Origin: an uncultured virus (IMG/VR IMGVR_UViG_2663763270_000002)
Taxonomy: Duplodnaviria > Heunggongvirae > Uroviricota > Caudoviricetes
DNA length: 64,000 nt
Reading direction: 5' to 3' (one strand)
IMG/VR virus record: IMGVR_UViG_2663763270_000002
Shown: positions 1-64,000 of the stretch, in pieces
How the letters are laid out: every line of letters begins with the position of its first letter
Numbering within the stretch: position 1 is the stretch's first letter
Notes under the pieces: generated by a model
The model's database searches: none
What the model was told of the DNA's origin: nothing
Seen by the model: only the letters and a program-made list of their open reading frames with translations
Translations under genes and position numbers: made by a program

Positions 1-595
1 CCAGCGCGGTATTCAGGAATCGGACACAGCGACGATCAGGCCCTAGTTTGAACGATGGCTTGATCATGCAGGACCCGACATAGGTCCCGTTTACCCAAAT
101 CCGAACCCACTCGTCCCGCTCGCACCACACCCGCAGCCAGACGTTCCCACTGCCACCGAACGGCACCGGGGACGCCCATGTCGCGGCGTCACCATCCCAG
201 GACATGACGTTTTGGAAGTGGCTGACCATCACTTGATTACCGCCAGCGGCAGGCGCGTACATCAACCGAACGCCGACCACGTTCTGAAAGGACGCGCCGA
301 TCCGCGACCATGAATCGGTGAAGTACGTTGAGAAGCCCTGAGAGGCCAGCCCCTCTACGGGCCAATAGATTTCAAAGTCCAGGCCCCAATTCGGGGTGAA
401 GGGCTGCCACTGGTACGACGGGCCTCCGCCGTTGACGGTGAGAAAGTTGCCGTTGACGAGTAGAGAGCTACCGGTGAAAGCGCTTGCTCCATCGCCCAGG
501 TGGACCCAGGGCCGCTGCAACGGCCCTGGTAGATAGTCGAACTCGTCCCGCCAACCTGCCCACGCTAGGGGCAGGTTGCGCCTTAGAAGAAACAC
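1..595 (-). CDS. Minor tail protein of the second phage (partial, runs off the window)
   Basis: Manual translation from GTG 595 (MFLLRRNLPLAWAGWRDEFD...) is open to position 1; Trp/Gly-rich beta-type composition; follows a lysis cassette. Confidence 0.6.
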   Translation of the reverse strand, partial: MFLLRRNLPLAWAGWRDEFDYLPGPLQRPWVHLGDGASAFTGSSLLVNGNFLTVNGGGPSYQWQPFTPNWGLDFEIYWPVEGLASQGFSTYFTDSWSRIGASFQNVVGVRLMYAPAAGGNQVMVSHFQNVMSWDGDAATWASPVPFGGSGNVWLRVWCERDEWVRIWVNGTYVGSCMIKPSFKLGPDRRCVRFLNTAL

Positions 596-596
596 G

Positions 597-896
597 TCAC
601 GGCTCCACTAGTCCGCTGACCGTGGCATCCGGGAACGTCACGAGGATGTCCCTCATGCTGTCGAGCATCTGACGCACCTGCCGGAGCCCTAGGCCCTCTA
701 GGTGCTGCCGGTAGCGGTCCGGGTCGGCTTGTAGTTTCGCCTTTGCGTCATCAATGCACGGGATGACGACGGCGGCAGTGTCCATGTCGAACACTCGCCC
801 ATCGAAAAGATCATTGATGATCGGCTCGAACTGGGGAGGGATGCGGATATGGTCCGCCATCACTCCGCCGTTGGAGATGATTTCAAACTCTTTCAT
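597..896 (-). CDS. Hypothetical phage protein
   Basis: ORF tightly coupled to neighbours; same position as 14019..14462 in the main phage. Confidence 0.6.
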   Translation of the reverse strand: MKEFEIISNGGVMADHIRIPPQFEPIINDLFDGRVFDMDTAAVVIPCIDDAKAKLQADPDRYRQHLEGLGLRQVRQMLDSMRDILVTFPDATVSGLVEP

Positions 897-1588
897 GCCA
901 CCTCTGAAGGCTCTTGGATATTCGGGTCGTACAGGACGCCGAAGACCAGAATTTGCAGGACTACCGGAGCGACAGAACCGGTAACCGAAGTGACGTTTAC
1001 GTATAGTCGCTCGCGGTTGGACACTTCGTGTCCACCGAGAATCTGCCAGTTCGCGCGGGTTTGATTCGCAGTCAGCGTGTACGTCTCGACCACGGAATTA
1101 ACGGTTCCGGCAGCATTCCACTTCTTCAGCTCGAACGTCATACCGTTCGGCTGCGACAGCAAGGCGACGTGAATATCTGTCACTTTCCGCTTCAGTCCAG
1201 CGGGTACGTTCTGACAGAGGCCGATCAGTAGCTCATTCTCGCCCAGCACTACGGCGGCAGATGCCGCAACGAATTCAGCTTCCCAGTATGAGGCTGCGTT
1301 GTAGGCGGTGGCGGCGGTAGCTTCAGCCGCAGCGGCAGCGTTGACCGCTGCCTGAGCTTCGGTAACGGCCTGTCCGGCGGCCCCGGAAGCCGCCTGTGCG
1401 ATGGAATACGTATTGTCAATACGTTCCCGGACATTGGTCCGGTGCTCGTCTTGGGCCTTGATCGCCTTTGTCTTGGCACCGTTGGTGACGATGCCCAGTA
1501 CGGCATCCTCTTCGATCCCTTGGCCGTACCGGCCACTGTCCCCCAATTGCCACGCGCCATCGGGCTTAGGGCCTACGGGGTAACTCAC
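893..1588 (-). CDS. Minor tail protein
   Basis: N-terminus (PDG..LG..ED..GAK..KAQ..H) resembles 14462..15319; Ala-rich coil followed by a beta domain. Confidence 0.65.
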   Translation of the reverse strand: MSYPVGPKPDGAWQLGDSGRYGQGIEEDAVLGIVTNGAKTKAIKAQDEHRTNVRERIDNTYSIAQAASGAAGQAVTEAQAAVNAAAAAEATAATAYNAASYWEAEFVAASAAVVLGENELLIGLCQNVPAGLKRKVTDIHVALLSQPNGMTFELKKWNAAGTVNSVVETYTLTANQTRANWQILGGHEVSNRERLYVNVTSVTGSVAPVVLQILVFGVLYDPNIQEPSEVA

Positions 1589-1918
1589 CTAGATCCCCTT
1601 CGGTCGTTCCAACTCTCGTAGACGACCGTGCGTGTCTCGAAGGTGCTCGCGAATACTCGCCATGTCCTTGCGGTACTCGTCTCGGAAGTCTCGATGCTCA
1701 TCCCGGAAATCCCGGAACTCATCTCGAATCGCGTCCAGGTCGTCCCGAAGATTTGTGTCGTGCGTATTCGCTACCTGCTCGTGAACTTCGGTGATTGTCT
1801 GCTTCTGCTCTTCCTGGGAGGCCCGGAGGCCGCGCGTCTGAAGCCATTGCGATACGACGTAGGCAACGATCATCAGCGCGGCCAGCCAGCCAGGAGCGCC
1901 AGCGGGAATGTCGATCAA
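1589..1918 (-). CDS. Lysis-cassette membrane protein (DUF2746-like)
   Basis: N-terminal TM helix, QVANTHDTNLRDDLD motif, coiled coil. Confidence 0.7.
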   Translation of the reverse strand: MIDIPAGAPGWLAALMIVAYVVSQWLQTRGLRASQEEQKQTITEVHEQVANTHDTNLRDDLDAIRDEFRDFRDEHRDFRDEYRKDMASIREHLRDTHGRLRELERPKGI

Positions 1919-1921
1919 ACG

Positions 1922-2188
1922 TCACTCCCGAATTTGGAAAGCGCCGACCGTAGCGCCCGGACCATCCTCCGCCGGGGAGGCGGCAGGGGCGTTGTCGGCA
2001 CTATCCGACCGGTTCACGTTGAAAGCGGCCAGCATGGCAATCAGAGTGCCGATAGCAGGTCCGACCGCGTTCATGATGGTGTCGGACTGGTCGGCGGTAA
2101 TGACGCCCAGGAGCATAAGCACACCACACGCAACACCAGCGACGCTGTAGATCACCAGGCGGATAGCCGAATTCTTCTCGTACATCAC
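1922..2188 (-). CDS. Holin
   Basis: 88 aa, two TM helices, directly after the endolysin. Confidence 0.75.
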   Translation of the reverse strand: MMYEKNSAIRLVIYSVAGVACGVLMLLGVITADQSDTIMNAVGPAIGTLIAMLAAFNVNRSDSADNAPAASPAEDGPGATVGAFQIRE

Positions 2189-3006
2189 TAGGCCGCCTTC
2201 ATATCCTTGGTTCCGGGAACTTCGAGCTTCGCGGCAATGGCCGCTTGGAGGTCGTAGGCAGACCGATTTCCGCCTTGTGCGAATCCGTCGAACTTCGCAG
2301 CCTTACCGTCTCGAATGGCCTCTGCGACGCCAGCACCGCTGAGTTGATCCAGGGCAGCCATAAGCATTCGTTCCATACGAACCAAGCGGAAGTCAATCCA
2401 CTTAATCATGTCCTCACGGCTGACCTTCTGGCCCTCCTTGTTTTCGATAATTTCGCCCCAGCTCAATTCATCCTCACTTTCGCCAGTACCGGCGTACTTG
2501 TTCACGTAGGTGGTGAAAACGTCCCAGGGGAATCCGTCGCCTACGTCTGTATGGGTCCCGATACCTAGAACCCGGGTCACGTATCGGTGATCGGAAATGC
2601 CCGGCGCTCGCCTATAGGGCGGCGCGATAACGTCTGTTGGGATGCCGTATTTCCGGCAATCTTGGACGGCTAGGTACGCGGCAATCTCGATATCGCGTTC
2701 CCGCATGAGCCATTCAGCACGCGACCAGCTTGCACGCGACCCGGCAAAACACAGATTGATGGTGTACGCGTTCGCATCCAAGACGGACCACGACGCGTAG
2801 TCGGTATCCACTACGTCACACACAATGCCGTCGCGGACCGTGTAGTGGTATGAGACTCCGTTGCTTCCATCACAGTATCGGGCGAGCGCTTCAGCACTCG
2901 AGTTTCCTTCCTCGGTGTGAAGAAGGAAGTTGACCGGTGGGCGGGTGCGATTACTCCGCCCTCCGCCCGTCATTCGGTCGATTTCGGTAAATGCAGGCTT
3001 GGACAT
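2188..3006 (-). CDS. Endolysin, N-acetylmuramoyl-L-alanine amidase (second phage)
   Basis: LHTEEG, SYHY, HTDVG amidase_2 motifs; paralog of 16090..17160. Confidence 0.88.
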   Translation of the reverse strand: MSKPAFTEIDRMTGGGRSNRTRPPVNFLLHTEEGNSSAEALARYCDGSNGVSYHYTVRDGIVCDVVDTDYASWSVLDANAYTINLCFAGSRASWSRAEWLMRERDIEIAAYLAVQDCRKYGIPTDVIAPPYRRAPGISDHRYVTRVLGIGTHTDVGDGFPWDVFTTYVNKYAGTGESEDELSWGEIIENKEGQKVSREDMIKWIDFRLVRMERMLMAALDQLSGAGVAEAIRDGKAAKFDGFAQGGNRSAYDLQAAIAAKLEVPGTKDMKAA

Positions 3007-3034
3007 AGGCAACCTTTTTTCGGCGGGCACAAAG

Positions 3035-3734
3035 CCTCTCCACCGTCACCAGCCGGTCGTCGAACATGACGAAATTCGTAGTCTGCATCGGAATCTCAGC
3101 CGTCGCCGGGACGATACCGGAGGATCAAGCGCGGCAGACTCGACACCGCCACCAGCCGGTCCATCTGCCCCGCCATCACATCCACACTGCCCACCGTCGT
3201 CCACAACGCCTGCTCAGCGATCAAGATGTGGAAGCGGCGATCCCCCCGATACAAGAACTGTTGGCGCTCCATCCGCCGCGCCACGCCCTCCTCCACGTCG
3301 TCGACGGGCAGGCGGTGGCGGGCGGCCGAGAATTCGAGCGTCGCGCGCGCATACTCCGACGTTTGCAGAATCCCCGGGATCACCTGGGTCTGGAAGATCC
3401 GCGTGTGCTTGGTCTCCTCGGCCAGCCGCACCAGCTGGGCTTGACTACGCCCTTGCCCGCGGGCGAGCAGGCGCCGCATCTCCATGTAGGCGCCGTCGAG
3501 GTTGTGGAGGGTGGCGAGAAGGTCTTCGATTTGGTCGAGTGCGCCAGCGTGCAGGCAGTAGGCGCGGATGTCGTCGTCGGAGGGGCGCAGCTTCCCGTAC
3601 TCGATCTTGGAGACCTTGGATTCATGCCATCCGGCGAGAGCGGCCATGCCGCGGCCGGACAGTCCTGCGCGGCGCCGCATTTCACGGAGGCGCCGTCCCA
3701 GCGCCTCGCGAGCCTCGTGCGGATTGGTGGTCAA
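3035..3734 (-). pseudogene. XRE HTH + DUF5753-type regulator, frameshifted and 3'-truncated
   Basis: LGRRLREMRRRAGLS..SKVSKIEYG HTH; VIPGILQTSEYARA; +1 shift near 3120; homology appears to stop after FDDRLVTVE. Confidence 0.75.
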
Positions 3735-4246
3735 TGGCCCAGATAGTCGCGGTACGGGGTGGCGGTAGACCACAGGCGGTCGCGGATGCCGCGGCAGTAG
3801 GCGGCGATGTGCGGGTCGCTGGTGATCGCGAGCCCCGCGGGGCGGCCGTCTGAGGTGACGAGATTGAAGCCGACCCGGGTGTCGTCGAACAGCCACCAGT
3901 CGTCGGGTGGGATGTCGCCTGCGAGGGTGGCGCGGGAGATAGCGGATGTCTTCGCCGGCGTCGACGTTGCTGCCGGTGATGGAAGTAGCCAGCGGTGGTA
4001 GTCGGTGTGGGGGACGGTGACGACCCGGACCCGGCTGACATGGACGCCGCGGCTGGTGGTTTCGCGCATGAATCGGGTCCAGGGGCGGTCGCTGTAGTCG
4101 TCTGGGTCGGGGTCGCCGTCGAGGAAGCGTCGGAAGGCTTCGGATTCGGTGGGGGTGGTGTAGCTGTCGCGGACTTCTAGATGGAAAGCCGTGTGTCGGC
4201 ATTCCCGGAAAGGGTCATCGGCTTCGTCTCCGGTCAACAGCAGCAC
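3731..4246 (-). CDS. DUF6879-family protein with two compensating frameshifts
   Basis: AFHLEVRDSY, SRVRVV, DWWLFDD motifs; expected NVDAGEDIRYLPR segment lies in another frame. Confidence 0.7.
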   Translation of the reverse strand: MLLLTGDEADDPFRECRHTAFHLEVRDSYTTPTESEAFRRFLDGDPDPDDYSDRPWTRFMRETTSRGVHVSRVRVVTVPHTDYHRWLLPSPAATSTPAKTSAISRATLAGDIPPDDWWLFDDTRVGFNLVTSDGRPAGLAITSDPHIAAYCRGIRDRLWSTATPYRDYLGH

Positions 4247-4557
4247 CGTAGAACGTCCTCTCTAGCTTCGGCACCTCGATCGCGGTCTCGTCCGCCGCCA
4301 ACGTCAGCTGTCCCAGTGTCTCAGCGTCGGTGATCGGTCGGCCGGACAGCGTGAAAGTACCGCGCCCGGTGTCGGTCATGGTCGCACCAATGTAGGTGTC
4401 GTGTTCGGCGAACCCGGGGGAGGGAGGTGGGGGATTTCGACGACACCGGCAGTGTCGGTGATCCAGCCTTGGACGAGGTAGGTGCCGCGGTCGGTGGCGT
4501 AGAGGGTGGGCAGTCGCGGTCGGAGGAGCCGCCTTTGCCGAGGAAGGTGAGGAGCAT
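4215..4557 (-). pseudogene. Small protein accompanying the DUF6879/XRE module, frameshifted
   Basis: MLLTFLGKGGSS..CP / TLYATDRGTYLVQGW / ETAIEVP segments split across frames. Confidence 0.65.
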
Positions 4558-4621
4558 GTTTGTTCTCCTGGAGGGGTGGGGGTGGGTTTGCGGACCGTGT
4601 TATTCCATCACCAGGGTTGTC

Positions 4622-4665
4622 GCAAGTTCTTGCTAGATTGTCTCGAAGTGGTGCAAGTTTTTGCA
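4622..4665. promoter_or_regulatory. Two palindromic operator-like sites GCAAGTTYTTGC
   Basis: gcaagttcttgc 4622-4633 and gcaagtttttgc 4653-4664 in the divergent intergenic region. Confidence 0.55.
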
Positions 4666-4814
4666 AGATCCTGGTGTGCTGGTGCACGCGCTCCCTAACC
4701 TCGCAGGTGGGGCGCCCGAGGTCAGCAGGTCAGGCATCCACTGTGGAGGGCCGGCTTTCGCTGTTCCACAGCCTCGGGCGTCCCTCTTTCTTTGTTCTCT
4801 ACACGTGAATCCAG

Positions 4815-5090
4815 GTGGTGGGCGTGCACATCAACGAGGCGCGCGTCATGGCGGTCCTGCACTCGGTCGGTCCATTGAGTGTGCGGGAGATTGCCGAGAA
4901 GACGCGGTTGAGCGTATCGACGGTGCGGAGGTCGGTGCAGGCGTTGACCTGCCGAGGGTTGACGGCTGCCGCACCGGCGGAGGTGCCGCGGGCGTGGCAG
5001 GTCACTCGCCGCGGCCGGGGCTGGGCTGAGACCCGACGTGGCCGTGCCGTGTTGGATGTGCCGCCGATACAGACGGGAGTTGCGTCATGA
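4815..5090 (+). CDS. Winged-HTH DNA-binding protein
   Basis: LSVREIAEKTRLSVSTVRRSVQALTCRGL..WQVTRRG. Confidence 0.7.
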   Translation: MVGVHINEARVMAVLHSVGPLSVREIAEKTRLSVSTVRRSVQALTCRGLTAAAPAEVPRAWQVTRRGRGWAETRRGRAVLDVPPIQTGVAS

Positions 5091-5287
5091 GTTGGGACGC
5101 CGCGCTTTTGGACAGGATCGCTTGCGGTAACGGCTTGTGGGCGGCGACGAGTGTTGCTGCTGCTCATCATGCGATGCAGGTGCACCTGGATTGCGTGGTG
5201 GGTGAGTGCCGGGCAAAGACGGCCGCGCATCGCCTCCTCGTGGAGGAGGGGCTGTTGGTGCCGGATTCGGGGCGGGTCCGGTCGTGA
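5087..5287 (+). CDS. Small His/Cys-containing hypothetical protein
   Basis: AHHAMQVHLDC..CRAK; ATGA overlap with the upstream gene. Confidence 0.6.
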   Translation: MSWDAALLDRIACGNGLWAATSVAAAHHAMQVHLDCVVGECRAKTAAHRLLVEEGLLVPDSGRVRS

Positions 5288-5568
5288 GCGAGGAGCCGGG
5301 GGTCTCGATTCAGCTCGCGGATGGTTCGTGGGGTGTGGTCGACGAGTACGGGTGGATCGATGAAGAGAGCCCGGACGGTTCGCTGCCGGATCGGATTTAT
5401 GAGCGGCTTCGGCATCCGTTGCAGGTGGTTGGCGGTCGACGCGATCGGGAAGGGGGGTGAACGAGTGGTAGAGGTGCTTGGTCCCGGCCCTGACGGGTCG
5501 GCGAACGACAACTGGAACGAGCCCGCGAACGCCGCGGACGACGGTCAGGACTGACCGGTCAAAACAAG

Positions 5569-5611
5569 GTGAAGCGCCCGACCCTGCGGCTATCAGGGTC
5601 GGGCGCTTCAC
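5569..5611. terminator. Bidirectional hairpin terminator
   Basis: gtgaagcgcccgaccctg-7nt-cagggtcgggcgcttcac, perfect 18-bp stem between convergent genes. Confidence 0.8.
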
Positions 5612-5946
5612 TTTGATTCTGGCTCGACACGCTCACGGAGCGCGTACGAGGGGACGAGTTGTTGCCGAAGTCGCAGCGGGCGGCCGTCGGCGTAGTGGAC
5701 GTCGAAGTTGACCAGACCCATCCAGTCGCCTTTGGCGGTGGGGATCCAGCCGTGGAGGAGTCCGGGGACTTCGCCGGACATGTCGATGCCGGCGGTGTTG
5801 TTGCGGATGGGTAGGCCGGGGTTGCGGACCATGATGGCGTCGAGGCGTACCCATACGAGTTTGGGGCGTTCGCGGTGGCCCCAGAGGTCGTTGGTGACGG
5901 CCGGTTCCCACCCTTCTACATGCCCCGTCTCTGGTCTCGAACGCAT
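5608..5946 (-). CDS. Hypothetical protein, probably SOS-regulated
   Basis: 112-aa ORF with a LexA box over its start codon. Confidence 0.65.
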   Translation of the reverse strand: MRSRPETGHVEGWEPAVTNDLWGHRERPKLVWVRLDAIMVRNPGLPIRNNTAGIDMSGEVPGLLHGWIPTAKGDWMGLVNFDVHYADGRPLRLRQQLVPSYALRERVEPESK

Positions 5947-5952
5947 GTTCGA
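5937..5952. promoter_or_regulatory. LexA (SOS) box
   Basis: TCGAACGCATGTTCGA matches the actinobacterial TCGAAC-N4-GTTCGA consensus. Confidence 0.85.
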
Positions 5953-5998
5953 GATGCTACCGCGCGCCAGCTATCAGTCAACCAATATCGACATCCGC

Positions 5999-6399
5999 TT
6001 ACAGAACGAGCGACCCGGCGTGGGCGATCTCCAGCAGCACGTCCGCGTGGCAGGGGATTCGGTTGCCGTGCTCGTCCTCTAGCGGGCACCAGCAGGCCAG
6101 GTCACGCCCACCCAACTCGGCGCGGACATGGGCGAGCGGTTCGCCGCGGCCGAGGTTCTCCAGGTCGAGGCATCTCGGCGTCGTCCGTGCCGGTGCAGAA
6201 GAAGGTTCGCTGCCCCGTTGTCTTGTGCAGGCGGCCTTCGTACTCCCAGTCAGCGGCGACGCCGGGGACACGGATTTGAGTTTGTCCGACGACGAATGGG
6301 TTGCCCCATTTCGTGCCCCGCCCGACGTAGACGGGCGCCCTCCGGCATCTTCCAGCCCTTCGTGCGCTTCCGCTGGATGCGCTTCGGGCTACCGTTCAC
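5999..6399 (-). pseudogene. DUF4326-family protein, frameshifted
   Basis: PKRIQRKRTKGWKMPEGA / VYVGRGTKWGNPF / LGGRDLACWCP..CHADVLLEIA in different frames. Confidence 0.75.
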
Positions 6400-6707
6400 G
6401 CCGCGTCCTCCCCCATCAGATACTTCTCAGCTGCCCGCTCCAACGCCGTGATGTCGGGCGCGGTGTGGAAGGTTGAGGCGAGTTGCTTCAACTCGTTGTT
6501 GCGGAACCCGCCGCCGAAGTGGATGTCTCCGGCGACGACGACGGGGACGGCCTGGTAGCCGAGCATCCGCACCGTGTCGTAGGCGGCAGGGTCGGTGGTG
6601 ATGTCCCGGTAGGTGTAGGGGACACCCAGGGCGTCGAGCCGCTTCGTGGTCATCGCGCAGCCGGGGCACGCGGGCTTGCCGTACACGGTGATCTTTGGGG
6701 CGGTCAT
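6396..6707 (-). CDS. nrdH: NrdH-like glutaredoxin
   Basis: ITVYGKPACPGC..GYQAVPVV. Confidence 0.85.
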   Translation of the reverse strand: MTAPKITVYGKPACPGCAMTTKRLDALGVPYTYRDITTDPAAYDTVRMLGYQAVPVVVAGDIHFGGGFRNNELKQLASTFHTAPDITALERAAEKYLMGEDAA

Positions 6708-7129
6708 TCGGTCTCCTCGATGTCGGTGACAAGTGCGCGCTGCACGTCAGCGACAGCGCGTTTCCACCCGCACGACACCAGGTCGTCGGCGGGATGAACC
6801 TCACAGCGTGGGTGGCCGGACAAGGCGGTGCGTGCGCGGTCGATGACCGCCTCCAGTGCTGCTGTTCGGGCGCTGGCTGCCTCGGCCTCATCGAGCGCGT
6901 CGAGCAGCACCGGCAGGTGGTTGAGCACCCCGGCGATCAGGGCCGCGTCGGCGGACCGCATGTTCGACGCGACCCGCTCCCGCCACCCGTCCTTGCCGGG
7001 GGTGAGGCGGTGCAGGGACTGCATGTTCGCGAAGACGCCGGTGTCGGAGGCCACGGTGAACGGGCCCGGGGTGGCCGCGGCCAGGAGCTGGCGGAGGTCG
7101 GTGGTCAGGTCGCGGATCTGCGCGCTCAT
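6704..7129 (-). CDS. Ead/Ea22-like protein
   Basis: LRQLLAAATPGPF..ADAALIA..LPVLLDALD. Confidence 0.65.
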   Translation of the reverse strand: MSAQIRDLTTDLRQLLAAATPGPFTVASDTGVFANMQSLHRLTPGKDGWRERVASNMRSADAALIAGVLNHLPVLLDALDEAEAASARTAALEAVIDRARTALSGHPRCEVHPADDLVSCGWKRAVADVQRALVTDIEETE

Positions 7130-7293
7130 CTGTCGGCCACCGCCTCGGTGTCGGTGTCGCAGTTCGGGCACGTGCCGTCCGCGTCTCGGGTGCCGGTGCA
7201 CCGCTCGCACACGACCGCGGGGGCGAGGTCGAAGACCTCGCAGGCGCAGCCCTCGCCGGTCCAGTGGTGGCACAGCTCGGCAGCGCACCTCAT
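7126..7293 (-). CDS. Small Cys-rich (zinc ribbon) protein
   Basis: CERC..CPNC; overlaps both neighbours. Confidence 0.55.
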   Translation of the reverse strand: MRCAAELCHHWTGEGCACEVFDLAPAVVCERCTGTRDADGTCPNCDTDTEAVADR

Positions 7294-8222
7294 CGCCCGC
7301 CCTCCTGCTCGGGCGTCCACAGGACGATGACGGGGAGGCTGATCTCACTCGACTGGCTGCGGAGCGGGGTGCCGAACTCCTCCCAGCAGAACGGCGCTCG
7401 CGCCCTGGAGTTGACACACTTGTACCACGCCAGGGAGCGTCCCGCGTCGACGCCGATCTCGCGGACGATCGAGCCGACCGGCAGCGCGTCCAACTCTTCG
7501 GGGTCGGTGATCTCGCGGGCGGGTGGACGCCAGCCAGCGGCGCGCAAGTCCCGCTCGATGTGGACGGCCACTGTGACCGGGGCGGGTAGGCCCTGGCTGA
7601 GGTCCCAGTCGGTGAAGAGATCAGCCAGCGATTGATCGATGGCGCGGTGGAGCACTCGGGGCAGGGCGGCTGGGGTGTCGCGGTCACTCGCCATCGCGGG
7701 CTCGCCATCGCGGGCCTCCGCGGTGGGGATGTGCAGGACCCGCACCGGCATGGCGAGGTCGTAGGTGCCCACCATCCCGGTGGCGGTGATCCACTCGGAG
7801 TGGTAGCCGTCGCCGTCGGTGACGCCGGGGTCGAAGTCCGCGACCTTCAAGGCGGGCACGCCGTCGTCGTCGACGATCTGGGACCCGGGCGGGAGGGCGT
7901 CGACGACGCCCAGGCGGTGCTGAATGGTGCGGGGCTGCTGCGTCTCCAGCTCGGCCGCGCGGGCGCTGGCCTCCTCGGCCTCATCGAGAGCGTCGAGCAG
8001 CACAGGCAAGGCGTTGAGCACCCCACCGATCAGGGCCGCGTCGGCGGACCGCATGTTCGACGCGACCCGCTCGCGCCACCCGTCCTTGCCGGGAGCGAGG
8101 CGGTGCAGGGACTGCATGTTCGCGAAGACGCCGGTGTCGGAGGCCACGGTGAACGGGCCCGGGGTGGCCGCGGCCAGGAGCTGGCGGAGGTCGGTGGTCA
8201 GGTCGCGGATCTGCGCGCTCAT
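7290..8222 (-). CDS. Ead/Ea22-like multi-module protein
   Basis: Same N-terminus as 6704..7129, then two DALPxGS modules, ends VIVLWTPEQEGGR. Confidence 0.7.
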   Translation of the reverse strand: MSAQIRDLTTDLRQLLAAATPGPFTVASDTGVFANMQSLHRLAPGKDGWRERVASNMRSADAALIGGVLNALPVLLDALDEAEEASARAAELETQQPRTIQHRLGVVDALPPGSQIVDDDGVPALKVADFDPGVTDGDGYHSEWITATGMVGTYDLAMPVRVLHIPTAEARDGEPAMASDRDTPAALPRVLHRAIDQSLADLFTDWDLSQGLPAPVTVAVHIERDLRAAGWRPPAREITDPEELDALPVGSIVREIGVDAGRSLAWYKCVNSRARAPFCWEEFGTPLRSQSSEISLPVIVLWTPEQEGGR

Positions 8223-8695
8223 CAGTCGGCCTCCTGCACTGTGCACAGCAGGTGACGCATGCCGCGCGGAAGATCCGACCTGCCCACAGATTCGATCGCC
8301 TCGGCGCAGGTCATCAGCTGGCGGTGATCGCCGTGGACGAACCGGCGGCCCTCGGCCTCGGTGACGATCAGGTAGCCGATCGGCTCCCGCTGTGCCTCCA
8401 GCTCGGCGACGCGGGCGCGCAGCTGTCCGTTGACGTCGAGGTGCCGGATCCGTGCAGCGTTCGCCTCAGACAGCGCCGCCTCCAGCTCGGCCGCGCGGGC
8501 GCGGGCTTCCTCGGCCTCATCGAGAGCGTCGAGCAGCACAGGAAAGTTGTTGCCAGCCCACACCAGCAGGTCGGTGGTGGGTGCGGCGTCCCCCTCCGAG
8601 GACAGGACAACGCGACGTTCACCGCTGTCGAGGACCGCGGCGTAGAGGCGGGCGTAGAGGCGGCGTCCCTCGGCGGTCAGCTGACGGATCTTCAT
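8222..8695 (-). CDS. Ead/Ea22-like coiled-coil protein
   Basis: Shares the PVLLDALDEAEEA..RAAELE linker. Confidence 0.65.
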   Translation of the reverse strand: MKIRQLTAEGRRLYARLYAAVLDSGERRVVLSSEGDAAPTTDLLVWAGNNFPVLLDALDEAEEARARAAELEAALSEANAARIRHLDVNGQLRARVAELEAQREPIGYLIVTEAEGRRFVHGDHRQLMTCAEAIESVGRSDLPRGMRHLLCTVQEAD

Positions 8696-10053
8696 CGGCG
8701 TACCTCCAGCTGCCTGTACGCCTGCACGGGGATGTCGTAGAGGTCGGCGGCTGCGGCGACGGGATCGGTGTGGTGGCCGGGCACGACCAGCCCGAACCGG
8801 TGGCGGGTGCCGTCACGCTCAGGTGACCCGTTGGTGCACAGCAGGATCCGGGCGGGCTCCTCGAACATGTCGGAGAGGGTGTCAGGCAGGTCGTAGAGTG
8901 CGAGCGTGTGCGGGGCATTGCCCGGATCGGGTACGGCGTCGCCTACTTGCCTCATGCCGGATGAGGCGATGAAGACATCCCAGCCCATGCGCTCGATCGC
9001 GCACCTGCGCACCTCGGCATTGGGCTCACGCAGGATCCGCGCGGTGTCCCATCCGGTCTCGATCAGGTCGGCGGGCACGCGGGTGCCGTGCCAGGCGTGC
9101 ACGGCGAATCCGTCCCGGTACAGCACGGCCGGTCCGGCCGCGCTGTGCAGGCGTCCGTCTTTGTCCCGGCTGATGACGGACGGGCGGTCGGTGAGGACGA
9201 CCGCATCGCGCATCGGCCACCACCAGCCTGCCGAGCGCTCGATCTCGACCAGTCCGTCCAGGCGTGAGACGTCGATCCCGAGCCGGCCGAGCGCGGCGTA
9301 GAAGGACAGCCAGCCGCATTCCCATCGGCCGAGCGCGCCGGTGCACCAGTCCTCCACCTGGGCCCACACCTGGTCCCCCACCTGGGCCCACACCTGGTCC
9401 CCCACCTGGTCCTCCACCTGGGCCCACACCTGGTCCTCCACCTGGGCCCACACCTGGTCCCCCACCTGGGCCCGCACCTGGTCCCCCACCTGGGCCCGCA
9501 CCTGGTCCCCCACCTGGGCCCGCACCTGGTCCCCCACCTGGGCCCGCACCTGGTCCCCCACCTGGGCCCACACCTGGTCCCCCACCTGGGCCCACACCTG
9601 GTCCCCCACCTGGTCCTCCACCTGGGCCCACACCTGGTCCCCCACCTGGGCCCACACCTGGTCCCCCACCTGGGCCCACACCTGGTCCCCCACCTGGTCC
9701 CCCACCTGGGCCCACACCTGGTCCCCCACCTGGGCCCACACCTGGTCCCCCACCTGGGCCCACACCTGGGCCCACACCTGGGCCTGCACCTGGGCCCGCA
9801 CCTGGGCCTGCACGCGGGCCGAGGTGCGCGGGGGGGTGCGGACGATGGCCTGGCCGATCGCACCGGCAAGGGGGGAGTCGAGCCAGATCACCAGCCGGGG
9901 CGGCTCCAGACCGGCCGCCGCGTACGCTTTGCGGACCCCGGCCTCAGCAGCAGCGCGGTCGGCAGGCTCGGTAGACAACCCTGCCCGAATCCACTCGTCG
10001 CGGATCACAGGCAGCATTGCGGCCTGCTCGTCGGTCAGCTGATCGATGCGCAT
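8692..10053 (-). CDS. DUF6745-domain protein with a VxxQ tetrapeptide repeat
   Basis: STEPADRAAAE..WLDSP; GWWWP..DRP..GRLH..GPA..YRDG..WHG; EPNAEVRR; SPERDG. Confidence 0.8.
   Translation of the reverse strand: MRIDQLTDEQAAMLPVIRDEWIRAGLSTEPADRAAAEAGVRKAYAAAGLEPPRLVIWLDSPLAGAIGQAIVRTPPRTSARVQAQVRAQVQAQVWAQVWAQVGDQVWAQVGDQVWAQVGDQVGDQVWAQVGDQVWAQVGDQVWAQVEDQVGDQVWAQVGDQVWAQVGDQVRAQVGDQVRAQVGDQVRAQVGDQVRAQVGDQVWAQVEDQVWAQVEDQVGDQVWAQVGDQVWAQVEDWCTGALGRWECGWLSFYAALGRLGIDVSRLDGLVEIERSAGWWWPMRDAVVLTDRPSVISRDKDGRLHSAAGPAVLYRDGFAVHAWHGTRVPADLIETGWDTARILREPNAEVRRCAIERMGWDVFIASSGMRQVGDAVPDPGNAPHTLALYDLPDTLSDMFEEPARILLCTNGSPERDGTRHRFGLVVPGHHTDPVAAAADLYDIPVQAYRQLEVRR
9355..9813. repeat. 12-bp tandem repeat, ~38 units with invariant CAGGTG (coding strand)
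   Basis: Units encode VWAQ, VGDQ, VRAQ, VEDQ, VQAQ. Confidence 0.97.
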
Positions 10054-10460
10054 CAGTCAGCCACCATCCGCCACTCGTCGGCCAGCTCCCGCTGACGCCG
10101 CACCTGATACGTGCCGGGCAGGATCTCCAGTCCGCCGTGCTCCTGATGGATCAGCACCGCCGTGCTGCCCTCCGGCACAGTGAGCAGTCCGAGCAGCACA
10201 TCCCCGGCCCCGGCCGGGGTGTGGGGGGTGTAGAAGCAGGGGCCGGACGGATGCAGGGTGTGGGTGTGGCTGCTGGCCTCCGATGCCACGACCACGACAC
10301 GAGAGGGCATCACGGTGCGGGCCGGGGCGAGCGTGACACGCAGGATCAGCACATCGCCCTGCGCGGCGGCACGGGACACGCGCGGGATCTCGGCGGTGTG
10401 GTCGAGCCAGTCGTGGACGGTGACGCCGGTGAAGGCGACGGCGTCGGCGAGAGTCTGCAT
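10053..10460 (-). CDS. His-rich partner of the DUF6745 protein
   Basis: QGDV..HTH..HQEHGG..GTYQVRRQRE; RBS AAGGA upstream. Confidence 0.7.
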   Translation of the reverse strand: MQTLADAVAFTGVTVHDWLDHTAEIPRVSRAAAQGDVLILRVTLAPARTVMPSRVVVVASEASSHTHTLHPSGPCFYTPHTPAGAGDVLLGLLTVPEGSTAVLIHQEHGGLEILPGTYQVRRQRELADEWRMVAD

Positions 10461-10527
10461 GAGGTGAATTTCCTTTCGTAGGGCAGCGGGCGGGTAGTAG
10501 CCGGACATGGTCAGTGCGGGTATCTGG

Positions 10528-11082
10528 TCAGGCATCAGCCGCCTCCTGCTCGGGCGTCCACAGGACGATGACCTGCACGCGCTGGCGTGCGGCGTGCTGG
10601 AGAAGCCACACGCTGTGGGTGCGCGGGTGGATGCCTGGCGTGAGCCAAACGCCGTAGCCGACGTGCTGATAGATGACGCTCCCAGCGCGAATGACCGCGA
10701 AGGGCGGCAGCCCGTCCAGCTCGGCGAGGTCGGTGATGACGCGCGGCTGCTGCTGCGTCTCCAGCTCGGCGAGGCGGGCGCGCAGGGCGTCCCGCTCATC
10801 CAGGGTCGCGCTGAACCTGCGCACCGTCGATGCCACGCCCTCGACCAGGCGGGCGCGCTCGGCCTCCAGCTCGGCGATCCGTTCCAGCGCGGCCTCGTGG
10901 CTGCGGGCCAGCGAGCTGGCCATGTCGATCAGGTTGATCAGCCCGCCGTCCGGCTCGTCGGTGTAGGCGCGCAGACGGTCGGTCAGCTCGTCCGGGTAGC
11001 CGGCGGCCTCGTAGTGCTGGAGCGTGGCCTCACGCAGGGCCTCCAGCTCCTCGGCGGTCAGTCGCGGCGTCCGCTCAGGCAT
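10528..11082 (-). CDS. Coiled-coil modular protein of the Ead-like array
   Basis: AELETQQQPR and VIVLWTPEQE shared with 7290..8222. Confidence 0.65.
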   Translation of the reverse strand: MPERTPRLTAEELEALREATLQHYEAAGYPDELTDRLRAYTDEPDGGLINLIDMASSLARSHEAALERIAELEAERARLVEGVASTVRRFSATLDERDALRARLAELETQQQPRVITDLAELDGLPPFAVIRAGSVIYQHVGYGVWLTPGIHPRTHSVWLLQHAARQRVQVIVLWTPEQEAADA

Positions 11083-11764
11083 CGGCCTGCCCTTCCTCGG
11101 TGGGAGCCCACAGGACGGTGTCGGGGTTGATCTTGCGCGTGGCGAGGGCGCGCGCCATCTCCGGCAGGCACTCCCACCGGGTCTCTTCTTCCGCTCCCAG
11201 CTCGGCCGCGATGCTGGCGAGGATCGCGTAGGCGGCGCTGCGCTGCGTGCGCAGTGGCCCAAGCTCGCCCTCCAGCTCGGCGACGCGCTTCTCCAGCTCG
11301 GCGAATCGGGCGCGCCCAGCAAGCACGGACCCAGCGACGACGGCGTTCGCGATGGCGGGTTCCATGCCTGCGCGCATGGCCGTGTCGAGCTGGTCGACCA
11401 GGCTGGCGCGGTCGGCCGCCGACAGCTTGTCCCGCCACGCGTCGGTCGTGACGATGTGCTCTACGGAGGCGCGGGCACGGTCGAACGCGAAGCTGTAAAC
11501 GCCGCCGCCCAGGGACGCGGCGGTCGCGGCGGCGCGTTCGCTCTCCATCTCCGCGATCCGGGCGCGGGCGGCCACCAGCTCCTGCGCCATCGCCGCGACT
11601 TCCGACTCGGCTGCGGCGTGGGGGTCGACGGCGAACACCGCCAGGTGTTCACGGGACAGCTCGGCACGCGGGGTCGGGGTGGTGCAGCAGGGGAAGTCGC
11701 CGCCGGGCGGGCTGGTGGGGGTGGTCAACGTGGGCTCCTCGAACGAGAGGGTAAGGGAACCCAC
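11075..11764 (-). CDS. Coiled-coil hypothetical protein
   Basis: AELE repeats; ends VLWAPTEEG. Confidence 0.6.
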   Translation of the reverse strand: MGSLTLSFEEPTLTTPTSPPGGDFPCCTTPTPRAELSREHLAVFAVDPHAAAESEVAAMAQELVAARARIAEMESERAAATAASLGGGVYSFAFDRARASVEHIVTTDAWRDKLSAADRASLVDQLDTAMRAGMEPAIANAVVAGSVLAGRARFAELEKRVAELEGELGPLRTQRSAAYAILASIAAELGAEEETRWECLPEMARALATRKINPDTVLWAPTEEGQADA

Positions 11765-11812
11765 CGATACTAGCTTTCACCACACACTCACGTCTACAAC
11801 CAATACTACGCA

Positions 11813-12148
11813 CTACTGTGCGCGGACGGAGATGGCGCATTCCCATTCGCTGCCCGTGTGCACCCAATGAGCAGTGACGGCCGGCGGAGTGCAGAACGCT
11901 TCGCAGGCCGCACCGCGCAGCACACTCATATCGGCTTCACTGATGCCGCGATGCGGCCAAATGTGGATCGCCTCATCCCGCACGGACAGGTGACCGATCT
12001 GGCGCCACCACTGCCAGCCGTGATCGATCCAGATGCTTGGGTGCCCGTCAGCTGGGTGGGTGGTGATGCCGAAGGCGTTGAGGATGCCGGTTGCGGTCGC
12101 GGCGACTTGTCGGCAGTCGAATTCCTGGTAGTCGGGTCGCGTGTGCAC
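11813..12148 (-). CDS. Hypothetical protein downstream of a LexA box; paralog of 28951..29328
   Basis: HPAD..WI..W..IG..WP..S..D..WECAIS. Confidence 0.65.
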   Translation of the reverse strand: MHTRPDYQEFDCRQVAATATGILNAFGITTHPADGHPSIWIDHGWQWWRQIGHLSVRDEAIHIWPHRGISEADMSVLRGAACEAFCTPPAVTAHWVHTGSEWECAISVRAQ

Positions 12149-12181
12149 CGGTGCCCCCTTTGCCTTTCCTTCAAACCATGA

Positions 12182-12197
12182 TCGAACGCGTGTTCGA
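12182..12197. promoter_or_regulatory. LexA (SOS) box
   Basis: TCGAACGCGTGTTCGA, perfect consensus. Confidence 0.85.
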
Positions 12198-12299
12198 ATA
12201 CTAGCGCGGGTTTGCTGTCACGTCACGCACCAGCCACCACCCCGACACCAGACCGTGACTCATCGAACAAACACTACCGAATCGTGTCACAACACACCC

Positions 12300-12352
12300 A
12301 AACGAAAAAGCGGGCGCCCCACCCACCAGCAACGCTGGAAGATGGGACGCCC
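12300..12352 (-). terminator. Intrinsic terminator ending the late operon
   Basis: GGGCGTCCC..CCAGC-GTT-GCTGG..GGGGCGCCC followed by GCTTTTTCGTTT. Confidence 0.75.
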
Positions 12353-12358
12353 AAAGCA

Positions 12359-13267
12359 TCACGTGACACGCACGTAACTGTTCGTGTTCGTCTGCGCCGT
12401 CGGCCGCGACGTCGTGTTACCGCCGTCAGCCTCCAGCCGGATCAGATCACCGGCAGTCACCGACACGCCAGTCGCGGTCACCGTCGCGGTCGCGCTGCCA
12501 TTCCCTGGGACCGACACAGGGTCGCCGGTGGCGAGGATCGCGCCGGTGGTCTGGTTCTTCAACCGCATCGTCACATTGCGGGCGAAAGCACCTGACGCCG
12601 TCCACACGACCGACGCCGACACCGTCTTACCCGTACCCGTCGACTGCACCACCAGGTCACTGCCCGAGACCGACGAGCCGGGATAGTTCGTCGTGTCAGC
12701 CACCCAGCCGGTCACCGGGACGAACCCGCTCGTCAGGCCGGAGAAGGTGCCCGACTTCGTCATCGACGACGGGTTGAAGATCGACGCCACCGCCGACAAT
12801 GTGCCCGCACCGCTGAACCCAGCCGTTGCGGTCGGAGTGACCGAGGCACCCAGCGCAGCGACCGCGGTGAAACCGGCACTGGCCGATGCGACACCGAGGG
12901 CTGCCAGTATCCCAGCCGCCGTAAACTGCGCGACCGCGTGCGGGACCGCCGACGCCGACAGTGCACCCACCGCCTCGAACAAGGCGTCCGCCTCATTCGT
13001 CGGCACCACAAACGTGCCCTCAGCAGTAAACCCAGCCCCAGCCACGGCCGCAGCCAACGCTTGCAAGGTCGCCTCTCCCCCGAAGGCAGCCACAGTGTGC
13101 GGGACCGCCGACACCGTCAAAACGCCCTCAGCGTTGAACGGAACTATCGGCGGAGGCTCGTACAACACGCCCTTCGGCAGGCGCGTCCAGGTGCCGGCGG
13201 GGAGGGCGCCGCTGCTGTTCGACCTCCCCGGCAGGGCGGCGCGCCTGCGTGAATGTGCGGGAAGCAT
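12359..13267 (-). CDS. Minor tail protein
   Basis: Ala/Gly/Thr-rich; C-terminal GWVADTTNYPGS beta domain. Confidence 0.75.
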   Translation of the reverse strand: MLPAHSRRRAALPGRSNSSGALPAGTWTRLPKGVLYEPPPIVPFNAEGVLTVSAVPHTVAAFGGEATLQALAAAVAGAGFTAEGTFVVPTNEADALFEAVGALSASAVPHAVAQFTAAGILAALGVASASAGFTAVAALGASVTPTATAGFSGAGTLSAVASIFNPSSMTKSGTFSGLTSGFVPVTGWVADTTNYPGSSVSGSDLVVQSTGTGKTVSASVVWTASGAFARNVTMRLKNQTTGAILATGDPVSVPGNGSATATVTATGVSVTAGDLIRLEADGGNTTSRPTAQTNTNSYVRVT

Positions 13268-13274
13268 CCGCCGC

Positions 13275-13628
13275 TCAGCTCAGCGCGAAGCTGGGCGTGA
13301 CCTTGATGGTGCCAGCGGAGCCGATGGTGATGCTGGGGGTCAGGGCACACTTGTCGAAGAAGGTGCCCGCGCTCGACGCCGACCACAGCCCTGCATGCGT
13401 GTACGTGCCAGCCGGGGCCGTGAATGTCAACTCCGACATCGACAGAGCGCCACCGGACCCGGAAGTCCACGTGCCCTGGACCCGGACATACCCGCCGCCC
13501 GTCGCCTCACTCGCACCAGTCGTGCCAGGGTCGGCAGTATGCAGCGACACCCACACCTGGGCGGTACCGGACAGATTCTTGTACGCGTCGGCGAGCACTT
13601 GCCGGGTCGCGGCAACAGCAATTGCCAT
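13275..13628 (-). CDS. Minor tail / tail fibre protein
   Basis: VSLHTADPGTTGASEATGGGYVR motif typical of actinophage minor tails. Confidence 0.8.
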   Translation of the reverse strand: MAIAVAATRQVLADAYKNLSGTAQVWVSLHTADPGTTGASEATGGGYVRVQGTWTSGSGGALSMSELTFTAPAGTYTHAGLWSASSAGTFFDKCALTPSITIGSAGTIKVTPSFALS

Positions 13629-13678
13629 TGGTTCACCTCGATCAACCCGAACCGACGTCGGGTAAGAGAGTCAGGAAG

Positions 13679-13987
13679 TCAGTAGCGGACGATCGGCCCG
13701 CGGTACCAGCAGAAATCCGCGCCGTCGGAGTAATGGACGTAAATGCGGTACGTTGCTGGCAAATTGATGGTGTCGGCGGACTCGGATGCGACATCCCAGC
13801 TGATGCTGTTGGAGACGACCGTTGCGGGCCATTCAGTGACCACGTCGCCCGCCATGTCGTAGATGACGATTTTGCAGGTGGTGCCTGCGGGCACGGTTTC
13901 GCCTGCGGGCATGAGGATTTCGTGAATGAAGTCCTGGCCGTTGACGAGGACGAGACTGTCCACGAGCGGCTGGTGTCCGATTGTCAT
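13679..13987 (-). CDS. Minor tail protein (LtfC-like beta domain)
   Basis: LVLVNGQDF..WPATV..WYRGPIVR. Confidence 0.65.
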   Translation of the reverse strand: MTIGHQPLVDSLVLVNGQDFIHEILMPAGETVPAGTTCKIVIYDMAGDVVTEWPATVVSNSISWDVASESADTINLPATYRIYVHYSDGADFCWYRGPIVRY

Positions 13988-14018
13988 TTCGTGTCCCCTC
14001 GCAGGGAATATCCACCCG

Positions 14019-14462
14019 CTACGTGGGAAGCGGCGGGGTGGTGTCGATGTAGGGGCCGCGCCACTCGGGGTCGTCCTTCATAAGTGCGACCGTGAGATCG
14101 TCGAGAAAACACCCATACTGGGCCGAGGATTTGAAAAGGCGGGTGTACAGCGCACTGCTTCGACCGTCTGGCATCAGCTCCATTTGGGCCTTCAATGCCT
14201 CTTGTATCTCGACGAACCAGCGCACGGCTCCGGTGCTCGTCGCCTCACTCATGGGTGCAGGCGGATCATCGAACCACATCGCTTGAGGATCGAACTCAGG
14301 GTCGTCGGTTTTTATCGCATGCCAAAGAGCCGGAACCAGCTTGTTGTGGATGTACTTTATGTCGTCCGGCTGTTCGTCCATTCCGATATGCCGGCGCTGA
14401 CCGAATCCATCCATCACCACGCCGTAAAAGAAGTTCTTAACGTGCTGGAGCTTGTCGGCCAT
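14019..14462 (-). CDS. Hypothetical protein
   Basis: ATG at 14462 with GGAGG RBS overlapping the upstream stop. Confidence 0.6.
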   Translation of the reverse strand: MADKLQHVKNFFYGVVMDGFGQRRHIGMDEQPDDIKYIHNKLVPALWHAIKTDDPEFDPQAMWFDDPPAPMSEATSTGAVRWFVEIQEALKAQMELMPDGRSSALYTRLFKSSAQYGCFLDDLTVALMKDDPEWRGPYIDTTPPLPT

Positions 14463-15319
14463 TACACCTCCCGAAGATAGAAGAACGGCAACTTCGTTGA
14501 CGAATCCCAGTGCTGATTGGCGGCGGTGATTGTCTGTGGCAGCGCGGACAGTGGCGACGGTCCGGCGTAGCAGTAAGGTCTGCGCGGGTATTTCGTACCC
14601 TCGAACCGGTTCAGGTCGGTGATTCGCACACACATCAGCGACGCCGCAGTCTGGATTGAGCTGGTGTCCTGGAGCAGGGCGACCGCGAAAACCTGATCTT
14701 GCTCGGCTTCTATCGTCAGCCCCATGTCGAACCGGGTCTCGGTGTTGATGTCCGTCACGAGGCTCTTGATGTTCGTGGCCGCCAGCGTCGGTGTCAGAAG
14801 CGTCAGCAGACCCGTCTCGGTGTCGACCGAGTAGACGCCCAAATAGGCGGCGTTGATTCCGAAGAACGTTTGCGCGTCGCCGGTCATGAATCCGACGTAA
14901 CGGAGATCGGCATCGCGCTGCACTCGAATAAACCCAATTTCTGCCCAATCCGCATTGTTTCCCGCAGGCTGATAGTCAGGAATTCGGTTCAGATTGTGAG
15001 AATGGGAACTGTCGCCCGATCCGCCCGATGCTGTGCCCGACGCCGTGCCGTGGATCAGTTGCGTGCGCGGCACGGTCGCGTGCTCGCGCGGGTCCATCGT
15101 CGTCCACAGCGCGGAGTTGACCGGCGTTTGCGTGAACTTCGGGCGCTCCGAAATCGGGGTCAGCACTTCCGATTTGTGATCCCCCTGCGCCTTCGTGAAC
15201 GACAATTTCGCGCCAGCCTTCAACGAAGCCTGAACATCCTCGGGCGTCGCGGTCTGCAACGCCCGGAAAGCACCCAACTCGATACTGCCGTCAGGTGTCG
15301 GCTGATTGGGGGCAGTCAC
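14462..15319 (-). CDS. Minor tail protein
   Basis: MTAPNQPTPDG start typical of actinophage minor tails; position in tail module. Confidence 0.75.
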   Translation of the reverse strand: MTAPNQPTPDGSIELGAFRALQTATPEDVQASLKAGAKLSFTKAQGDHKSEVLTPISERPKFTQTPVNSALWTTMDPREHATVPRTQLIHGTASGTASGGSGDSSHSHNLNRIPDYQPAGNNADWAEIGFIRVQRDADLRYVGFMTGDAQTFFGINAAYLGVYSVDTETGLLTLLTPTLAATNIKSLVTDINTETRFDMGLTIEAEQDQVFAVALLQDTSSIQTAASLMCVRITDLNRFEGTKYPRRPYCYAGPSPLSALPQTITAANQHWDSSTKLPFFYLREV

Positions 15320-15344
15320 AAGCGATCACCCCCTACAAAACGGG

Positions 15345-15710
15345 TCATATGTCGTTTGAAAATTCCGGCGGAATCGGTGGAGGCTCCGGGCTCGGCACAT
15401 GTGTGCGAATAAACGCCAGCAGATCCTTCACATACGCAGTCAGAGCATCGATGCGGCGGACATCGCGCAGATGCTGCTTGGTGTCCTCGACATGCTGATC
15501 TTCGAGAGCGTCGATCCGAGCGACATCCTCCACATGCTGGTCCTCCAGATGTTTCACCCGAACAAGCAGATCGGTCACCTGACGCATCAGCAGATCGGAC
15601 GTCGCCTGAAAATCAGCGCGCTGGGAGTCCAGCGAGCGTGCCCGTGGGGAGATGTACCCCACGAGCATGCCGACGCCTCCAGAGATAGCCGGGATGAGCA
15701 CATCCCACAT
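15345..15710 (-). CDS. Lysis-cassette membrane protein
   Basis: N-terminal TM, coiled coil, Pro-rich tail. Confidence 0.7.
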   Translation of the reverse strand: MWDVLIPAISGGVGMLVGYISPRARSLDSQRADFQATSDLLMRQVTDLLVRVKHLEDQHVEDVARIDALEDQHVEDTKQHLRDVRRIDALTAYVKDLLAFIRTHVPSPEPPPIPPEFSNDI

Positions 15711-15716
15711 CGCGGG

Positions 15717-16058
15717 TCAGCCGATGCTAGGGGTCTTGGCCGCAGCCACACCCAAACCGAGCGCAGCAGACACAACAGCCACGACCGCCGACGCCTGCGC
15801 ATCGGTGGCGACGCTGTAAGCGACCAGCAACGGCTGCGCCGCACCCAGCAGGGTGTACAGCCACGTGCGCCAGGTGGCGGTCGAATTCGCGCCGGCGACG
15901 GTGAATCCGACCAGCGCGGCGACAGCGCCACCCCACAGGGCGGCGTCGGCGTCGTTGAGCAGACCCAGCGTGACAAGCAGAACCTGAACCGAGCCGAGGG
16001 TGGCGTAGATGCGGCCACGCACGTCAGCGGTCAGGTCACGGATACGGTCGAAAGACAT
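15717..16058 (-). CDS. Holin
   Basis: Four TM segments (internal duplication), follows the lysin. Confidence 0.8.
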   Translation of the reverse strand: MSFDRIRDLTADVRGRIYATLGSVQVLLVTLGLLNDADAALWGGAVAALVGFTVAGANSTATWRTWLYTLLGAAQPLLVAYSVATDAQASAVVAVVSAALGLGVAAAKTPSIG

Positions 16059-16089
16059 GGGGTACCTCGAATCGTTGAGGGAGGCTGGA

Positions 16090-17160
16090 TTAGGCGGCGT
16101 CCGCTACGGGGGTGTCGGGGCCGTCGCCGTGCAGCAGGCCAAGGGTCTGCTTGGGGGTGAAGTAGATGCGGCCGCGCTCGAAATCCTGGTAGCTGCCGGT
16201 GTCGAATGGGATCTCGTCCGAGGTCGGCCAACCGTAGGGGCCGTTCTCGAATCCGCTGCGGTTCCAGCGGTTGCGGATCTCGCCGTGCACCCAGTAGCCG
16301 GGCTGCCCGTAGCGGCGATAGAGGGCGCCGTTCTCGAACCCTTGCACGTCGCCCCAGGGGGCGCCGTCAGGGCCGGTGAGCACAGTGTGGTCACCGATCG
16401 GGTAGCCGACCGGCCCGGCCTCCCAGCCGCGTTCGGCCCACGCCTCGAAGATCGCGGCCGGGACGGCGTGCGCTCCGGTGCGCGGGTGCCAGTAGATATG
16501 CCCGTTCTCGAACTCGGCAAATCGGCCCTCGCCGTCAGGGGTAACGTTCTCCCCCACGGTCTTTCGGGCGCCGATCCACGCCTTCGCGCGCTCGGCTTCC
16601 TGGTCGATCATGTTCACCGGTGGCAGCGCGGGTGCGCCGGTCGCGTACTCGCGGACGTAAGCGGCGAAGACGTCCCAGGGGAAGTTCCAGCCGACATCGG
16701 TGTGGTCCCCGATGCCAAGCTCGCGGGTGACGTACTTGTGGTCGGAGATGCCTTCGCCGCGGTAGTAGTCCGGGACGATGACGTCGGTGGAGAAGCCGTA
16801 CTTGCGGGCGTCCTGGACCGCCAGCCATGCCGCGATCCGCAGGTCATGGTCGCGCTGAAGCCACTGCTCCCGCGACCATGCCGCGCGAGAGCCGGCAAAG
16901 CACAAGTTGATGGTGAAGGCATTGGCGTCCAGTACCGACCAGCTCGCGTAGTCGGTGTCGACGACGTCGACGACGATGCCGTCCCGCAGCGTGTAGTGGT
17001 AGCTCACGCCGGCCGCGGGATTGTTCAGATAGGCGGCCAGGGATTCGGCCGTGCCGTTGCCCTCCTGAGTGTGGATCAGGAAGTTGATGACGCGGGCGCC
17101 CCAGCGTTTGGAGCGGGAGTTGCCCATGCGGGCGATTTCGGTGTACTGCGGGGCTGCCAT
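16090..17160 (-). CDS. Lysin A: amidase_2 plus LGFP repeats
   Basis: IHTQEG, SYHY, HTDVG; C-terminal FENG.IYW / GYP..E repeats. Confidence 0.92.
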   Translation of the reverse strand: MAAPQYTEIARMGNSRSKRWGARVINFLIHTQEGNGTAESLAAYLNNPAAGVSYHYTLRDGIVVDVVDTDYASWSVLDANAFTINLCFAGSRAAWSREQWLQRDHDLRIAAWLAVQDARKYGFSTDVIVPDYYRGEGISDHKYVTRELGIGDHTDVGWNFPWDVFAAYVREYATGAPALPPVNMIDQEAERAKAWIGARKTVGENVTPDGEGRFAEFENGHIYWHPRTGAHAVPAAIFEAWAERGWEAGPVGYPIGDHTVLTGPDGAPWGDVQGFENGALYRRYGQPGYWVHGEIRNRWNRSGFENGPYGWPTSDEIPFDTGSYQDFERGRIYFTPKQTLGLLHGDGPDTPVADAA

Positions 17161-17870
17161 CAGACGCCCACCTCCGGGTACTTGGAAAGAATGGATTTGC
17201 GGGGCTTCTTGGACAGGTGCCGCTCGACCATGAGCACCCGCTCGCGCTCTGCGTCGTCGACGGTTTCCAGGTACTCCAGAACCTCGTCGACGGTGTGCGC
17301 GCACGGATTCCAGCCAGGATCGCGAACCGGCACATTGGTCACGTATGCGCCGTCACTGGTCACCGGGCCGGTCTTCGGGCCGCGCGGCCCCTCCCCCGTC
17401 ACGCTGTCGACGAGCTGCTCATTCGACGGGACAACGTCCGGACCGAAGCCGAGCGCCTCGGCCAGCTGACGGCGGGTGTCCTGCGGCAGCGATGCGACGA
17501 ACTCTTTCAAGTCGAGTGCCGACCGGTCAGGGGCGTCGATCGGCTCCCACACACCCGGCGACACCAGCCAGTGCGGGTCCGTGTTCCGCGGCTTCTGGTA
17601 CTTGATCTTGCGTTCGGGCGGAACGGTTGAATCCATCGGCCTGGCACCGCAGTCCCAGAGGCGTCGTGAGACCTCTCTCAGGTACTCGACTGGGAACGGC
17701 AGCGGCGCGCCCTTCATTCCGGGCAGTCCACTGAACATCCAGAGAAACGCTTCTTCAGGGCAGTTGTGGTTTACCAGGTGGTGTTCAGGAAACTCGCCCG
17801 GCTTAAGGTGCGGCGACTGGTCGATTTCAGCTTCAGCTTCAGCTTCGATAGGATTCTTGGATTTACCCAT
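17160..17870 (-). CDS. Phage gp29-like (DUF2744) protein
   Basis: PEEAFLWMF..VSRRLWDCGAR..IKYQKP; standard position before the lysin. Confidence 0.75.
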   Translation of the reverse strand: MGKSKNPIEAEAEAEIDQSPHLKPGEFPEHHLVNHNCPEEAFLWMFSGLPGMKGAPLPFPVEYLREVSRRLWDCGARPMDSTVPPERKIKYQKPRNTDPHWLVSPGVWEPIDAPDRSALDLKEFVASLPQDTRRQLAEALGFGPDVVPSNEQLVDSVTGEGPRGPKTGPVTSDGAYVTNVPVRDPGWNPCAHTVDEVLEYLETVDDAERERVLMVERHLSKKPRKSILSKYPEVGV

Positions 17871-17896
17871 TTGCGATTGCCCCGTATAATTGTCTC

Positions 17897-18541
17897 GTGC
17901 AGGCGGAGATTTGGATGTGCATCCCTGGATTCGATGGTCGATACGAAGCAAGCTCGTTCGGTCGAATTCGATCGAACCGGAGCGGCAAACAACGCATTCT
18001 CGGTACGCGGACCAACAATGGCGGCTATGTGACCGTCAGCCTCAGACGAGGCGGGAAGGCCACGACTCAGACGGTGAACCGTCTTGTGGCGCTTGCCTTC
18101 CACGGCGAACCCACCGACCCGAGTTATCACGCGTGTCACAACGACGGCGTCAAGTCGAACAACCAGGTCAGCAACATTCGGTGGGACACGCCGTCTGGCA
18201 ATGCGGCCGACAAGCTTCTTCACGGCACCAACTGGCAGCTCAACAAGACCCATTGCGCCCAGGGCCACGAGTACACGCCCGAGAACACACGCATCATGAA
18301 GAACGGCGGGCGCCGCTGCATCGCCTGCAAGCAAGCAGATTCCAACCGGAGGTACCGCGAACAGCGTGGCGATTCCTTCGGCACCCACAAGGGCAAGAAG
18401 CTCGCCCCAGAGACCGTCGCCGCCATGCGGGACCTGCGAGCGCAAGGCATGATCTACCGAGAGATCGCAGAGCGTTATGGAGTAAGCACCCCGACAGCAC
18501 GCTTGGCGATCCTCGGTGAGAGCCACAAGGACGCGGCCTGA
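17897..18541 (+). CDS. NUMOD4-HNH endonuclease with C-terminal HTH
   Basis: EIWMCIPGFDGRYEASSFGRIRS; RLVALAF; CHNDG..NN..NIRW; THCAQGH. Confidence 0.9.
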   Translation: MQAEIWMCIPGFDGRYEASSFGRIRSNRSGKQRILGTRTNNGGYVTVSLRRGGKATTQTVNRLVALAFHGEPTDPSYHACHNDGVKSNNQVSNIRWDTPSGNAADKLLHGTNWQLNKTHCAQGHEYTPENTRIMKNGGRRCIACKQADSNRRYREQRGDSFGTHKGKKLAPETVAAMRDLRAQGMIYREIAERYGVSTPTARLAILGESHKDAA

Positions 18542-18550
18542 TCTCCTGGA

Positions 18551-20290
18551 CTATCGGCCGTGCACAGCGAGTTGCTGCACCAGCGAGCCGAGTTCGGCGA
18601 CCATTGCCAAAGCGCGCTGACCGCGGTCCTTGTTCTTTTCCTTCTCGCCGATGACCGGCTTCCATTCCGGCGGGGATTCGCGATCCCACGCCAGCGTCAG
18701 CTCCCGCACACGGTCCACGTAGATGGTGTGGTCGTCGACATACAGGGTGGTGGGGCCGTGGCCTGCCACCTGCGATCCGATGACCTGTGCACCAATGCGG
18801 TCGCCGATGAAAAAGTGGCCTTTACCCTGGTCGCCGATGAACCACGGGGCACCGTCACGAATATTGATTTCGTGACTGAACCAAGACCGGGTTTCGTGCA
18901 GGGCCTTCCGGATCGACAGCAGCATTTCCAGCGTGTAGGCGCGGTCCGACCCGGAAGCCAACACTTCGAATGGTGCCGCCCATCCGCCTTTTGATTTGCG
19001 GCCACCACTTTCGACGTTGAACCAGGCGGCTATGGTGTCCCAGTAGAAAACCTGAGCGACGGCGTCCACCGCACCACCGATGGGCGGAATGAAAACCATC
19101 GCGGCAATCAGATCGCCCACCGTCTGAATGGTCGCGGAGATCAGCTCGTTCACGAACGGGAATGAGTGCCCGCCCGCTACGATTTGCCGCGCCGTGGACG
19201 GTGTGAAGGTGAACTTGCTCGACTCGATCCCGGTTTCTTCGCCCTCCAGGTAGATCACGTAAGGGCAGGTCTTGTCGGTCAGGCGTAGACCGGGAACCTT
19301 GTAGGAATCGGGTACGGTGGGTGAGACGACATCTTCTTCGAAAACGTCGATGAAGTCTTCGGCCCACTGCGCGAACGTGCGTTTCAACCCGAGGAAAGGG
19401 TCACCGCCATTACTGGTGTCGGTGTAGTAGCCGGATTTGTCGACAATGTCGACCACCAGGCAACCGTTACGGAGTGTTTGCCCCTCGATGGGCTGTTCGT
19501 CTTCGCCTGCTATGAAACGTCGGACCTGGATAGACAGCTGGGCATCTTCCAGGATGTCTTTCGCCATGTCGACCCAGCGCTTGAAGCGGCTGTTGGGGAC
19601 AGACCAGATCGTGCCGGCCATCATGTCCTCGGCGAAGGTCGTCGGTTTGACCACGACAGGCCAGTTGGACATGAGCGTCGCCGGCGCCGTCACATGATTC
19701 ATGGGGTCGTCTGGCAGCGCGAAATTGTTCGTGACATTTTCGCGCATCAGATTCAAAAACAGCGCTGTTTTCAGACCCCAAATCGAGGGACCGGCCAGAA
19801 AGAAGACGCGCGGAAATTGCACGAAGGCCGGTAGAAACGGGTTACACCAAGCGAGGTAGTACTCCAGCGCGGAAAGGTCGTGCAGCCAACGCACAACCAA
19901 TACCCAGGTGCCGTCGTCTCTTTTTTCAACAGTGTGGTCGTGCAGCCTGCCGGACCAGCGGGCACCGTCTTTGTCGACGGTGATGAAAACGTGCAGCTTC
20001 TCCCCGCGGCCGACGCGAGGCGCTACCTGCCAGATCCACTTCGCCAGCGGGTCGTCGATCGGTATTTCGGTGAGCCCGGGACCGACCTCGTTGTCGAGCC
20101 AGGTGAAGCTGGCCGAGTACTCCGAATCCAGTGTGCCGACCAGCTTCCAGTCGCCGTTCCAGATACGGACCTTCGGCGGTACCAGGCGCGCGCGTCGGTC
20201 GGCTTCTTCCGCGGCGAGAGTGGCTTCCCAGATCGCGCGGCACTGTTCTTCGAGGGAGAGTTCGAGCAGATCGGTCATCGGCTCTCCCAT
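18551..20290 (-). CDS. Minor tail protein (mycobacteriophage gp28/Gp37-like)
   Basis: PKVRIWNGDW, GARWSGR, WCNPFLP..QFPR, GHFFIGDRIG. Confidence 0.88.
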   Translation of the reverse strand: MGEPMTDLLELSLEEQCRAIWEATLAAEEADRRARLVPPKVRIWNGDWKLVGTLDSEYSASFTWLDNEVGPGLTEIPIDDPLAKWIWQVAPRVGRGEKLHVFITVDKDGARWSGRLHDHTVEKRDDGTWVLVVRWLHDLSALEYYLAWCNPFLPAFVQFPRVFFLAGPSIWGLKTALFLNLMRENVTNNFALPDDPMNHVTAPATLMSNWPVVVKPTTFAEDMMAGTIWSVPNSRFKRWVDMAKDILEDAQLSIQVRRFIAGEDEQPIEGQTLRNGCLVVDIVDKSGYYTDTSNGGDPFLGLKRTFAQWAEDFIDVFEEDVVSPTVPDSYKVPGLRLTDKTCPYVIYLEGEETGIESSKFTFTPSTARQIVAGGHSFPFVNELISATIQTVGDLIAAMVFIPPIGGAVDAVAQVFYWDTIAAWFNVESGGRKSKGGWAAPFEVLASGSDRAYTLEMLLSIRKALHETRSWFSHEINIRDGAPWFIGDQGKGHFFIGDRIGAQVIGSQVAGHGPTTLYVDDHTIYVDRVRELTLAWDRESPPEWKPVIGEKEKNKDRGQRALAMVAELGSLVQQLAVHGR

Positions 20291-21204
20291 GCGTGGCCCC
20301 AGCGTCGCTGGCAGTAGACTTCGACACGGCCGCCGCCGACCGGCGCGTTTTCAACCTTGACCGGGAGATTGGTTTCCGGGGTTTTCGGTGGGACGACATG
20401 CTCGAATGAGATGCCGTTCATGCGGCCTGCCAGATTGGTGCCCGCGAAGTCGCGGACCTGAAGTTTGTCCCGGTAGAGAGTGATCCGGGCGCCGCCTTCC
20501 AGTGCGGTCAATTCAGGCAGGGTGATCTTCCGGTTTGCCCATTCCCCGCCCGGCACTCGATGGTGCTTCTTCCCTCTCCAGGAGAAGTCAGGAAGCGTCC
20601 ACTTGCCGCGGGTGACCACCCATTGCAGCCAGATCGGCTGATCGCAGGGGTTGGAAATGGTGACGAACCCTTCCGAGGTTCCGGCCGAGCCGGTCTCGAA
20701 ATAGTCGTACGGGCTGTTCTCCCATTTGTCTTCGAAGAAGAAGGGCTGGTCCGCTACGACGGCCATCGGCACACGCGACGAGCGTGTGATGTGTGGATCG
20801 TGTTTCGACTCGAATTCGACCGTGTCGTCTTTCGCCAGCCATAGGCTGCGCGTCCCCGAGATCGGGGTCGTGATCGACATTTTCGTCAGCGTCGAGTCTG
20901 GATCCCACGGGTCAGGTTCGTAATCCCATATAGAATTCCAGTCGTCCTGTAGCTGTTGCCATTCCTCCGGCGTGTCGCCTTTGATGTCGACACCGAAGGT
21001 GATGCGCCGCTCTTTGTATGATTTGCCCAGGTAGGTCGAACCCTTCTGGAACGCGCTCGACTTCCGTCGCGTCTGGACGGGTGCGTCGTAGATCCCTTTG
21101 ATGTCCGGGGACAGAAAGAGTTTCCGCGACGCACCCGCGCCATTGACGATGAAATGCGAGCCGTCAGGACCGAAGAATTCGACGCGGGCAGATTCCCACA
21201 TCAA
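20275..21204 (-). CDS. Distal tail (Dit-like) minor tail protein
   Basis: Directly after the TMP; NPCDQPIWLQW..WTLPDFSW. Confidence 0.85.
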   Translation of the reverse strand: MMWESARVEFFGPDGSHFIVNGAGASRKLFLSPDIKGIYDAPVQTRRKSSAFQKGSTYLGKSYKERRITFGVDIKGDTPEEWQQLQDDWNSIWDYEPDPWDPDSTLTKMSITTPISGTRSLWLAKDDTVEFESKHDPHITRSSRVPMAVVADQPFFFEDKWENSPYDYFETGSAGTSEGFVTISNPCDQPIWLQWVVTRGKWTLPDFSWRGKKHHRVPGGEWANRKITLPELTALEGGARITLYRDKLQVRDFAGTNLAGRMNGISFEHVVPPKTPETNLPVKVENAPVGGGRVEVYCQRRWGHAWESR

Positions 21205-21209
21205 CGTGA

Positions 21210-24200
21210 TTAGCCCCTTGCAGTGCCAGTGTGCTGGATAGCGCGCAAGTCAGCCATTTGCTGCGCCTTCCGGTACCCCTCATCAACGTCGCGCGTCTGG
21301 ATCGTGATGTGGGTGGAGTAGTCGTAGGTCGCCAACTCGGTGCCGGAGCCGCCGGACTGGATCACCTGATTCGCGGTCGCGGCCGGTGCCGGCGCCGCCT
21401 GGTACCCCGACTGGGCGAGCGCGCCCGAAGCCTGCGCGGACGCGATACGCGCCTGATGCCAGGCATCCAGGGTCTTGCCGTACTCAGTCACCTCGGACGG
21501 GATCAGGCTCCGCGGGTCGGGAAGGCCGAGCGGATCCAGCGTCGAGGAAATCAAGCCATCGAACCCGGTCTTGAGCGCGCTGGTGTACCGCTCGCGGGCC
21601 TTGTTGCCGACGATTTCCAGGGTGTCGACACCAGGATTGACCGGAACCCCGTACGTTCCGGGCGTGCCGTCGGCGCTGGTGCCGCCGCCCATCGGCTGCG
21701 GCAGCGGCGCCATCTGTCCCGGTACCGGCTGCGGCAGGGCTTGCAGCTTCTGCTCCATGCCCGGCATCTGCCGAATGAACTGCTCGAACAGGCGCCACTG
21801 CGGGTTCGTGAGCACTGCTTCCGGCAGGCCGGAGGCGTTGAATCCCCATGTGCCGTGCGGGAAGATGCCGCCCTGGTCGTAGCCGTGGCCCTTGCCCCAC
21901 ATGGTGGTGAGGTCCATGCCGTACCGCGCTTTGTAGTAGCGCAACGCCGCGACCATGTTGCTGAAAGGGTCGCGGCGGTTGTTCGGCAGCTCAGGATCCC
22001 GATACGCCTCATACGTGCCCGGGATGATCTGCAACAGGCCGACACCCGCGGCTTCGCCGGTGCCGTTGACGTCCACGATCTGCTGAGCGATATTTGGGTT
22101 ACCGCCGGACTCCGACTTGATCTGCGCCAGCATGGCGTTGACCTGGTTTTCGTCGTCGGCGTTGAATCCGACCCGGCGCATGGCTTCTTTCGCCATCTCC
22201 CGCCAGTGCTCAACACCCCACGCCGGGTCATAATCGACCACGCCGCCGCCGGACTCGCCGCCCAACCGTGACGTGACCCAGCCGATGACAGCGTCGGCCA
22301 TCTTGCGTGCGAAAGCCCGCGGCATCTGACCGAACTCGCCCAACTGGTCGAACACCGGCACCTGGTCGGCCAGGCCGCGCAGCGGCTTCGCCAACAGGTT
22401 GTCGATCATCAAGCTGCGGCCACTCGACACCAGGCCGCCGATACCGGCACGAACCCGATCGAACAGCGACCTCTTGTCGTCCTCCGACATTTCGGTCAGG
22501 AAATCGTTTGCGGCCCAATGGACATGGTCGCGGTGTTGTTCGTTCGTTCCCGACCCGAAATCGAAGGGTCGGCCTTCATCGAGGTTCTGCCAGCCGTCGA
22601 GCGGCCAGTGGATCAACTCCGCGCTCTGGGGGTAGGTGTTGTAGATCCAACGGGCAATCTCCTTCATCGGGCCGCCGAGGTCGATGGCCTTGCCCTGCAT
22701 GTGCAGGTCGTAGCCGGACCCGACATCCACGAAGCGCTTCGCCGAGGTGAGGATCGCGCCAGGGATCGCGTTGCGCACCAGATCCCACAAATGCACCTGG
22801 ATCGGGTCCAGCGGATCGCTGGTTTGGACGATGCCGCCGTCGCGGTAACCGGGGAGCGGACCATCAGGCTTCGCCTGAGTGCCGCCGCCCTTGAGCACCG
22901 TCCGACGCATCCGGTACATCGCCTCGTGCCCGCCAGCAGCACGCACCTCGTCGGCAGTCCACACATGCTCGCCGCGCGACAACCGATACAGCCCGGCCCG
23001 GTCGTCCTTGCCGTTACCGGGGCCATGAACCGGGCCACCAGGACCGCCCATCGCTCGGGCGCCCACCAGCGGCTTGTCGAACGTGCCGGTCTGACCGGTC
23101 ACGCCGACATGGTCGATCGGCTCCCACTCCGGCAGCCCCAACTTCTTGGCCACCCGGTTCCAGATGTCGCCGAAGCTGTTCAGGGTGTCGATCACCGTGT
23201 TGATCGGTCCCTGAAGCGCCGAGGACACATTCGACCAGGCGCGCGCGATACCGAGCACCAAACCATCGAAAAAGCCCGGCAGAGTGTTTAGCTCGGACTT
23301 GAACTTCCCGAGCACCTCCGGACCTGTGAGCGTCGAAAACACCGTCGTAACAGTGTTTTTGAAAGTGTTGAACTTATCGCTCGCGTCATCCCTGAACTCG
23401 CCCAGTTTCGTGCTGACGCCAGGCAGATTGCTGGTAAACCCGCTGAACGCGCCACCGATACGAGTAGTGATCGAATCCTCGCCATTGGTCGCCCAATCAG
23501 CGAAGCCAGTCCCCATCTCGTACAGGCGGCCCATAACGGTTCCCGCGCCCTTGTCGAAGTCGGACGTAAAGCCCGACCAGGCTTCCTTGACCTTGTCCGA
23601 TGCGCCCGTGGCGTTCCAGACCAGCCCGATAGGGCTGTACCCAATGGCTCCTCGCAGGAGACCGCCGCCGACGGACTTGGCCTTCTCCCCAGCACTTTTG
23701 TCCTCATCGAAGACACTCATCACATCGCCCAGCGGCGAAGCGCTCAGCTTGTCGATAAGCCCAGCCGCGGCAGAGATCATCGTCGTGATAGCGCCAACCG
23801 TGGTGCGGACATTATCGAAAAAGTCCCGAAGCTTCTTCTGGCCCTCCTCCGTCGAAAGGCTCTCGTTCCAGCGCTTCAACGTTTCGGCAATCGACGTAAG
23901 CCACGACTCGCCGGTCTCGTCAGCGCCCCTGAAGATATTCTGAATCAGGGCAAACACTTGCTTGCCGATGTTCCAGAGATCCTTGAAGGTCTTGATCGAC
24001 TCCTGCAAGAAGTTGCGGAACTTCGACTTGCCTTCGTCCGAGTTTGCCCAGTCCTTGAACTTCTTCGTCACGTCCTCAAAGCCCTTCGCGGCTCCAGGCA
24101 TGAACTCGGAACCGACTTCCGAAAGAGCCAAGAACGCTTGCAGGACGTTGCTGAGACCGTTCAGGAACGGGGTCACCGAAGCCTCGACGTTGTCGAAGAT

Positions 24201-26294
24201 GTTGGCGAGCGTCAGGCGGTTCGCGTCGGTGTCTAGGTCGGCAATAGCCTTACGGACCCCCTGGTTGATCGCATTCGCGATGCCGCCCAGCCCTTCCCGA
24301 AGTGTGGGAAGGTAATTCGTTGCCAGTGACGAGATCGAAGTACCAAGCTGGTCGAACAGCTTCTCCTGAACAAACTGTCGCAGCTCACCGTAGGGCCCGC
24401 GAAGCGCAAGCATCTGCTCGACAAACGCGCGCGCCGCCGGCGACAACTTCCCTAGCGCCTTCTCATATTCGTCTGCCGCAGAGGATGACTCATTCATCGC
24501 ATCTGTGACAGCCTGAGATGCTTCCGCATAGGTCGCTTGCGCGTCCGCGAGCGTCGTGTACGCGTCGGCCAGCGCCTGCTGTGCATCCATCTCAGCGTCA
24601 GCTGCCGCCGCTACAGCTTCCTTCGCCGCAACAACTTGGTCGCTCCCCTCAACCCCGAGAGCGTTGGCCTCGGCAGCCTTCTCGGCGAGTCGCTGGTTTT
24701 CGCGGATGGTGTCCTGCTGATCGGCGAGGGCCTGCTTGACATCGTGCTGCGCCTGGGCTCGATCTATCGCCGTGCTGTTCGGATCCGAGAAGGTCTCCCA
24801 CAGGCGCTGCTGCGCGGACGCAACAGCCAGCGCGGCAGCCTCTTCCGTCAACGCGGTCCGCCCGAGTTCCCGATTGATGTCTTCGAGATCTTCTTTTGCC
24901 TGCTTGCGCGCCCGATTGAGGTCCTTCTGTGCCTTCAAGGTAGCGGCCTGGGCGTTCTTCACGCCCCGCTCGGCAGAGACGATCCCACGGTTCGCCTGCT
25001 CCACTTGCTTCGCGGCTGATGCCTGCTGTTTCTGCGCGTTGGCGATGTTCTTCGCTCGCGACTCAGCGTCCTTGGCTGCGGAATCAGCAGCTTTGCCAGC
25101 GGCAGAGAACGCGTCGCCGACGCCCTGGAATCCGATGACCAGTGTCGCGACTGCGGCAACCGCAGCGGAGAGACCAGCAGGCAGCAGTGCGATCACACCG
25201 GCCGCCTGAGTCAGTTGGCTAAGCAGTGGCACCAAAGACACGGCAGCCAGCGCGACCAAACCAACGGTGGCAAGGCTCGTCAGGTTGCTCAACGAGAGCA
25301 TGTTGCGAGCGGCGTCGAGGATCGCGCTGTTGAGACCCGACATACCCGCTGAGAACAAGCGGCTGAACGAGTTCCGATCGCTCCGCGCCCGGTCTAGCCT
25401 GTCGTCGGCTTCTCGCTGCTGGTTCATCAGCCCGGACACGCGGCCGAGAGCGTCTGCCTGATCTCTCAGCGCTCGGTTTCGCCTTTGGAGAGCAGCCATG
25501 CGCTGGGATTCCGTCGCCGACGCCCTCGCAAGTACCTCTTGATACCTCTCCTCGGCGAGGCGGGCACGGTCCACGGCGTCGCCGTGGCTGCGCTGTGCCT
25601 GTTCGAGTCGTGCTCGGATGTTGGCGACTTCTGCTTCTGCGCGTGCGACGCTGGCCCGGTCGATCTCGATCTGCAAGCGGATCGCACGGATAGGCCGGGT
25701 GAAGATCCCGCCGGTGAGACGACGGCGCGCGCTTGCGACCGCGCCCGCACCAATACCGGAAGTCTCCTGCCCCACAGCCGACGCAAGCGAACGGAGCGCC
25801 ATCAGCTGGGCAACCGCCGCAGCAGTGTCGACGTTCACGTTCATCGTCAACGGGACCGCGGCCTGCGCCGCACGAAACGCCTCCAACTGAGAAGTAGCGC
25901 GGGCAAGATCAACGTCAACCGGGACCTTGATAGCCCTGATGCCGGTAGTCGAACCCCGGATCTTCGAGCGGATGTTGCTAGTGTCGACGTTCACGCCGAC
26001 CTTCACGTCAACGCCCTTCGCAGCTGCGTTGACCTTCGTCCGCAGATCAGCGCGGAACCCCTTCGCCAAGGTCGCACGCGCCTCGACATCCATCCGGACA
26101 CCGAGAGAGCCGGCCTTCACCTTCTCCCGAAGGTCAGTCTTGAAACCCCGCATCAACTGCGGTTTCACCGTGACCGTCAGCGACTCGTTGATCGGCTTCA
26201 GCAGTGTCTTGACGTCGGCTTTGAAGGTCGCTGCCAGTTGAGGGCGCAGCGTCAGCCGCGCCGACCCAGCGCTATAGCTCGGCCAGTTCGCCAT
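21210..26294 (-). CDS. Tape measure protein with peptidase-like and lytic transglycosylase domains
   Basis: 1694 aa helical; H..GKAID..HRDHVH; ESGGNP..GLLQ..AALRY..RYG. Confidence 0.95.
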   Translation of the reverse strand: MANWPSYSAGSARLTLRPQLAATFKADVKTLLKPINESLTVTVKPQLMRGFKTDLREKVKAGSLGVRMDVEARATLAKGFRADLRTKVNAAAKGVDVKVGVNVDTSNIRSKIRGSTTGIRAIKVPVDVDLARATSQLEAFRAAQAAVPLTMNVNVDTAAAVAQLMALRSLASAVGQETSGIGAGAVASARRRLTGGIFTRPIRAIRLQIEIDRASVARAEAEVANIRARLEQAQRSHGDAVDRARLAEERYQEVLARASATESQRMAALQRRNRALRDQADALGRVSGLMNQQREADDRLDRARSDRNSFSRLFSAGMSGLNSAILDAARNMLSLSNLTSLATVGLVALAAVSLVPLLSQLTQAAGVIALLPAGLSAAVAAVATLVIGFQGVGDAFSAAGKAADSAAKDAESRAKNIANAQKQQASAAKQVEQANRGIVSAERGVKNAQAATLKAQKDLNRARKQAKEDLEDINRELGRTALTEEAAALAVASAQQRLWETFSDPNSTAIDRAQAQHDVKQALADQQDTIRENQRLAEKAAEANALGVEGSDQVVAAKEAVAAAADAEMDAQQALADAYTTLADAQATYAEASQAVTDAMNESSSAADEYEKALGKLSPAARAFVEQMLALRGPYGELRQFVQEKLFDQLGTSISSLATNYLPTLREGLGGIANAINQGVRKAIADLDTDANRLTLANIFDNVEASVTPFLNGLSNVLQAFLALSEVGSEFMPGAAKGFEDVTKKFKDWANSDEGKSKFRNFLQESIKTFKDLWNIGKQVFALIQNIFRGADETGESWLTSIAETLKRWNESLSTEEGQKKLRDFFDNVRTTVGAITTMISAAAGLIDKLSASPLGDVMSVFDEDKSAGEKAKSVGGGLLRGAIGYSPIGLVWNATGASDKVKEAWSGFTSDFDKGAGTVMGRLYEMGTGFADWATNGEDSITTRIGGAFSGFTSNLPGVSTKLGEFRDDASDKFNTFKNTVTTVFSTLTGPEVLGKFKSELNTLPGFFDGLVLGIARAWSNVSSALQGPINTVIDTLNSFGDIWNRVAKKLGLPEWEPIDHVGVTGQTGTFDKPLVGARAMGGPGGPVHGPGNGKDDRAGLYRLSRGEHVWTADEVRAAGGHEAMYRMRRTVLKGGGTQAKPDGPLPGYRDGGIVQTSDPLDPIQVHLWDLVRNAIPGAILTSAKRFVDVGSGYDLHMQGKAIDLGGPMKEIARWIYNTYPQSAELIHWPLDGWQNLDEGRPFDFGSGTNEQHRDHVHWAANDFLTEMSEDDKRSLFDRVRAGIGGLVSSGRSLMIDNLLAKPLRGLADQVPVFDQLGEFGQMPRAFARKMADAVIGWVTSRLGGESGGGVVDYDPAWGVEHWREMAKEAMRRVGFNADDENQVNAMLAQIKSESGGNPNIAQQIVDVNGTGEAAGVGLLQIIPGTYEAYRDPELPNNRRDPFSNMVAALRYYKARYGMDLTTMWGKGHGYDQGGIFPHGTWGFNASGLPEAVLTNPQWRLFEQFIRQMPGMEQKLQALPQPVPGQMAPLPQPMGGGTSADGTPGTYGVPVNPGVDTLEIVGNKARERYTSALKTGFDGLISSTLDPLGLPDPRSLIPSEVTEYGKTLDAWHQARIASAQASGALAQSGYQAAPAPAATANQVIQSGGSGTELATYDYSTHITIQTRDVDEGYRKAQQMADLRAIQHTGTARG

Positions 26295-26377
26295 GCGGGC
26301 ACCGCCTATGAAGGTGTGGGAGGCGCGCGAGTGCGCGCGTTGGAAGATGGGTCCGCGGCGTGGTCACGCGGACACGA

Positions 26378-26410
26378 CGAAGGCCGAACCTGAATCAGGT
26401 CCGGCCTTCG
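26378..26410. terminator. Hairpin terminator after the TA moron
   Basis: cgaaggccg.acctga / tcaggt.cggccttcg. Confidence 0.65.
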
Positions 26411-26460
26411 CTTGGTGTGTTGTGTTTGTGGGAGGCTAGCGCCCCGTGAGGGCGCGGGAG

Positions 26461-26796
26461 CTAACCGATCGGCTGGATCTGCCCCATGGTTGCTGAGCTT
26501 GCCCCTGGCTCGGCGCTGAACGCTGCGGCGAAGGATCCCACCGAGGGGCGGATCTGCCGCAGCAGCCTTTCCGGAATCTCTGAGTGGAAGTGGAAGCGTC
26601 GGGTGAGTTCGGTGATGGGGATGTTAGCGGTCAGACTCAGCAGCTCGATTCCGACTACCATGTTCATGTCGTCGACGTCCACCTGGATGTCCGGGGTCAC
26701 CTCGATGGTGTTTGCCACCTTACGATCACTAAACTCCACGTACGCAGCGCCTGCATCGTGGTCAACGGTTACCTTCACTGGGTAGGACGTGCTCAT
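26461..26796 (-). CDS. DUF2283-type antitoxin
   Basis: DHDAGAAYVEF..VDVD..VVGIELL. Confidence 0.8.
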   Translation of the reverse strand: MSTSYPVKVTVDHDAGAAYVEFSDRKVANTIEVTPDIQVDVDDMNMVVGIELLSLTANIPITELTRRFHFHSEIPERLLRQIRPSVGSFAAAFSAEPGASSATMGQIQPIG

Positions 26797-27044
26797 GTTG
26801 TGGTTCCCTTCCAAGCCGCTGACTTGACGACGAGTTTGTCAGTGTGGTCGAGCGGTACTGGGGTCGGCAGGGTCCAGACCTTCAGCTCTCGACCGTCGGC
26901 CCCGTAACCATGATGGCAGATTCCGTCCTGATCACCAGGTCTATGCATGGTGCAGTTCGAGAGCGCAGTCTCTACATCTACCTTCGTGATGCTTCGGCGC
27001 CGCATCTGAGAGGTTGCGTGCCTGGTATATATGACCCGCATCAC
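26793..27044 (-). CDS. DUF4258-type toxin (predicted RNase)
   Basis: YTRHATSQMRRRSITKVDVE..VVKSA. Confidence 0.75.
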   Translation of the reverse strand: MMRVIYTRHATSQMRRRSITKVDVETALSNCTMHRPGDQDGICHHGYGADGRELKVWTLPTPVPLDHTDKLVVKSAAWKGTTT

Positions 27045-27433
27045 GACTTGAGCACCTCGAACGCCAGCCGCCGCTCACGCTGGCCGTCCACATCGACGAA
27101 GACTTCAACTAGGCCAGGGCCTGTGAGCTGGATGACGTTCTGGGCGGCGAATACGATGCCGATCTTCCCGTCGTACACCGTTACGTGGTTCCGGTGCGAT
27201 AGCAATGTCCCCCGCATGATGACTTCCGGCGCTTCGCGCGGAGGCTTGACCGTGATCGACACTTCGATCGTTTCGGTCTCTTCTGGCGCGCGTACCCGCC
27301 CTGCCACTGCAAACGCATGCTGAACAGGGAAAGTGGATACGGCAACCATCGTGTAGCTGGCACCGACCGCGGTCAACTTGCCACCTTCAACGGTCGCGAA
27401 GTCTGCTACGAACGCGTAATCCAGCTCAGCCAT
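27041..27433 (-). CDS. DUF6941-like protein
   Basis: LDYAFVADFATVEGGKL..G; beta-sandwich pattern. Confidence 0.65.
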   Translation of the reverse strand: MAELDYAFVADFATVEGGKLTAVGASYTMVAVSTFPVQHAFAVAGRVRAPEETETIEVSITVKPPREAPEVIMRGTLLSHRNHVTVYDGKIGIVFAAQNVIQLTGPGLVEVFVDVDGQRERRLAFEVLKS

Positions 27434-27757
27434 GCTGGGTACCCTACATCGCAGTCGGACGCAGGCCGCTCCAACTCAGGCAGATGCCAAAGATGGCGCA
27501 GGACGATTGCGACACCGTCCACGTGTTGCGCCCCGGCCGCGTCCCTGCCCGCTCTCATCGACCCTCAGCGAAGCGACGCTTCTACGCCGCTAGAGAACCA
27601 AGTGCAAGGGCAGGGGGCGACTCGCCGCGGCCGCCCGGTCGGATGGGCTCTGACCGAATGGTCGACTCCCGCCTCAAGCGCCGTAGTCTCTATGCAGTGG
27701 TTTAGTGTGCATGCTATGGTCGACGCCGTTGAACACGGTCGACACGAAGGGTCTGAG

Positions 27758-27997
27758 ATGATTGCCGTTATGGACGTTGACGCAGAGGAGGCCGAGCGAT
27801 TGCTAGCTGCTGTGCGCGATGCGACGCGGCGAGCGAAGGAGTCGAGGGCGAAGGCTGATGAGGATTCGGCGTTACGTCGGGTGGCAGTCGCGAAGGCGAT
27901 GATGGCCGGCGTTCCCCGCGATGCGATCGCAGAGGCGGCGGAGGTGCATCGCAACGTCCTGTACCAGATCGTCAAGAAGAAGAACCAAAGCAAGTAG
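27758..27997 (+). CDS. Small HTH regulator
   Basis: GVPRDAIAEAAEVHRNVLYQIV. Confidence 0.7.
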   Translation: MIAVMDVDAEEAERLLAAVRDATRRAKESRAKADEDSALRRVAVAKAMMAGVPRDAIAEAAEVHRNVLYQIVKKKNQSK

Positions 27998-28051
27998 AGT
28001 ACTTGCATCCGTTCGAGGCGTTGCCGTAGTCTGCAAGTAGTCCACTTGCAG
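27990..28051 (+). promoter_or_regulatory. Promoter with two 17-bp operators GCAAGTAG-N3-ACTTGC
   Basis: Sites 27990-28006 and 28033-28049; -35 TTGCAT at 28003, -10 TAGTCT at 28027. Confidence 0.7.
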
Positions 28052-28120
28052 AACAGTGGCGGCGCCCTTCAACTCTTGGCCGAGCAGGGCGTCGCCACTT
28101 CTACCGAACGGAGATTCGGC

Positions 28121-28882
28121 ATGAAACAGGCTAACACGTCTGAAGTCGTCCTGTTCCAGTACGACAACGCCGACGTACGCACTCTGCTCATCCACGGCGA
28201 GCCGTGGTTCGTGCTCGCGGATCTGTGCAAGGTGCTGGAGATCGCGGCTGTGGGCCGCGTCGCCGCCCGGCTGGATGAGGGTGTGCGTCAGACGCACACC
28301 CTTCAAACCGCGGGCGGACCGCAGCAGATGACGATCGTCTCCGAGTCCGGCATGTACGAGGTCGTCATCCGGTCGGACAAGCCGGAGGCGGCGGCCTTCC
28401 GCCGTTGGATCACCTCTGAGGTATTGCCGTCGATCCGCAAGACGGGCGGCTACTCGGTTCAGCCCGCGCTCACCGAGGACGAGCTGATCCATCGGGCGCT
28501 GGAGGTGTCGGCCCGCCGCTTGGCGCAGTTGACCGAGAGAGTGGCCAAGCTGGAGCCCAAAGCCGATCTCGCGGACACATTCCTGGTCGCTCAGGGTGGC
28601 GCGCGTCTCGTGCGTGAGGTTGCGAAGCTGTTCGGGATGAAGGAACGCGACCTGCGGCGGTTCCTCGTCGAAGAAGGACTGCTGTTCACCAAGCACGCCG
28701 AGTGTGGGGACATCCAGTACGACCACTACGCCGAGCATGCGCACCACTTCCGCGCCCGCGAAACCCTCGTCAAGCACACGTGGGGCACCTGCACCCATTA
28801 CACCGTTGACGTGCTCCCGCGAGGCGTGGAACTGATTCGCAAGCGGATCAAAGAAGCCACCCCTCCCGCGCCCGCCGCGTAG
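28121..28882 (+). CDS. BRO-N/ANT phage antirepressor
   Basis: GEPWFVLADLC, SESGMY..RSDKPEA..FRRWITSEVLPSIRKTGGY, PKA. Confidence 0.92.
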   Translation: MKQANTSEVVLFQYDNADVRTLLIHGEPWFVLADLCKVLEIAAVGRVAARLDEGVRQTHTLQTAGGPQQMTIVSESGMYEVVIRSDKPEAAAFRRWITSEVLPSIRKTGGYSVQPALTEDELIHRALEVSARRLAQLTERVAKLEPKADLADTFLVAQGGARLVREVAKLFGMKERDLRRFLVEEGLLFTKHAECGDIQYDHYAEHAHHFRARETLVKHTWGTCTHYTVDVLPRGVELIRKRIKEATPPAPAA

Positions 28883-28950
28883 CCCCGTCTCCTTCTCTCA
28901 CCCTCTCAAGGCCCCGCGTGGCGGGTCGTGCTGTCGCGCGGGGCTTTCTC

Positions 28951-29328
28951 ATGCTTGAGGAGTTCGTTGTGTGTGACCTCGATGAGATGTTGCGGCGCAT
29001 CATCGACCTCGAAATGGCGGCGTTCCATCCGGCCGACAGAGACGTTACGTTCTGGATCAGTGATGACGGCTTCGTGTGGAAGGATATCGGGCGGATCACA
29101 GTGCACGCGCTGACCGCACGGATTGATGTGTGGCCTTTCGGTGGACCGGATCTCAGCGCATCCGATCTTGAGTTGATCCGCGCGCGAAGCGTTGATGCGT
29201 GGATCAATCACCCGCACCTAGAGCACAACAGAAGCGGGTGGACCGAACGGTGGAGCCAGCGGGTCGGTAGGTACTGGGAGGCTGTCATCTCGACGCCCTC
29301 CGGAGTGGACATAGCGACTCGGCGGTGA
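28951..29328 (+). CDS. Hypothetical protein, paralog of 11813..12148
   Basis: Shared HPAD/WI/IG/WP/WEAVIS pattern. Confidence 0.6.
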   Translation: MLEEFVVCDLDEMLRRIIDLEMAAFHPADRDVTFWISDDGFVWKDIGRITVHALTARIDVWPFGGPDLSASDLELIRARSVDAWINHPHLEHNRSGWTERWSQRVGRYWEAVISTPSGVDIATRR

Positions 29329-29330
29329 TG

Positions 29331-29789
29331 CTAGGAGCGCGGTGGCTGAACGATGTCCGTCCATCGCGTTCCATCCCACCAGCGTGTGACACCGTCTGGT
29401 GAGGAATAGAACCCGGGCGGGGGCGAGAGGGGTGTTGGTGTCGGCGGGGGCGATGGACGCTTCTCCCCGACCCTCCATAGCGCTCGTACGACCAGGAACG
29501 GGAGACCCACAAAGATCGCGGCTAGCAGCAGGAGGAGCAGCACGCCTCCGCCACTGACGTCGTTGGCATTGGCCCACAGGACGACAAACACAATGGCTAC
29601 GACCCCAAGCAGCGGGGTGAACCACCACTCATCACCGATGCTCGTGTTCGTTCGATAGCGGCCATTGATCGGAGTGCCAAGCGGTAGCCCGGGCCTCGGT
29701 GGCTGGTACCCCGTCGGGTTACCTGGGCCGGGCGCGGGCGGGGGATACTGCCCGGGCGGCGGCGGTCCTTGTGGTGGCTGGTAGGTCAT
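29331..29789 (-). CDS. Membrane protein with DUF2510 domain
   Basis: Pro-rich N-terminus, two TM helices, PPPGFY..RWWDG.RWT. Confidence 0.8.
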   Translation of the reverse strand: MTYQPPQGPPPPGQYPPPAPGPGNPTGYQPPRPGLPLGTPINGRYRTNTSIGDEWWFTPLLGVVAIVFVVLWANANDVSGGGVLLLLLLAAIFVGLPFLVVRALWRVGEKRPSPPPTPTPLSPPPGFYSSPDGVTRWWDGTRWTDIVQPPRS

Positions 29790-29874
29790 CGGGGTTCCCC
29801 CTGGCTGGTGTGGGTGTCACCGACGTTGTCGAGTGACGACCAGCCAGATGTTACTACCGATCGGAGTTGTATCC

Positions 29875-30698
29875 CTAGCTTCTGATGCCCATCGCGCGGA
29901 GTGCTGAGACTACGTTCTGGGTTTCTTGCTCGTCTCGGATCCGCTGTTCGGCGGTCATCGGGCGTCGTTCGGGCGGGAACGGGGGCGGTAGTTTGCCGCC
30001 GAGTCCGGCGGCGTAGGCGCGCATCTGTTCCTTGAGTAGGTCGATGACGCGCAGTAGAAGTAGTGCTTCGAGGGTGTATCCGAGCGGGCTAGGCGGAGGT
30101 ATCTCCTCCGGTAACGGTTGTTTGGCCAGTTCACGGCCCAACTCCTCGTTCATGGCGAGCGCTGAGTGGTAGCAGCCGTGGGACGGGAGCCGCCGCAAGA
30201 ACCGATACAGCTGCGGCCATGGTCGGTCGCCGCGGAAGTAGTCGCCGAGGTCGACCCCCAGCACATGCTGGAGGTCGTATTCGATCTCTTCCCCGTAGTC
30301 CTCGATGAGGAGTACGAGGGCTAGGCGCCCCCCGGCAGATCACCGGCCTTTGCACCGGGGACGCCGGAGAAGTGGGAGTTCATGTCGTCGACCAGCATGA
30401 ACAGGACGTCGAACGGTTCGCCCCGGACGATGCTCCACACGGCGGGGAAGGCGTCACCGCAGATGATCTCGAACAGGCGGCGAATGTTCGCGGCGTCGAA
30501 GTCACCGTTGCTGTCGACGACCTGGGCCATCGCGGTCACCTGCTCGACGGTGGTCGGCGGGTAGATCGGGGTGGGAGGTTCGGTGCCGTCGAACAGGTAC
30601 GGGGTGACCTTGCCCTGCTTGGCGCGGGCTTCGTCGCGCAGCTGTGCCCACCGGCTCTTGGCCGGGGCAACGGTGGCGGTCTTCTTGGGGGCAGGCAT
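29875..30698 (-). CDS. Tail assembly chaperone pair (30321..30698 plus -1 frameshift extension to 29875)
   Basis: Slippery G GGG GGC at 30327-30333; -1 frame reads RLALVLLIEDYGEEIEYDLQHVLGVDL. Confidence 0.85.
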
Positions 30699-30724
30699 GA
30701 TCGTTTCTCCTGGCAGAGGGGGTG

Positions 30725-30991
30725 TTACTTGTCGGTCTTGGGGGCGGCCTTGGATGCCGCCAACTTGAGCGCGGGCTTGGCCGGTTCAGGCATTGGCGCG
30801 GGAGGGTTGTCGCTCTCGGGCGCGTAGTGGACGTGGTCCTGGTGCTCGCCGTCCTTGAACAAAACGAACGGCTTTTCCCGGTCGGTGGCGAGCTTGTAGC
30901 CCTTGCTGAGCAGCTGTTCACGCTCGGTCGGGGAGCCGGCGAGGAAGGTGCGGCCGTCGGGGGCGACCATGCGGATCGGTTCGAAAGCCAT
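30725..30991 (-). CDS. Hypothetical tail-region protein
   Basis: RBS AGGAG; between major tail and chaperone genes. Confidence 0.65.
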   Translation of the reverse strand: MAFEPIRMVAPDGRTFLAGSPTEREQLLSKGYKLATDREKPFVLFKDGEHQDHVHYAPESDNPPAPMPEPAKPALKLAASKAAPKTDK

Positions 30992-31087
30992 GTGTGTCTC
31001 CTGGCTCGGGCCTGGCGGGAGGACGGGGGTGCCTGCCCCGCGCGCGGCCAGGAATCACGCGCGGGGCGGCAGCATGGGTGCCTGAGG

Positions 31088-32008
31088 TCAGGCGTAGGTG
31101 ACCGGGTAGGGGGTCGACGGGCCGGTCGCGTTGGTGACGACGATGTTGTGGCTTCCCGCGGTCTTGGCCGGGGTGGTGATCGCCAGCGTGCCGTCGTCGA
31201 CGACGGTGTAATCGGTCGCGGCGGTGCCGCCCACGGTGACCGCGCTGGTGCCGGTGAAGTGCTGGCCCAGCAGAGCCACCGATTCGCCACCGGCCGCGGC
31301 GAGCGTGCCGGCGGGCAGGTGCGAGGAGATGGTCGGGACGGCGGCGACGGCTTCGAAGCCCATCTCGTCGAGCAGCGGGCCGACGCCCGGACCGCAGAGG
31401 ACGTTCTTCAGCGAGTAGCCGAGAGTCTCATCGATCTTCGCCGACCAGGTGACGTTGTAGGACAGGGAGCCGTCCTGGCTCCACGACTGCTCACCGATCT
31501 CGGTGACGGTGGCGCGCGGCAGGATCCGCAGGATCCAGATCTGGTCGGCGCCCGACCCGTCGACCATTCCGAAGATCAGTCGGTGGTAGCGGGTCTCGGG
31601 GGCGGTCGGGTCGTTCCACTGGATTTCCTTCGTGGTCGCATCAGCGGTCACGGTGGACAGGTCCAGGCCCGAGTACAGTTCCAGGCTGCGGCGCTGGGTC
31701 TGCAACAGGGTGGTCGACACGCTCATCTTGCGGGAGATGATGTCGGTGCGGGGCGGCTCCAGTGCGCCCCACGCCTCGACATCCGAGGACTCGACCTCGG
31801 GGCGGAAGGTGGGCGGGGCGTCCTTGGCGGTCAGGCCGAGGCTTTCGAAGCCGGCCGAGCCGAGGTCCTGGAATTCGGCGGAGACGCCGGAGGTGAATGC
31901 GGCGGGGATGGTCGCGCTCATGTCGCCGATGAGGACGAAGCCCTTGTTGGGGCGCCGGATCAGCGACGGCTTCCAGTCCGCGACCTGCTCGAAAGTTGCA
32001 GCGGGCAT
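31088..32008 (-). CDS. Major tail protein with C-terminal IPT/TIG domain
   Basis: VEAWGALEPPRTDI; GGESVALLG..FTG..VTVGG..ITTPA. Confidence 0.9.
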   Translation of the reverse strand: MPAATFEQVADWKPSLIRRPNKGFVLIGDMSATIPAAFTSGVSAEFQDLGSAGFESLGLTAKDAPPTFRPEVESSDVEAWGALEPPRTDIISRKMSVSTTLLQTQRRSLELYSGLDLSTVTADATTKEIQWNDPTAPETRYHRLIFGMVDGSGADQIWILRILPRATVTEIGEQSWSQDGSLSYNVTWSAKIDETLGYSLKNVLCGPGVGPLLDEMGFEAVAAVPTISSHLPAGTLAAAGGESVALLGQHFTGTSAVTVGGTAATDYTVVDDGTLAITTPAKTAGSHNIVVTNATGPSTPYPVTYA

Positions 32009-32088
32009 GTGGTTTTCCTTGTGTTGGGCACACCCAGAAGCCCGGTCACCGTGAGCGGTGCGGGCGGTGTGAAGAAGGTTGTGAAGGG

Positions 32089-32466
32089 CTAGGCGCGGGG
32101 CCTGCGGTAGGAGAGGCGCACGGTGGCGGTCACGCCGCGCAGTTCCCTGTTCTGCGGCGGGATGTACTGGCCGCCGGAGGTTTCCTCAGCGACGTCGATC
32201 AGGAACCCGCCGGGGGCTGTGTTGCCTGCGTTGCGGATGCGTTCCTGCCCGGCGGTTTTCAACTGCTTGGATTCGGCGCGGGTGGCGGCGACGTATTCGA
32301 CGTCGATGACGGGGTTGTCTGCGACGCCGTCTTCGCGCCCGCCGACGCGAGTGACGTAGATGTATGGCGGTTCGATCTGGTCGGATTCGAACGTCACGAC
32401 GGGGGCGATGTCGCTGAGCAGTGCCCGCATGACTTCGTCGAACTCGGGGTAGGGGGGCAGCGGCAT
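32089..32466 (-). CDS. Tail terminator
   Basis: PYIYVTRVGG..D.PVIDVE; position. Confidence 0.75.
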   Translation of the reverse strand: MPLPPYPEFDEVMRALLSDIAPVVTFESDQIEPPYIYVTRVGGREDGVADNPVIDVEYVAATRAESKQLKTAGQERIRNAGNTAPGGFLIDVAEETSGGQYIPPQNRELRGVTATVRLSYRRPRA

Positions 32467-32471
32467 CGGCT

Positions 32472-32771
32472 CTACCCCTCCACGTCTTTGATGAAGTCGT
32501 GCATCACATGCTCGGGCCGGTTCCAGCGGGTGCCGTGTTCGCGGAAGCGGGCGTAATACCCTTCGGCGTAGGTGACGCCTTCGATGACGCCGTCCTCACC
32601 AGGGCCGGACAGCGCCTCCACGTGGGTTGCGTTGAATCCGGTACGCCACCGGCTGCGCTCCGCCCACCGATCGGCGCCTTGTTCGGCGATCTCGTGAACG
32701 AATTCGGTCAGCTCAGGCGACTCGCGCAGGAATGTCCTGTCGAGGTCGAAGTCACTGCCGTCGTACTCCAC
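32472..32771 (-). CDS. HK97 gp10-like neck protein
   Basis: RTG..YARFREHGT. Confidence 0.65.
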   Translation of the reverse strand: MEYDGSDFDLDRTFLRESPELTEFVHEIAEQGADRWAERSRWRTGFNATHVEALSGPGEDGVIEGVTYAEGYYARFREHGTRWNRPEHVMHDFIKDVEG

Positions 32772-33135
32772 TGCTGCCGTCCTTTGCGATGGTGAATCGG
32801 ACGCCGGTGGACCAGCCGGTGAAGGGATTCGGGGTTTCTCGCACCTGCCCGTCGATGACGAACTCTCTCCCGTCCGGTAGGCGAATCCGGTCGGAGGCCA
32901 AGACGTCGGCGCCGTGGGGCGCGGTCACCCGCGCGGACAGCATCAGCTGCTCGCCCTTGCTGTTGTCCTCGCTGTCGGTGGACCATTTGAGGTCGCACGG
33001 CCCGATCTGGTGTGTGGCCTCGGCGGGGTTGGTGTAGTCGCCTTCCCAGTTGCGGGCGTTGGTGTTTCCGCGTCGGACGACGGTCAACATCACACCGTGC
33101 GGGTAGGTGGGCGGCCGGTAGTTCACCATGTGCAC
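32752..33135 (-). CDS. Head-to-tail stopper
   Basis: DVLASDRIRL..IDG..NPFTG. Confidence 0.75.
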   Translation of the reverse strand: MHMVNYRPPTYPHGVMLTVVRRGNTNARNWEGDYTNPAEATHQIGPCDLKWSTDSEDNSKGEQLMLSARVTAPHGADVLASDRIRLPDGREFVIDGQVRETPNPFTGWSTGVRFTIAKDGSSGVRRQ

Positions 33136-33542
33136 GGCCTCGTCGACGCCAGCCCCGCATTACGCAGGATCCGCAACGCCATCCCCGACAGTGTGGACAG
33201 GGACCGTTCGACCTCGGCGCCGGTGATGGTGTCGCCGTAGGCGACGCTGCCGCCGTCTGCGGTTTGCGACGCCACCGCCAACTCCCGGCCTACTGTTCCT
33301 GCGGCGGGGTTGATGCCGGCGAGATGCCACATCGCCGCCTGGGCGCAGGTTGCCTCCCGCATCGCCTCGGCGATGTCGAGGTCGACTGGCAGCCCGGACG
33401 GGTAGGTGTCGTAGAGGTCGAGGCGGGTTGCTTCCCTGACCAGTTGCGAGGCGTACCGGATGAGCTGTGTCGCGGTCGTGTTGTCGGGGAGGTCGGTGAG
33501 CCAGCCGTCTGCGAGGTCTTCGGGGGCGGCGTAGACGAGCAT
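33123..33542 (-). CDS. Head-to-tail adaptor
   Basis: YAAPEDL..ASQLV..ATCAQA..ILRNAGL. Confidence 0.75.
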   Translation of the reverse strand: MLVYAAPEDLADGWLTDLPDNTTATQLIRYASQLVREATRLDLYDTYPSGLPVDLDIAEAMREATCAQAAMWHLAGINPAAGTVGRELAVASQTADGGSVAYGDTITGAEVERSLSTLSGMALRILRNAGLASTRPCTW

Positions 33543-33799
33543 TATTCGTCCCCGCCCTCCGCGGCCTTGCGAGGAGCGGTCTTACGCGGGGCCGTCTTCT
33601 TGACCGGCTCCGCAGGCTTCTCCGGCTGGGGTGTGGCCTTGCGGGCGTCGGTTTCGCTGATCTCGGCCCAGTACGCCCACTCCAGCAGGTCGGGGCGCGG
33701 CTCGTCGGACTCGATCAGCAGGTCTTGGTCATCGCCCAAATACTTGTAGAAGTGGGGCACTAGAACTCTCCAAAGAGTCGACCGCCGTCGGGCCACCAC
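33542..33799 (-). CDS. Small Lys/Pro-rich post-capsid protein (start uncertain)
   Basis: Position and KTAPRK tail. Confidence 0.5.
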   Translation of the reverse strand: MVARRRSTLWRVLVPHFYKYLGDDQDLLIESDEPRPDLLEWAYWAEISETDARKATPQPEKPAEPVKKTAPRKTAPRKAAEGGDE

Positions 33800-33835
33800 A
33801 CCTGAGTGTGGTGGCCCGGTGGCGGCGGAGGCGGA

Positions 33836-34756
33836 TCAGGCAGCCAGTTCGCCGCGCAGCAGCACGCCGCGGTTGGCGTCGAGGGTCTTGGTGCCGAACA
33901 GGATGTCGACGCTGATGACGTCGGACTTCAGGTTCATGTCGTAGTCCTGCACGACGCGCAGGGCCAGGCCCTTGTAGGACTCCATCGCGCCCCAGGTGTT
34001 GGAGCGGGGCAGGGCCAGCGGCGCCGAGGCCAGCGCGAGCGCGGTCCGGTGGAACGCCAAACCGACCTCGGTCGTCGGCTGACCCGAGGCCGGGGAGCTG
34101 GCGGGCTGCACGATGTTCTGGGTCATGTAGGCGTCGAAACCGAACAGGTTGCGGCCGATGGAGCCCTCACGCAGCGCGGCGGTCGAACCGGACTTGTCGG
34201 CGTGCTTGATGATGTCGCTGTTCAGCCAGCCCGCCCGCGCGGTCGGACCCACAACCGCCGAACGCTCCGAGGTCGGGACCTTCTGGATGTTCAGCAACCG
34301 GTCCGCTTCGATGAGCACTTCGGGCTTGTTCCACTCGAAACCGGTGCCGGTGCCGGCGACGGCGGTGAAATCGGCCTTGGCCTGGGCGATGATGGCGCGG
34401 TCGACTTCCTGGGCCAGCGCCTCGCAGGCGGGCATCAGGAACTGCTCGTCGAAGTCCTCCAGGCGCAGGGTGAGGTCCTGGGCGGTGATCGCGAAGGAGA
34501 CGTCGCGGTGCTTGTCGAGGGTGACGGCCACGCTGGTCTCGGTCGCGTTCTGGACGGTGATCGACGGCGAGGCCGGGTTGAAGGTCTGTGCGGTGAAGGT
34601 GGCCGGCTTGCGGATGGTGACCGTCGAGCCGATCTTCTGGCCGCCCCACTCCGAGGAAACATCGGTGTAGACGAGCGGGACCATGCACAGGTTTTCGTAC
34701 AGGTTTGCCAGCGCCTTCTTCGCGATGACGCTGGGGGTGAGCAGAGTGTTAGCCAT
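33836..34756 (-). CDS. Major capsid protein (P22-coat-like)
   Basis: MANTLLTPSVIA..KIGSTVTIRKP..LAFHRTA..DILFG. Confidence 0.92.
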   Translation of the reverse strand: MANTLLTPSVIAKKALANLYENLCMVPLVYTDVSSEWGGQKIGSTVTIRKPATFTAQTFNPASPSITVQNATETSVAVTLDKHRDVSFAITAQDLTLRLEDFDEQFLMPACEALAQEVDRAIIAQAKADFTAVAGTGTGFEWNKPEVLIEADRLLNIQKVPTSERSAVVGPTARAGWLNSDIIKHADKSGSTAALREGSIGRNLFGFDAYMTQNIVQPASSPASGQPTTEVGLAFHRTALALASAPLALPRSNTWGAMESYKGLALRVVQDYDMNLKSDVISVDILFGTKTLDANRGVLLRGELAA

Positions 34757-34775
34757 TTATGGCTCCTTGAATGCG

Positions 34776-35516
34776 TTAGGCGCTGTCGCGGTTTCCGCGG
34801 AAAGTGCGCCGGTAGTAGTCGATGTCCTTTTCGGCTGCGGGGTTGGGGGCCGCGTTGCCGCCGGACAGGTCACCGCCGCTACGAGGAGCCGACACCCGGT
34901 CGGTCGCCTTCTTCAGCTTCGGGTTGTTTTCGACCGCCGCAGAAACGATCGCTTCCACCTGGGCAGCGAAATCGTCGGCGTCAGTGTCGAGAGATTCGAT
35001 TGCCGCGTTTACCGAGCGGGAATCGAGGAGAGACGCCAGGTCGCCGTCGACTTTGGAGGCGGCGGCGGTGAGTGCGTCTTTGCGTGCATAGTTGCGGAGC
35101 TTTTCGGCTGCGGCGTCGCGTTCGGCGGCCAGCGCCTGTTCGCGTTCCTGTGCCTGCTTCAGCAGCTCCGCGGGGTCGGGTGGGGTGTCGTCCTTGATCA
35201 GGCCGAGCGCGCGCCCGATCTGCTCGGACAGCTCCCGCTGCGCTTTCTCGGCTGCCTCGCGGGCGGCCTGTTCCGCTGCTTCTTTGCCCTTGATGCGGGC
35301 GGCTGCGGCTTCGTCGCGCAGTTTCTTGACGTACTTCTCGTCATAGGTTTTCTCGGCAGGCTTGTCCTCGGTGAGGGAATCAGCCGCGGGTTCGGATTCG
35401 GTGCCCTGTACATCGGCACCGACTTCCGCAGTCTCGACCGTTTCCACCTCGACGGTTTCAACAGCCTCAACCGGAGCGTTTTCAGTTGTTTCCTGGTGGG
35501 TGGCTTCGTCGGCCAT
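34776..35516 (-). CDS. Capsid scaffolding protein
   Basis: Acidic N-terminus, YVKKLRDEAA..R, coiled coil. Confidence 0.85.
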   Translation of the reverse strand: MADEATHQETTENAPVEAVETVEVETVETAEVGADVQGTESEPAADSLTEDKPAEKTYDEKYVKKLRDEAAAARIKGKEAAEQAAREAAEKAQRELSEQIGRALGLIKDDTPPDPAELLKQAQEREQALAAERDAAAEKLRNYARKDALTAAASKVDGDLASLLDSRSVNAAIESLDTDADDFAAQVEAIVSAAVENNPKLKKATDRVSAPRSGGDLSGGNAAPNPAAEKDIDYYRRTFRGNRDSA

Positions 35517-35663
35517 GAATGTGCCTCCTGGACACGCGAAAATCACCCGTTCGGCGACCTGGCCAGAAAGGGTGGTGAAATGACGAAACCCCCAGAACCT
35601 TTAACCGAGAGTTAAAGGGTGGGGGTTGGGGCTCCGCGTCAGAAGGCGGAGAAGACTATAGGG

Positions 35664-35948
35664 TTAGGCGTCGTCGTCGGTGGTGATCCCGAATCGTCGT
35701 CGCATTTCCTGCTCGGCGCGCGCGGCGTTCGACCCATCGAGCTGCCCGGCAAAAGCTTGTTCAGCCGCGTCGATCAGGTCAGGGGTCACATGCGGGTAGG
35801 CGGATGCGATCGCCATCAGCGCCTCATCCACGTCGTCGTCGACACCGTTGTGGCTGTAGACGACGCCTCGATCGACCGCTTCACGAAGGGCCGCTTCGAA
35901 CAGCTGCCGCTTCTCCGCTGTGGTCAGCGGGCGGGTCGGGCGAGTCAC
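35664..35948 (-). CDS. Small acidic protein, possible immunity partner
   Basis: Translationally coupled to the minor capsid/peptidase gene. Confidence 0.55.
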   Translation of the reverse strand: MTRPTRPLTTAEKRQLFEAALREAVDRGVVYSHNGVDDDVDEALMAIASAYPHVTPDLIDAAEQAFAGQLDGSNAARAEQEMRRRFGITTDDDA

Positions 35949-37717
35949 TGTGGCCTCCTGGCCTTGTCGAGTAGCAACTGGTACAGGACCTTCGCAGGCT
36001 CACACGCATCTTCGCCGCGGATCTCCACTTCGGCAAACGACTCGGCCAGTGCCTCACGAAGTTCCAGCCCGCCTTCTTCCTTGAAGCAGTACTCGCTGAG
36101 TTGGTGCAGCCAGATGTTGAATTTCCGCATCCAGTCCTGGGGCTTCTCGCCTGGCTGGAGCGGGTAGTTCTGTTGGTAGTAGCGGTCGAGGGTCCGGGCC
36201 ACTTCGGCGCGGGCCCCGTGGTTACCGGCAACATCGAGGACGTGCCCGAACTCGTGCACGATCGTCGCGTAGACGGGACGGCGGTCGAACCCGGGCGGAT
36301 GGAAGCCGCTGGCTACATCCTGGGCTGCTGAGGTGCGCCAACCCTCATAGTCGCCGGCGAACATCTCGTTCATCAGCAGCTGTTCGACGTACCAGTCGCC
36401 GCCATCGCGGGATCGGCGGCTCGGGGTTCGAGCGTTGATCCGGTGGGCGCGAGGGTCGCGAACCTCGCCGATGGCGATGACGTTCGGTTGCATCTGCGGG
36501 TAGCGGGTCATCATGTCGTGCACTGCGCGTGCGTACTCTTGCGCGACCGTGAGCGAGACACCCGGTCGGTCGAAACCTTCGACGCGTACCGGATGCAACT
36601 GTTCGAGGATCGCGGCGACCTCGGCGGGGCTGGTCGCGTCGTCGAACGGTGACGGCGGGATGTCTTCGGGGAGGTTGTCGCGGTTCGGTCGGTCCTCGCC
36701 CGAGCCCTGCCGTGCCATCGCGGGGGCTTCACCGTTCCGCATCGCGGAATCGACCACCGCGACCCGCTGCCGCTGCCGCTCCCGGCGGACGACCGCCCGC
36801 TGTCTGCGGCGAGCCTGACGTACCTCGTCGGGGACACGCACCGCTGCGGGCGGGGCAGGGTCGTCGGGTGTCCACACACTGAGGGTGTGGCGGCAGCCGG
36901 GATGCCATAGGCCGCGGGCTCGCGCTTCCGCGATCGAGCACAGCACGGTGACAGCGACGGGCCGCCCGTTGCTGGCAGCGCGTGATACGGCGCCGACCGT
37001 GGTGCCGGAGATCGACAGCACTTGTCCCTCGAATGGGCGGCATCGTTCGCAGGCGCCGCTGACGTCGGAGACGATTACCAGGTCGTGGCCGTCGGCTTGG
37101 GCTTGGGCGCAGTAGGCGTCGACTTCGGCGCGGGTGATCGCGGATCGGACGGTGACTTCGACGTAGGAGACGAGGTCGTATCGGCGTCCACGTGCGTCGA
37201 TGAACCCGGTGATGCCCTGGCGGGCGAAGGCGTGCAGGGCGCGTTGCACGACACGAGCCCTGTCGACCGGGCCACCGGTTTGTCCGGCCTGTTCGGCTTG
37301 GAGGGCGTCGTAGACGGTGCGCCGGTACACCGATTCCAGAACCCGCGGCACATGGTCGTGGGTTGCGCGGACGGTGGCCAGAGTGTCGTCGATCAGGCGT
37401 CGTAGCTGCCGTTCGTCGGGCGGGTTGTGGCGGCCGGGTAGGTCGCTGCGTGCTGCGGTGGCGCCGTCCCGCCAGGCACCGGTCAACGCCGTCGTCAATC
37501 GTGCAGGTAGTTCACGGTCGGTGGCGGTGATGATGGTGTCGACGTCGCGGCGGAACTTGCCCAATCGCATGAGGAGGCGTCGTGCCCAGATCGCGAGGTG
37601 CCCGATGCCCGGTGCGAGGGTTTTCGCCAGCAGTTCCAGCAGTTTCCGTTCGGTGCGCCGGTAGAGGCGCACGACCGGTCCGGCGCGGCGGTCGCCATAG
37701 GAGGGGGTGAGAGGCAT
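35945..37717 (-). CDS. Minor capsid (MuF-like) protein with C-terminal zincin metallopeptidase
   Basis: GITGFIDARGR, CERCRPFEG, HPGCRH; HEFGH..EALAESF. Confidence 0.85.
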   Translation of the reverse strand: MPLTPSYGDRRAGPVVRLYRRTERKLLELLAKTLAPGIGHLAIWARRLLMRLGKFRRDVDTIITATDRELPARLTTALTGAWRDGATAARSDLPGRHNPPDERQLRRLIDDTLATVRATHDHVPRVLESVYRRTVYDALQAEQAGQTGGPVDRARVVQRALHAFARQGITGFIDARGRRYDLVSYVEVTVRSAITRAEVDAYCAQAQADGHDLVIVSDVSGACERCRPFEGQVLSISGTTVGAVSRAASNGRPVAVTVLCSIAEARARGLWHPGCRHTLSVWTPDDPAPPAAVRVPDEVRQARRRQRAVVRRERQRQRVAVVDSAMRNGEAPAMARQGSGEDRPNRDNLPEDIPPSPFDDATSPAEVAAILEQLHPVRVEGFDRPGVSLTVAQEYARAVHDMMTRYPQMQPNVIAIGEVRDPRAHRINARTPSRRSRDGGDWYVEQLLMNEMFAGDYEGWRTSAAQDVASGFHPPGFDRRPVYATIVHEFGHVLDVAGNHGARAEVARTLDRYYQQNYPLQPGEKPQDWMRKFNIWLHQLSEYCFKEEGGLELREALAESFAEVEIRGEDACEPAKVLYQLLLDKARRPQ

Positions 37718-37741
37718 CAGGCTGCCTCCTTCACCTCCGCG

Positions 37742-39286
37742 TCAGGCTCGACCTGGCCGGTCGGGGTCAGGGACCTCGTAGGTGTTCTCCTTGAGGATCC
37801 GGGCGACTTCTTCGGCGACTTCGGGGTTGGACCAGTTGGGGTGGAGTTCCCGCACCGCGGTCTCGGTTGAGATCAGCTGCGCTGTCTTGAGATTCGCCAT
37901 CGCAGTGGACAGGGCGATAGGGTCTTGGTCGACGCGGACCGGGAACTTCATTTCCGGGTCGGCTTTCAACCCGTAGTCAGGCCGGTTGTAGACGATGCGG
38001 TCGAGTTCGAGCATCGTGCGTGCGAGCGGCTGCAACGCCGACTGCCAGTACAAGATCTTCCGCGCCCGGGTGGTGTTGCTTTTGTCCTTGCGCGCGGACA
38101 CTTCGGTGGCGGTCATCGTGCCGGTGCCGCTGTCGTCGAAATCGCCGACCGAGTAGCCGCACGCGCGCAGGATCTCCTTGACCAGCCGCTCGCACGTCTT
38201 CGCGTGTTCCTCGACCCGGATCGCGAACTGCTGCGCCTGCACCAATCGGGCGCCGGTGTCGTCGTTGACAGACATGCTGTCCGACGGGACGGGTGTGAAG
38301 ATCTGCTGTTCCGGGTCCCAGGAGGCGCCCTTGCCGGGTCCGTTGTCTTCAAGAAGTTCTTGGGCGACGAACAGGCGGGCCTTGGCGAGGTCGAGGTCCC
38401 GCATCCACGACGACCATGCTTCGTCGAGGGCGTCGAAGAGTGGTTCGACGCCTTCGAAGTCGGAGCGGCCGAGCGCGGACAGTTGCGGTACGTTGCGCCA
38501 GCGGCGGGCGGGCCGCACGTTCGGCACGTACGCTGCGGTCAGGCCCTCCACCCCGGTTGCGACAGACGAGTTTTCGTCGACCAGTTCCGCCGCCCACGTC
38601 ATTGAATCCAGCGAGTCCAGGGGCATGCGGCGTCCGATGTTGTCGCCGTCGCCGAGGTAGAGGGCGTGTTCGATGCGGCCGGGTTCGTGGTGCTCCAGGT
38701 GTCGCCAGGTGCCGTGCTTGTCCTTGGCGACGATCGTCCAGAAGGTGACGGCAGCGAGCTGGCCGTATCGCCATTGCGGGATGGCGGCGTCGGGGCCGAC
38801 CGCGGACAGCATCACCTTGTCGGTGGACGATTTGTCCCACCACAGGCGCAGGAACACCCCACCTAGTGCGGCTTGGACTTCCGCGCCTTCCAGCAGGGTG
38901 GCGACGGTGTCAGCGCCGTCCAGCAGTTCGTTCAACCGGGCTTGCGCGTCCTTCAGATTGGTGGCGTCGCCTTCGGTGAGAAGCCAGGACGGCGGCTGCC
39001 CGAACAGGAGGTCTGCGGAAGTGGTGGCGACGTCGGCTGCGGCAGGGACGTGCAGGCGTTTCGAGTCCTGAAGGACGGGGCGGCCCCACCAGAACCGTGC
39101 CAGGCGGCCGATCACTCCTCCGCGCAGCTGCGAGGTGCGGGGGGCGGGGAGTTGGTGTTGTCCGGAGTAGACGGCCTGGAGCACGTCGGTGTCGCCGGAC
39201 CACCATGCGCTGAAGACGCCGTAGGCGTCTTGGGCGATGTCGAACGGTTCGGGCGGCCAATCGCCGTGAAAGTCAGGCATCGGCAC
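37742..39286 (-). CDS. Portal protein
   Basis: LHVP..SADLLF, YVPN..LGRSD..LDE.WS, TATEV. Confidence 0.93.
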   Translation of the reverse strand: MPMPDFHGDWPPEPFDIAQDAYGVFSAWWSGDTDVLQAVYSGQHQLPAPRTSQLRGGVIGRLARFWWGRPVLQDSKRLHVPAAADVATTSADLLFGQPPSWLLTEGDATNLKDAQARLNELLDGADTVATLLEGAEVQAALGGVFLRLWWDKSSTDKVMLSAVGPDAAIPQWRYGQLAAVTFWTIVAKDKHGTWRHLEHHEPGRIEHALYLGDGDNIGRRMPLDSLDSMTWAAELVDENSSVATGVEGLTAAYVPNVRPARRWRNVPQLSALGRSDFEGVEPLFDALDEAWSSWMRDLDLAKARLFVAQELLEDNGPGKGASWDPEQQIFTPVPSDSMSVNDDTGARLVQAQQFAIRVEEHAKTCERLVKEILRACGYSVGDFDDSGTGTMTATEVSARKDKSNTTRARKILYWQSALQPLARTMLELDRIVYNRPDYGLKADPEMKFPVRVDQDPIALSTAMANLKTAQLISTETAVRELHPNWSNPEVAEEVARILKENTYEVPDPDRPGRA

Positions 39287-39359
39287 GGTGCGCCTCCAAG
39301 GGGGAATGTCTCGGGAAGCGCCCGCTACCGGTGGCGCTATGAAGTTCGGGGTCCGCGCA

Positions 39360-40481
39360 TCAGACGAGGCTCATTCGGGAGACTTCGCCGTCGCGGAGTA
39401 GGTAGGTCAGGCCGCCGCGTTTGGCGTCTTGGCCGTGGGCGTCGCGGTACCAGTCGGATCCGCAATCGAACGTCGAGGAGGAGATGCGGATCCGTTGAGC
39501 GCTGGTCTGGACCTCCCAGGAGTGCTGGTGTCCGTGCTGCAATACTTGTGCGCCGGCGGGGTTTTGGTTGCCGAAGCACTGTTCCTGCCACCATTTGAAG
39601 CCTTGTCCGATGCGCCATTGGTGGCCGTGGACGACGGTGACGGTGGTGGAGCCGACGGGGACGGTCATGCTGCCGTTCCACTTGTTCGGCACCCGCACTT
39701 CGACGTGCCCGAACGCGGCAGGGTTCATTTCGAGGGCGTCCGATACCGCGATCGCGGCTTCGGTGGCCCATCCGTCGCCGGGGTAGAAGTTCTGGGCGCG
39801 GGAGTGCTCGTCGTGGTTGCCGTTGACGACGTCCAAATACACCTTGTTGGTCAGTGGCGCGAACTGTTCGACGGTGTGGAGCATGAGGCGGCGCAGGATC
39901 CGGACTTGCTCGGTCACGGTTTCCTGGGTCAGCCACAGGTTCTTCGAGTTCTGCGACACCGAGCCTTCGATGCAGTCTCCTGGCATGGAGATTTGGACGC
40001 CCTCGATACCGTGGCGGGTCAGATGCCCGAACTCGGTGACCGCTGCGTCGACACTGTCGAGGTAGCGGGCGACGATCTGTTCGGTGCTTCCGTCGCGGGA
40101 GCGTTTGCCTAGTTGGAGGTCTCCGGCTTGGTAGACGAAGAAGTGTGGGCCGCCGCCGACTGGGTTGTGCGGTTGGTGCTCGTTGACTCGGTTGATGAGT
40201 TCGTCGAGGTTGGACGGCGCGGTTTTGGGGGCGATGTGGAACCGGTAGGCGGCTAGCCATTCGCCGTTGAACCCCTGCCAGCGGGATACACGCGGGTGGC
40301 CGACGATCTGCACCTCATCGGGGTTGTAGCCGAACTGTTCGAGCAGGTCGGTGTAGGAGGTGGGCGGTTGGGCCAGTGCGCCTGTCTGGACGTAGCCCTG
40401 TTGGCCGTCGAACTCGGTGCGGGGCCGGTATTCGACCTCTTGCGCGGTGGGCTGTTTGGAGAGGTCGTCGGCGAGGCTCAC
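39360..40481 (-). CDS. Calcineurin-like metallophosphoesterase
   Basis: GDLQ, GDCIE, GNHD, HGH, GHQH motifs. Confidence 0.85.
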   Translation of the reverse strand: MSLADDLSKQPTAQEVEYRPRTEFDGQQGYVQTGALAQPPTSYTDLLEQFGYNPDEVQIVGHPRVSRWQGFNGEWLAAYRFHIAPKTAPSNLDELINRVNEHQPHNPVGGGPHFFVYQAGDLQLGKRSRDGSTEQIVARYLDSVDAAVTEFGHLTRHGIEGVQISMPGDCIEGSVSQNSKNLWLTQETVTEQVRILRRLMLHTVEQFAPLTNKVYLDVVNGNHDEHSRAQNFYPGDGWATEAAIAVSDALEMNPAAFGHVEVRVPNKWNGSMTVPVGSTTVTVVHGHQWRIGQGFKWWQEQCFGNQNPAGAQVLQHGHQHSWEVQTSAQRIRISSSTFDCGSDWYRDAHGQDAKRGGLTYLLRDGEVSRMSLV

Positions 40482-40735
40482 GCGGTTTTCTCCTGTCGGG
40501 GGTAGCAGGAGCAGCGGCGGCGGCAGTGGCGACGGAACTGGGTTTCGCGTGCGGGGCAGCCGTTGCGGACCGCGATGGTGTGGAGGTCTGCGACGGCGCC
40601 GCCTCGTTCCAGGAACTCGGTGAATGCGGCGGCGTCACGTTTGTCGAGTTCGCTGAGCCATTCCCCTGTTTTGCAGGGCGGGCGCGGCTTTTCGAAAGCA
40701 GCTACTTCGTCTGCGAATGACATTCCGGCCTCCAT
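40478..40735 (-). CDS. Small Cys/His-rich protein
   Basis: C..RRHCRRRCSC; coupled to the phosphoesterase. Confidence 0.65.
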   Translation of the reverse strand: MEAGMSFADEVAAFEKPRPPCKTGEWLSELDKRDAAAFTEFLERGGAVADLHTIAVRNGCPARETQFRRHCRRRCSCYPRQEKTA

Positions 40736-40781
40736 AGTTTGTGATCAAAACTATGGTATCGCTGCTATGCAACCAGGGGTT

Positions 40782-42074
40782 TTATGCCGCGTCCGCGAGT
40801 TTGATGTAGCGGCGCCACTTCCGTTCAGCAGTGACGATCAGATAGCGAAGAGCGTCGATACCGTGGTCGTTCAGCTTCACGACCTGGTCCTTGCCTTCCG
40901 CGCTGGCCTTCTCATCCCACACATAGGCGGGGATCTCTTTGAGAAGTTCTGGGCATCGGTCGGTGAACTTGAGCTTGCCCGCACCCATGAGCGCAACCAT
41001 CGTCCGAATCCCGTAGGTGACGTCCTTGTTCGCTTTCGCGTTGGTCAGGCCGTCTTGCTTGAGCTGGACCCGGAAATCCAGTGCCGAGGAGTCCACGAAA
41101 ACAGGTGCGGTCAGTTTCGGTGGGTTGTCGGGGTCGTCGCTGGGATGGTGTGCGCTGTCGATCCACGCGCGGACACCCTTCGACAGTTCGACGTTGGACC
41201 AGCGCGCCGCCTCCGAGTCGGCCTTGTACCGCCACTCGTCCATCACATACAAAACGTCGTCAACCCCGTGCCCGACCATGACAGCATGGGTGGGGTTGGT
41301 GGTGCCGTGGTCGATCCCGACACCGAGGATCCACCGCATGTCCGGCAGTTCTTCCCACGGAATCACATGGGTTTCGCGGTCGAACATGTCGAACACCGCG
41401 CCCTCGGCGGCCACCCACTCCCCCAGGATGAACCGCTTGTAGAAGACGCCGGTGAACTCGGCCTTCTTGCGTGCGATGTACTTCGCTGACAGTTGCGGGT
41501 TGTCCTCCATGTAGAAGTTCCAGACCTGGACATCCATGCCCTCTTCGCCGACGCGGTCGATAAACTTCTTCTTCAGATAGTGCTCGGGATTGTCGGGGTT
41601 GGTCGTCGCCAGGCAGCGCGCGCCAGGTTCTGAAAGGCGGCCCTGAAGCTGGGTCCAGAAGTTCTCCGGCAGCAGTGTGGCTTCGTCGACGAGGGCGAGG
41701 TAGATGGTGGAGCCGCGGATCTTGGATTCCGCTGATTCGTCGTTGGCGCCGATCAAGTGAACGATGCGGCCGAGGATGACGGCCGTGGACGAGCCTCTGG
41801 TGTGGTGGATTTCCTTCGCCAGCGGCCCGAACAGCGACTTCTTCTGCATCGGTTCGAGAATGTTGCGCTCGATCGTCTGCAACGTTCGGCCGATGATGAC
41901 GAGCATGGCGTCCTCAGGGGCTTTGGCAACGCCGATGAAGAACGCGACGATGCTGGCGATCGACTTGCCTGAGCGGATCGCGCCGTTCCAGATGTTGATC
42001 GCGGCTTGTTCGCATTCGACGATGGAGGCGATCTGCTTGCGCGACATCGACAGGTTTCCCGTGTCGAGGGTCAC
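40782..42074 (-). CDS. terL: Terminase large subunit (PBSX-type)
   Basis: GAIRSGKS, VDEA, TTNP, GIDHG, DHGIDALRY. Confidence 0.96.
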   Translation of the reverse strand: MTLDTGNLSMSRKQIASIVECEQAAINIWNGAIRSGKSIASIVAFFIGVAKAPEDAMLVIIGRTLQTIERNILEPMQKKSLFGPLAKEIHHTRGSSTAVILGRIVHLIGANDESAESKIRGSTIYLALVDEATLLPENFWTQLQGRLSEPGARCLATTNPDNPEHYLKKKFIDRVGEEGMDVQVWNFYMEDNPQLSAKYIARKKAEFTGVFYKRFILGEWVAAEGAVFDMFDRETHVIPWEELPDMRWILGVGIDHGTTNPTHAVMVGHGVDDVLYVMDEWRYKADSEAARWSNVELSKGVRAWIDSAHHPSDDPDNPPKLTAPVFVDSSALDFRVQLKQDGLTNAKANKDVTYGIRTMVALMGAGKLKFTDRCPELLKEIPAYVWDEKASAEGKDQVVKLNDHGIDALRYLIVTAERKWRRYIKLADAA

Positions 42075-42553
42075 TCGTCGCCCCCGTCGTCTTCGTCGCT
42101 GTTCTCAGCGTTCTTGTCGAGGGTGTATGCCGTGTGCAGTGCTTCGACAAGCTGGCCAACCATCGACTTGGATTCTTCGCTGACGTTGCCCTTGGCGTCT
42201 GCGACTACCTTCAACTCGGCGTGTTTGTACAGGCCGAGGAGTTTGGCTCGCTGGTCTTCGATCGCGAGCGCGCGGTCGATCTTCCACGTGTCGCCGTGTG
42301 TGGCGTCGTTCCAGATGCCCGCCAGCATCGCGTCGAACCGCTGCTGTTGGATCTCTATGTACTCTTCGGCGTTCTCGCGGGTGATGTCGCGGATGGCGTG
42401 GCTGATCCATTTGGAGACGGTGGTGCGGCTGACCCCCATCTGTTCGGCGATGTCGGCTTGCGAGATGCCCGATAGCCGGAGTTCGAGTGCCCGGTTGCGG
42501 CGTTCTTGGGTTCCCGCGCGCTGTTCCGGGGAGAGTGTGTGTTTGCGTGCCAT
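42071..42553 (-). CDS. terS: Terminase small subunit (HTH)
   Basis: ALELRLSG.SQADIAEQMGVSRTTV..RAKLLGL; upstream of TerL. Confidence 0.8.
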   Translation of the reverse strand: MARKHTLSPEQRAGTQERRNRALELRLSGISQADIAEQMGVSRTTVSKWISHAIRDITRENAEEYIEIQQQRFDAMLAGIWNDATHGDTWKIDRALAIEDQRAKLLGLYKHAELKVVADAKGNVSEESKSMVGQLVEALHTAYTLDKNAENSDEDDGGDE

Positions 42554-42687
42554 GCTGGCGTACCTCCAGGATGCGCGGCGACACCTGGCCGGTCGCGATC
42601 TGTTGGGGGTGGGGCGGCTGCCACCTGGGCAAGCCGGTGAAGTGTGTTGTCGAGGGTGCACACTGTTGAATGCGGTGCATGCTCGGT

Positions 42688-42909
42688 ATGCTGGCTGGTA
42701 TGGATGACCAGTTGGCGTTGCTGGCGCATTACGCGGATCAGATCGACCACTACACGCGTGCGCGGGATGTTCTGCTGGTCGAGTTGCGGTCCCGGGAGGG
42801 GCGTCGTCCGACGTGGGAGCAGTTGGCGGGCGCGTTGCGGTTGTCCCGTACTGGGGTGATCAAATTGTTCAAGCGGGTCAGCGGCGCAGCAGGTTCGACA
42901 CCTGCGTGA
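42688..42909 (+). CDS. Small HTH protein on the opposite strand
   Basis: TWEQLAGALRLSRTGV. Confidence 0.55.
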   Translation: MLAGMDDQLALLAHYADQIDHYTRARDVLLVELRSREGRRPTWEQLAGALRLSRTGVIKLFKRVSGAAGSTPA

Positions 42910-43144
42910 ACGGGTCCAGTCGGCGAGGGATGGCGCCGAGGAGGTGTGCTGCGGTGGTGATGATCGCTGCACGGGTGAGGACCGGGTGTTTGGTGATGCC
43001 GCGGGCGCAGGCTGCGGTGAGCAGTTCGTCTGCGGGGGCGGCGATTTCGTAGATGGTGACGACGGTGAGGAGGGCGAGCCAGGTGGGGCCGCCGCGGAGC
43101 CGGGACCGGTAGCCGTCCATGTCAGTCCTCGGCTTCGTCCTCAC
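42878..43144 (-). CDS. Small membrane protein
   Basis: WLALL..YEIAAP..ELLT..HL..DPF. Confidence 0.6.
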   Translation of the reverse strand: MRTKPRTDMDGYRSRLRGGPTWLALLTVVTIYEIAAPADELLTAACARGITKHPVLTRAAIITTAAHLLGAIPRRLDPFTQVSNLLRR

Positions 43145-43295
43145 GTACCAGCACGATGTCGCCCATCATCTGGGTTTGCGCCGACCACAGAGCGGTGACC
43201 AGGTCGGTTGGTGACACCTGCACGGGTTCGGGTGTGTCGATGGACAGTTCGAATGGGCCCAGTTTCAGGCGGAACTTCATCAGGGCCTCCCGTGG

Positions 43296-43574
43296 TCAGG
43301 CTTCGTCGTCGTTTTCTGCGAGGCTCTGCTTGAGGCGGGTGAGCCGGTGTTGCAGGAGTCCCATTTGGACGTGTGTGGGGACGCTGTCGTCGCGGGTGAA
43401 CGATCCGACTGATGTCCAGGTGTCGCCATCGTCGTCGATGCCGCGTCGAGTAGCGACAACGACGTAGTCGAGCAGGAGCCCGGGGTCGTCGTCTTCGCTG
43501 TAGATGCGCCATACGGTGTCGATTGCCTCGGTGAGGGCGTCGTCGGCGGCGACCTGGTCAGGCGTCCTCGGCAT
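43296..43574 (-). CDS. Hypothetical phage protein
   Basis: LLDYVVV..PTH..GLL; coupled ORF. Confidence 0.6.
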   Translation of the reverse strand: MPRTPDQVAADDALTEAIDTVWRIYSEDDDPGLLLDYVVVATRRGIDDDGDTWTSVGSFTRDDSVPTHVQMGLLQHRLTRLKQSLAENDDEA

Positions 43575-43779
43575 CCGATGTCTCCTGTTCGCGGCCGTCG
43601 AGGCTGTGGTGCCTGATCAGCCAGCCGTCAATACGTCCCGTAGCGCGGTTGGTGATGGCGTGCCGCTCAGGGCCGCAGACGCAATCGACGGCCTCGTGGT
43701 GGATCAGGTCACCCAATGGCCAGCCGTGAACTTCGTCTGCGGTGAGTTGCCTGATCGCCCAGGGTTTCTGTTGCGTCAT
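43558..43779 (-). CDS. His/Cys-rich hypothetical protein
   Basis: HGWPLGDLIHH..CVCGP..HHSLDGRE. Confidence 0.6.
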   Translation of the reverse strand: MTQQKPWAIRQLTADEVHGWPLGDLIHHEAVDCVCGPERHAITNRATGRIDGWLIRHHSLDGREQETSDAEDA

Positions 43780-43793
43780 GCGCGCCCCTGTCG

Positions 43794-44033
43794 CTAGTGC
43801 TGTTGCGCTTCCGACTTCCGACGCGAGCGGATTCCGTACAGGTTCGCGGCGCCATATGTGAACGCCGACAGCAGGAACCACCACTGCTGGGTGGAGACGG
43901 CGTAGGCGATCCACAGGGCTTGTACGGCGAGACCGATGCCGGGGCCGAGCAGCGACTTCGGGTAGCGGTAGACGCAAACCAACCCGGTCACGCCGATCAT
44001 GGTCAGCGCGAAAGACCACCACTGCGAGATCAC
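43794..44033 (-). CDS. Small PnuC-like membrane protein
   Basis: Three TM segments, QALWIAYA..QW. Confidence 0.55.
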   Translation of the reverse strand: MISQWWSFALTMIGVTGLVCVYRYPKSLLGPGIGLAVQALWIAYAVSTQQWWFLLSAFTYGAANLYGIRSRRKSEAQQH

Positions 44034-44272
44034 GCCACGCCCTTCTGCACCGCCGCCGCCCATTTGAGGTTGTCGGGTGAGAACCCGGACCAATGCTGGT
44101 CACCGGCGACGACCACGGGTGCCTGCTTGTAGCCGAGTGCGCGGATCGCGTCGCGTGCCTCCGCATCTTCGGTGACGTCGACGAGGGTGTAGACCGCGCC
44201 GAGCTGGTCGAGCTTCTTCTTCGTCGCCTTGCATGGCTGACAGTTCGGACGGGTGTAGACCTTGATCTCCAT
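44030..44272 (-). CDS. nrdH: NrdH-like glutaredoxin (second copy)
   Basis: VYTRPNCQPC..GYKQAPVV..WSGF. Confidence 0.9.
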   Translation of the reverse strand: MEIKVYTRPNCQPCKATKKKLDQLGAVYTLVDVTEDAEARDAIRALGYKQAPVVVAGDQHWSGFSPDNLKWAAAVQKGVA

Positions 44273-44435
44273 CAACCGCGGCCCGCCTCGGCGTACCGTC
44301 GCTGTGCCTCCGCCAGGGAATCGCACGCATCCGCGATATCGCGTCGGCCGGCATCCCTTTCGGCATCGGTTCCGGCGGCAGCGAGACGGCGTTGCGCCCT
44401 GAACAGGCCGATTTCGGCAATGGCGAGGTCAAAGC

Positions 44436-45419
44436 TCATGGAAAGCGGACTCCAAGATCAGGCAAGGGTGGAAGCGGCGGCAAGACGGGAATGTATGACT
44501 CGATCGGGCCGGGCACGTGGTCCAGCACCTCCGGCGGAAGCGCCGGCTCCACCCACTCGGGCACATAGTCACGGATCGGGGTCGGCGCGTACGGCTCCGG
44601 CGTGAACGCATCGATGATCGGGTTGACGTCCTGGATGGACGGCAGCGGACCCGGCTCCCACGTCGGCAGCGGCAACGGCTCTTCGATCGGAGGCAGTCCC
44701 GTGGGCGTGTTCTGGGGGATGTTCGGGTTCGGGGACGGCATCTCCACGAAGTGGTCACCCGGACCGAGGTCTTGCCCCTCCCCCGGCGCGTACCCGTGCC
44801 AGCCGGTCAGGAACCCGTGCGCACCCAACCCGAAGCGGACCGGATCCGACCAGGGGGCGGGGCTGTCGCACACGAAGTCGTACTCGTGGCACACCGACGT
44901 CACATTCGGGGCCACCTCACGATGGTCCGGGTTCGACGTGCCCGGGTAGATGCCAGGGATTGCGTCGTAGATGCCGCCCGGTCGGCGCGGATCACCGTAC
45001 ACCACAACCTCGTCCGCGAGATGCGCTTGATTCCCCGCGACCTCGGCGCCGAGGCTGTGCCCGATCACCTTCACATGCCCGCCGGGGCATTCCTGCCGGT
45101 AGGCGCCGATCCGCGCGGCGAGGGCTTGCTCACCCTCCGCGACGGACTGGTCCTTGGTGTACGGGCCGGTCGGCCACACACTCGACGTGTAGTCCAGGGA
45201 CTCGACGCGCGCGCCTTCCGCGGCGGCCTGGTCGAGGTGGGCGTCCATCATCGTGTGGGCGCCAGCAGCTTGGGCGGCCTGCTCGCCGTTGCCGCCAACA
45301 CCGATCACCAGTGGACGGCAGTCGGGTTCCGCGACGGCGGTGGGGGCGGCGAATCCGAGCGGACCCAGCCAGAATACGAGGGAAGCGGCGCAGGCGGCGG
45401 CGGTGGTGCGGCGAGACAT
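44436..45419 (-). CDS. Secreted cutinase-family serine esterase
   Basis: Signal peptide; CPG..GHSLG; GDP; C..DFVC..H; Pro-rich tail. Confidence 0.85.
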   Translation of the reverse strand: MSRRTTAAACAASLVFWLGPLGFAAPTAVAEPDCRPLVIGVGGNGEQAAQAAGAHTMMDAHLDQAAAEGARVESLDYTSSVWPTGPYTKDQSVAEGEQALAARIGAYRQECPGGHVKVIGHSLGAEVAGNQAHLADEVVVYGDPRRPGGIYDAIPGIYPGTSNPDHREVAPNVTSVCHEYDFVCDSPAPWSDPVRFGLGAHGFLTGWHGYAPGEGQDLGPGDHFVEMPSPNPNIPQNTPTGLPPIEEPLPLPTWEPGPLPSIQDVNPIIDAFTPEPYAPTPIRDYVPEWVEPALPPEVLDHVPGPIESYIPVLPPLPPLPDLGVRFP

Positions 45420-46037
45420 TGGCGCCTCCTGGCGCTCGTGATCAACAGAAGCTGAGGCCCGCCGGCTCCCGAGGTAGCGAAAACCGGCCGGCGGGCCGAC
45501 CGCGGCGCTTGCAGCTGCCTGCGGTCACGCCACCTGTGATGCCCTGCGGCCTGCGCGGCGTGAGATCGGCGCGGCGGCCCCGGGTGATTGGGGCACGAGG
45601 GTGGTGGCGAAACTTGCGGTGTTGGTTTGGGGTCACCAGGTAGGCACCGACTACCTTCTGCGTTACCTCACAGGGGAGGTCGCACCGCGCACGTAGGGGC
45701 GGTTAAGTCATTGGATCGAGCGCGGCTTCGCGCCTACGATCTGGGCATGGCGATCAAGGGGATCGAGAGCGCTCGCTTGAAGTTCGAGCATGCCGAGAGG
45801 CACCTCCAGGCGCTCACGAAGAGCGTGACGGACTTCGCCGACGGTCATCCTTGCCACTGCACGGTGGCGTGGGAGCGGAACCACCCTGAGTACATATGTC
45901 ATGTGGTGGTCAAGGAGGCATCCACCGTGCCTGACCTGGTCGCGCTACAAGCGTCCGATTACATCGGCAACCTGCGCGCGGCCCTCGATCACGCGGTGTA
46001 TACACGGGACTGATGCAGGATTCGGTGACAGGTTCGG

Positions 46038-46910
46038 TCACGCGGCCTGACTGGCCGGTGGGGTCATGATTACTTCGTATTCGACGGGCGTCAAACGCCC
46101 GAGGCCGGTCTGCCGGCGCCGCCGGTGGTAGGTGCGTTCGATCCAGGTGACGATCGCGATGCGCAACTCCTCACGCGTGGACCAGGATCGGCGGTCCAGG
46201 ACGTTGCGCTGCAAGAGCGCGAAGAAGCTTTCCATCGCGGCGTTGTCACCGGCCGCGCCTACCCTGCCCATCGACCCTGTCATGCCGTGACGAGTCAAGG
46301 CGTGCACGAACTTCCGGCTTCGAAATTGCGACCCGCGGTCGCTGTGAAGCACACATCCGGCAACGTCGCCGCGCCGGGCGACAGCATTGTTGAGTGCCCG
46401 GACCGCAAGCACCGACTTCATGCGGGAGTCGATGGAATACCCGACGATCCGGTTGGAGAACACGTCCTTCACTGCGCAGATGTAGAGCTTGCCCTCACCG
46501 GTCCAATGTTCGGAAATGTCCGATAGCCACAGCTGGTTCGGGGCATCGGCGGTGAAGTTGCGGCGGACCAGGTCCTCGTGCACCGGCGGGCCCGGTCTGC
46601 CCTTCCCGCCGCGCTTCTTGCCGAACACGCTCCACCAACCTCGTGCCGAGCAGATCCGCCACGCGGTGCGATCGGCCATCGGCTCGCCCGCGGCCCGAGC
46701 CTCGTCAGCGAGAAACCGGTACCCGAACTCCGGATCGTCACGGTGAGCATCGAACAGCGCGTTCGCTCGATACGCCTCGTCGAGTTCGGCAGTCGTAACC
46801 GGTTCGGCGAGCCACCGGTAGTAGGGCTGGCGGGCCAGCCCCAACACCCGGCACGTCACCGCGACGGGAATCCCGTCGTCGGCCAGCTCACGGACGAGCG
46901 GGTAGGTCAT
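46038..46910 (-). CDS. IS3 OrfB DDE transposase
   Basis: WLSDISE, HSDRGSQF, DNAAMESFF. Confidence 0.95.
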   Translation of the reverse strand: MTYPLVRELADDGIPVAVTCRVLGLARQPYYRWLAEPVTTAELDEAYRANALFDAHRDDPEFGYRFLADEARAAGEPMADRTAWRICSARGWWSVFGKKRGGKGRPGPPVHEDLVRRNFTADAPNQLWLSDISEHWTGEGKLYICAVKDVFSNRIVGYSIDSRMKSVLAVRALNNAVARRGDVAGCVLHSDRGSQFRSRKFVHALTRHGMTGSMGRVGAAGDNAAMESFFALLQRNVLDRRSWSTREELRIAIVTWIERTYHRRRRQTGLGRLTPVEYEVIMTPPASQAA

Positions 46911-47200
46911 TTTCCCGGCAGATTCGCCTGCGCAAAATAGGCGGCGGCTCGTTTGAGAACCTCGTTCTCCTGCTCCAGCAGCCGAATCCGGCGCCTGGCT
47001 TCCCGAAGCTCCGCCGCCTCGCTTGAGGTCATGCCCGGTTTCACACCATCGTCGACATCGGTTTGCCGCATCCATTTCGACAGCGTCATCGGGTGGATCC
47101 CGAAATCCGCGGCGACCTGCTCCAACGTCACCCCGTCATCACGGTTGCGAGCCACCCGGACGACATCGTCACGGAACTCGCGGGGATAAGGCTTGGGCAC
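46907..47200 (-). CDS. IS3 OrfA
   Basis: PKPYPREFRDDVV HTH; LEQENEVLKRAAAYF zipper. Confidence 0.93.
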   Translation of the reverse strand: MPKPYPREFRDDVVRVARNRDDGVTLEQVAADFGIHPMTLSKWMRQTDVDDGVKPGMTSSEAAELREARRRIRLLEQENEVLKRAAAYFAQANLPGK

Positions 47201-47827
47201 AGCGACATCCTTCCAGCCCACCCGAAGGCAAGCCACATCAGGTGTCACCTACCCCTGCAGCAGCCCCCACATGTGGTTGAGCACTGTGCGAAGAACGGCA
47301 TTGCATTGTCGCTTAGGGATGAACGGAACGTGAAATTCCCGATCATCGAATCGGAGAAGAAGATCCAGGACCAGACTTGGTTTTCGGCGCCAGTCTTGGA
47401 TGTGCTGGAGAAACACCAGCCGGGTCTTCTCCCCGACCCGCTCGACCATCCTTTGGCCCAGTTGAACAGGCTTGTGAACCACGACAAGCACCGGCTGATG
47501 CTCGTCACGAACAGTGCCTTCATCGAAAGCGACGTAGTCTACTCGGACGAGTTCGAGTTCGTGCGGGATGACAGTCCCCCCGACGGCGAGCTGCGACCTG
47601 GATACGAACTCGCGGCATGGGTGTTCCGCGCTACCGTCCCACAGCTGACGAGACACCCTCATCATCTGATCAAGATTGGGCAGATCGGCTACCACATCTC
47701 GATCGACTTGCCCGACAGCAACCGCTTCGAGCACCTGCTGCCGACGATGAACGCTATCCGCGATCGGGTGGGGCAGGTGCTTGACGACCTCGAAGCCGCC
47801 GGGGTCACTTAGCTTGCACCAGTCCGG

Positions 47828-48049
47828 TCACGAGCGTCGTTTGCCGCCGCCGGGCCAGCGCCCGAACACGATCCGGTAGTAGCGGGCTGCGAGCCCGGAC
47901 GCTTCACGCAGCGACATGTGTTGCAGCAGCAGTGTTTGCAACGTGATGAACGGATGCTCGGAGGTCGCCCACTTGGCTTTGCCTTCACCGGTCGTCCAGT
48001 ATTCGTTCAGCTCACGGGACGCACCGGTCTTGCCGTCAGGATCAGCCAT
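47828..48049 (-). CDS. Small hypothetical phage protein
   Basis: RBS AGGAGG; YWTTGEGKAKW..G.WPG. Confidence 0.65.
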   Translation of the reverse strand: MADPDGKTGASRELNEYWTTGEGKAKWATSEHPFITLQTLLLQHMSLREASGLAARYYRIVFGRWPGGGKRRS

Positions 48050-48170
48050 CACGCCTCCTGACATCGGGTCGGCAAGAGAACACCGGCCGCCCCCACCCGA
48101 AAGACGGGCGCGGTCGACCGGCAAGAAGGGGATAGCCTGGCTGCCGTTGCCGGGAGGGCAGGCTATTTCG

Positions 48171-48244
48171 TGGCGGTGTCGCGATTTGAACGCGAGACTC
48201 CAGCTTATGAGACTGGCGAGTTAACCGACCTTCTCCACACCGCT
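48171..48244 (-). tRNA. tRNA-Met(CAT), initiator-like body, no encoded CCA
   Basis: AGCGGTG/CACCGCC acceptor, CCAGT-CTCATAA-GCTGG anticodon arm, TCGCG-TTCAAAT-CGCGA T arm. Confidence 0.9.
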
Positions 48245-48752
48245 ATGCGGCAGGCGCCGAAGGGATCACGCCGTCCGGCCACCTGCCCTGTAGTCGCCCC
48301 GCGAACGGGACTGGTGAGCCGTTACCTCACTGCTCGGCATCCCGTGGTGCCGCAACGCTTACGCGGTGGCGGATGGCTGCCGTAGCCACACCATCCGCCA
48401 GTGAGGACCATCAGCCGAAAACGGAAAGCCCTCTACCGTTACCGCTCATCGCAGCTGACCGGCCTCGTCGTCCGGCGAGTAATCCGATCAGCCACTACCC
48501 GACCTACCGCAATAGACCAGGCCAAGTTAAGGGGTGGGGAGAGTTCCTAGCTCTCCGTCCGGGGCATGGACCGTAAGGCTATGTAATTCCCGGTGCTGCG
48601 ACTTGCCCGCTGAGGCATCGGTTTCCGCCCGCTAAGGCTTCCCCTCAGGCACTCGCCCGTCAGGTTCCCGACAGTCGCACACATTCGCGGCCCGATCACG
48701 CAGTAGCCGCTCACTCTGTCACCACCAGCGCGGCTAGCTAGGCCACGCTTTG
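48245..48752 (-). ncRNA. Candidate ~500-nt structured non-coding RNA
   Basis: No credible ORF; many nested helices; bracketed by two tRNA folds. Confidence 0.55.
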
Positions 48753-48841
48753 CTCCCCGCCCGCGATTCGAACGCGGACCCACCCTGGCCGCACCATCCG
48801 AGGCGCAAGCGCCGGCACTCTTTCCATTGAGCTAGCGGGGA
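48753..48841 (-). ncRNA. tRNA-like element with tRNA-Asn-like body and aberrant extended anticodon arm
   Basis: TCCCCGC/GCGGGGA+G, GCTC-AATGGAAA-GAGT, CCGCG-TTCGAAT-CGCGG; no 7-nt anticodon loop. Confidence 0.8.
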
Positions 48842-48976
48842 AACCGATATGAAGTTGTGGATTCCTTGGGCCGATCCACTGAAGGAGTGTGGTGGCAGCA
48901 CCACGGGCGACCAAGGCAAGTGGAGATGCCAAAACTGGGGCAATCTGCTTTTGGGTACAACTCACCCGCAAATCAG

Positions 48977-49033
48977 ATGGTAGGGCATGATCGGCGGCGG
49001 AAGCCCAATCGTTTGTAACAATTATGTTACAAA
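48977..49033 (-). promoter_or_regulatory. Putative promoter (-10 TACCAT) with AT-rich palindrome
   Basis: TTTGTAACA-ATTA-TGTTACAAA at 49012-49033. Confidence 0.6.
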
Positions 49034-49069
49034 TTTCGTTGAAGGATTGACTCCACCCTGCACCAGCAA

Positions 49070-50458
49070 CTAGACGCCGATCAATTGCCCCGCCAAATAC
49101 TCCTCCACCCGCGCCAACGACACCCGCTCCTGCGACATCGAATCCCGCTCACGCACCGTCACCGCCTGATCCTCCAACGAATCAAAATCCACCGTGATGC
49201 AGAACGGGGTGCCGATCTCGTCCTGGCGGCGGTAGCGGCGGCCGATCGCACCCGCGTCGTCGAACTCCACGTTCCAGTGCTTGCGCAGCTGCGCGGCCAG
49301 ATCCTTGGCCTTCGGGGTGAGGTCGGCGTTGCGCGAGAGCGGCAGCACGGCGGCCTTGACCGGGGCGAGCCTGCGGTCAAGGCGCAGCACCGTGCGCACG
49401 TCCACTCCGCCCTTGGCGTTGGGCGCCTCGTCCTCGGCGTAGGCGTCGACGAGGAACGCCATCAGCGAGCGGGTCAGACCGGCCGCCGGCTCGATGACGT
49501 AGGGGATGTAGCGCTCGTTGTTGGCCTGGTCGAAGTAGCTCAGCTCGGTGCCCGAGTGCTCGGAGTGCGTCTTGAGGTCGTAGTCGGTGCGGTTGGCGAC
49601 GCCCTCCAGCTCACCCCACTCGCTGCCCTGGAAGCGGAAGCGGTACTCGATGTCGACGGTGCGCGTCGAGTAGTGCGACAGCTTCTCCTTCGGGTGCTCG
49701 TAGAGGCGCAGGTTCTCCGGGTCGATACCCAGGTCGGTGTACCAGGCCAGCCGGGTGTCGATCCAGTACTGGTGCCACTGCTCGTCCTCGCCCGGCTTGA
49801 CGAAGAACTCCATCTCCATCTGCTCGAACTCGCGGGTGCGGAAGATGAAGTTGCCCGGGGTGATCTCGTTGCGGAAGCTCTTGCCGATCTGGGCGATGCC
49901 GAACGGCGGCTTCTTGCGCGCGGTGGTCTCGACGTTCTTGTAGTTGATGAAGATGCCCTGGGCGGTCTCCGGGCGCAGGTAGTGCAGGCCCTCCTCGTCG
50001 TCGACCGGGCCCAGGAAGGTCTTGAGCAGGCCGGAGAAGTTGCGCGGCTCGGTCCACCGGCCGGGCTCGCCGGTCTCGGGGTCGCGGATGTCGGCCAGGC
50101 CGTTGGCCGGCGGGTGGCCGTGCTTCTCCTCGTACGCCTCCAGCAGATGGTCGGCGCGGTAGCGCTTGTGCGTGATCAGCGACTCGACCAGCGGGTCGGT
50201 GAAGGTGGCGACGTGGCCGGAGGCCTCCCAGACCTGACGCGGCAGGATCACCGAGGAGTCCAGGCCGACGACGTCCTCGCGGCTGGTCACCATCGACCGC
50301 CACCACTGCCGCTTGATGTTCTCCTTCAGCTCCACCCCGAGCGGCCCGTAGTCCCAGGCCGACTTGGTGCCTCCGTAGATCTCACCGCACGGGTACACCA
50401 GCCCCCGGCGCTTGGCGAGGTTGGCAACGGTGTCCACCTTGGATTTGGTCTTTGACAT
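49070..50458 (-). CDS. glyS: Glycine--tRNA ligase (homodimeric class IIa)
   Basis: [55 protein letters not shown]. Confidence 0.98.
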
Positions 50459-50495
50459 GCGGCAGTGCTCCTGTCCAGGGCTGGCGGGGGATAGA

Positions 50496-50537
50496 CAACA
50501 GGCCCTAACCCTAGTCAGAGAGGGTTAGGGCCTGTTG
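50496..50537. terminator. Perfect 17-bp inverted repeat between thg1 and glyS
   Basis: CAACAGGCCCTAACCCT-8nt-AGGGTTAGGGCCTGTTG. Confidence 0.7.
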
Positions 50538-50551
50538 AGTGGGGTTCGCGG

Positions 50552-51235
50552 TCAGGCGGCGTTCTGTTCGGCAGGTGTGACGGACCTCAAGTACTCGTTG
50601 ATGTCTGTCCAGGTCCACTGCTCATGATGGATGGATTTGTCGGCGAGGATGAAGGTGCCGTTCTTCTCTCGCATGGACAGGGCCGCCCAGTTGATGCCCC
50701 TTGCGTGCAGCATGTCGTGGATCGCCGTCCGGTTCTTCCCGTGCAGCTCACGGTGTGAGAAGTGCGCGCGCGCCAGCATCTGCAACGAGTTCCGCGCCCA
50801 GTCCTGCTGGCGCCACACGAACACGTTCGGCGCGTCCGGCTGTGGCACCACGAACGCCCGCGAATCGAACACCGCCGTCGGCTTCTCTCGGAACAGCCGG
50901 TTGAAGTGCATCGTCATCGTCGACGCCGAGATCGACACCAGCTTGTTCACCTCGTACCCGAACCAGCCGGCCGTGTCGTGCGTATCGAAATCGGTCAGCA
51001 GGAACGTCGCCTCATCCGACTGGACATAGCCGAGCTTGAATCCCTGCATCTCCCGTGCAGTTTCCACCGCGGCGTCGACCATCGTCTGCATGAGGACGGG
51101 GTCGAACGGCCGCCGCATGCCGCGCGTGAACGTGTGGAACGCCTTGCCGTCGACCCGCAGGAACACGCACGAGTTCGGCGTGAGCCGGTAGTTCGAGGCG
51201 GCCTCGTAGGCTTTGATCCGGTCGCCGAGTTTCAT
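50552..51235 (-). CDS. Thg1-like tRNA(His) guanylyltransferase / 3'-5' polymerase
   Basis: RVDGKAFHTFT, YVQSDE, KLVS..AS, FDSR, WRQQD..RNS, KNG. Confidence 0.93.
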   Translation of the reverse strand: MKLGDRIKAYEAASNYRLTPNSCVFLRVDGKAFHTFTRGMRRPFDPVLMQTMVDAAVETAREMQGFKLGYVQSDEATFLLTDFDTHDTAGWFGYEVNKLVSISASTMTMHFNRLFREKPTAVFDSRAFVVPQPDAPNVFVWRQQDWARNSLQMLARAHFSHRELHGKNRTAIHDMLHARGINWAALSMREKNGTFILADKSIHHEQWTWTDINEYLRSVTPAEQNAA

Positions 51236-51492
51236 GCCGCCTCCTGGTGTTCGACGGGTACGGCTCGAAACACGGACCGGTTCGGCGCCGACCGTGCAGG
51301 TTCGAGAAGGCGGTACGTCCATGTCCCGTTCGCGCAGCGGAATGTGACCGGGTTGCCGTCCCTGGACACGAACTCGCTGGGTAATTCGGCAAGGAACTCC
51401 TGGGTGATCGAGATGCGTGGCAGCGGGTTGACGCACTCGATTGCGCTGGCGCCGTCGTCCCGCAGGCGGGCCCGGAAGTACATCACGGTCAC
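51232..51492 (-). CDS. Hypothetical protein
   Basis: Start/stop overlaps on both sides. Confidence 0.55.
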   Translation of the reverse strand: MTVMYFRARLRDDGASAIECVNPLPRISITQEFLAELPSEFVSRDGNPVTFRCANGTWTYRLLEPARSAPNRSVFRAVPVEHQEAA

Positions 51493-52307
51493 GCTGCCGC
51501 CTCGAACAATCCGATCTGCTGGACAAGCTCGCCCTTTGCTCCCGCGGGCGCGACGGCGAGGTTGCAGGCTGTGAAGTCGACGGTCACGATCTCCGTAGCT
51601 GGCGATACCCCATGCCAGTCCTCCTGGTGGGAGCTGGTGTCGATGCCGCAGTTCGGCTCCAACACGATCCCCGTTTCCCGTACGAACTTGTCGTACTCGC
51701 GGCCGCCGGTCCCGTCCTGGTAAAACGGTTTGCCGCTGTAGTCGAACGGCGCCGACATTTGCGGAATGATGAACACCCCATAGTCGGCCACCTGCGCGGC
51801 GACCGCGATCACGTGGTACTCGAACTTTCGGGACGTGCAGCCGGGCGCGTTCTTGGATCGTTTGATCGCCCCGAACGGCGGGTTTCCGATCGCCACATCG
51901 AACCACCCCAGCCCCATGTCGGGCACGTCGAGGATGTCGCCGCAAATCCAGGTCGCTTCGGGCAGGATCTTCCGGCCGACACGTACGTAGTCGGGATTGC
52001 GCTCCACGCACACGAACTCGCGCTCCGGGTCGCCGGCCCAGCGGTTACGGCACCCGTGCGAGAGACGTCCGATCCCCGCGCCGAGGTCGATCAACCGACC
52101 GAACCGGCCGGTCAACTCGACAGAGAAGTCTTGCGCCAACCCTGCCGGGGTGAAAAACGCCCCGTGCGTGGAGTTCGCGGCAGTCGACATCTCCTGGAAG
52201 TTGTCGAGCACAAACGACTTCTCGTCCTCGGTGAGATCACGGTCGAGATCGACGAGAGCAAGCGCTTCAGCGTGCAGCTTCTCCTGCTGCTTCGTCATCT
52301 TCCCCAC
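51489..52307 (-). CDS. SAM-dependent amino-methyltransferase (likely DNA adenine)
   Basis: GAFFTP, DLGAGIG, GNPPFG. Confidence 0.85.
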   Translation of the reverse strand: MGKMTKQQEKLHAEALALVDLDRDLTEDEKSFVLDNFQEMSTAANSTHGAFFTPAGLAQDFSVELTGRFGRLIDLGAGIGRLSHGCRNRWAGDPEREFVCVERNPDYVRVGRKILPEATWICGDILDVPDMGLGWFDVAIGNPPFGAIKRSKNAPGCTSRKFEYHVIAVAAQVADYGVFIIPQMSAPFDYSGKPFYQDGTGGREYDKFVRETGIVLEPNCGIDTSSHQEDWHGVSPATEIVTVDFTACNLAVAPAGAKGELVQQIGLFEAAA

Positions 52308-52900
52308 TACACTGCCTCCACTTGGAGTGCGCCGCGGATGTCGGGCGGCGTCCAGTCGGCAGGCTTCAAGATCTTGCCGTCGTCCCGTCGAATGACCTTG
52401 CCGTCCACGAATTTCGCGAAGTTGGATCGCGCGACCTCGGCCCACACCCGGTCCAGTGGTATCCGCAGCAGGACAGCGAGGGCGGACAGCTGGTACATGC
52501 CGCGATGCCCGAGCACGTCGGTGTCGATCAGGTTCCGGGCGTGGATCGCGCGCCGCAGTCGGTTGTCGGTGGCGTGGAGTTCGTCGATGACGGTTTCCAT
52601 CGCTGCGTCGGGCAGGTCTTCCCAGGTGGGCGGGTGTGGTGAGGGGGTGATGAGGTCGATGTAGTCGCGGGCGAGACCGAGCCGCAGCAGCAGTCCTGCG
52701 CGTACCCAGAGCCCGTCAGCGATGGCGTCGGCCGTTTCGATCATGTCGCGTTCGCGGAGCGCGGTTGCGAGTTCGTCGCGTTCTTCTTTGACGAGGCGGT
52801 AGGCCAGGTCGAGGTCGGCTTGGTTGACCCATCCGGGAGTGGGGCGGAGGGGTACGCCTGCGGTGTGGTTCCAGTCGGCGACGTCGGTCCAGAAGGTCAT
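52307..52900 (-). CDS. MazG-like all-alpha NTP pyrophosphatase (tandem domains)
   Basis: EE.DEL..ETADAIAD; V..SN..K..RRDDGKILKP.DW.PP. Confidence 0.8.
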   Translation of the reverse strand: MTFWTDVADWNHTAGVPLRPTPGWVNQADLDLAYRLVKEERDELATALRERDMIETADAIADGLWVRAGLLLRLGLARDYIDLITPSPHPPTWEDLPDAAMETVIDELHATDNRLRRAIHARNLIDTDVLGHRGMYQLSALAVLLRIPLDRVWAEVARSNFAKFVDGKVIRRDDGKILKPADWTPPDIRGALQVEAV

Positions 52901-54012
52901 TGGGCGGCTGATTCCATTCGGTCGTCGAGGTAGGTCATGGCGCGGAGTACGAGTTGGCGCAGGCGGTCGAGGTGGAGGCGGGCACCGAACTCGTCACCGT
53001 GTGCGTGGGCGGACTCGAAATCTGCTGCGGTGGAGGTGATGTCGGCACGGACTTGGCGTTCGTCCTCGGTGGTGGGGTGTTTCCACAGCCTGTGGATCGC
53101 CATCCGCTCTGCTGTGGATTCGACGCGCCATTGCACAGACGGGTGGTACTGAGCGCTGCCGTGCTCGATGTCCCATGTCATGTAGGTGGCCTCGGTCATC
53201 TGCTCGGTGGTGATGTACTCACCCCATTGCTTGAATAAAAACGGCACCCCGGCGGCGGTGCACTGGTCGCGCAGCGAGCGGGCCCACTCGGGGTGCATCG
53301 GCCGGGCGCCGCGGCCCGATTCCCCGCCGACGATCACCCAGTCGAGCTTTTCCGCAGCGGCTTCCCACCGGCCGGGGTGCCCGTACCGCCCATTCAGGGC
53401 GTCGAGATGCGTGGCGGTGCCTGCCTGGAACGGGATTCTGGTGAGGTCCACCGGCCCGAGAAGCGGTTCGGCGCTGACGAAGCGGACGGCAGCCGAGGTA
53501 CCAAGCAGGGTAGGAATGCGGAGGTTCGCCCAGTGCTGGTTCTCGGCGGAGACGCCGAGCCACACGTTCGGGAGCGGCCACGGCGCGTCGTAGATCGCGG
53601 TCGCCGTGTCCTCGTCCGTCGCGGCTTCGAGGAGCCGCTGCGCGCCGTCGACCCGGTCGCCGAGTAGAGACCGCATGCGGCCCGGCCGCTTCGTCAGGAT
53701 CTGGAACGTGTGCTGCGGCGCTCGCGCCATCGTCGCGAAAACCCGCGCGATGAACTCGTCAGGCACGTCCTTGTGGAACAGGTCCGACATGCTGTTGACG
53801 AACACGCGCCGCGGCTTCCTCCACCGCAGAGGTTCACCCAACCGCTCCGGCCGCAACGTCACCCCGAATCCGTTGGGAAACTGCGGCGTTCCCGCGAACC
53901 GGTGCGCGATGCCCTCGGCGTAGCAGTGGTCACAGCCCGGCGAGACCTTGTCGCAGCCTGTTACCGGCGACCAAGTTGAATCAGTCCACTCGATCTTGGT
54001 AGTAGCGCCCAT
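52897..54012 (-). CDS. DUF5131 / Gp37-Gp68 radical-SAM-like protein
   Basis: TKIEWTD.TW.PVTGC..SPGCDHCYA, SMSDLFH, WVIVGGESG, FKQWG. Confidence 0.92.
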   Translation of the reverse strand: MGATTKIEWTDSTWSPVTGCDKVSPGCDHCYAEGIAHRFAGTPQFPNGFGVTLRPERLGEPLRWRKPRRVFVNSMSDLFHKDVPDEFIARVFATMARAPQHTFQILTKRPGRMRSLLGDRVDGAQRLLEAATDEDTATAIYDAPWPLPNVWLGVSAENQHWANLRIPTLLGTSAAVRFVSAEPLLGPVDLTRIPFQAGTATHLDALNGRYGHPGRWEAAAEKLDWVIVGGESGRGARPMHPEWARSLRDQCTAAGVPFLFKQWGEYITTEQMTEATYMTWDIEHGSAQYHPSVQWRVESTAERMAIHRLWKHPTTEDERQVRADITSTAADFESAHAHGDEFGARLHLDRLRQLVLRAMTYLDDRMESAAQ

Positions 54013-54293
54013 CAGGCTGCCCACTTTGCGTTTCGCCGAATCCGCAGGATTGCGGTGTGGCTCACGCCGTAATCCGCGGCAACGATTCGCGAGGGCCGAT
54101 TGTCGAACCCGTACCATCCGAGCTTGGAGGATGTGCCTGTCTCGTCGGCGCGCGCGAACCTGTCGGCTGCGGCGTGCTCGTAGGTCGATTCCAGCTCGGC
54201 TCGACTGCCGCACCGGATCGGCGCGTCCATGACGGACGAGTAGACGACGTAGAAGTCCTCGTCACGGGTCGGTTTGATGATCGTGTGGCTCAT
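54012..54293 (-). CDS. Hypothetical protein
   Basis: Coupled ORF; RFARADETGTSS. Confidence 0.55.
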   Translation of the reverse strand: MSHTIIKPTRDEDFYVVYSSVMDAPIRCGSRAELESTYEHAAADRFARADETGTSSKLGWYGFDNRPSRIVAADYGVSHTAILRIRRNAKWAA

Positions 54294-54296
54294 GGT

Positions 54297-54860
54297 TCAG
54301 CTCCAGAGGTGCGGCAGGATGTCGATGAAGTCGTGGCGTGCCTGCTGGATGCGTTCATGCCAGGCGTCTTCGCGGGCCTGTTGGGCGTCGTAGATCGCCC
54401 GCTCCTCGCCTACTCGGGGCTTCATGCGGAAGCTGCCGTCAGGTTGCGGAATGAACTCTCCGGGCGGCTCCAGCACAGCCATTTCTTCCTCAGTGAAGCG
54501 CGGTCTCGGTTCCGACAGACGGGCGATCAGGTCTTCGAACGATTCACGGAACCGCTCGCGGTCGAGGACGCTGTAGTCGAGGTGATAGCGCAGCGACGCG
54601 GCAGCGAACTCGTTGAAGCTGGCGTCGAACTCGTCGAGCATCCAATCCACCGACGGCTTGCGCTCGAACCCGACCAACTTCCAGTAGGGCTGTGCGCGCC
54701 CGTGGAGGGTGATGTCCCAGGGGCCGAGCGGCATCAACCACACGTGTTCACGGCAGCGGCCGCGGGCGTGTCCCCACCGGGGTTCCCCGTCCGGGTCGGG
54801 GTAGTGGGTTTGGATGCTGAGCCACCAGCGCAGCAGTGGCACCCGGAGAGAGCAGTACAT
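54297..54860 (-). CDS. Hypothetical protein, possibly leaderless
   Basis: 187-aa ORF; -10-like TATGCT just before the ATG. Confidence 0.55.
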   Translation of the reverse strand: MYCSLRVPLLRWWLSIQTHYPDPDGEPRWGHARGRCREHVWLMPLGPWDITLHGRAQPYWKLVGFERKPSVDWMLDEFDASFNEFAAASLRYHLDYSVLDRERFRESFEDLIARLSEPRPRFTEEEMAVLEPPGEFIPQPDGSFRMKPRVGEERAIYDAQQAREDAWHERIQQARHDFIDILPHLWS

Positions 54861-54904
54861 GACCCAAGCATAGTTTAGTGTCTATACTCCGGTCTAGTCT
54901 GCAT

Positions 54905-55672
54905 TCACTGCATGTCGATGATGGCGGTGTTGTCGGCGATGGGTGCGTGGTCTCCGTCGAGGATGTGCACCATGGTCGAGTAGCGTTCACCGTTCAATCT
55001 GGTGTCGAGGCGGCAGTGGTAGTGGCCAGCGAACAGGCGCTTCGGTTGCACGACGTCGACGACCCCGCGGAGGACGCGACGGTTGAGTTCGGCTGCGTAG
55101 ATCTGGGCCTCAGGGAACCTGAATGGGTTGCCTTCGATGCACGGGATTCGGATGCCGGCGGGTACGTCGTGGCAGATCATGATGTCGGCGGGTCCGCCTT
55201 CACAGGCGCGGAGGGCGTCGGCTGTGGTGATGGTTTCGCCTGGCCACCATTCGATGTGTGGGCGACGCCAGGGCCGGTCAACGCTGTGCGCGCCGCCCAT
55301 CGCGAGTAAGCGGACTCCGTTCCAGGTCCATCGGTATCCGCGGGGCAGGTACCAGATGCGGGGCCGGATGGGGATGGCGGTGTGGCCGTGGTCCCTGACG
55401 AGTTCGGCGAGCAGGGTGTGGTTGTCGTGGTTGCCGTCGACCCAGCCGAGGACGAGGCCGGTCTCTTCGAGTGCGTCTTGGACGTGATCGAGGAAGTCTG
55501 GTGACCCGTCGAAGTTCTCGCGCATGTCGTAGGCGAAGTCGCCGACATGCAGGATCATCTGTGCACCCTGCTGGGCTGCGTAGGTGATGGTTTTGCGTGC
55601 GTAGGCGGCGTTCGCATGCCAGTCACCACAAACTGCGATCCGGGACGGCTGCAACACCTCGAAGGCAGTCAT
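54905..55672 (-). CDS. Metallophosphoesterase
   Basis: GDWH, GDF, GNHD, HD, GHYH. Confidence 0.9.
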   Translation of the reverse strand: MTAFEVLQPSRIAVCGDWHANAAYARKTITYAAQQGAQMILHVGDFAYDMRENFDGSPDFLDHVQDALEETGLVLGWVDGNHDNHTLLAELVRDHGHTAIPIRPRIWYLPRGYRWTWNGVRLLAMGGAHSVDRPWRRPHIEWWPGETITTADALRACEGGPADIMICHDVPAGIRIPCIEGNPFRFPEAQIYAAELNRRVLRGVVDVVQPKRLFAGHYHCRLDTRLNGERYSTMVHILDGDHAPIADNTAIIDMQ

Positions 55673-55687
55673 GAACTGCTCTCTTCT

Positions 55688-55975
55688 TCAGTCATCGTCG
55701 TCTCCGGGTTCGGGGTCGAGGGTGTGTGTGGTGATGTAGTAGCCGTCGACGGCGTAGTAGTCGTCGTCATCGATGTCAGGACTGGGGGTTTCGATGTGCG
55801 TGTACAGGGTGTTGTCCTGTCCGAAACCCATCGTGTTCCAGATCAGGTCGTCGCGGCGGGTTCGTTTCGCAACATAGGCTTGCGCCTTCTCGACCGTTGA
55901 GAAGCTGGCGACAGGGTAAGAGCGTCCGCCGAGATCCTCATCACCTAGGTATTCGAGCAGGTAGATGGTGGTCAT
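55688..55975 (-). CDS. Acidic hypothetical protein
   Basis: RBS AGGAG; coupled ORF. Confidence 0.55.
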   Translation of the reverse strand: MTTIYLLEYLGDEDLGGRSYPVASFSTVEKAQAYVAKRTRRDDLIWNTMGFGQDNTLYTHIETPSPDIDDDDYYAVDGYYITTHTLDPEPGDDDD

Positions 55976-56184
55976 TCGTGTTCTCCTGCTGGTCCGAGTT
56001 CGCCGTGGTAGCGGCCGAGCGCTGCCCAGGCGAGGCGATGGCGGAGGGACGCGTACTGGCCGATGCGGTGCATGTCGGCGAGTTCGTCGAACGTGCACCC
56101 GAGGTCGTTGAGGGCGTTACGGATCGCGATCCGGGTGTCCTGGTCGGTGACGTAGATGATCTCGGCTTTGCCGACGATTCTCAT
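55972..56184 (-). CDS. Hypothetical protein
   Basis: RBS GGAG; coupled ORF. Confidence 0.5.
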   Translation of the reverse strand: MRIVGKAEIIYVTDQDTRIAIRNALNDLGCTFDELADMHRIGQYASLRHRLAWAALGRYHGELGPAGEHE

Positions 56185-56636
56185 TCGTTCTCCATGAGGC
56201 GCGAGTCATTGGACGGACCTTCGTGACTTCGCTCAGCCGGTAAAGCCTCACCACGGGCTCGTCACTGCCGGGGAGGTTGACAGCGACATGGACAACTGTG
56301 GGACCGACATAGATGACGGTGCCTTCGTCGCGGCGGGGACCGAAGGGAACGGTCACCGTGTCGCCGGGTTTCAGCGTCCCCATCCGAGCCTCCTGATCGC
56401 GCGGACCGCGGCTTGCTCGTGGCGGCGGCACACCCAATGCTCGCCCGGGTACTCGCCGTCCTCGTCGCCGGTTTCGATGCGGAACGGCCAACCGTGCGCG
56501 ACGTTGTCGATCACGCACCACCAGAACGTGCCCGGACAGTGGGTGAAGATGCCCCGTTGATGGAAGTCCCACCACCACGCGGCCGCCCGCGCCCGCCAAC
56601 CAGTCATAGCATCTATTCTAATCGGGCGTGTCCACC

Positions 56637-57290
56637 CTATTCGAGTACACCGTCCGGGAGGCTGGCGCCGATCGCCGCCGCGAGACCGAGGAAATGCTCG
56701 GGCGCCCAGTTGGTGTCGCAGGCTTGGCAGACAGCCGAGGACTTGGTCGCCCGCAACGCTGCTCGCCGCACCATCTCCCCTGCCTCGTCCTCGACGAGCA
56801 CGGTGGTTTCACCGCAGGCGGGGCAGGCCGCGGTGAGTTCCCACGTGTGGAGGGGCTCGGCGGGGAGGAGGGTGTCGATGCGGTCGACCCAGCCCAGAAT
56901 GATGCGGGTCATGACGTTCAGACCGGGTAGGTCTTGGGGCCGCCAGGGGTGGTCGGTGAGGGCGTGGAGTCGTCGGATGGTGGCGGGTTGGCGTGGGTCT
57001 CCGGGCGCTGGGGTGGGCCACCATTCGTGGACGGTGCGGTCGATTTGGTCGAGGAGGCTACAGGCGTCGATCCACAGGGGCGGTTTGCTTTTGTAGACGC
57101 CGCGGAGCCCGTTGGTGTCGTGCTGGGCGTGTCGGGCTTCGGTGAGTTCGGTGTAGCGGCCGTCGAGGATGATGTGTCGGGTGGTGTTGTCGTCGGTGAT
57201 GGTGTCGGGGCGGTGGCCGACGAGGGCGTGCACGGCGTCGGTGAATGCGACGACGGCGCCGGCGAGAAGTTCAGCCGTGTACTCGCTCAT
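56637..57290 (-). CDS. Zinc-ribbon protein, possible phage transcription regulator
   Basis: SKPPLWIDA; CPAC..CQAC..W. Confidence 0.7.
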   Translation of the reverse strand: MSEYTAELLAGAVVAFTDAVHALVGHRPDTITDDNTTRHIILDGRYTELTEARHAQHDTNGLRGVYKSKPPLWIDACSLLDQIDRTVHEWWPTPAPGDPRQPATIRRLHALTDHPWRPQDLPGLNVMTRIILGWVDRIDTLLPAEPLHTWELTAACPACGETTVLVEDEAGEMVRRAALRATKSSAVCQACDTNWAPEHFLGLAAAIGASLPDGVLE

Positions 57291-58302
57291 CCCTGTGGTC
57301 TCCTTCGTCCTCGACCTGTTTGCGGGCTTCGCGTTCGCGTTGCGCCCGCTCGCGTTCATTGATGACTCGACGGCCCGTCGATTCGAGGCGAGCGGCAGTG
57401 ATCTCGTGAGCAGCGCGCTCGTCCTCCAGCGCTTTACGCAATGCCGCGATCCGGGCTGGAAGTCGTGTTCGAAGCGGTCGGCGAGTTCGTCTGCGTGGGC
57501 GAGGATGCTGGCCGCGCTGTAGTCGCCGTCGAGGATGTCGCGGGGATGTTTCCGGTCGCGGTGTTCGCGTGGTCGGGGCCGGTTCAGCATTGGCAGTCCG
57601 TCCAGTGGAGTCCGCAGGCGGTGCAGTGGTCGCGGTCGTCGAGCCAGTCCGCCATGTCGTCGTAGTCGTCAAGCAAGGCCGTCGCGCGCCCTCTCACGCT
57701 CTTGCTGCTCATCTCGGAGACGGGCGAGGGCGACCTTGGTGGCCCGGCCGAGTCGCCACGACCAGTAGATCGAGCAGGCGCTGACAGCAACGGCGGCAAT
57801 CGAAACGGCGATGGACAGAACCGCGATCAACACAGCTACTCCTGGTCTCCGAGTAGGTCCTTGGTTGTGAGTGGACGTCGTGTGTGCATGAGCGCGTGGA
57901 CGACTTGCAGTGCGCGGATATCGGCGGCAGCGAGTGGTGGACCATCCCATAGTTCGCAGCCGTGGGATACGCAGGTGATGCGCACTCGCGCCCGGCTACT
58001 CATCGGCGAGGACGTCGTTGATGCCTGTGGACGATGCCACCAGGCGACCAAGAATAGGAGGCAGGCACACAAGCCACGCAACAAACACTGCCAGCAACGC
58101 CACACCGCTAATCGCAATCCGGTTCATCGGGCTCGAACTCGCAATCCATGTCGTAGAAATCCCCCAGATCGTCGGGCAAGAATGGGTCATCGCCGTACTC
58201 GACCGGGCTGTTCAAGCCGCTCATCGGTTTCTCCCTTGCCTCGTTAATTCAAGGCTAACCGACCACGTCAACCTGAGAATTCACGCCGAAACCGATACCG
58301 TT

Positions 58303-58770
58303 TCACGGCCGCCATTCGTCGCGATAATCCGAGTGGCCTCCCCAGATGGAGGCGATATACCGCACTGTCTGGCACGGCCAGCCCGGACCAGCCGCATACC
58401 CGTCACCGTGACAGGGGTCGCACCAGGCGACCGGCATATACTTCGACGGCGGCCGACATTCGTGCAGCGCCAACAACGCTCGAAACACCTGCGCCAGCCC
58501 GTACACGCGCGCAGGATCGAACTCCGCGATCAACGACGCAACATCGACACTACGCGGACCCCCACCCCACTCCCCCTCGCACATCGGCGGATTCCGCCCA
58601 TTCACCGAAACTAGGTCTCGGAACTCGTCAAGCTCCCACCGCTCGGGCTCCCACGGCGGTCGCTTGGCCGGATACTTCACCGTCACCCGCCGCAACTCTG
58701 TCGAATCCCTGGCCAGCGCCTCCCACTCCCTGAGCCTGGCCTCGATGAATTCCGCGATTTCGACTGTCAT
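58303..58770 (-). CDS. DUF6221-family protein
   Basis: IAEFIEARL..DPARV..WPC.T...A..W..H.DY..EW.P. Confidence 0.75.
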   Translation of the reverse strand: MTVEIAEFIEARLREWEALARDSTELRRVTVKYPAKRPPWEPERWELDEFRDLVSVNGRNPPMCEGEWGGGPRSVDVASLIAEFDPARVYGLAQVFRALLALHECRPPSKYMPVAWCDPCHGDGYAAGPGWPCQTVRYIASIWGGHSDYRDEWRP

Positions 58771-58798
58771 TGGTCCACCCAAGATCTCGCCTGGCAGC

Positions 58799-59620
58799 TC
58801 AACCGGCAATTTCACACACAGCCGCAGAGTTCCGTCCGACGATCCGGCCGCCACGTTCCCACCACGCCAGATATGTGTCGATCAGCCACCGGTTGATGCG
58901 CGCCAAGTCCGGCTCAGGCGGCAGGTCCGCATGCAGCGACAGGTGGTTCAACTGCGCCAGCAGGTCCGCAGCCCGTTCCAACGCTTCCTCTTTCGTGTGC
59001 AGCCCGTGCCGCAGCTCCGTCAGCCACGCCCGCTCAGGTTCCGGCATCGGCAACGTGATCCGCCCCGTGGTCAGTAGCTCCACACCCTGCACACCCAACC
59101 TGACCATGTGATAGGCGAACTTTGCGTCGAATCCGTACACGTCCACCAGCTCGGGCCGGTTCGTGTGTTTCTTCGACTTCACGCCCAGCATCTGGTCTCG
59201 CTGCGACATGAGGTAGCCGGCGAACCGGTCCGCGACCTGCCGGGACAGGAACCGGTCGGGGTGGGCTTGAAGATCGCGGCCGACGTGGCTGGTAACCACG
59301 ATTTCCTGTTCGGGGATGAACATCAGCAGCAACACGGTGGGGTTTCCTTGCGCGGCCAGTCGCGCCCATTTCCGCAGCGAGTACACGGTCAGGTCGAGGT
59401 CACCGGCACCCGAACGCACGCCTTCCGGTTGGGTTCGGAAAATGTACTGCTCGAACCGGTCTAGCCCGATCACGTATTCGGGAGGCTCGATGCACACGCC
59501 CATTTCGTCGCGGTCGTCGGCGCCGGTGGTGACGCCGTGGAGCCCGGACCCGACCTGACCGCGCAGGACCGTATTCTGGTTCGCGATCCGCTGAAATTCG
59601 GCGCTGCCGTGAACGCTCAT
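58799..59620 (-). CDS. DNA pol-beta superfamily nucleotidyltransferase (RlaP-like)
   Basis: GSGLHG..DDRD.MG, GNP..L, RPELV..GFD.K..H..RL. Confidence 0.88.
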   Translation of the reverse strand: MSVHGSAEFQRIANQNTVLRGQVGSGLHGVTTGADDRDEMGVCIEPPEYVIGLDRFEQYIFRTQPEGVRSGAGDLDLTVYSLRKWARLAAQGNPTVLLLMFIPEQEIVVTSHVGRDLQAHPDRFLSRQVADRFAGYLMSQRDQMLGVKSKKHTNRPELVDVYGFDAKFAYHMVRLGVQGVELLTTGRITLPMPEPERAWLTELRHGLHTKEEALERAADLLAQLNHLSLHADLPPEPDLARINRWLIDTYLAWWERGGRIVGRNSAAVCEIAG

Positions 59621-59642
59621 CTGATTTTGTCCTCCCACGTAA

Positions 59643-59675
59643 ACTGCCCGGTCACCTCAACGGTAACCGGGCAGT
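59643..59675. terminator. Hairpin after the moron gene
   Basis: ACTGCCCGGT..ACCGGGCAGT. Confidence 0.55.
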
Positions 59676-59693
59676 CAACCTGGTAACGCAGGT

Positions 59694-60359
59694 CTATGCG
59701 ATATGGAACTTGGTGAGCACCTCTTTCTCGTCTTGCCCTGCACCCAACGTCTTCAACTTGAACTTGATGCCATCCGGTTCCGCCCCGCCGTTCTGCAGAA
59801 GCTCATCTACATGCGGGAAGATCGGAAAGTCGAACGTGAACGCTCCCGGACCGTCGATCTCCTTCCGGAACAGACCCTCGCATAATATGTTGTCCCAATC
59901 ATCATTGGGGTTGCAGCCGTGGATGGGCGTCTTTTCCGCTAGTTCAGTTGCCCATGCCATGCGGCCCCCACCTAACTGAAGGCCGATGTCCTCGACCGAC
60001 ACCTTCTGGGGGCCACTATTCTTGACGGTCAACCGAATGTAGCTGGGCTGCGTTCGAAGCATGTTGTCGGTGAGTTTGCCTTCGGTCTGAATCTTCTGTT
60101 TGCCGGGCTCGTCCTTGTCAGGACCGCTGAAGACCGCCTCAACCGTGACATTGCCTTGGTTGCCCTGGATGCTGATCTGGTTGGACTCGTCAGTTTGTCT
60201 CAGATTGACCCAGCCGAAATAGACCCCCGAGATCACTACGATTGTCGTGGCAGCCCCCGCCAGGAAGGGTTTCGCCTTGTCTAGGAGGCTCGGGGCCGGG
60301 GCCGCCATCATCCTTCTCAGTTTCCGCTTCTCCGCGTCGGTCAACTCTGGTTCAGCCAT
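59694..60359 (-). CDS. Single-pass membrane protein (moron-like)
   Basis: TM AGAATTIVVISGVYFGW; Lys-rich beta domain; visibly lower GC. Confidence 0.65.
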   Translation of the reverse strand: MAEPELTDAEKRKLRRMMAAPAPSLLDKAKPFLAGAATTIVVISGVYFGWVNLRQTDESNQISIQGNQGNVTVEAVFSGPDKDEPGKQKIQTEGKLTDNMLRTQPSYIRLTVKNSGPQKVSVEDIGLQLGGGRMAWATELAEKTPIHGCNPNDDWDNILCEGLFRKEIDGPGAFTFDFPIFPHVDELLQNGGAEPDGIKFKLKTLGAGQDEKEVLTKFHIA

Positions 60360-60489
60360 GCCCGTCCCCGTTCGCATCATGTTTGGCTGCAAGGGGTTTG
60401 AGCCTAACGGCTGATTCCATGAGACGCACCGGTTTCTACCTGAAGCAACCGAGAAGCTACTTACGGTGTCGGCCCAACTGCGGGACCGG

Positions 60490-61635
60490 TCACGCCGGAA
60501 TCCGCACGGGCATCAGCATGTACACGAATGGACCAGACAGCGCAGCGAACCCGCCACTGCTCTCCTTCACCTCGACGTCGCCGCTGGGCACCAGCACGGC
60601 GGGCCGCGTCGGCGTCGTGAACCCGAACATAACACTAATCGAATGCAACGCCGTCAACCCGTCCATCAGATAGCCCGGGTTGAACGCAATCGTCAGCGGC
60701 TCGCCCCGGAACTCGGCGGGCACCGCTTCCTCGGCGCGGCCCGCATCGTCGCCGCCAGCGGACAGCAGCAATCCGTCCTCGCTGAACTCCAGCCGCACCT
60801 GTGCGCCCCGCTCGGCGACGAGCGCCACACGCTTGATCGCGTCCACGAGATCCGGGACGAACACAGTCGCCACTGACGCGTGCTCCTTCGGCAGCAACTG
60901 CCGGAACTTCGGGAACTCGGCATCCAGCAGGCGTGTGGTGGTGCGGCGGCGGGCGTTCACCAGTCCGAACATGCTGTCGTCGATCGCCAACCGGGCGGGC
61001 GCCGCCGATTCCAGCGCCTTCACCGCTTCGGCGAGAGTCCGGGCGGGAACCAGAACCTGGGTTTCGACACTCGGGTCGGTCGGCGACCATTCGAGCGTAC
61101 GCACCGCCAACCGGTACCGGTCGGTCGCCGCCAACGTCACCTCGGCGCCGTCGATTTCGACGCGGATACCGGTCAGCATCGGCAGGGTGTCGTCCCGGCC
61201 GGCCGCCACAGCGACCTGGCTGACAGCGGTCGCGAACAGGTCCGCGGCCAGCTCTCCGCTCCGGGCGGGGACGTCGGGCAGTTTCGGGTAGTCCTCGACC
61301 GGCATGGTGGGCAGGGAGAACTTCGCGCTGCCGCAGGCGATGAGGACTCGGCTGCCGTCGAAGGTGATGTCGACGGGCTTGTTCGGCAGCGCCTTGGTGA
61401 TGTCGGCGAGCAGCTTCCCCGACACCAGCACTTCGCCGTCGTGGGCGACCTCGGCGGCGATCCGCATTTGCGCGGACACCTCGTAGTCGAAGACGGAGAT
61501 GGTGAGGCCGTCGTCGTCGGCGCGCAGGTGGGCGCCGCCGAGCACGGGGACGGGTGGGCGGCTCGGGAGGCTACGCGCTACCCAGGTGGCTGCGTCTGCG
61601 AGGTCGCCGCGGGCGACGCGGAATCGGATGCTCAT
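60490..61635 (-). CDS. dnaN: DNA polymerase III beta sliding clamp
   Basis: [44 protein letters not shown]. Confidence 0.96.
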
Positions 61636-61862
61636 CGGGCCTTCTTGGTCGGGGTGGGCTTTTTGATGGCGGGCTTCTTCTGGTGGTGGTCGTCGAAGTC
61701 GGGCTCCCACTCGTAGCCAGGCGTGTCGGCGGCGCAGTAGGAGTCGGCGACTCGTGTGTCGGTGTCGTCGTGTTCGCACCAGCGGTCGTCGCCGCAGGCG
61801 GTGAGCCCGAGCGCTGCCAGCGTGACGGCGGCGGCCACAGCGAGGGCCTTCATCGAGGTCAT
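61632..61862 (-). CDS. Small lipoprotein
   Basis: Signal peptide with lipobox LTAC. Confidence 0.65.
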
Positions 61863-62140
61863 TCCGGGTCTCCTGTGGTGCTGCGTTGCCAGATGGAGGC
61901 GACCCCGCCGTGGGATCGGGTGGTGGTCGCGGATACGCCGGCCTTTTCGATGACGCCTGCCCGCCACAGCCGTTGCACCATCGGACCGAAGCGCCGGGGT
62001 TCGGCCATGTCGGGCCAGCCCGCGGCTCGCATTCGCGCGTAGATATCGGCGTTCGCGAAGCGGGTGCCCGCGGGCAGGTCGCGGATCAGCTTTTCCGCGC
62101 GTTCGAGGTAGGCGAAGTCGGGGGGTGCAGTGGCGGTCAT
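61859..62140 (-). CDS. Hypothetical protein (winged-helix-like)
   Basis: Coupled ORF; PRRFG..G.I..SH...W. Confidence 0.55.
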
Positions 62141-62439
62141 CGCAGCAGATCCTGTTCATCCTCGAAGTAGGTGACCCGCGGCTCAGATGCCTCGACGAGG
62201 ACGAGGCGGCGGGCGTGGGTGATCCAGTTGGGTGAGATGTGTGAGCCAAGACCGAACCCCGCGGGTGGAAGCAGCTCGAACAATCGGTGCCCGTCCGTGA
62301 CGTCGTGCGGCAGCACCATCGCCAGGCAGTGGGTGAATGACCTGCCGTACGGGTATTGGCCGCTGATGTCCCAGATAGACTGGGGTTCTGCGGTCAGCCA
62401 CGGCTTGCGTACGAGCGTGAGCATGTCGCGATCGGTCAT
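62137..62439 (-). CDS. Hypothetical protein
   Basis: Coupled ORF. Confidence 0.55.
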   Translation of the reverse strand: MTDRDMLTLVRKPWLTAEPQSIWDISGQYPYGRSFTHCLAMVLPHDVTDGHRLFELLPPAGFGLGSHISPNWITHARRLVLVEASEPRVTYFEDEQDLLR

Positions 62440-62659
62440 TGGTCATCTCCTACGATTTGCCAGACGCCGTATTGGACGCGGCGTTTCTCTACGACGACGG
62501 CGAATCCGGCCTTTCGGAGCCCGTTGCGTTTCTCCCGCCACAGCGCCGAGTCGGAGAGAAGCACGTACTCCTCCCCCGTGCCGGGGTCGAGGTAGGTGAT
62601 CCGGTATTCGTCACGTGACGTCGCAGGCGAGGACGGCGGCGGTGTTACGGATTCGCTGT

Positions 62660-63127
62660 TCACGCGTTCACCGTCCGAAGCCCGCCGGTCTTGGACCAAC
62701 GGTCATGCATGACCAGGCTCCCGGCGACGGCCACGTTCAGCGACCACGGCGACGGGGACGGGATCTGCACGACGTGGTGGCAGCGGTCGAGCACGGCAGC
62801 GGGCAGCCCGTGATCCTCGGCGCCGAGCAGGTACAGCGCGCGGACCGGGTGGGGGAACTCGTGGAGGGAGACAGCGCGGTCGTCGAGTTCGACCCCGACG
62901 AGCGGGCAACCGTACGGCAGGTGTGCGATCAGGTCGTCGATGTCGTGGTAATGGTGCAGTGGGATCGCGTTGTGCGCTCTGCACGTGTCGGAGGCTTGCG
63001 GCTTGTACCGCGATCCGATGGTGGCGAGCATCGACGCCTGATACGTCATCGCGGACCGCCACAGCGTGCCGACATTCACTTCATGCTTCGGATGCCACAC
63101 GGCGACGCCATAGAATCCTGTCGTCAT
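62660..63127 (-). CDS. TrmH/SpoU-family SPOUT RNA methyltransferase
   Basis: NVGTLWRSA, LLGAEDHGL, VQIP..SLNVAVAGSLVM. Confidence 0.92.
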   Translation of the reverse strand: MTTGFYGVAVWHPKHEVNVGTLWRSAMTYQASMLATIGSRYKPQASDTCRAHNAIPLHHYHDIDDLIAHLPYGCPLVGVELDDRAVSLHEFPHPVRALYLLGAEDHGLPAAVLDRCHHVVQIPSPSPWSLNVAVAGSLVMHDRWSKTGGLRTVNA

Positions 63128-63561
63128 GATGCCGCCTCTTCCGTTGTGCTGTAGGTGATTTCGATCCACATGCGCCCGCCTTCGCCCTTCACGGCTGGGT
63201 GGATGAGCGGTTCCGGCTTGGCCATCCACTGCGGGGTGTCGTCGAGCACGAGCCCGTACCCGGGTACCGTGCCGCGTTTGGATGCGCGCGAAACGGTGAG
63301 GGCGTCGGCGATCGGTTTGAGCGTCGCGACGAGGTTGTCGGTGTCGCGGCGGCGGTTGTCGCGCGGCTGATAGTGCAACTGCACTGCGGCGTGCGCGACG
63401 AGCCGCGGGAGCTTGGCCTGCGTGGCGAGAGCGATGATGGTTTCGCGGATCTCGCGGGTTTTCGCAGCTTTCGCCATCGCGGCGCCGCGCGTGTACCCGC
63501 GGTCGTTCATCGACAGCGGCGGCGACGTCCACGGCAGATCGATACGCACCAGGGCGGTCAC
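63124..63561 (-). CDS. RusA-like resolvase
   Basis: PPLSMN..RRRDTDN..LK...DAL..DD. Confidence 0.8.
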   Translation of the reverse strand: MTALVRIDLPWTSPPLSMNDRGYTRGAAMAKAAKTREIRETIIALATQAKLPRLVAHAAVQLHYQPRDNRRRDTDNLVATLKPIADALTVSRASKRGTVPGYGLVLDDTPQWMAKPEPLIHPAVKGEGGRMWIEITYSTTEEAAS

Positions 63562-63809
63562 AGTGGCCTCCAGGTGAGGTAGTCGGCGAGCTGGGTGAAG
63601 GCTTGTTCGCAGCCGCCGCAGTTGATTGGTATGGGGCGTGGGAATCGGTCGGCGATGGCGGTGAGGCAGGCGCGGCAGGCGAACGCCTGGTGGCAGCCGT
63701 GCCAGTCGGCCCAGTAGTCGGCGGTGGGTGCGGGGGCGAAGGGGCCGAATTCGTGGATGCGGCTGTCGCAGGTAGGGGTTTCGAGTTTCGGCAGGTCGTG
63801 GATGGTCAC
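63558..63809 (-). CDS. Cys-rich zinc-finger protein
   Basis: HGC..C..C..CGGC; similar partial ORF continues to the window end. Confidence 0.55.
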   Translation of the reverse strand: MTIHDLPKLETPTCDSRIHEFGPFAPAPTADYWADWHGCHQAFACRACLTAIADRFPRPIPINCGGCEQAFTQLADYLTWRPL

Positions 63810-64000
63810 AGCGGCCTCACCGTGATCATGTCGTCGATGGCGCGGGCCACCGTGCCGCAGTGCACGCATTCGAGCTCCCAGCCGTTGCCGAGCCAGAACC
63901 GAAGCTTGGCCATCAGCCGGTTCAGGCAGGTGTCGCAGGCGAGGAAATCGTTGCAGCCGTGCTGGTTGATCCAGTGCCTCGCCACAGCAGGGGCGCCTTT

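Follow-up and report, generated by a model that had tools for sequence, protein, structure and literature searches.

An intricately folded non-coding RNA of an uncatalogued actinobacterial-phage family, encoded between two tRNA folds of a Nocardia prophage

What is encoded by a 508-nt gap that lies between two tRNA folds in a prophage? The window analysed here (the whole stretch of 64,000 nt; IMG/VR record IMGVR_UViG_2663763270_000002) is a prophage in a Nocardia genome, in which a large terminase, portal, capsid, tape-measure, lysin and LysB-like cutinase were identified by Pfam. The original prediction was that the minus strand of the gap specifies a single folded RNA of ~500 nt, representing a possibly undescribed actinophage non-coding RNA that is excised by tRNA punctuation. 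The gap encodes an intricately folded non-coding RNA of an uncatalogued actinobacterial-phage family and consists of four structured modules strung together, each of them recurrent (Table 1), with deep conservation only in the 226-nt core. The claim of an undescribed structured RNA is borne out by strong covariation and by the absence of an Rfam match in the gap and 15 homologous loci. The single fold of ~500 nt is not: the conserved unit is ~226 nt in length, and the other ~280 nt are made up of three separate modules (B, X, and C).

Table 1. Features of the gap and of the flanking tRNA folds (positions in the window; helices are given as 5' strand/3' strand).
Feature	Position	Strand	Basis or description
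tRNA-like 'handle'	48753..48841	-	ARAGORN 90-nt call, no Rfam tRNA match, sequence read
Core RNA, member of the new family	48523..48752	-	R1 = 252.3 bits; 5' 230 nt of the gap
P1	48748-48742/48734-48728	-	Covariance model R1
P2	48726-48722/48537-48533	-	Closing helix GGUGG/CCACC, 5 bp
P3	48719-48715/48683-48679	-	Covariance model R1
P4	48710-48705/48692-48687	-	Covariance model R1
P5	48678-48675/48601-48598	-	Covariance model R1
P6	48672-48668/48621-48617	-	Covariance model R1
P7	48664-48662/48643-48641	-	Covariance model R1
P8	48659-48655/48650-48646	-	Covariance model R1
P9	48638-48635/48630-48627	-	Covariance model R1
P10	48615-48613/48608-48606	-	Covariance model R1
P11	48593-48589/48563-48559	-	Covariance model R1
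P12	48556-48551/48543-48538	-	Covariance model R1
Pseudoknot	48697-48693 (GAUCG) with 48573-48569 (CGGUC)	-	3' part of P4 loop + P11 loop
Module B	48449..48522	-	Hairpin, conserved GGAAGUG, long bulged hairpin ending GCGA
Module X	48354..48448	-	Closed by GCGGU/ACCGC; contains long GGCGGAUGG...CCAUCCGCC hairpin
Module C	48245..48355	-	Four hairpins joined by conserved GCAG, CCAGUCC, GCGACUACA
tRNA-Met(CAT)	48170..48244	-	ARAGORN; Rfam tRNA 52 bits

The borders of the gap (48245-48752, minus strand) were set by two ARAGORN calls on the same strand, i.e. a 90-nt 'tRNA-Ala(tgc)' at 48752-48841 and the tRNA-Met, and agree with those originally drawn between a tRNA mimic and tRNA-Met. The name 'mimic' fits the upstream fold because the Rfam tRNA model gives it no score: RF00005 does not match 48752-48841 even at E<=10 (29 bits marking membership). 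As read from the sequence, the acceptor, D, and T arms are kept, and a short tetraloop hairpin and an extra arm stand in place of the anticodon arm. A cloverleaf with a 7-nt anticodon loop is wanting, and ARAGORN passes the fold only as a 90-nt oddity. It is a tRNA-shaped, non-decoding structure.

No credible ORF had been seen in the gap, and this holds. Those overlapping it (78, 71, 67, and 49 aa, the 78-aa ORF overlapping the core) are not conserved, no frame is conserved over 25 homologues, and stops are present in every frame of the core in most of these. In a MAFFT alignment of the 25 cores, 71 of the 77 internal gaps are not multiples of three (1 or 2 nt long). The core is thus non-coding and shows no conservation of a reading frame. 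No Rfam 15 family was found in the 508-nt gap at the gathering score or at E<=10, nor was any family for the RNA found at E<=0.1 in the 15 homologous loci, and the novelty stands. A partial match to the DUF3800-IV RNA motif (RF02963), likewise a prophage-associated orphan motif, was detected at 48862-48919, 20 nt upstream of the handle (48.5 bits vs a gathering score of 60.7; model positions 17-75 of 91); it lies outside the conserved element and is absent from the 15 homologous loci. A scan of 47700-49300 yielded no promoters; a single terminator-like site was detected on the plus strand, which does not exceed the number in shuffled sequences.

The core was modelled as covariance model R1 (226 positions and 56 pairs), for which the register of P1 was corrected before building. 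Read from 5' to 3', it starts with CAAAGC and the P1 hairpin, followed by the 5' strand of P2, after which an invariant UGACAGAGUG leads into P3/P4 and then AAUGUG. P6 lies within P5 and itself holds P7/P8 and P9; a GGAAAC joiner then leads through P10, P11, and P12 to the 3' strand of P2. P2 closes a multi-way junction in which P3/P4, the branched P5-P10 domain, P11, and P12 meet. GGUGACAGAGUG and AAUGUG are invariant single-stranded stretches; UAGC-type tetraloops closed by wobble pairs cap P9 and P10, and UAGC is also found in the P1 loop. All features by which the family was defined (P1-P12, the P4/P11 pseudoknot, GGUGACAGAGUG, and AAUGUG) are present in the window copy, which has the R1 score given in Table 1.

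Compensatory changes were already visible in the first homologue alignment, and RNAalifold on 15 sequences yielded 53 pairs, 14 with double changes. In the covariance-model alignment of 25 sequences, both sides have changed in 36 of the 56 pairs, which answers the call of the original prediction for covariation as the decisive check. Standard pairs occupy 97.5% of 1283 cells, a percentage that is inflated because the alignment used for counting was fitted to the model. None of 500 shuffles reached any of the observed pairing measures, and sliding the 3' partners by 1-3 columns left 35-46% pairing and 7-11 double-change pairs. Moreover, the G-U pairs of the core are specific to the minus strand, and its unpaired motifs are invariant over deep divergence.

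The pseudoknot was detected only when the loops of P4 and P11 were folded against each other; when the alignment was scanned column by column for additional long-range helices, a 1-bp extension of P5 was all that emerged. Its five positions pair in 20 of 21 sequences (own scripts, alignment A3), with pair types that vary by position (GC/AU; AU/GC/CG; UG/CG/UA/AU/GU) and variants that include GAUCG/CGGUC, GGUCG/CGGCC, GAAUCG/CGAUUC, and GGACACG/CGUGUUCC. A complementarity between the P12 loop and the UAGC loops, considered by eye, was dropped because it is inconsistent across sequences.

The comparison of folding energies with shuffled sequences, also proposed originally, gave shuffle-like values. 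The 508 nt have a minimum free energy (MFE) of -229.4 kcal/mol and their shuffles one of -225.3 +/- 7.7, which gives z = -0.53, with 28 of 100 shuffles being equally stable or more so. The 230-nt core has z = +0.07 (106 of 200). Most core helices are recovered by single-sequence MFE folding. The core structure is clearly beyond chance by comparative evidence, not by folding energy. Used as the judge, the z-score would have led to the wrongful rejection of this RNA. In this G+C-rich DNA, the MFE z-score was blind to a structure that covariation supports overwhelmingly, which is a methodological warning.

The core is present in 14 of 267 Nocardia genomes, including that of the window (blastn; the first ~234 nt, with 79-88% identity in the 13 others). 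R1 matches 2 of 151 genomes drawn from the bacterial family, one of them outside Nocardia (26.4 bits, genome G343). From a loose-pattern scan of IMG/VR and metagenome contigs, 100 loci were scored, L162-L167 and the unlisted remainder of the 118 stretches being left out. R1 matches 9 of these 100 pattern-selected loci, all from IMG/VR, with 21.5-208 bits, and none of the 73 metagenome loci chosen by the loose pattern. All model searches used R1, which was built from Nocardia-type sequences only and is therefore weak on distant members (21-26 bits).

Two of the nine matches, L082 and L084, are the Mycobacterium phages DyoEdafos and Bromden, which reach 21-23 bits on R1 (E about 1e-5 to 1e-6). 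P1, P4, P12, and the invariant 5' words are common to them and the other cores, and their middle domain differs. In both phages the element lies inside an unannotated gap between tRNA-Pro and tRNA-Trp, 347 nt long in DyoEdafos. The two Cluster L mycobacteriophages are probably members of the family. In blastn searches of 50,697 phage records, named phages were found only by the L082 query, which matches Chaser (97.3% over 88% of the query) and, with its 5' half only, Aegeus and Baudelaire; the window locus and the cores of L083 and L060 found only tRNA-Met or nothing. Bromden and Baudelaire are described as belonging to Cluster L, and expression of the rightward tRNA clusters of these phages is thought to occur during lytic growth (excerpts of PMC10865867). 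The terminases (TerL) of two IMG/VR carriers are nearest to those of a Gordonia phage isolated on Rhodococcus (69% identity) and of Streptomyces phages (52% identity), and because of these affinities the family appears to reach across actinophages. Full-text literature searches and Rfam 15 returned no description of the core RNA. A catalogue of >10,000 viral csRNAs lists motifs of 29-151 nt (excerpts of PMC10690425); in its supplements, which are partly searchable, a motif search found nothing, and sub-pieces of the core may be listed there.

Behind the core, the tails vary between loci and are built from recurring units, which also occur in other combinations or without the core. The ~500-nt RNA originally proposed is therefore a composite. 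Module B follows the core in 7 of 16 Nocardia-type loci, and 12 of its 25 predicted pairs show compensatory changes (seven sequences). Module X is common to the window and L010 and was also found elsewhere in the tRNA arrays of two distant contigs, L060 and L086, with 74-77% identity; its structure is weakly supported, with compensatory changes in 3 of 24 pairs (four sequences). Module C, with compensatory changes in 9 of 26 pairs (nine sequences), stops 0-3 nt short of the next tRNA, and in L022 and L024 it occurs without a core within 1.5 kb (R1 finds nothing at E<=1). Many Nocardia loci have module A, a GC-rich terminator-like hairpin, behind the core; it is missing from the window. In L041 and L051, a small ORF takes the place of the modules, and the core of L042 itself harbours a tRNA-Met in its P10 loop.

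The ten helices originally drawn by hand can be set against these structures. Five agree with covariation: 48597-603/48673-79 with P5, 48538-43/48551-56 with P12, 48454-62/48484-92 with the stem of module B, GCGGATGG/CCATCCGC with the module X helix, and the CCG-TTCG-CGG hairpin with H3 of module C. The other five are unsupported, and most clash with covarying helices. The strands of 48704-10/48730-36 belong to P4 and P1, the 5' strand of the GTCGGG/CCTGAC hairpin is part of P6, and the CTGAGG/CCTTAG hairpin overlaps P8, P7, and P9. The helix 48325-32/48399-406 clashes with H2 of module C and joins modules X and C, which are apart in other phages, and the CGC-GTAA-GCG GNRA loop is not kept in L060 or L086.

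The placement of the core relative to tRNA genes is conserved. Its first R1 base coincides with the last base of an ARAGORN-called tRNA or tRNA-like fold in 20 of 25 loci, and the next called downstream gene is a same-strand tRNA in 20 of 25. DyoEdafos and Bromden have a 4-nt gap between the tRNA and the start of the model; no call precedes the core in L040 and L060, and the alignment of L040 shows a tRNA-like sequence there. The next tRNA begins 5-6 nt before the model ends in L062 and L083, so that a core of ~220 nt alone fills the spacer between the tRNAs. Bracketing by tRNAs is not obligatory, because in 3 of the 25 loci (L041, L051, and L054) a small ORF with its own ribosome-binding site follows the core, these ORFs being unrelated, and because L054 has no abutting tRNA, its core standing without an array.

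The abutting folds themselves are unusual. According to the ARAGORN labels and our own reading, 15 of the 20 are non-canonical: five have no readable anticodon, the window copy is the 90-nt oddity described above, and nine are labelled Leu, Ser, or Tyr yet are only 70-76 nt in length. Bacterial tRNAs of these three specificities have a long variable arm, for which the nine handles are too short. On the Rfam tRNA model, the handles score 38-47 bits or nothing, whereas the other tRNAs of the arrays mostly score 50-70. RNase P and RNase Z read the acceptor/T minihelix and the elbow of their substrates, and degenerate handles fit a selection for processing signals only. This degeneracy is the main support for the originally proposed excision by tRNA punctuation; the conserved position between tRNA folds fits that proposal as well, and it is from this position that we infer release itself. 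The 5' end of tRNA-Met is the expected RNase P site and would fix the 3' end of the composite RNA.

The genes encoded upstream on the same strand are those for a sliding clamp, RlaP, a metallophosphatase, DUF5131, a MazG-like protein, a Thg1-like protein, and a class II aminoacyl-tRNA synthetase (462 aa). RlaP belongs to an RNA-repair-pathway nucleotidyltransferase family, and the prophage carries RNA-repair-type genes in rlaP and the Thg1-like gene. A different contig holds a second copy of the 462-aa synthetase, with 98% identity, and the prophage gene therefore looks like a recent capture from the host. Clustering of the neighbours at 14 loci revealed synteny, with genes for MazG-like proteins, DUF5131, and phosphatase upstream and for LysB, TerS, and TerL downstream. 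The genes shared among the 14 loci are backbone phage genes, and none of the neighbours is a dedicated partner protein gene.

Traces of expression were sought in public runs. None of the runs recorded as RNA contains the stretch. Contigs from three runs guessed to be RNA and from one of unrecorded kind cover parts of 48149-48638, two of the three guessed-RNA entries probably being one data set filed twice, and their kind and strand being unproven. In the guessed-RNA runs, the contigs that cover 48329-48565 and 48240-48638 have adaptor-like loose ends of 20-23 foreign letters at their low-coordinate side (at 48329 twice and at 48240 once), which we take to be a template-switching oligonucleotide. 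If so, the runs would be cDNA and the ends would mark 5' ends of plus-strand templates or fragments; such ends, if real, would be antisense to the element and a misfit with a minus-strand RNA. A contig of the run of unrecorded kind (48149-48539) bridges the junction of module C and tRNA-Met. Between the contig end at 48240 and the site predicted for RNase P there are 4-5 nt, and this closeness may be a coincidence.

These observations can be arranged into one sequence of events. The minus-strand RNA of the gap would be co-transcribed with the prophage tRNA genes; trimming of the 3' end of the upstream handle by host tRNA-processing enzymes would free its 5' end at about 48752, and cleavage by RNase P at tRNA-Met would free its 3' end at 48245. 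We consider it fairly likely that the RNA is co-transcribed with the array and that RNase P and the enzymes processing tRNA 3' ends release it. The P4-loop/P11-loop pseudoknot would lock the whole core fold, and the freed compact RNA might then act in trans during lytic growth, in the niche occupied by GOLLD and ROOL, a step that is much less certain than the processing. The likeliest such role may be the binding or shielding of a tRNA or translation component, in support of the anti-defence function that has been proposed for tRNA arrays (discussed in parts of PMC12803027). Taken as a whole, this reading, i.e. a family RNA co-transcribed with the array, released by tRNA enzymes, and acting in trans in lytic growth, is the one that we favour, if by a modest degree. 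A target in the tRNA and translation system or in tRNA-directed host defence is only tentatively suggested, by analogy. More speculative still, and rather improbable, is that the core is a new RNA machine, either a ribozyme or a tRNA or ribosome binder, acting on tRNAs or on host defences that target tRNAs, possibly self-assembling through its palindromic loops and repeated UAGC loops in the manner of ROOL and GOLLD, with ends cut by way of the degenerate handle.

The alternative that survives best, which we nevertheless regard as unlikely, is that the element is a cis-acting part of the array transcript, serving as a spacer, as a platform for processing or stability, or in put-like antitermination, and so assisting RNA polymerase and RNases with the array and with read-through into the late (lysis/terminase) genes, with no role once excised. 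The core is always co-oriented with the tRNAs and mostly lies near the 5' part of the array, and 11 of the 14 loci have TerS/TerL in the same orientation at a distance of 1.2-6.6 kb downstream, all of which would suit a cis function. The same can be said of the interchangeable occupation of spacers by modules A, B, X, and C, the adjoining of module C to the 5' end of the next tRNA, and the terminator-like hairpin of module A behind many Nocardia cores. However, 12 helices, a pseudoknot, and invariant unpaired stretches, maintained from Nocardia prophages to mycobacteriophages, far exceed the complexity of known signals, put RNAs being ~70 nt in length. Furthermore, most phage tRNA arrays, e.g. 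that of Bxz1, do without the core, and the core of L054 does without an array.

It is a good deal less probable that the core is a cis-regulatory leader, riboswitch-like or otherwise, by which a ligand or a tRNA is sensed and whatever follows downstream is controlled. A junction combined with a pseudoknot and invariant unpaired bases is aptamer-like, and both the ORFs with their own ribosome-binding sites in L041, L051, and L054 and the terminator-like hairpin after the core in many loci are compatible with a leader. A consistent 5' UTR placement was not found, since the next gene is a tRNA and not an ORF in 20 of 25 loci, and the ORFs that do follow are unrelated small genes. Alternative pairing between the 3' strand of P2 and a downstream hairpin is not evident either, and the window is devoid of module A.

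The core was also compared with the known large RNAs of similar location. GOLLD (RF02032, threshold 150 bits) has no match at the gathering score, at E<=10 (47900-49200), or at E<=1 genome-wide. ROOL (RF03087, threshold 99.1 bits) likewise has none at the gathering score, at E<=10, or in the whole genome at E<=1; this last negative carries little weight because control genomes gave no signal, and the cmscan at E<=10 stands. For tmRNA (RF00023), ARAGORN found no gene and Rfam no match, the same tools detecting the tmRNA of Bxz1. RNase P RNA (bacterial A/B and other types) has no Rfam match at E<=10, and its P4 consensus words are not seen in the sequence. Conversely, R1 with filters off gave only 2.6 bits on L210, a GOLLD-like locus (144.5 bits) of the same bacterial family, and its best score on the Bxz1 array was 8.5 bits, with nothing significant.

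It is very improbable that the core is a highly divergent form of GOLLD or ROOL, or of tmRNA, RNase P RNA, or some other known large RNA. The shared niche in phage tRNA islands (parts of PMC12286853 and PMC5737381) would agree with such an origin, as would the layout of a conserved domain with a variable linker and the tRNA nested inside the RNA of L042, as in GOLLD linkers (PMC12286853, in part). Set against this are the lack of matches to all four models at E<=10, allowing for the weak genome-wide blank for ROOL, the failure of R1 to find anything in the GOLLD-like locus or the tmRNA-containing Bxz1 array, and the size of the core (226 nt vs 416 and 574 model positions for GOLLD and ROOL, respectively). 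Last, decayed tRNAs, mosaic junk, or an antisense or protein-coding feature whose helices are by-products of high G+C, an idea to which the shuffle-like z-scores, the modular, mosaic make-up, the possible plus-strand cDNA ends, and the 78-aa ORF overlapping the core lend some colour, is scarcely credible and largely refuted by the compensatory changes in 36 of 56 pairs, with minus-strand-specific G-U pairs, invariant unpaired motifs over deep divergence, no conserved frame, and a fold that is not a cloverleaf.

Among known systems, GOLLD and ROOL are the closest in setting, being phage RNAs that are 'often near tRNA islands', with tRNAs sometimes lying in the GOLLD linker (parts of PMC12286853); ROOL is described as a pseudoknotted RNA of phages and prophages, often near tRNAs (parts of PMC5737381 and PMC12286853). 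A 'structured RNA' of ~430 nt has been noted in about 81% of Mycobacterium tRNA arrays (parts of PMC5966550). The core shares the location of GOLLD and ROOL in a phage or prophage beside tRNA genes. Reportedly, to judge by the title of a 2020 paper by Morgado, the structured RNA of the Mycobacterium arrays is GOLLD. Like GOLLD, as far as the consulted parts of its literature describe it, the present RNA is an elaborately folded orphan phage or prophage ncRNA in or beside tRNA islands, probably co-transcribed with the tRNAs, and combines a conserved domain with variable parts in which tRNAs are sometimes nested. Unlike GOLLD, it carries its conserved part at the 5' rather than the 3' end, and its core is about half the size of the conserved 3' domain of GOLLD (226 vs 416 model positions). 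ROOL is larger again (~574 positions vs 226), and it is described for other host groups, from Firmicutes and rumen samples. The core is a third, unrelated, and smaller fold in the GOLLD/ROOL niche, a further case of phages setting large, elaborate RNAs beside tRNA genes. The tmRNA of Cluster C phages such as Bxz1 is similar in being a structured non-tRNA RNA gene inside an actinophage tRNA array and different in that the ends of the core form no tRNA-like domain and there is no tag reading frame. The probable Cluster L members are cultured phages that grow on M. smegmatis mc2 155, which would make the role of the RNA directly testable with existing phage genetics. In MALAT1-mascRNA and in mitochondrial 'tRNA punctuation', the ends of a non-tRNA transcript are set by RNase P and RNase Z by virtue of an adjoining tRNA or tRNA-like fold. 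The handle of the window, like mascRNA, keeps the acceptor, T, and D arms without a working anticodon arm; those systems are eukaryotic or organellar and experimentally proven, whereas processing in the phage is deduced from position only. The degenerate handle suggests a bacterial-phage counterpart of the mascRNA-type trick.

In the prophage, the gene for a class II aminoacyl-tRNA synthetase (Pfam domains HGTP_anticodon and tRNA-synt_2b) is a neighbour of a Thg1-like gene, and in two related Nocardia prophages (L012 and L021) the synthetase gene likewise ends just upstream of the handle, the degenerate tRNA-like fold preceding the conserved core RNA. By its C-terminal motif, the synthetase is GlyRS-like. 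Its gene has a GC3 of 0.95, compared with approximately 0.78 for the phage genes. Because a second copy, found on contig C1, shares 98% identity with the prophage copy, the prophage synthetase looks, from sequence comparison, like a recently captured host gene. Thg1-like proteins are of the tRNA 5'-end repair type, and genes for RlaP and a metallophosphatase are both located in one prophage arm. Taken together, the latter two genes and the Thg1-like gene suggest a theme of RNA or tRNA repair.

Features identified in the window and in loci of other genomes (window coordinates unless a locus is named)
Feature	Location	Strand	Remarks
IS3-type transposase pair	46038-47248	-	HTH_Tnp_1 ORF and rve integrase-core ORF
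DUF3800-IV RNA motif	48862-48919	-	Sub-threshold, 48.5 bits vs gathering score 60.7
A+T-rich palindrome	49012-49033		Perfect; minus-strand reading TTTGTAACA TAAT TGTTACAAA
Class II aminoacyl-tRNA synthetase	49070-50458	-	462 aa
Thg1-like gene	50552-51526	-	
Metallophosphatase	54905-55672	-	
RlaP	58799-59638	-	RNA-repair-pathway nucleotidyltransferase family
tRNA-Met gene within P10 loop of core	L042 1618-1693 (= L021 1670-1745)		
Core	L054 1722-1979	+	Sole member found outside Nocardia among family genomes
GOLLD-like match	L210 1501-1953	-	Just below threshold, 144.5 vs 150 bits

A 229-nt spacer separates the synthetase gene from the RNA locus; the palindrome lies within it and is a candidate operator or promoter of the tRNA/RNA transcript; a consensus promoter scan gave no match in this palindrome-containing spacer. 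Just upstream of the handle, the partial match to the DUF3800-IV motif spans model positions 17-75 of 91. This motif was found in none of the 15 loci homologous to the RNA locus, and no DUF3800 protein was detected among the ORFs scanned with Pfam. The IS3-type pair interrupts the prophage, with the RNA/tRNA locus on one side and the lysis genes on the other.

In runs of a related organism, adaptor-like letters terminate contigs on the low-coordinate side at window positions 48240 and 48329; the predicted RNase P site is 4-5 nt away from one of these ends. Such contig ends could reflect antisense transcription or a library artefact.

At the locus outside Nocardia (L054), a tRNA-Met gene is located approximately 170 nt before the core. 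What follows the core there is not a set of tRNAs but a small Cys-rich ORF that has a ribosome-binding site of its own. The tRNA-Met gene nested in the P10 loop was observed in one Nocardia prophage; if this tRNA were excised, the core would remain as two base-paired pieces. In L210, a locus from another genus of the bacterial family, the GOLLD-like match lies outside any tRNA array and contains a 'tRNA-SeC' called by ARAGORN on the same strand. tRNAs have been reported in the linkers of GOLLD, and the nesting of tRNA-Met in the P10 loop of the core is similar to this.

Follow-up and report, generated by a model that had tools for sequence, protein, structure and literature searches.

A tRNA-like element without a functional anticodon loop, a candidate processing handle for a putative structured RNA in an actinobacterial prophage

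The minus strand of an actinobacterial prophage carries an 89-nt element (RNA 5' to 3', positions 48841 to 48753) that keeps the body of a tRNA-Asn, has no functional anticodon loop, and directly abuts a conserved and probably structured non-coding RNA of about 220 nt. The element was studied in a stretch of 64,000 nucleotides from an uncultured virus (IMG/VR IMGVR_UViG_2663763270_000002; "the window" in what follows) and in related prophages, viral contigs and metagenome contigs. Judged by sequence comparison, its architecture is beyond chance, because it recurs in these relatives with compensatory base changes. As to its role, we put at about an even chance the proposal, drawn from the same comparison, that it descends from a tRNA-Asn, does not decode, and has been kept as a tRNA-shaped processing handle through which RNase P and RNase Z would release the downstream RNA.

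Three of the four arms of a tRNA cloverleaf are complete in the window copy, with all 16 arm pairs intact (7/7 in the acceptor stem, 4/4 in the D arm and 5/5 in the T arm, whose loop reads UUCGAAU; Table 1). The first acceptor pair is U1-A72, the discriminator G73 lies at 48753, positions 8 and 9 are U8 and A9, and the nucleotides that build the tRNA elbow are preserved (U8, A14, GG in the D loop, and UUCGA in the T loop). The departure lies between the D and T arms, where the best 5+7+5 arrangement for a tRNA-Asn anticodon arm forms three of five pairs and leaves 20 nt over. GTT is absent from the element except in the T arm, CCA is not encoded, and CAAAGC stands directly 3' of G73. The first-pass annotation, made from the letters of the window, had claimed a perfect 7-bp acceptor stem with U1-A72 and G73, a canonical D arm and a TTCGAAT T arm, as well as the absence of a 7-nt anticodon loop, of GTT and of an encoded CCA, and on the minus strand every one of these traits was recovered. 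With a canonical phage tRNA-Asn the element shares U1-A72, G73, the CCCC run of the acceptor stem, and the D and T arms, and it differs from one in having no 7-nt loop, no GUU, no Rfam match, and a centre of 39 nt in place of the usual 23 nt between the D and T arms. The host tRNA-Asn agrees with it at five of seven acceptor pairs and at G73; among the host tRNAs, none is closely related to it overall.

Table 1. Features of the unit and its surroundings in the window
Feature	Position	Strand	Details
tRNA-like element	48753..48841	-	tRNA-Asn-type body, without functional anticodon loop, without encoded CCA
Acceptor stem, 5' strand UCCCCGC	48835..48841	-	partner GCGGGGA at 48754-48760; 7/7 pairs
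D arm GCUC-AAUGGAAA-GAGU	48817..48832	-	4/4 pairs including G10.U25; GG in loop
Central region, 39 nt	48778..48816	-	stands for position 26, anticodon arm and variable loop
T arm CCGCG-UUCGAAU-CGCGG	48761..48777	-	5/5 pairs
Putative conserved structured non-coding RNA, ~220 nt	48533..48752	-	5' end directly after G73
Leader structure resembling Rfam DUF3800-IV	48862..48919	-	48.5 bits vs gathering score 60.7; model positions 17-75 of 91
tRNA-Met(CAU), canonical, next in tRNA cluster	48170..48244	-	ARAGORN; Rfam 52 bits
Glycine-tRNA ligase gene	49070..50458	-	NCBIfam equivalog, 667.6 bits
Thg1-like protein (tRNA 3'-5' nucleotidyltransferase family) gene	50552..51526	-	Pfam PF04446, 6.7e-27; PHROG 4717

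Two folds had been proposed for the central region, and both can be formed: the minimum free energy structure of the element (-44.3 kcal/mol) contains a single long bulged hairpin in the centre while preserving the three other arms, and the segment GGCGC-UU-GCGCC folds as a G(CUUG)C tetraloop hairpin. Folding energy by itself is not significant, since 29 of 200 shuffled sequences were equally stable (z -1.04 for the whole element), and the energy of the central hairpin alone was reached by 25% of 500 shuffles. As shuffled sequences match its predicted stability, this long hairpin in the window copy need not be a functional trait and may simply be junk. ARAGORN, for which a pseudogene or undetermined call had been expected, did find a defective anticodon stem (three standard pairs of five) but still typed the element, in a forced call, as a 90-nt tRNA-Ala(tgc) with an unpaired "variable" stretch of 20 nt; its intron mode reported no intron in the element. 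The Rfam tRNA model RF00005 gave no match to the element at its gathering score (29 bits), no match to the tRNA or tRNA-Sec models was obtained at E<=10 in a 1.4-kb search around it, and no tRNA-like family of Rfam matched at 48753-48841.

That the central region is an assembly or sequencing artefact is exceedingly improbable. A contig from another study with the same species label (X2, possibly the same strain) is identical to the window over 48100-49100 apart from a sole difference at 49019, and a contig set from a run with another organism label (X3) has no differences within 48753-48841 and nine in the flank at 48849-49059. Since both carry the same 89 nt, the sequence of the element is real, and the assembly error that the first-pass annotation had named as a possible refutation was not found; a copy from a second species (L083) shows the same architecture. 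Two further contig sets, X4 and X12, reach only 48149-48565, outside the element. The X3 contigs break at 48739/48740, and the two loose ends form an inverted repeat. This looks like an inserted element splitting the tRNA-like element from the downstream RNA, and such an insertion would mean that a resident prophage may have the unit disrupted.

The RNA that begins directly after G73 has a regular predicted layout: a CAAAGC start, a hairpin P1, UGGUGGUGACAGAGUG, a hairpin P2, AAUGUG, a multi-helix core, a terminal hairpin and a final CCACC, the last able to pair with a 5' GGUGG in the same RNA. The terminal hairpin has 6 bp and the loop CUAGGAA in the window, and across copies 4-6 bp and a loop of 7-9 nt (CUAGGAA, CUAGUAA and similar), with eight distinct stems in 18 copies. 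Downstream of G73, the window and the closest related phage contig (L014, with a Thg1-like protein 77% identical) share 88% identity over about 250 nt, and the indels of 1-2 nt between them rule out a coding sequence. Across 18 sequences, 97.2% of the cells at predicted pairs were paired, compared with 85.2% in shuffles, and 29 of 48 predicted pairs had changed on both sides, a count reached by none of 500 shuffles (slid controls, 30-45%). A word of 15-18 nt is invariant, in part because copies were searched with it; three copies found by other means are one base off this word or lack its first base. The RNA is present as a single copy in the window genome, and no family in Rfam 15 matches it in the window or in 25 homologous loci. 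On this comparative evidence it is well supported as a genuine structured RNA, and it appears to be undescribed. Two repeats were also seen around it: CGGATGG occurs both in the tRNA-like centre and in the downstream spacer (window and L014), which is compatible with chance, and an AACTT-type repeat flanks the unit upstream in 7/24 copies and downstream in 14/24, and is thus not universal.

Further copies were sought with words, BLAST or a covariance model built from the downstream RNA and not from the tRNA, and the search covered viral contigs, one genome per species, metagenomes, the 267 genomes of the genus (BLAST), and a covariance model scan. After removal of chance matches (10 of the 21 stretches from viral contigs, 11 of the 21 from genomes and 5 of the 10 from metagenomes) and of identical duplicates (L038, L041, L048, L056, L065-L067, L076, L078-L082, L084, L085 and L087-L089), 25 distinct copies of the downstream RNA were retained in prophages, viral contigs and metagenome contigs: the window, ten viral contigs, eight genome records (all titled Nocardia), two metagenomes, three from the genus search (L077, L083 and L086), and one distant copy from another genus (L091, 30 bits). 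The RNA has a narrow distribution, and blastn did not detect it in isolated phage genomes. It is found in 14 of the 267 genomes of the genus, G000 among them, and BLAST detected it in none of 364 genomes from 33 other genera of the family; the covariance model located it in one of 150 family genomes and one of 150 order genomes, the same genome both times. Searches that started from the tRNA-like element itself yielded little. The element with its surroundings matched isolated phage genomes only at the neighbouring tRNA-Met (blastn, 134 records), a 106-nt query of the element alone gave no match there at E<=1, its D-arm word had no match in viral contigs, and BLAST against 201 family genomes returned only partial matches of 22-47 nt in 12 genomes.

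In 24 of the 25 copies the RNA is joined at its 5' end to a tRNA or tRNA-like element and starts at the nucleotide after N73, with a conserved N73-CAAAGC junction and no encoded CCA. The exception, L091, has no tRNA-like element directly upstream and a normal tRNA-Met 174 nt away, so the fusion is not obligatory. Among 21 tabulated copies, the acceptor stem has 7/7 pairs in 19 and 6/7 in two, the T stem has 5/5 pairs in all, and every T loop fits TTCRANY. The 14 distinct acceptor sequences pair with their own partners at a mean of 6.9 of 7 positions, and with swapped partners at 4.1. When 20 copies were aligned, 95.0% of the cells in the three arms were paired, as against 69.2% in shuffles, and 13 of 16 arm pairs had changed on both sides, which none of 500 shuffles reached (slid controls, 37-51%), although these shuffle statistics overstate independence, since many of the copies come from related prophages within a single genus and the set combines at least two tRNA body types. 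By helix, pairing across the 20 homologues is 99.3% in the acceptor stem (all seven pairs with changes on both sides), 81% in the D helix, and 100% in the T helix (20/20 homologues; four of five pairs with changes on both sides). The compensatory changes for which the first-pass annotation had advised a look at homologues are therefore present in the arms. The covariation among the tRNA-like elements partly reflects differing tRNA identities and not one lineage.

The centres of these elements share no motif or length. Over the 24 copies they measure 10, 17, 18 (three copies), 20 (two), 21 (three), 22, 23 (four), 24, 25 (five), 26, 39 and 42 nt. A canonical anticodon arm was defined as a 5-bp stem with at least four pairs, a 7-nt loop with U33 and a purine at 37, and 3-6 nt left over; by this rule 8/24 copies are canonical-like, namely two tRNA-Asn with GUU (L028 and L033) and six with CAA, the latter belonging to a second body type (G1-C72, A73) with the loop NUCAAAC. 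The other 16 have abnormal arms, with tetraloops, loops of 5, 6 or 9 nt, no U33, or long hairpins. The Asn-type body, counted by eye, is found in 14 copies, of which only L028 and L033 are canonical, and the Rfam tRNA threshold (29 bits) is reached by 12 of the 24 partner elements. The element of L014 is 76 nt long and has the same acceptor and T arms, a 5-bp stem and the loop CGGAUGG, and compared with it the window copy has 9+4 extra bases. Within the sub-lineage of the window, L014, L064 and L083, near-identical arms enclose unrelated centres of 39, 26, 20 and 42 nt, respectively; the centre of L083 forms one long hairpin of -20.9 kcal/mol, an energy as low as which was seen in 2.2% of 500 shuffles. 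The element of L072 is strongly reduced, to 63 nt, with 6/7 acceptor pairs.

From the observed anatomy, fusion, pattern of conservation and covariation, a processing route can be proposed for the unit of about 310 nt, comprising a leader, the tRNA-like 5' module and the structured RNA of some 220 nt. It would be transcribed together with the minus-strand tRNA cluster of the prophage, RNase P would cleave at U1 and remove the leader, and RNase Z, which usually acts on tRNA precursors that lack an encoded CCA, would cleave after G73 and so create the 5' end of the downstream RNA at C48752. For RNase P, RNase Z and the CCA-adding enzyme, recognition depends only on the stack of acceptor and T arms and the elbow of D and T loops; the anticodon is needed for decoding and by most synthetases. 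As the processing enzymes need no more than stack and elbow, selection would hold these parts and leave the anticodon arm to drift, shrink or grow. What the window and its relatives present fits such a module: stack and elbow are kept without decoding capacity, directly against a conserved non-coding RNA. Against this proposal stand the eight copies that may be working tRNAs, so that a working tRNA serves equally well, along with the unfused RNA of L091, the reduced element of L072 and the apparent insertion in X3. In one locus (L040) the downstream RNA stops 5 nt short of the next tRNA, so tRNA-processing enzymes could trim both ends, with RNase P acting on the following tRNA to trim the 3' side. 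Of the roles suggested by the first-pass annotation, comparison best supports that of a signal for processing the neighbouring RNA: a conserved, probably structured RNA does adjoin the element, a tRNA or tRNA-like element is fused to it in nearly all copies, and the acceptor, D and T arms are preserved while the anticodon arm varies.

The window as a whole is a prophage; its G+C content is 64.6%, against about 70% for the 6.46-Mb actinobacterial genome in which it resides. It encodes terminase, portal, capsid, tail, tape-measure and lysin proteins. Along the minus strand, the Thg1-like gene is followed by the glycine-tRNA ligase gene, a 228-nt spacer, the tRNA-like element, and, after about 500 nt, a tRNA-Met with 79% identity to its counterpart in Bxz1-type mycobacteriophages. 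Other genes nearby are of tRNA- or RNA-repair type, an RlaP-family nucleotidyltransferase and phosphoesterases. The open reading frame of the ligase alone (window 50448-49072) has 96.95% nucleotide identity to the chromosomal glyS, and L014 has no such gene at this place, its Thg1-like gene directly preceding the tRNA-like element; on sequence grounds the ligase gene is a recent copy of a host gene, unrelated to the tRNA-like element. Bacterial tRNA-Gly identity resides in U73, G1-C72, C35 and C36. A role of the element as a substrate of this ligase was ruled out by G73 and U1-A72, and by the linkage not being conserved. The spacer contains a leader structure resembling the DUF3800-IV motif, which was not seen in the homologous loci searched with Rfam; there is no DUF3800 gene in the genome, and Weinberg et al. 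2017 (PMC5737381) give the function of the DUF3800 motifs as unknown. Nothing resembling a promoter turned up in scans of 47900-49300, and the single terminator-like site, a number also reached in shuffles, lies on the opposite strand.

Plain decay, under which a dead tRNA-Asn gene bearing a private insertion would lie beside the RNA through inherited gene order, with no functional link, is in our judgment improbable. It draws on the normal tRNA-Asn(GUU) genes at the same place in L028 and L033, the extra bases of the window copy relative to L014, a hairpin energy that is not significant, and the existence of the RNA without a fused tRNA in L091. Decay should, however, strike stems too, and the arm pairs of the window copy are all intact, as the first-pass annotation had argued when it set the pairing of three arms against simple decay, an argument that the compensatory changes in homologues uphold. 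The mutations over all arms that are expected of a pseudogene were not found in 20 copies, and acceptor stems with 6-7 of 7 pairs and complete T stems in 21 copies stand against abnormal anticodon arms in 16/24. Moreover, the 89 nt are unchanged in X3, set against the nine differences in its flank. A normal tRNA-Asn in related phages together with a private insertion in this copy had been named beforehand as grounds for rejecting the idea of a mimic; the first part was seen, as were extra bases, but the loss of the anticodon loop is family-wide and so is not a private accident of the window copy. Unconstrained decay thus fits the origin of the element and not its intact stems. A working tRNA of unusual form, either a tRNA-Ala(UGC) with a long variable arm or one from which the centre is removed as a small intron, is very unlikely indeed. 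The ARAGORN call and the intact body and elbow speak for it; against it are the three of five pairs in the called anticodon stem, a 20-nt "variable arm" without a stem, the missing Rfam tRNA and tRNA-Sec matches, and the absence of an intron by ARAGORN. The Ala identity pair is G3.U70, and the element has C3-G70 instead; the Gly features U73 and G1-C72 are absent as well. Removing the extra bases recovers the L014 form, whose loop CGGAUGG has no U33.

A lasting role of the tRNA-like element as an integral domain or decoy, mimicking a tRNA in order to bind tRNA-handling proteins or shielding the 5' end of the RNA, also seems unlikely to us. Candidate partners are the CCA-adding enzyme, the phage Thg1-like enzyme, host toxins acting on acceptor ends, and defence nucleases, and the centre might be a specificity element. 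The conservation pattern would be the same as for a processing handle. The Thg1-like, nucleotidyltransferase and phosphoesterase genes near the prophage element are in keeping with such a role, as are Thg1-like genes upstream of the unit in three other loci (L014, L044/L081 and, in part, L025), the long hairpins that occupy this site in both the window and L083 despite their unrelated sequences, and the 3' hairpin and CCACC/GGUGG pairing of the downstream RNA, which loosely recall a T arm and an acceptor stem. Against it, no partner protein is consistently adjacent, MazG or DUF5131 genes being the upstream neighbours in most loci with 1.5-kb flanks; the missing loop is what anticodon nucleases would require; and the centres have no feature in common. 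A bolder and decidedly doubtful version would make the whole unit an actinophage RNA class that acts on the host tRNA world during infection, beyond being a by-product of processing. The former anticodon arm would then have become a hairpin that is free to evolve and may confer specificity or binding, and the 220-nt core would end in its own T-arm-like hairpin and acceptor-like GGUGG/CCACC helix; if true, the unit might soak up tRNA-directed defence enzymes or steer tRNA repair or processing.

Whichever role applies, the copies make up a natural series, from working tRNA-Asn through shortened copies to long-hairpin copies, all fused to the same putative structured RNA, and this series indicates which parts of a tRNA are needed for something besides decoding. 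It also opens a phage RNA of about 220 nt to direct study, and it bears on annotation, which either mistypes such elements (as tRNA-Ala in this case) or overlooks them. Animal cells and a herpesvirus have non-coding RNAs with tRNA-shaped processing handles, the tRNA-miRNA units of the latter following a similar logic. A literature search, with supplements outside its scope, found no description of such a handle or unit in phages.

Several known systems resemble the unit in part. Like the element, tmRNA and YrlA have a tRNA-like domain without an anticodon loop, which in their case the RNA itself forms or contains. An identity with tmRNA is excluded by the absence of an ARAGORN tmRNA call in the window, of an Rfam match and of any pair but C-G at 3-70, and the genome's own tmRNA is located elsewhere; YrlA is excluded by the absence of an Rfam match on the element, YrlA-like scores below threshold (20-28 bits vs 69) occurring only on ordinary tRNA pairs in other loci. 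T4 RNAC and RNAD are encoded within the tRNA cluster of that phage and mature alongside its tRNAs, and we know of no fused degenerate tRNA described for them. They belong to a different phage group, are likened here by description only, and, as small and stable RNAs, are said to be "of yet unknown functions" (PMC9697503). Theta ribozymes, minimal HDV-like motifs, are likewise structured RNAs beside phage tRNAs; they are described as small self-cleaving RNAs of gut phages of Bacteroidota and Bacillota and have been proposed to process the tRNA 3' trailer (PMC10879173). The downstream RNA differs from them in its length of about 220 nt and in adjoining a tRNA that usually has no anticodon. It was considered as an HDV-like or theta ribozyme and, on sequence criteria, set aside: no Rfam ribozyme or HDV-family model matched it in the window or the 25 homologous loci (E<=1-10), and by inspection it holds no complement of its first bases CAAAGCG for an HDV-type P1. 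Maturation of mascRNA and menRNA (from MALAT1 and MEN-beta) includes RNase Z and CCA steps. By analogy, the logic of the unit is closest to these tRNA-like elements, in which, too, a non-decoding tRNA-shaped module borders a longer non-coding RNA and offers a site to tRNA-processing enzymes (PMC8457004, PMC11693755). The two differ in arrangement: the eukaryotic element lies 3' of a long RNA, whose 3' end is made by RNase P, whereas the phage element lies 5' of its RNA, RNase Z would make the 5' end, and the sequences are unrelated. The element thus appears to be a variant of a known processing principle, attached to a seemingly undescribed family of structured RNA.

A ~220-nt structured RNA lies directly 3' of the tRNA-like element. 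In X3, a public sequencing run under an organism label other than that of the window, contigs covering the tRNA-like element and the ~220-nt RNA break at window position 48739/48740. Beyond this point the loose contig ends come close to being inverted repeats of one another, a pattern suggestive of an insertion element lodged in the RNA's first hairpin loop. X3 is also missing 16 nt at window position 48573. At locus L055 (positions 570-641; also in L088, an identical duplicate), a tRNA-like sequence scoring 42.4 bits against the Rfam tRNA model is inserted within the ~220-nt RNA, where it replaces one small hairpin. An AACTT-type word can flank the unit formed by the tRNA-like element and the ~220-nt RNA: of the 24 copies with a fused tRNA or tRNA-like element, 7 have the word no more than 30 nt upstream of that element, and 14 have it no more than 25 nt downstream of the CCACC that ends the RNA. 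This word may signal processing, or it may be a vestige of the unit's mobility.

Features of the prophage region and of the genome carrying it (window coordinates unless a contig is named)
Feature	Coordinates	Strand	Basis or remark
rve-family transposase gene (IS element)	46038-47075	-	within prophage
Spacer and tRNA-Met stretch	48149-48565		contigs of other runs
Phage tRNA-Met(CAU)	48170-48244	-	ARAGORN
AACTT-type word, flanks	48842-48860 and 48515-48532		both sides of unit
DUF3800-IV-like structure	48862-48919	-	Rfam, below threshold
A+T-rich near-palindrome	49012-49035	-	upstream of unit
Glycine-tRNA ligase ORF	49072-50448	-	identity to host chromosomal glyS
Thg1-like tRNA 3'-5' nucleotidyltransferase, metallophosphoesterase and RlaP-family nucleotidyltransferase genes	50552-51526, 54905-55672, 58799-59638	-	
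Second tight tRNA cluster	G000 C2:38167-39452		six genes: Gln, Gly, Pro, Trp, Leu, Asn

The leader 5' of the tRNA-like element matched the Rfam motif DUF3800-IV over model positions 17-75 of 91 with 48.5 bits (E 1e-6; threshold 60.7); the genome carrying the window has no DUF3800 gene, and none of the homologous loci searched showed the motif. Further upstream is the A+T-rich near-palindrome TTGTAACA...TGTTACAA, and related GTTAYAAT words occur in L014, the locus closest to that of the window (about 6775-6800), and in L064, another locus with the unit (about 660-670). These sequences are possibly a promoter or operator; a simple sigma-70 scan of window positions 47900-49300 gave no promoter-like site.

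The prophage glycine-tRNA ligase ORF appears to be an aminoacyl-tRNA synthetase gene acquired very recently from the host, being 96.95% identical to the host chromosomal glyS in DNA and 97.8% in protein, with homology that ends at the ends of the ORF and a GC3 of 0.95, versus about 0.8 in the adjoining phage genes. The prophage also encodes Thg1-like, metallophosphoesterase and RlaP-family proteins, the last annotated with 'RNA repair pathway', a gene set that suggests tRNA or RNA repair during infection. The transposase gene lies about 1 kb past the prophage tRNA cluster, and the second tRNA cluster is near the opposite end of the contig that carries the window. The window itself extends past the contig end, at position 3037.

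Contigs from runs labelled as a third organism contain the stretch comprising the spacer and tRNA-Met with 0-1 differences and lack the remainder of the region. One of these contigs, whose kind was guessed to be RNA, ends at window position 48329 in letters that appear to resemble a library adapter. In the ARAGORN drawing of the phage tRNA-Met(CAU), position 1-72 is unpaired, with A opposite C, and this tRNA shares 79% identity with the tRNA-Met of Bxz1-type mycobacteriophages.

Follow-up and report, generated by a model that had tools for sequence, protein, structure and literature searches.

Aminoacyl-tRNA synthetases encoded by viruses are known mainly from giant viruses and from huge phages that exist only as metagenome assemblies, and their function is hard to test. 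In the accounts cited here, genes for such enzymes are reported from phages with genomes larger than 200 kb (Al-Shayeb et al. 2020; PMC7162821); the psbA and psbD genes of cyanophages are described as host-like genes in which intragenic recombination between host and phage has taken place (Sullivan et al. 2006; PMC1484495). Actinobacteriophages carry arrays of tRNA genes, which have been proposed to counter tRNA-targeting defences or to serve lysogeny (PMC10264068; PMC10865867).

We describe here a gene for glycyl-tRNA synthetase (glyS, encoding GlyRS) found in an uncultured virus record (IMG/VR IMGVR_UViG_2663763270_000002), of which a stretch of 64,000 nucleotides, hereafter the window, was analyzed. 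Set against the huge-phage synthetases as that account presents them (PMC7162821), this one belongs to a temperate siphovirus of about 79 kb integrated in a cultured actinobacterium; it is a single synthetase gene, has no cognate phage tRNA, and is for the most part identical to the host allele. It resembles cyanophage psbA and psbD, as described (PMC1484495), in being a host-derived auxiliary gene that has been kept while segments were exchanged with the host, with mosaics visible in base composition. It differs from them in that its product is an essential enzyme of translation and not a photosystem protein, and in that the two partners, prophage and host locus, share one chromosome, a situation resembling gene conversion between paralogs. 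With the tRNA arrays of the cited actinobacteriophage studies (PMC10264068; PMC10865867) it shares the nature of its cargo, which is translation related, its place in the same genomic module, and its carriage by phages of mycolic-acid actinobacteria, but it specifies the charging enzyme and not a tRNA. Compared with the housekeeping GlyRS of Nocardia and mycobacteria (PDB 8t5n and the host's own copy), family, length, and domains are equal, whereas location, leader, both protein ends, and codon usage at the ends are different.

Among 50,697 deposited phage records, none has a GlyRS match of at least 60% identity; five have any match at all, each at 49–51% identity and none in an actinobacteriophage. 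The best terminase match among deposited phages is only 49% identical (Streptomyces SV1-like phages), so the deposited collection holds no close cultured relative of this phage. No published description of a phage or prophage glyS of this kind was found in the open-access literature.

The gene is an uninterrupted open reading frame of 462 codons running from an ATG start to a TAG stop (Table 1). Its product matches the equivalog NF003211 at 667.6 bits (cut-off, 312), with residues 9–455 aligned to positions 2–454 of the 454-position profile, and the equivalog TIGR00389 at 477.3 bits (cut-off, 243.3); the description of an intact 462-residue GlyRS in the earlier note on this DNA, made from the letters alone, is thus borne out across the whole length. 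The Pfam domains tRNA-synt_2b (residues 155–336) and HGTP_anticodon (residues 368–456) both score above their cut-offs, and the protein has the class II catalytic core and C-terminal HGTP anticodon-binding domain that define the family. The nearest solved chain is the GlyRS 8t5n (E = 1.2e-260). Just 14 amino acids differ from the host GlyRS, all within the first 4 and the last 35 or so alignment positions (4 N-terminal and 10 C-terminal residues); residues 5–445 of the alignment are those of the host enzyme, and because this core is the same, the catalytic residues are probably intact. The prophage GlyRS looks like a canonical, working enzyme that is predicted to charge tRNA-Gly.

Table 1. Coordinates of features in and around the prophage glyS (window positions)
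Feature	Position	Strand	Basis or remark
Siphovirus prophage, part inside the window	14462..64000	-	PHROGs, Pfam, GC; continues to about C2:2,569,750
IS element, rve transposase	46006..47268	.	Pfam rve; 3 copies on C2, 100% identical
Phage tRNA-Met	48170..48244	-	ARAGORN; Rfam tRNA at 48171-48244, 52 bits
Conserved noncoding element, after degenerate tRNA-like gene (48752-48841)	48505..48790	-	Identity across prophages
glyS, intact class II dimeric-type glycine--tRNA ligase, 462 aa	49070..50458	-	ORF, NCBIfam, Pfam, PDB
Phage-type glyS 3' end, last 41 codons and stop	49070..49193	-	Diverged from host; GC3
Putative conversion tract, host-type	49194..50435 (CDS nt 24-1265)	-	99.8% identity to host glyS
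Phage-type first codons and 5' leader with Shine-Dalgarno (AGGAG)	50436..50513	-	Homology to L043
Terminator-like hairpin between Thg1-like gene and glyS	50503..50520	-	Consensus scan, 7 pairs
Thg1-like tRNA 5'-end repair / 3'-5' nucleotidyltransferase	50552..51526	-	Pfam Thg1, 6.7e-27; phrog_4717, 2.8e-85
RlaP-family nucleotidyltransferase, RNA-repair associated, same early operon	58799..59638	-	Pfam RlaP, 4.8e-48

The prophage that carries glyS is a siphovirus of roughly 79 kb in a Nocardia genome. It forms an island (C2:2,570,000–2,650,000) with a GC content of 0.60–0.70, most 2-kb windows lying between 0.62 and 0.67, against 0.70–0.71 for the genome, and nearly all of its genes lie on the minus strand. 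The first genes in order, beyond the window, encode RecE/RecT, a replication initiator, and methyltransferases. Inside the window they are followed by genes for RusA, a beta clamp, the RlaP nucleotidyltransferase, a metallophosphoesterase, a DUF5131 protein, a methyltransferase, the Thg1-like protein, and GlyRS. After glyS come a tRNA-like gene, tRNA-Met, the IS element, a LysB-like cutinase, a small-terminase-like helix-turn-helix protein, the large terminase, and portal, then capsid and tail genes, a tape measure protein of 1,694 amino acids, minor tail proteins, a LysA with LGFP repeats, and a holin. The gene directly upstream of glyS also matches the Thg1-like protein of PDB 4kgk (E = 5.3e-45).

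The earlier note had placed glyS inside a prophage, between phage-type genes and with no host housekeeping neighbours, and on each of these points the fuller analysis agrees. The genes on both sides are of phage type by PHROGs and Pfam matches and lie on the same strand as glyS; no host housekeeping gene occurs between about 14.4 kb and 64 kb of the window; and the siphovirus genes flanking glyS stand in an order collinear with that of related prophages in other species. The IS element lies 1.8 kb from glyS, inserted between two small plus-strand open reading frames that are adjacent to each other in the related prophage L043. The terminator-like hairpin upstream of glyS is one of four over the whole region, where 2.8 were expected from shuffled sequence, so there is no excess of such hairpins. 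A scan with the sigma-70 consensus, which fits Actinobacteria poorly, found no promoter-like site for the glyS region, and Rfam found no T-box or other leader RNA upstream of the gene.

The left flank of the prophage (truB and an ideR-like repressor) is conserved in all four close relatives, up to about position 12,745 of locus L005; the right flank (window 7000–14400) has a counterpart in none of the four. Two other contigs carry repeats of the 8 kb from the last phage gene to the contig end. No tyrosine or serine integrase (PF00589, PF00239) was found inside C2:2,570,000–2,649,500; integrase-like matches occur in the repeat copies, just beyond the point at which the contig ends. There is no convincing direct repeat between the prophage ends that could represent att sites, the best same-orientation match being 16 nt (E = 0.034); a 20-nt match (E = 1.4e-4) is in inverted orientation. 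Window positions 1–3036 come from the opposite end of contig C2, which was joined as though circular, and recur at C2:59487–62522. Positions 3037–10626 recur on contig C3 (99.8%), and C1 begins with a copy of 3037–6253 (99.25%). The cell may therefore lack the junction at 3036/3037. Near the start of C2, close to an amidase-bearing repeat, seven tRNA matches fall within 1.3 kb (G000:C2:38167–39451), possibly another phage with a tRNA array.

The genome that harbours the prophage comprises 6.46 Mb in five contigs with a GC content of 0.70–0.71, and it contains exactly two GlyRS matches. The earlier note had proposed a search for a second glyS in its normal chromosomal context, since its reading would fail if the prophage gene were the only one. 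That second gene is present at C1:2692816–2694192, next to a divergent ArsR/SmtB–Fur/Zur pair and with uppS and recO 3–5 kb further on, the arrangement known from mycobacteria. Because this copy holds the canonical chromosomal context, the prophage glyS is an extra copy. Host gene neighbourhoods fit a mycolic-acid actinobacterium.

Comparison of the two copies divides the prophage gene into three parts. Its core (CDS nucleotides 24–1265) differs from the host glyS on C1 at two positions, both synonymous changes in Gly codons, and GC3 in the core is 0.971 in both genes. Over the last 121 nt, in contrast, nucleotide identity falls to 68.6%, GC3 is 0.805 against 0.976 in the host, and dS between the copies is 2.8; the first 23 nt of the coding sequence have likewise diverged. 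GC3 of the neighbouring phage genes is 0.78–0.83. The DNA flanking the two copies is unrelated. The longest run of matches between the two genes covers 517 of the 728 variable sites in the alignment (permutation p ≤ 0.0005).

The core is the native allele of the host species and is also found in prophage-free strains. Raw reads of one such strain (X23) cover only positions 49194–50448, and their loose ends continue into host flanking sequence; eleven further runs (X4–X14) each contained a fraction of 0.45–0.48 of the sampled words, which is the share of the core only. Since the core sequence occurs in strains without the prophage, conversion ran from host to prophage. The prophage glyS is thus a mosaic of phage and host sequence, a feature that the earlier note had missed, and it most probably arose by recent gene conversion with the host allele as donor.

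The ends of the gene point to other prophages. When the window tail was compared with 67 GlyRS genes, its best matches were two other prophage copies (81.3% and 77.2%; median, 67.5%). Homology with one of these, L043, extends 55 nt upstream of the glyS ATG, and the leader common to the window and L043, and in part to L039, is unlike the leader conserved in three host genes. As a protein the tail is not distinctive: a search of the C-terminal 48 residues against 5.8 billion proteins gave 6,235 matches, many of them ordinary actinobacterial GlyRS at 77–85% identity, and yielded no further phage glyS copies. It is the nucleotide-level comparison and the leader only that are informative.

A set of 151 genomes of the genus Nocardia was used to trace the gene further. 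GlyRS is present in 150 of them and in two full-length copies in seven; an eighth genome (G009) has fragmented matches only. Second glyS copies in related prophages number three, those of the window, of G016 (L039), and of G138 (L042, identical to the IMG/VR contig L043). In these three prophages, from three species, glyS occupies one and the same slot, with the early genes ahead of it and the tRNA array behind. Related prophages were defined by a terminase at least 62% identical to that of the window, which 11 of the 151 genomes have; glyS is thus carried by 3 of 11 and is missing from the three closest relatives (terminase identity 86, 81, and 76%), and the gene is therefore dispensable. In one of these close relatives (L051, in G028) the Thg1 gene is followed directly by the conserved noncoding element described below, so the glyS cassette is cleanly present in some prophages and absent from others. 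Between prophages with and without glyS, the spacers after Thg1 and after glyS do not align at the edges of the cassette.

The L039 glyS has a phage-like GC3 of 0.81 along its whole length. Between L039 and L043, dS is 0.66 and dN/dS 0.142, a ratio that indicates long retention under purifying selection in the related prophages. In a quick maximum-likelihood protein tree (IQ-TREE, with SH-aLRT support only), the three prophage GlyRS fall inside the Nocardia clade (SH-aLRT 98); they do not form one clade, and each lies near its own host. For the G016 prophage, the gene of its own host is the best match in 9 of 12 sliding windows. We read these scattered positions as probable traces of repeated conversion by resident host genes, though they would also fit independent capture.

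The relatives differ in what surrounds this slot. In the G016 prophage a Ro/TROVE+VWA-like protein, an RNA ligase, and Pnkp are encoded in a row upstream of glyS (L039:139–4851), a fuller RNA-repair set than that of the window. In the G049 prophage (terminase identity 81%) this slot is filled by 13 tRNA genes, tRNA-Gly(tcc) among them, and glyS is missing (L050:7617–9308). A further GlyRS paralog, 75–80% identical to the window protein, occurs in four of the 151 genomes (G006, G034, G046, and G079). These loci (L035–L038) fall together in a single clade (SH-aLRT 99), separate from that of the housekeeping Nocardia copies, and each adjoins genes for a radical SAM enzyme, PhyH dioxygenases, and a TrmO_N-like protein, a neighbourhood resembling a biosynthetic cluster equipped with a GlyRS of its own. 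The window gene was considered as a self-resistance synthetase of such a cluster and rejected in view of its host-identical core and phage context.

Where present, glyS heads the phage tRNA array. All relatives have tRNA genes after this slot, from 1 to 13 each. In the window ARAGORN reports tRNA-Met and a doubtful 90-nt "tRNA-Ala" without Rfam support, and no tRNA-Gly, as the earlier note had remarked. Between glyS and the array lies a conserved element of about 270 nt that is 80–87% identical in eight of nine distinct related prophage loci, whereas the neighbouring proteins are only 45–70% identical among related Nocardia prophages. RNAalifold pairs it in 73 positions, 11 of them with compensatory changes, and closes it with a GGUGG/CCACC helix. 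The element at 48505–48790 matches no Rfam family; the one sub-threshold match near glyS, to DUF3800-IV, lies at 48862–48919 (48.5 bits against 60.7). We regard the element as a candidate new phage RNA. One relative encodes a Ro/TROVE-like protein, and a Y-RNA-like role may be conceivable.

Independent sequence data bear both on the reality of the mosaic and on the state of the prophage. Two near-identical stretches of 1.24 kb in one genome can mislead assemblers, and the contig ends near the prophage are repeat-rich; the mosaic might thus be an artefact of assembly or polishing, or glyS might be host DNA caught between two phage remnants. These possibilities are largely refuted, and we rate them highly improbable. 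Logan contigs of X3, an independent isolate that bears a different organism label, contain a prophage about 99% identical to that of the window, and single contigs bridge each junction, a 1,175-nt contig that between tail and core and a 40,654-nt contig that at the 5' end; assembly therefore did not create the mosaic, which travels with the phage. Its glyS differs from the window's at 3 of 124 nt in the tail and by three listed differences in the core. The X3 core is not collapsed with that isolate's own glyS, and double depth is limited to unitigs of 36–38 nt. In X1 and X2, which probably represent the source strain, the core unitig continues along two paths, one into phage flanks and one into host flanks, which is the pattern expected of two real copies. 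As for host DNA between remnants, the gene order on both sides of glyS is collinear with that of related prophages, and the canonical host locus lies elsewhere.

Sequencing depth differs between the two loci. In X1 the phage-flank unitigs have depths of 577–612 and the host glyS flank contig 252–270 (ratio, 2.1–2.4); in X2 the corresponding values are 661–711 and 97 (ratio, 6.8–7.3); in X3 they are 36–40 and approximately 30–35, the latter inferred from shared short unitigs (ratio, about 1). The depth of the glyS contig matches the phage flanks and not the host flank. If C2 runs into C1, as the overlap of the two contigs suggests, the two glyS loci lie about 1.9 and 1.7 Mb from the origin, with dnaA at C2:706 kb; both being similarly far from dnaA, a replication gradient does not explain the excess. 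Variable and non-integer as it is, the excess suggests that the prophage excises and replicates in part of the culture, contig depth being an indirect measure of copy number.

We consider it probable that glyS is an ancestral gene of a phage translation module that was recently gene-converted by the host allele. It would have been carried for a long time by a group of Nocardia siphovirus prophages, at the head of the tRNA array and beside genes for tRNA and RNA repair. During residence in the host lineage, homologous recombination with the chromosomal glyS would have swapped in 1,242 nt of the interior, so that phage-type sequence survives only in the leader, at the first codons, and over the last 41 codons, and the protein is the host enzyme except at both ends. 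A simpler history, in which host glyS was picked up once and recently by illegitimate recombination and rides along as a functionless passenger or "moron," strikes us as distinctly unlikely. It would account for a core 99.8% identical to the host gene, for the grouping of each prophage GlyRS with its own host in the tree, and for the lack of glyS in 8 of the 11 related prophages. Simple capture, however, would not leave diverged homologous ends, and is for that reason disfavoured: both ends are homologous to the host gene yet strongly diverged, with phage-like codon usage (tail dS 2.8, GC3 0.805). The leader shared by the window and L043, the common slot in three prophages of three species, and a dN/dS of 0.14 between the two other prophage copies also argue against it. 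Repeated capture into the same slot is a less likely alternative to repeated conversion.

A role in counter-defence, in which extra GlyRS offsets an attack on tRNA-Gly, on Gly-tRNA, or on GlyRS itself (by GNAT toxins, anticodon nucleases, or a GlyRS inhibitor), seems to us unlikely. Several observations would suit it: the neighbouring genes for tRNA and RNA repair (Thg1-like and RlaP here; RNA ligase, Pnkp, and Ro/TROVE-like in L039), the paralog in the radical-SAM/PhyH/TrmO-like cluster of four of the 151 genomes, which could serve self-resistance, and a huge phage reported in the cited account to have a CRISPR spacer against the host GlyRS gene (PMC7162821). Against it, the host genome yielded no toxin or defence system directed at glycine decoding, the protein core is the same as that of the host enzyme and hence no insensitive variant is present, and no phage tRNA-Gly accompanies the gene. 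The Pfam model for the TacA1 antitoxin (PF08681) has no match in the genome but was likewise silent in all 14 control genomes, and its silence here speaks neither for nor against such a role. Of the earlier note's "auxiliary translation or anti-toxin" gene, then, the auxiliary translation part is favoured by context (the tRNA array, the repair genes, and the recurrence of the slot), whereas the anti-toxin part found no support.

For the gene-converted phage cargo gene that we prefer, replacement by host sequence was tolerated, and the simplest function is therefore that of an ordinary GlyRS made from a phage transcript, as opposed to an enzyme of altered specificity or an insensitive one. The translation and RNA-repair module to which it would belong has as members the Thg1-like and RlaP proteins in the window and the RNA ligase, Pnkp, and Ro/TROVE-like protein in L039. 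We infer that glyS would be transcribed with the phage early/middle operon and the tRNA array during lytic growth and would be packaged. The phage would presumably benefit from added GlyRS activity that keeps the charging of Gly-tRNA from limiting phage translation, or that buffers this charging against host shut-down. Supply of a glycine-rich virion was considered and rejected: glycine makes up 8.1% of residues in prophage open reading frames overall and 8.2% in late genes, against 9.3% in 287 host open reading frames. Gly codon use is the same in prophage and host frames. With a phage proteome that is not glycine-rich, no special demand for Gly-tRNA is visible; nor is there a phage tRNA-Gly with glyS.

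A more speculative reading, to which we give a low but appreciable probability, is that glyS forms a standing patch of homology between phage and chromosome that moves glyS alleles between Nocardia lineages, combined with a dosage-based shield for the infected or lysogenic cell; on this view the charging of glycine may be contested in Nocardia. Its first part is based on the glyS of X3, which bears an organism-A-type core under another organism label, and its second on the GlyRS-paralog cluster of relatives, which could mark production of a compound directed at GlyRS.

Phage-borne aminoacyl-tRNA synthetases and intragenic recombination between host and phage were both known already; what is added here is a well-documented instance in which a prophage gene and an essential host gene have evolved in concert. 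A full-length synthetase in an ordinary-sized temperate phage of a cultured actinobacterium provides a culturable system in which virus-borne translation enzymes can be tested. Natural comparisons are available, between related prophages with and without glyS and between alleles with and without host conversion, and the signs of prophage replication would permit experiments on deletion, expression, and burst size. As the mosaic shows, an essential gene can evolve in concert in a prophage and its host, and the host allele of such a gene can be brought by a phage into another lineage.
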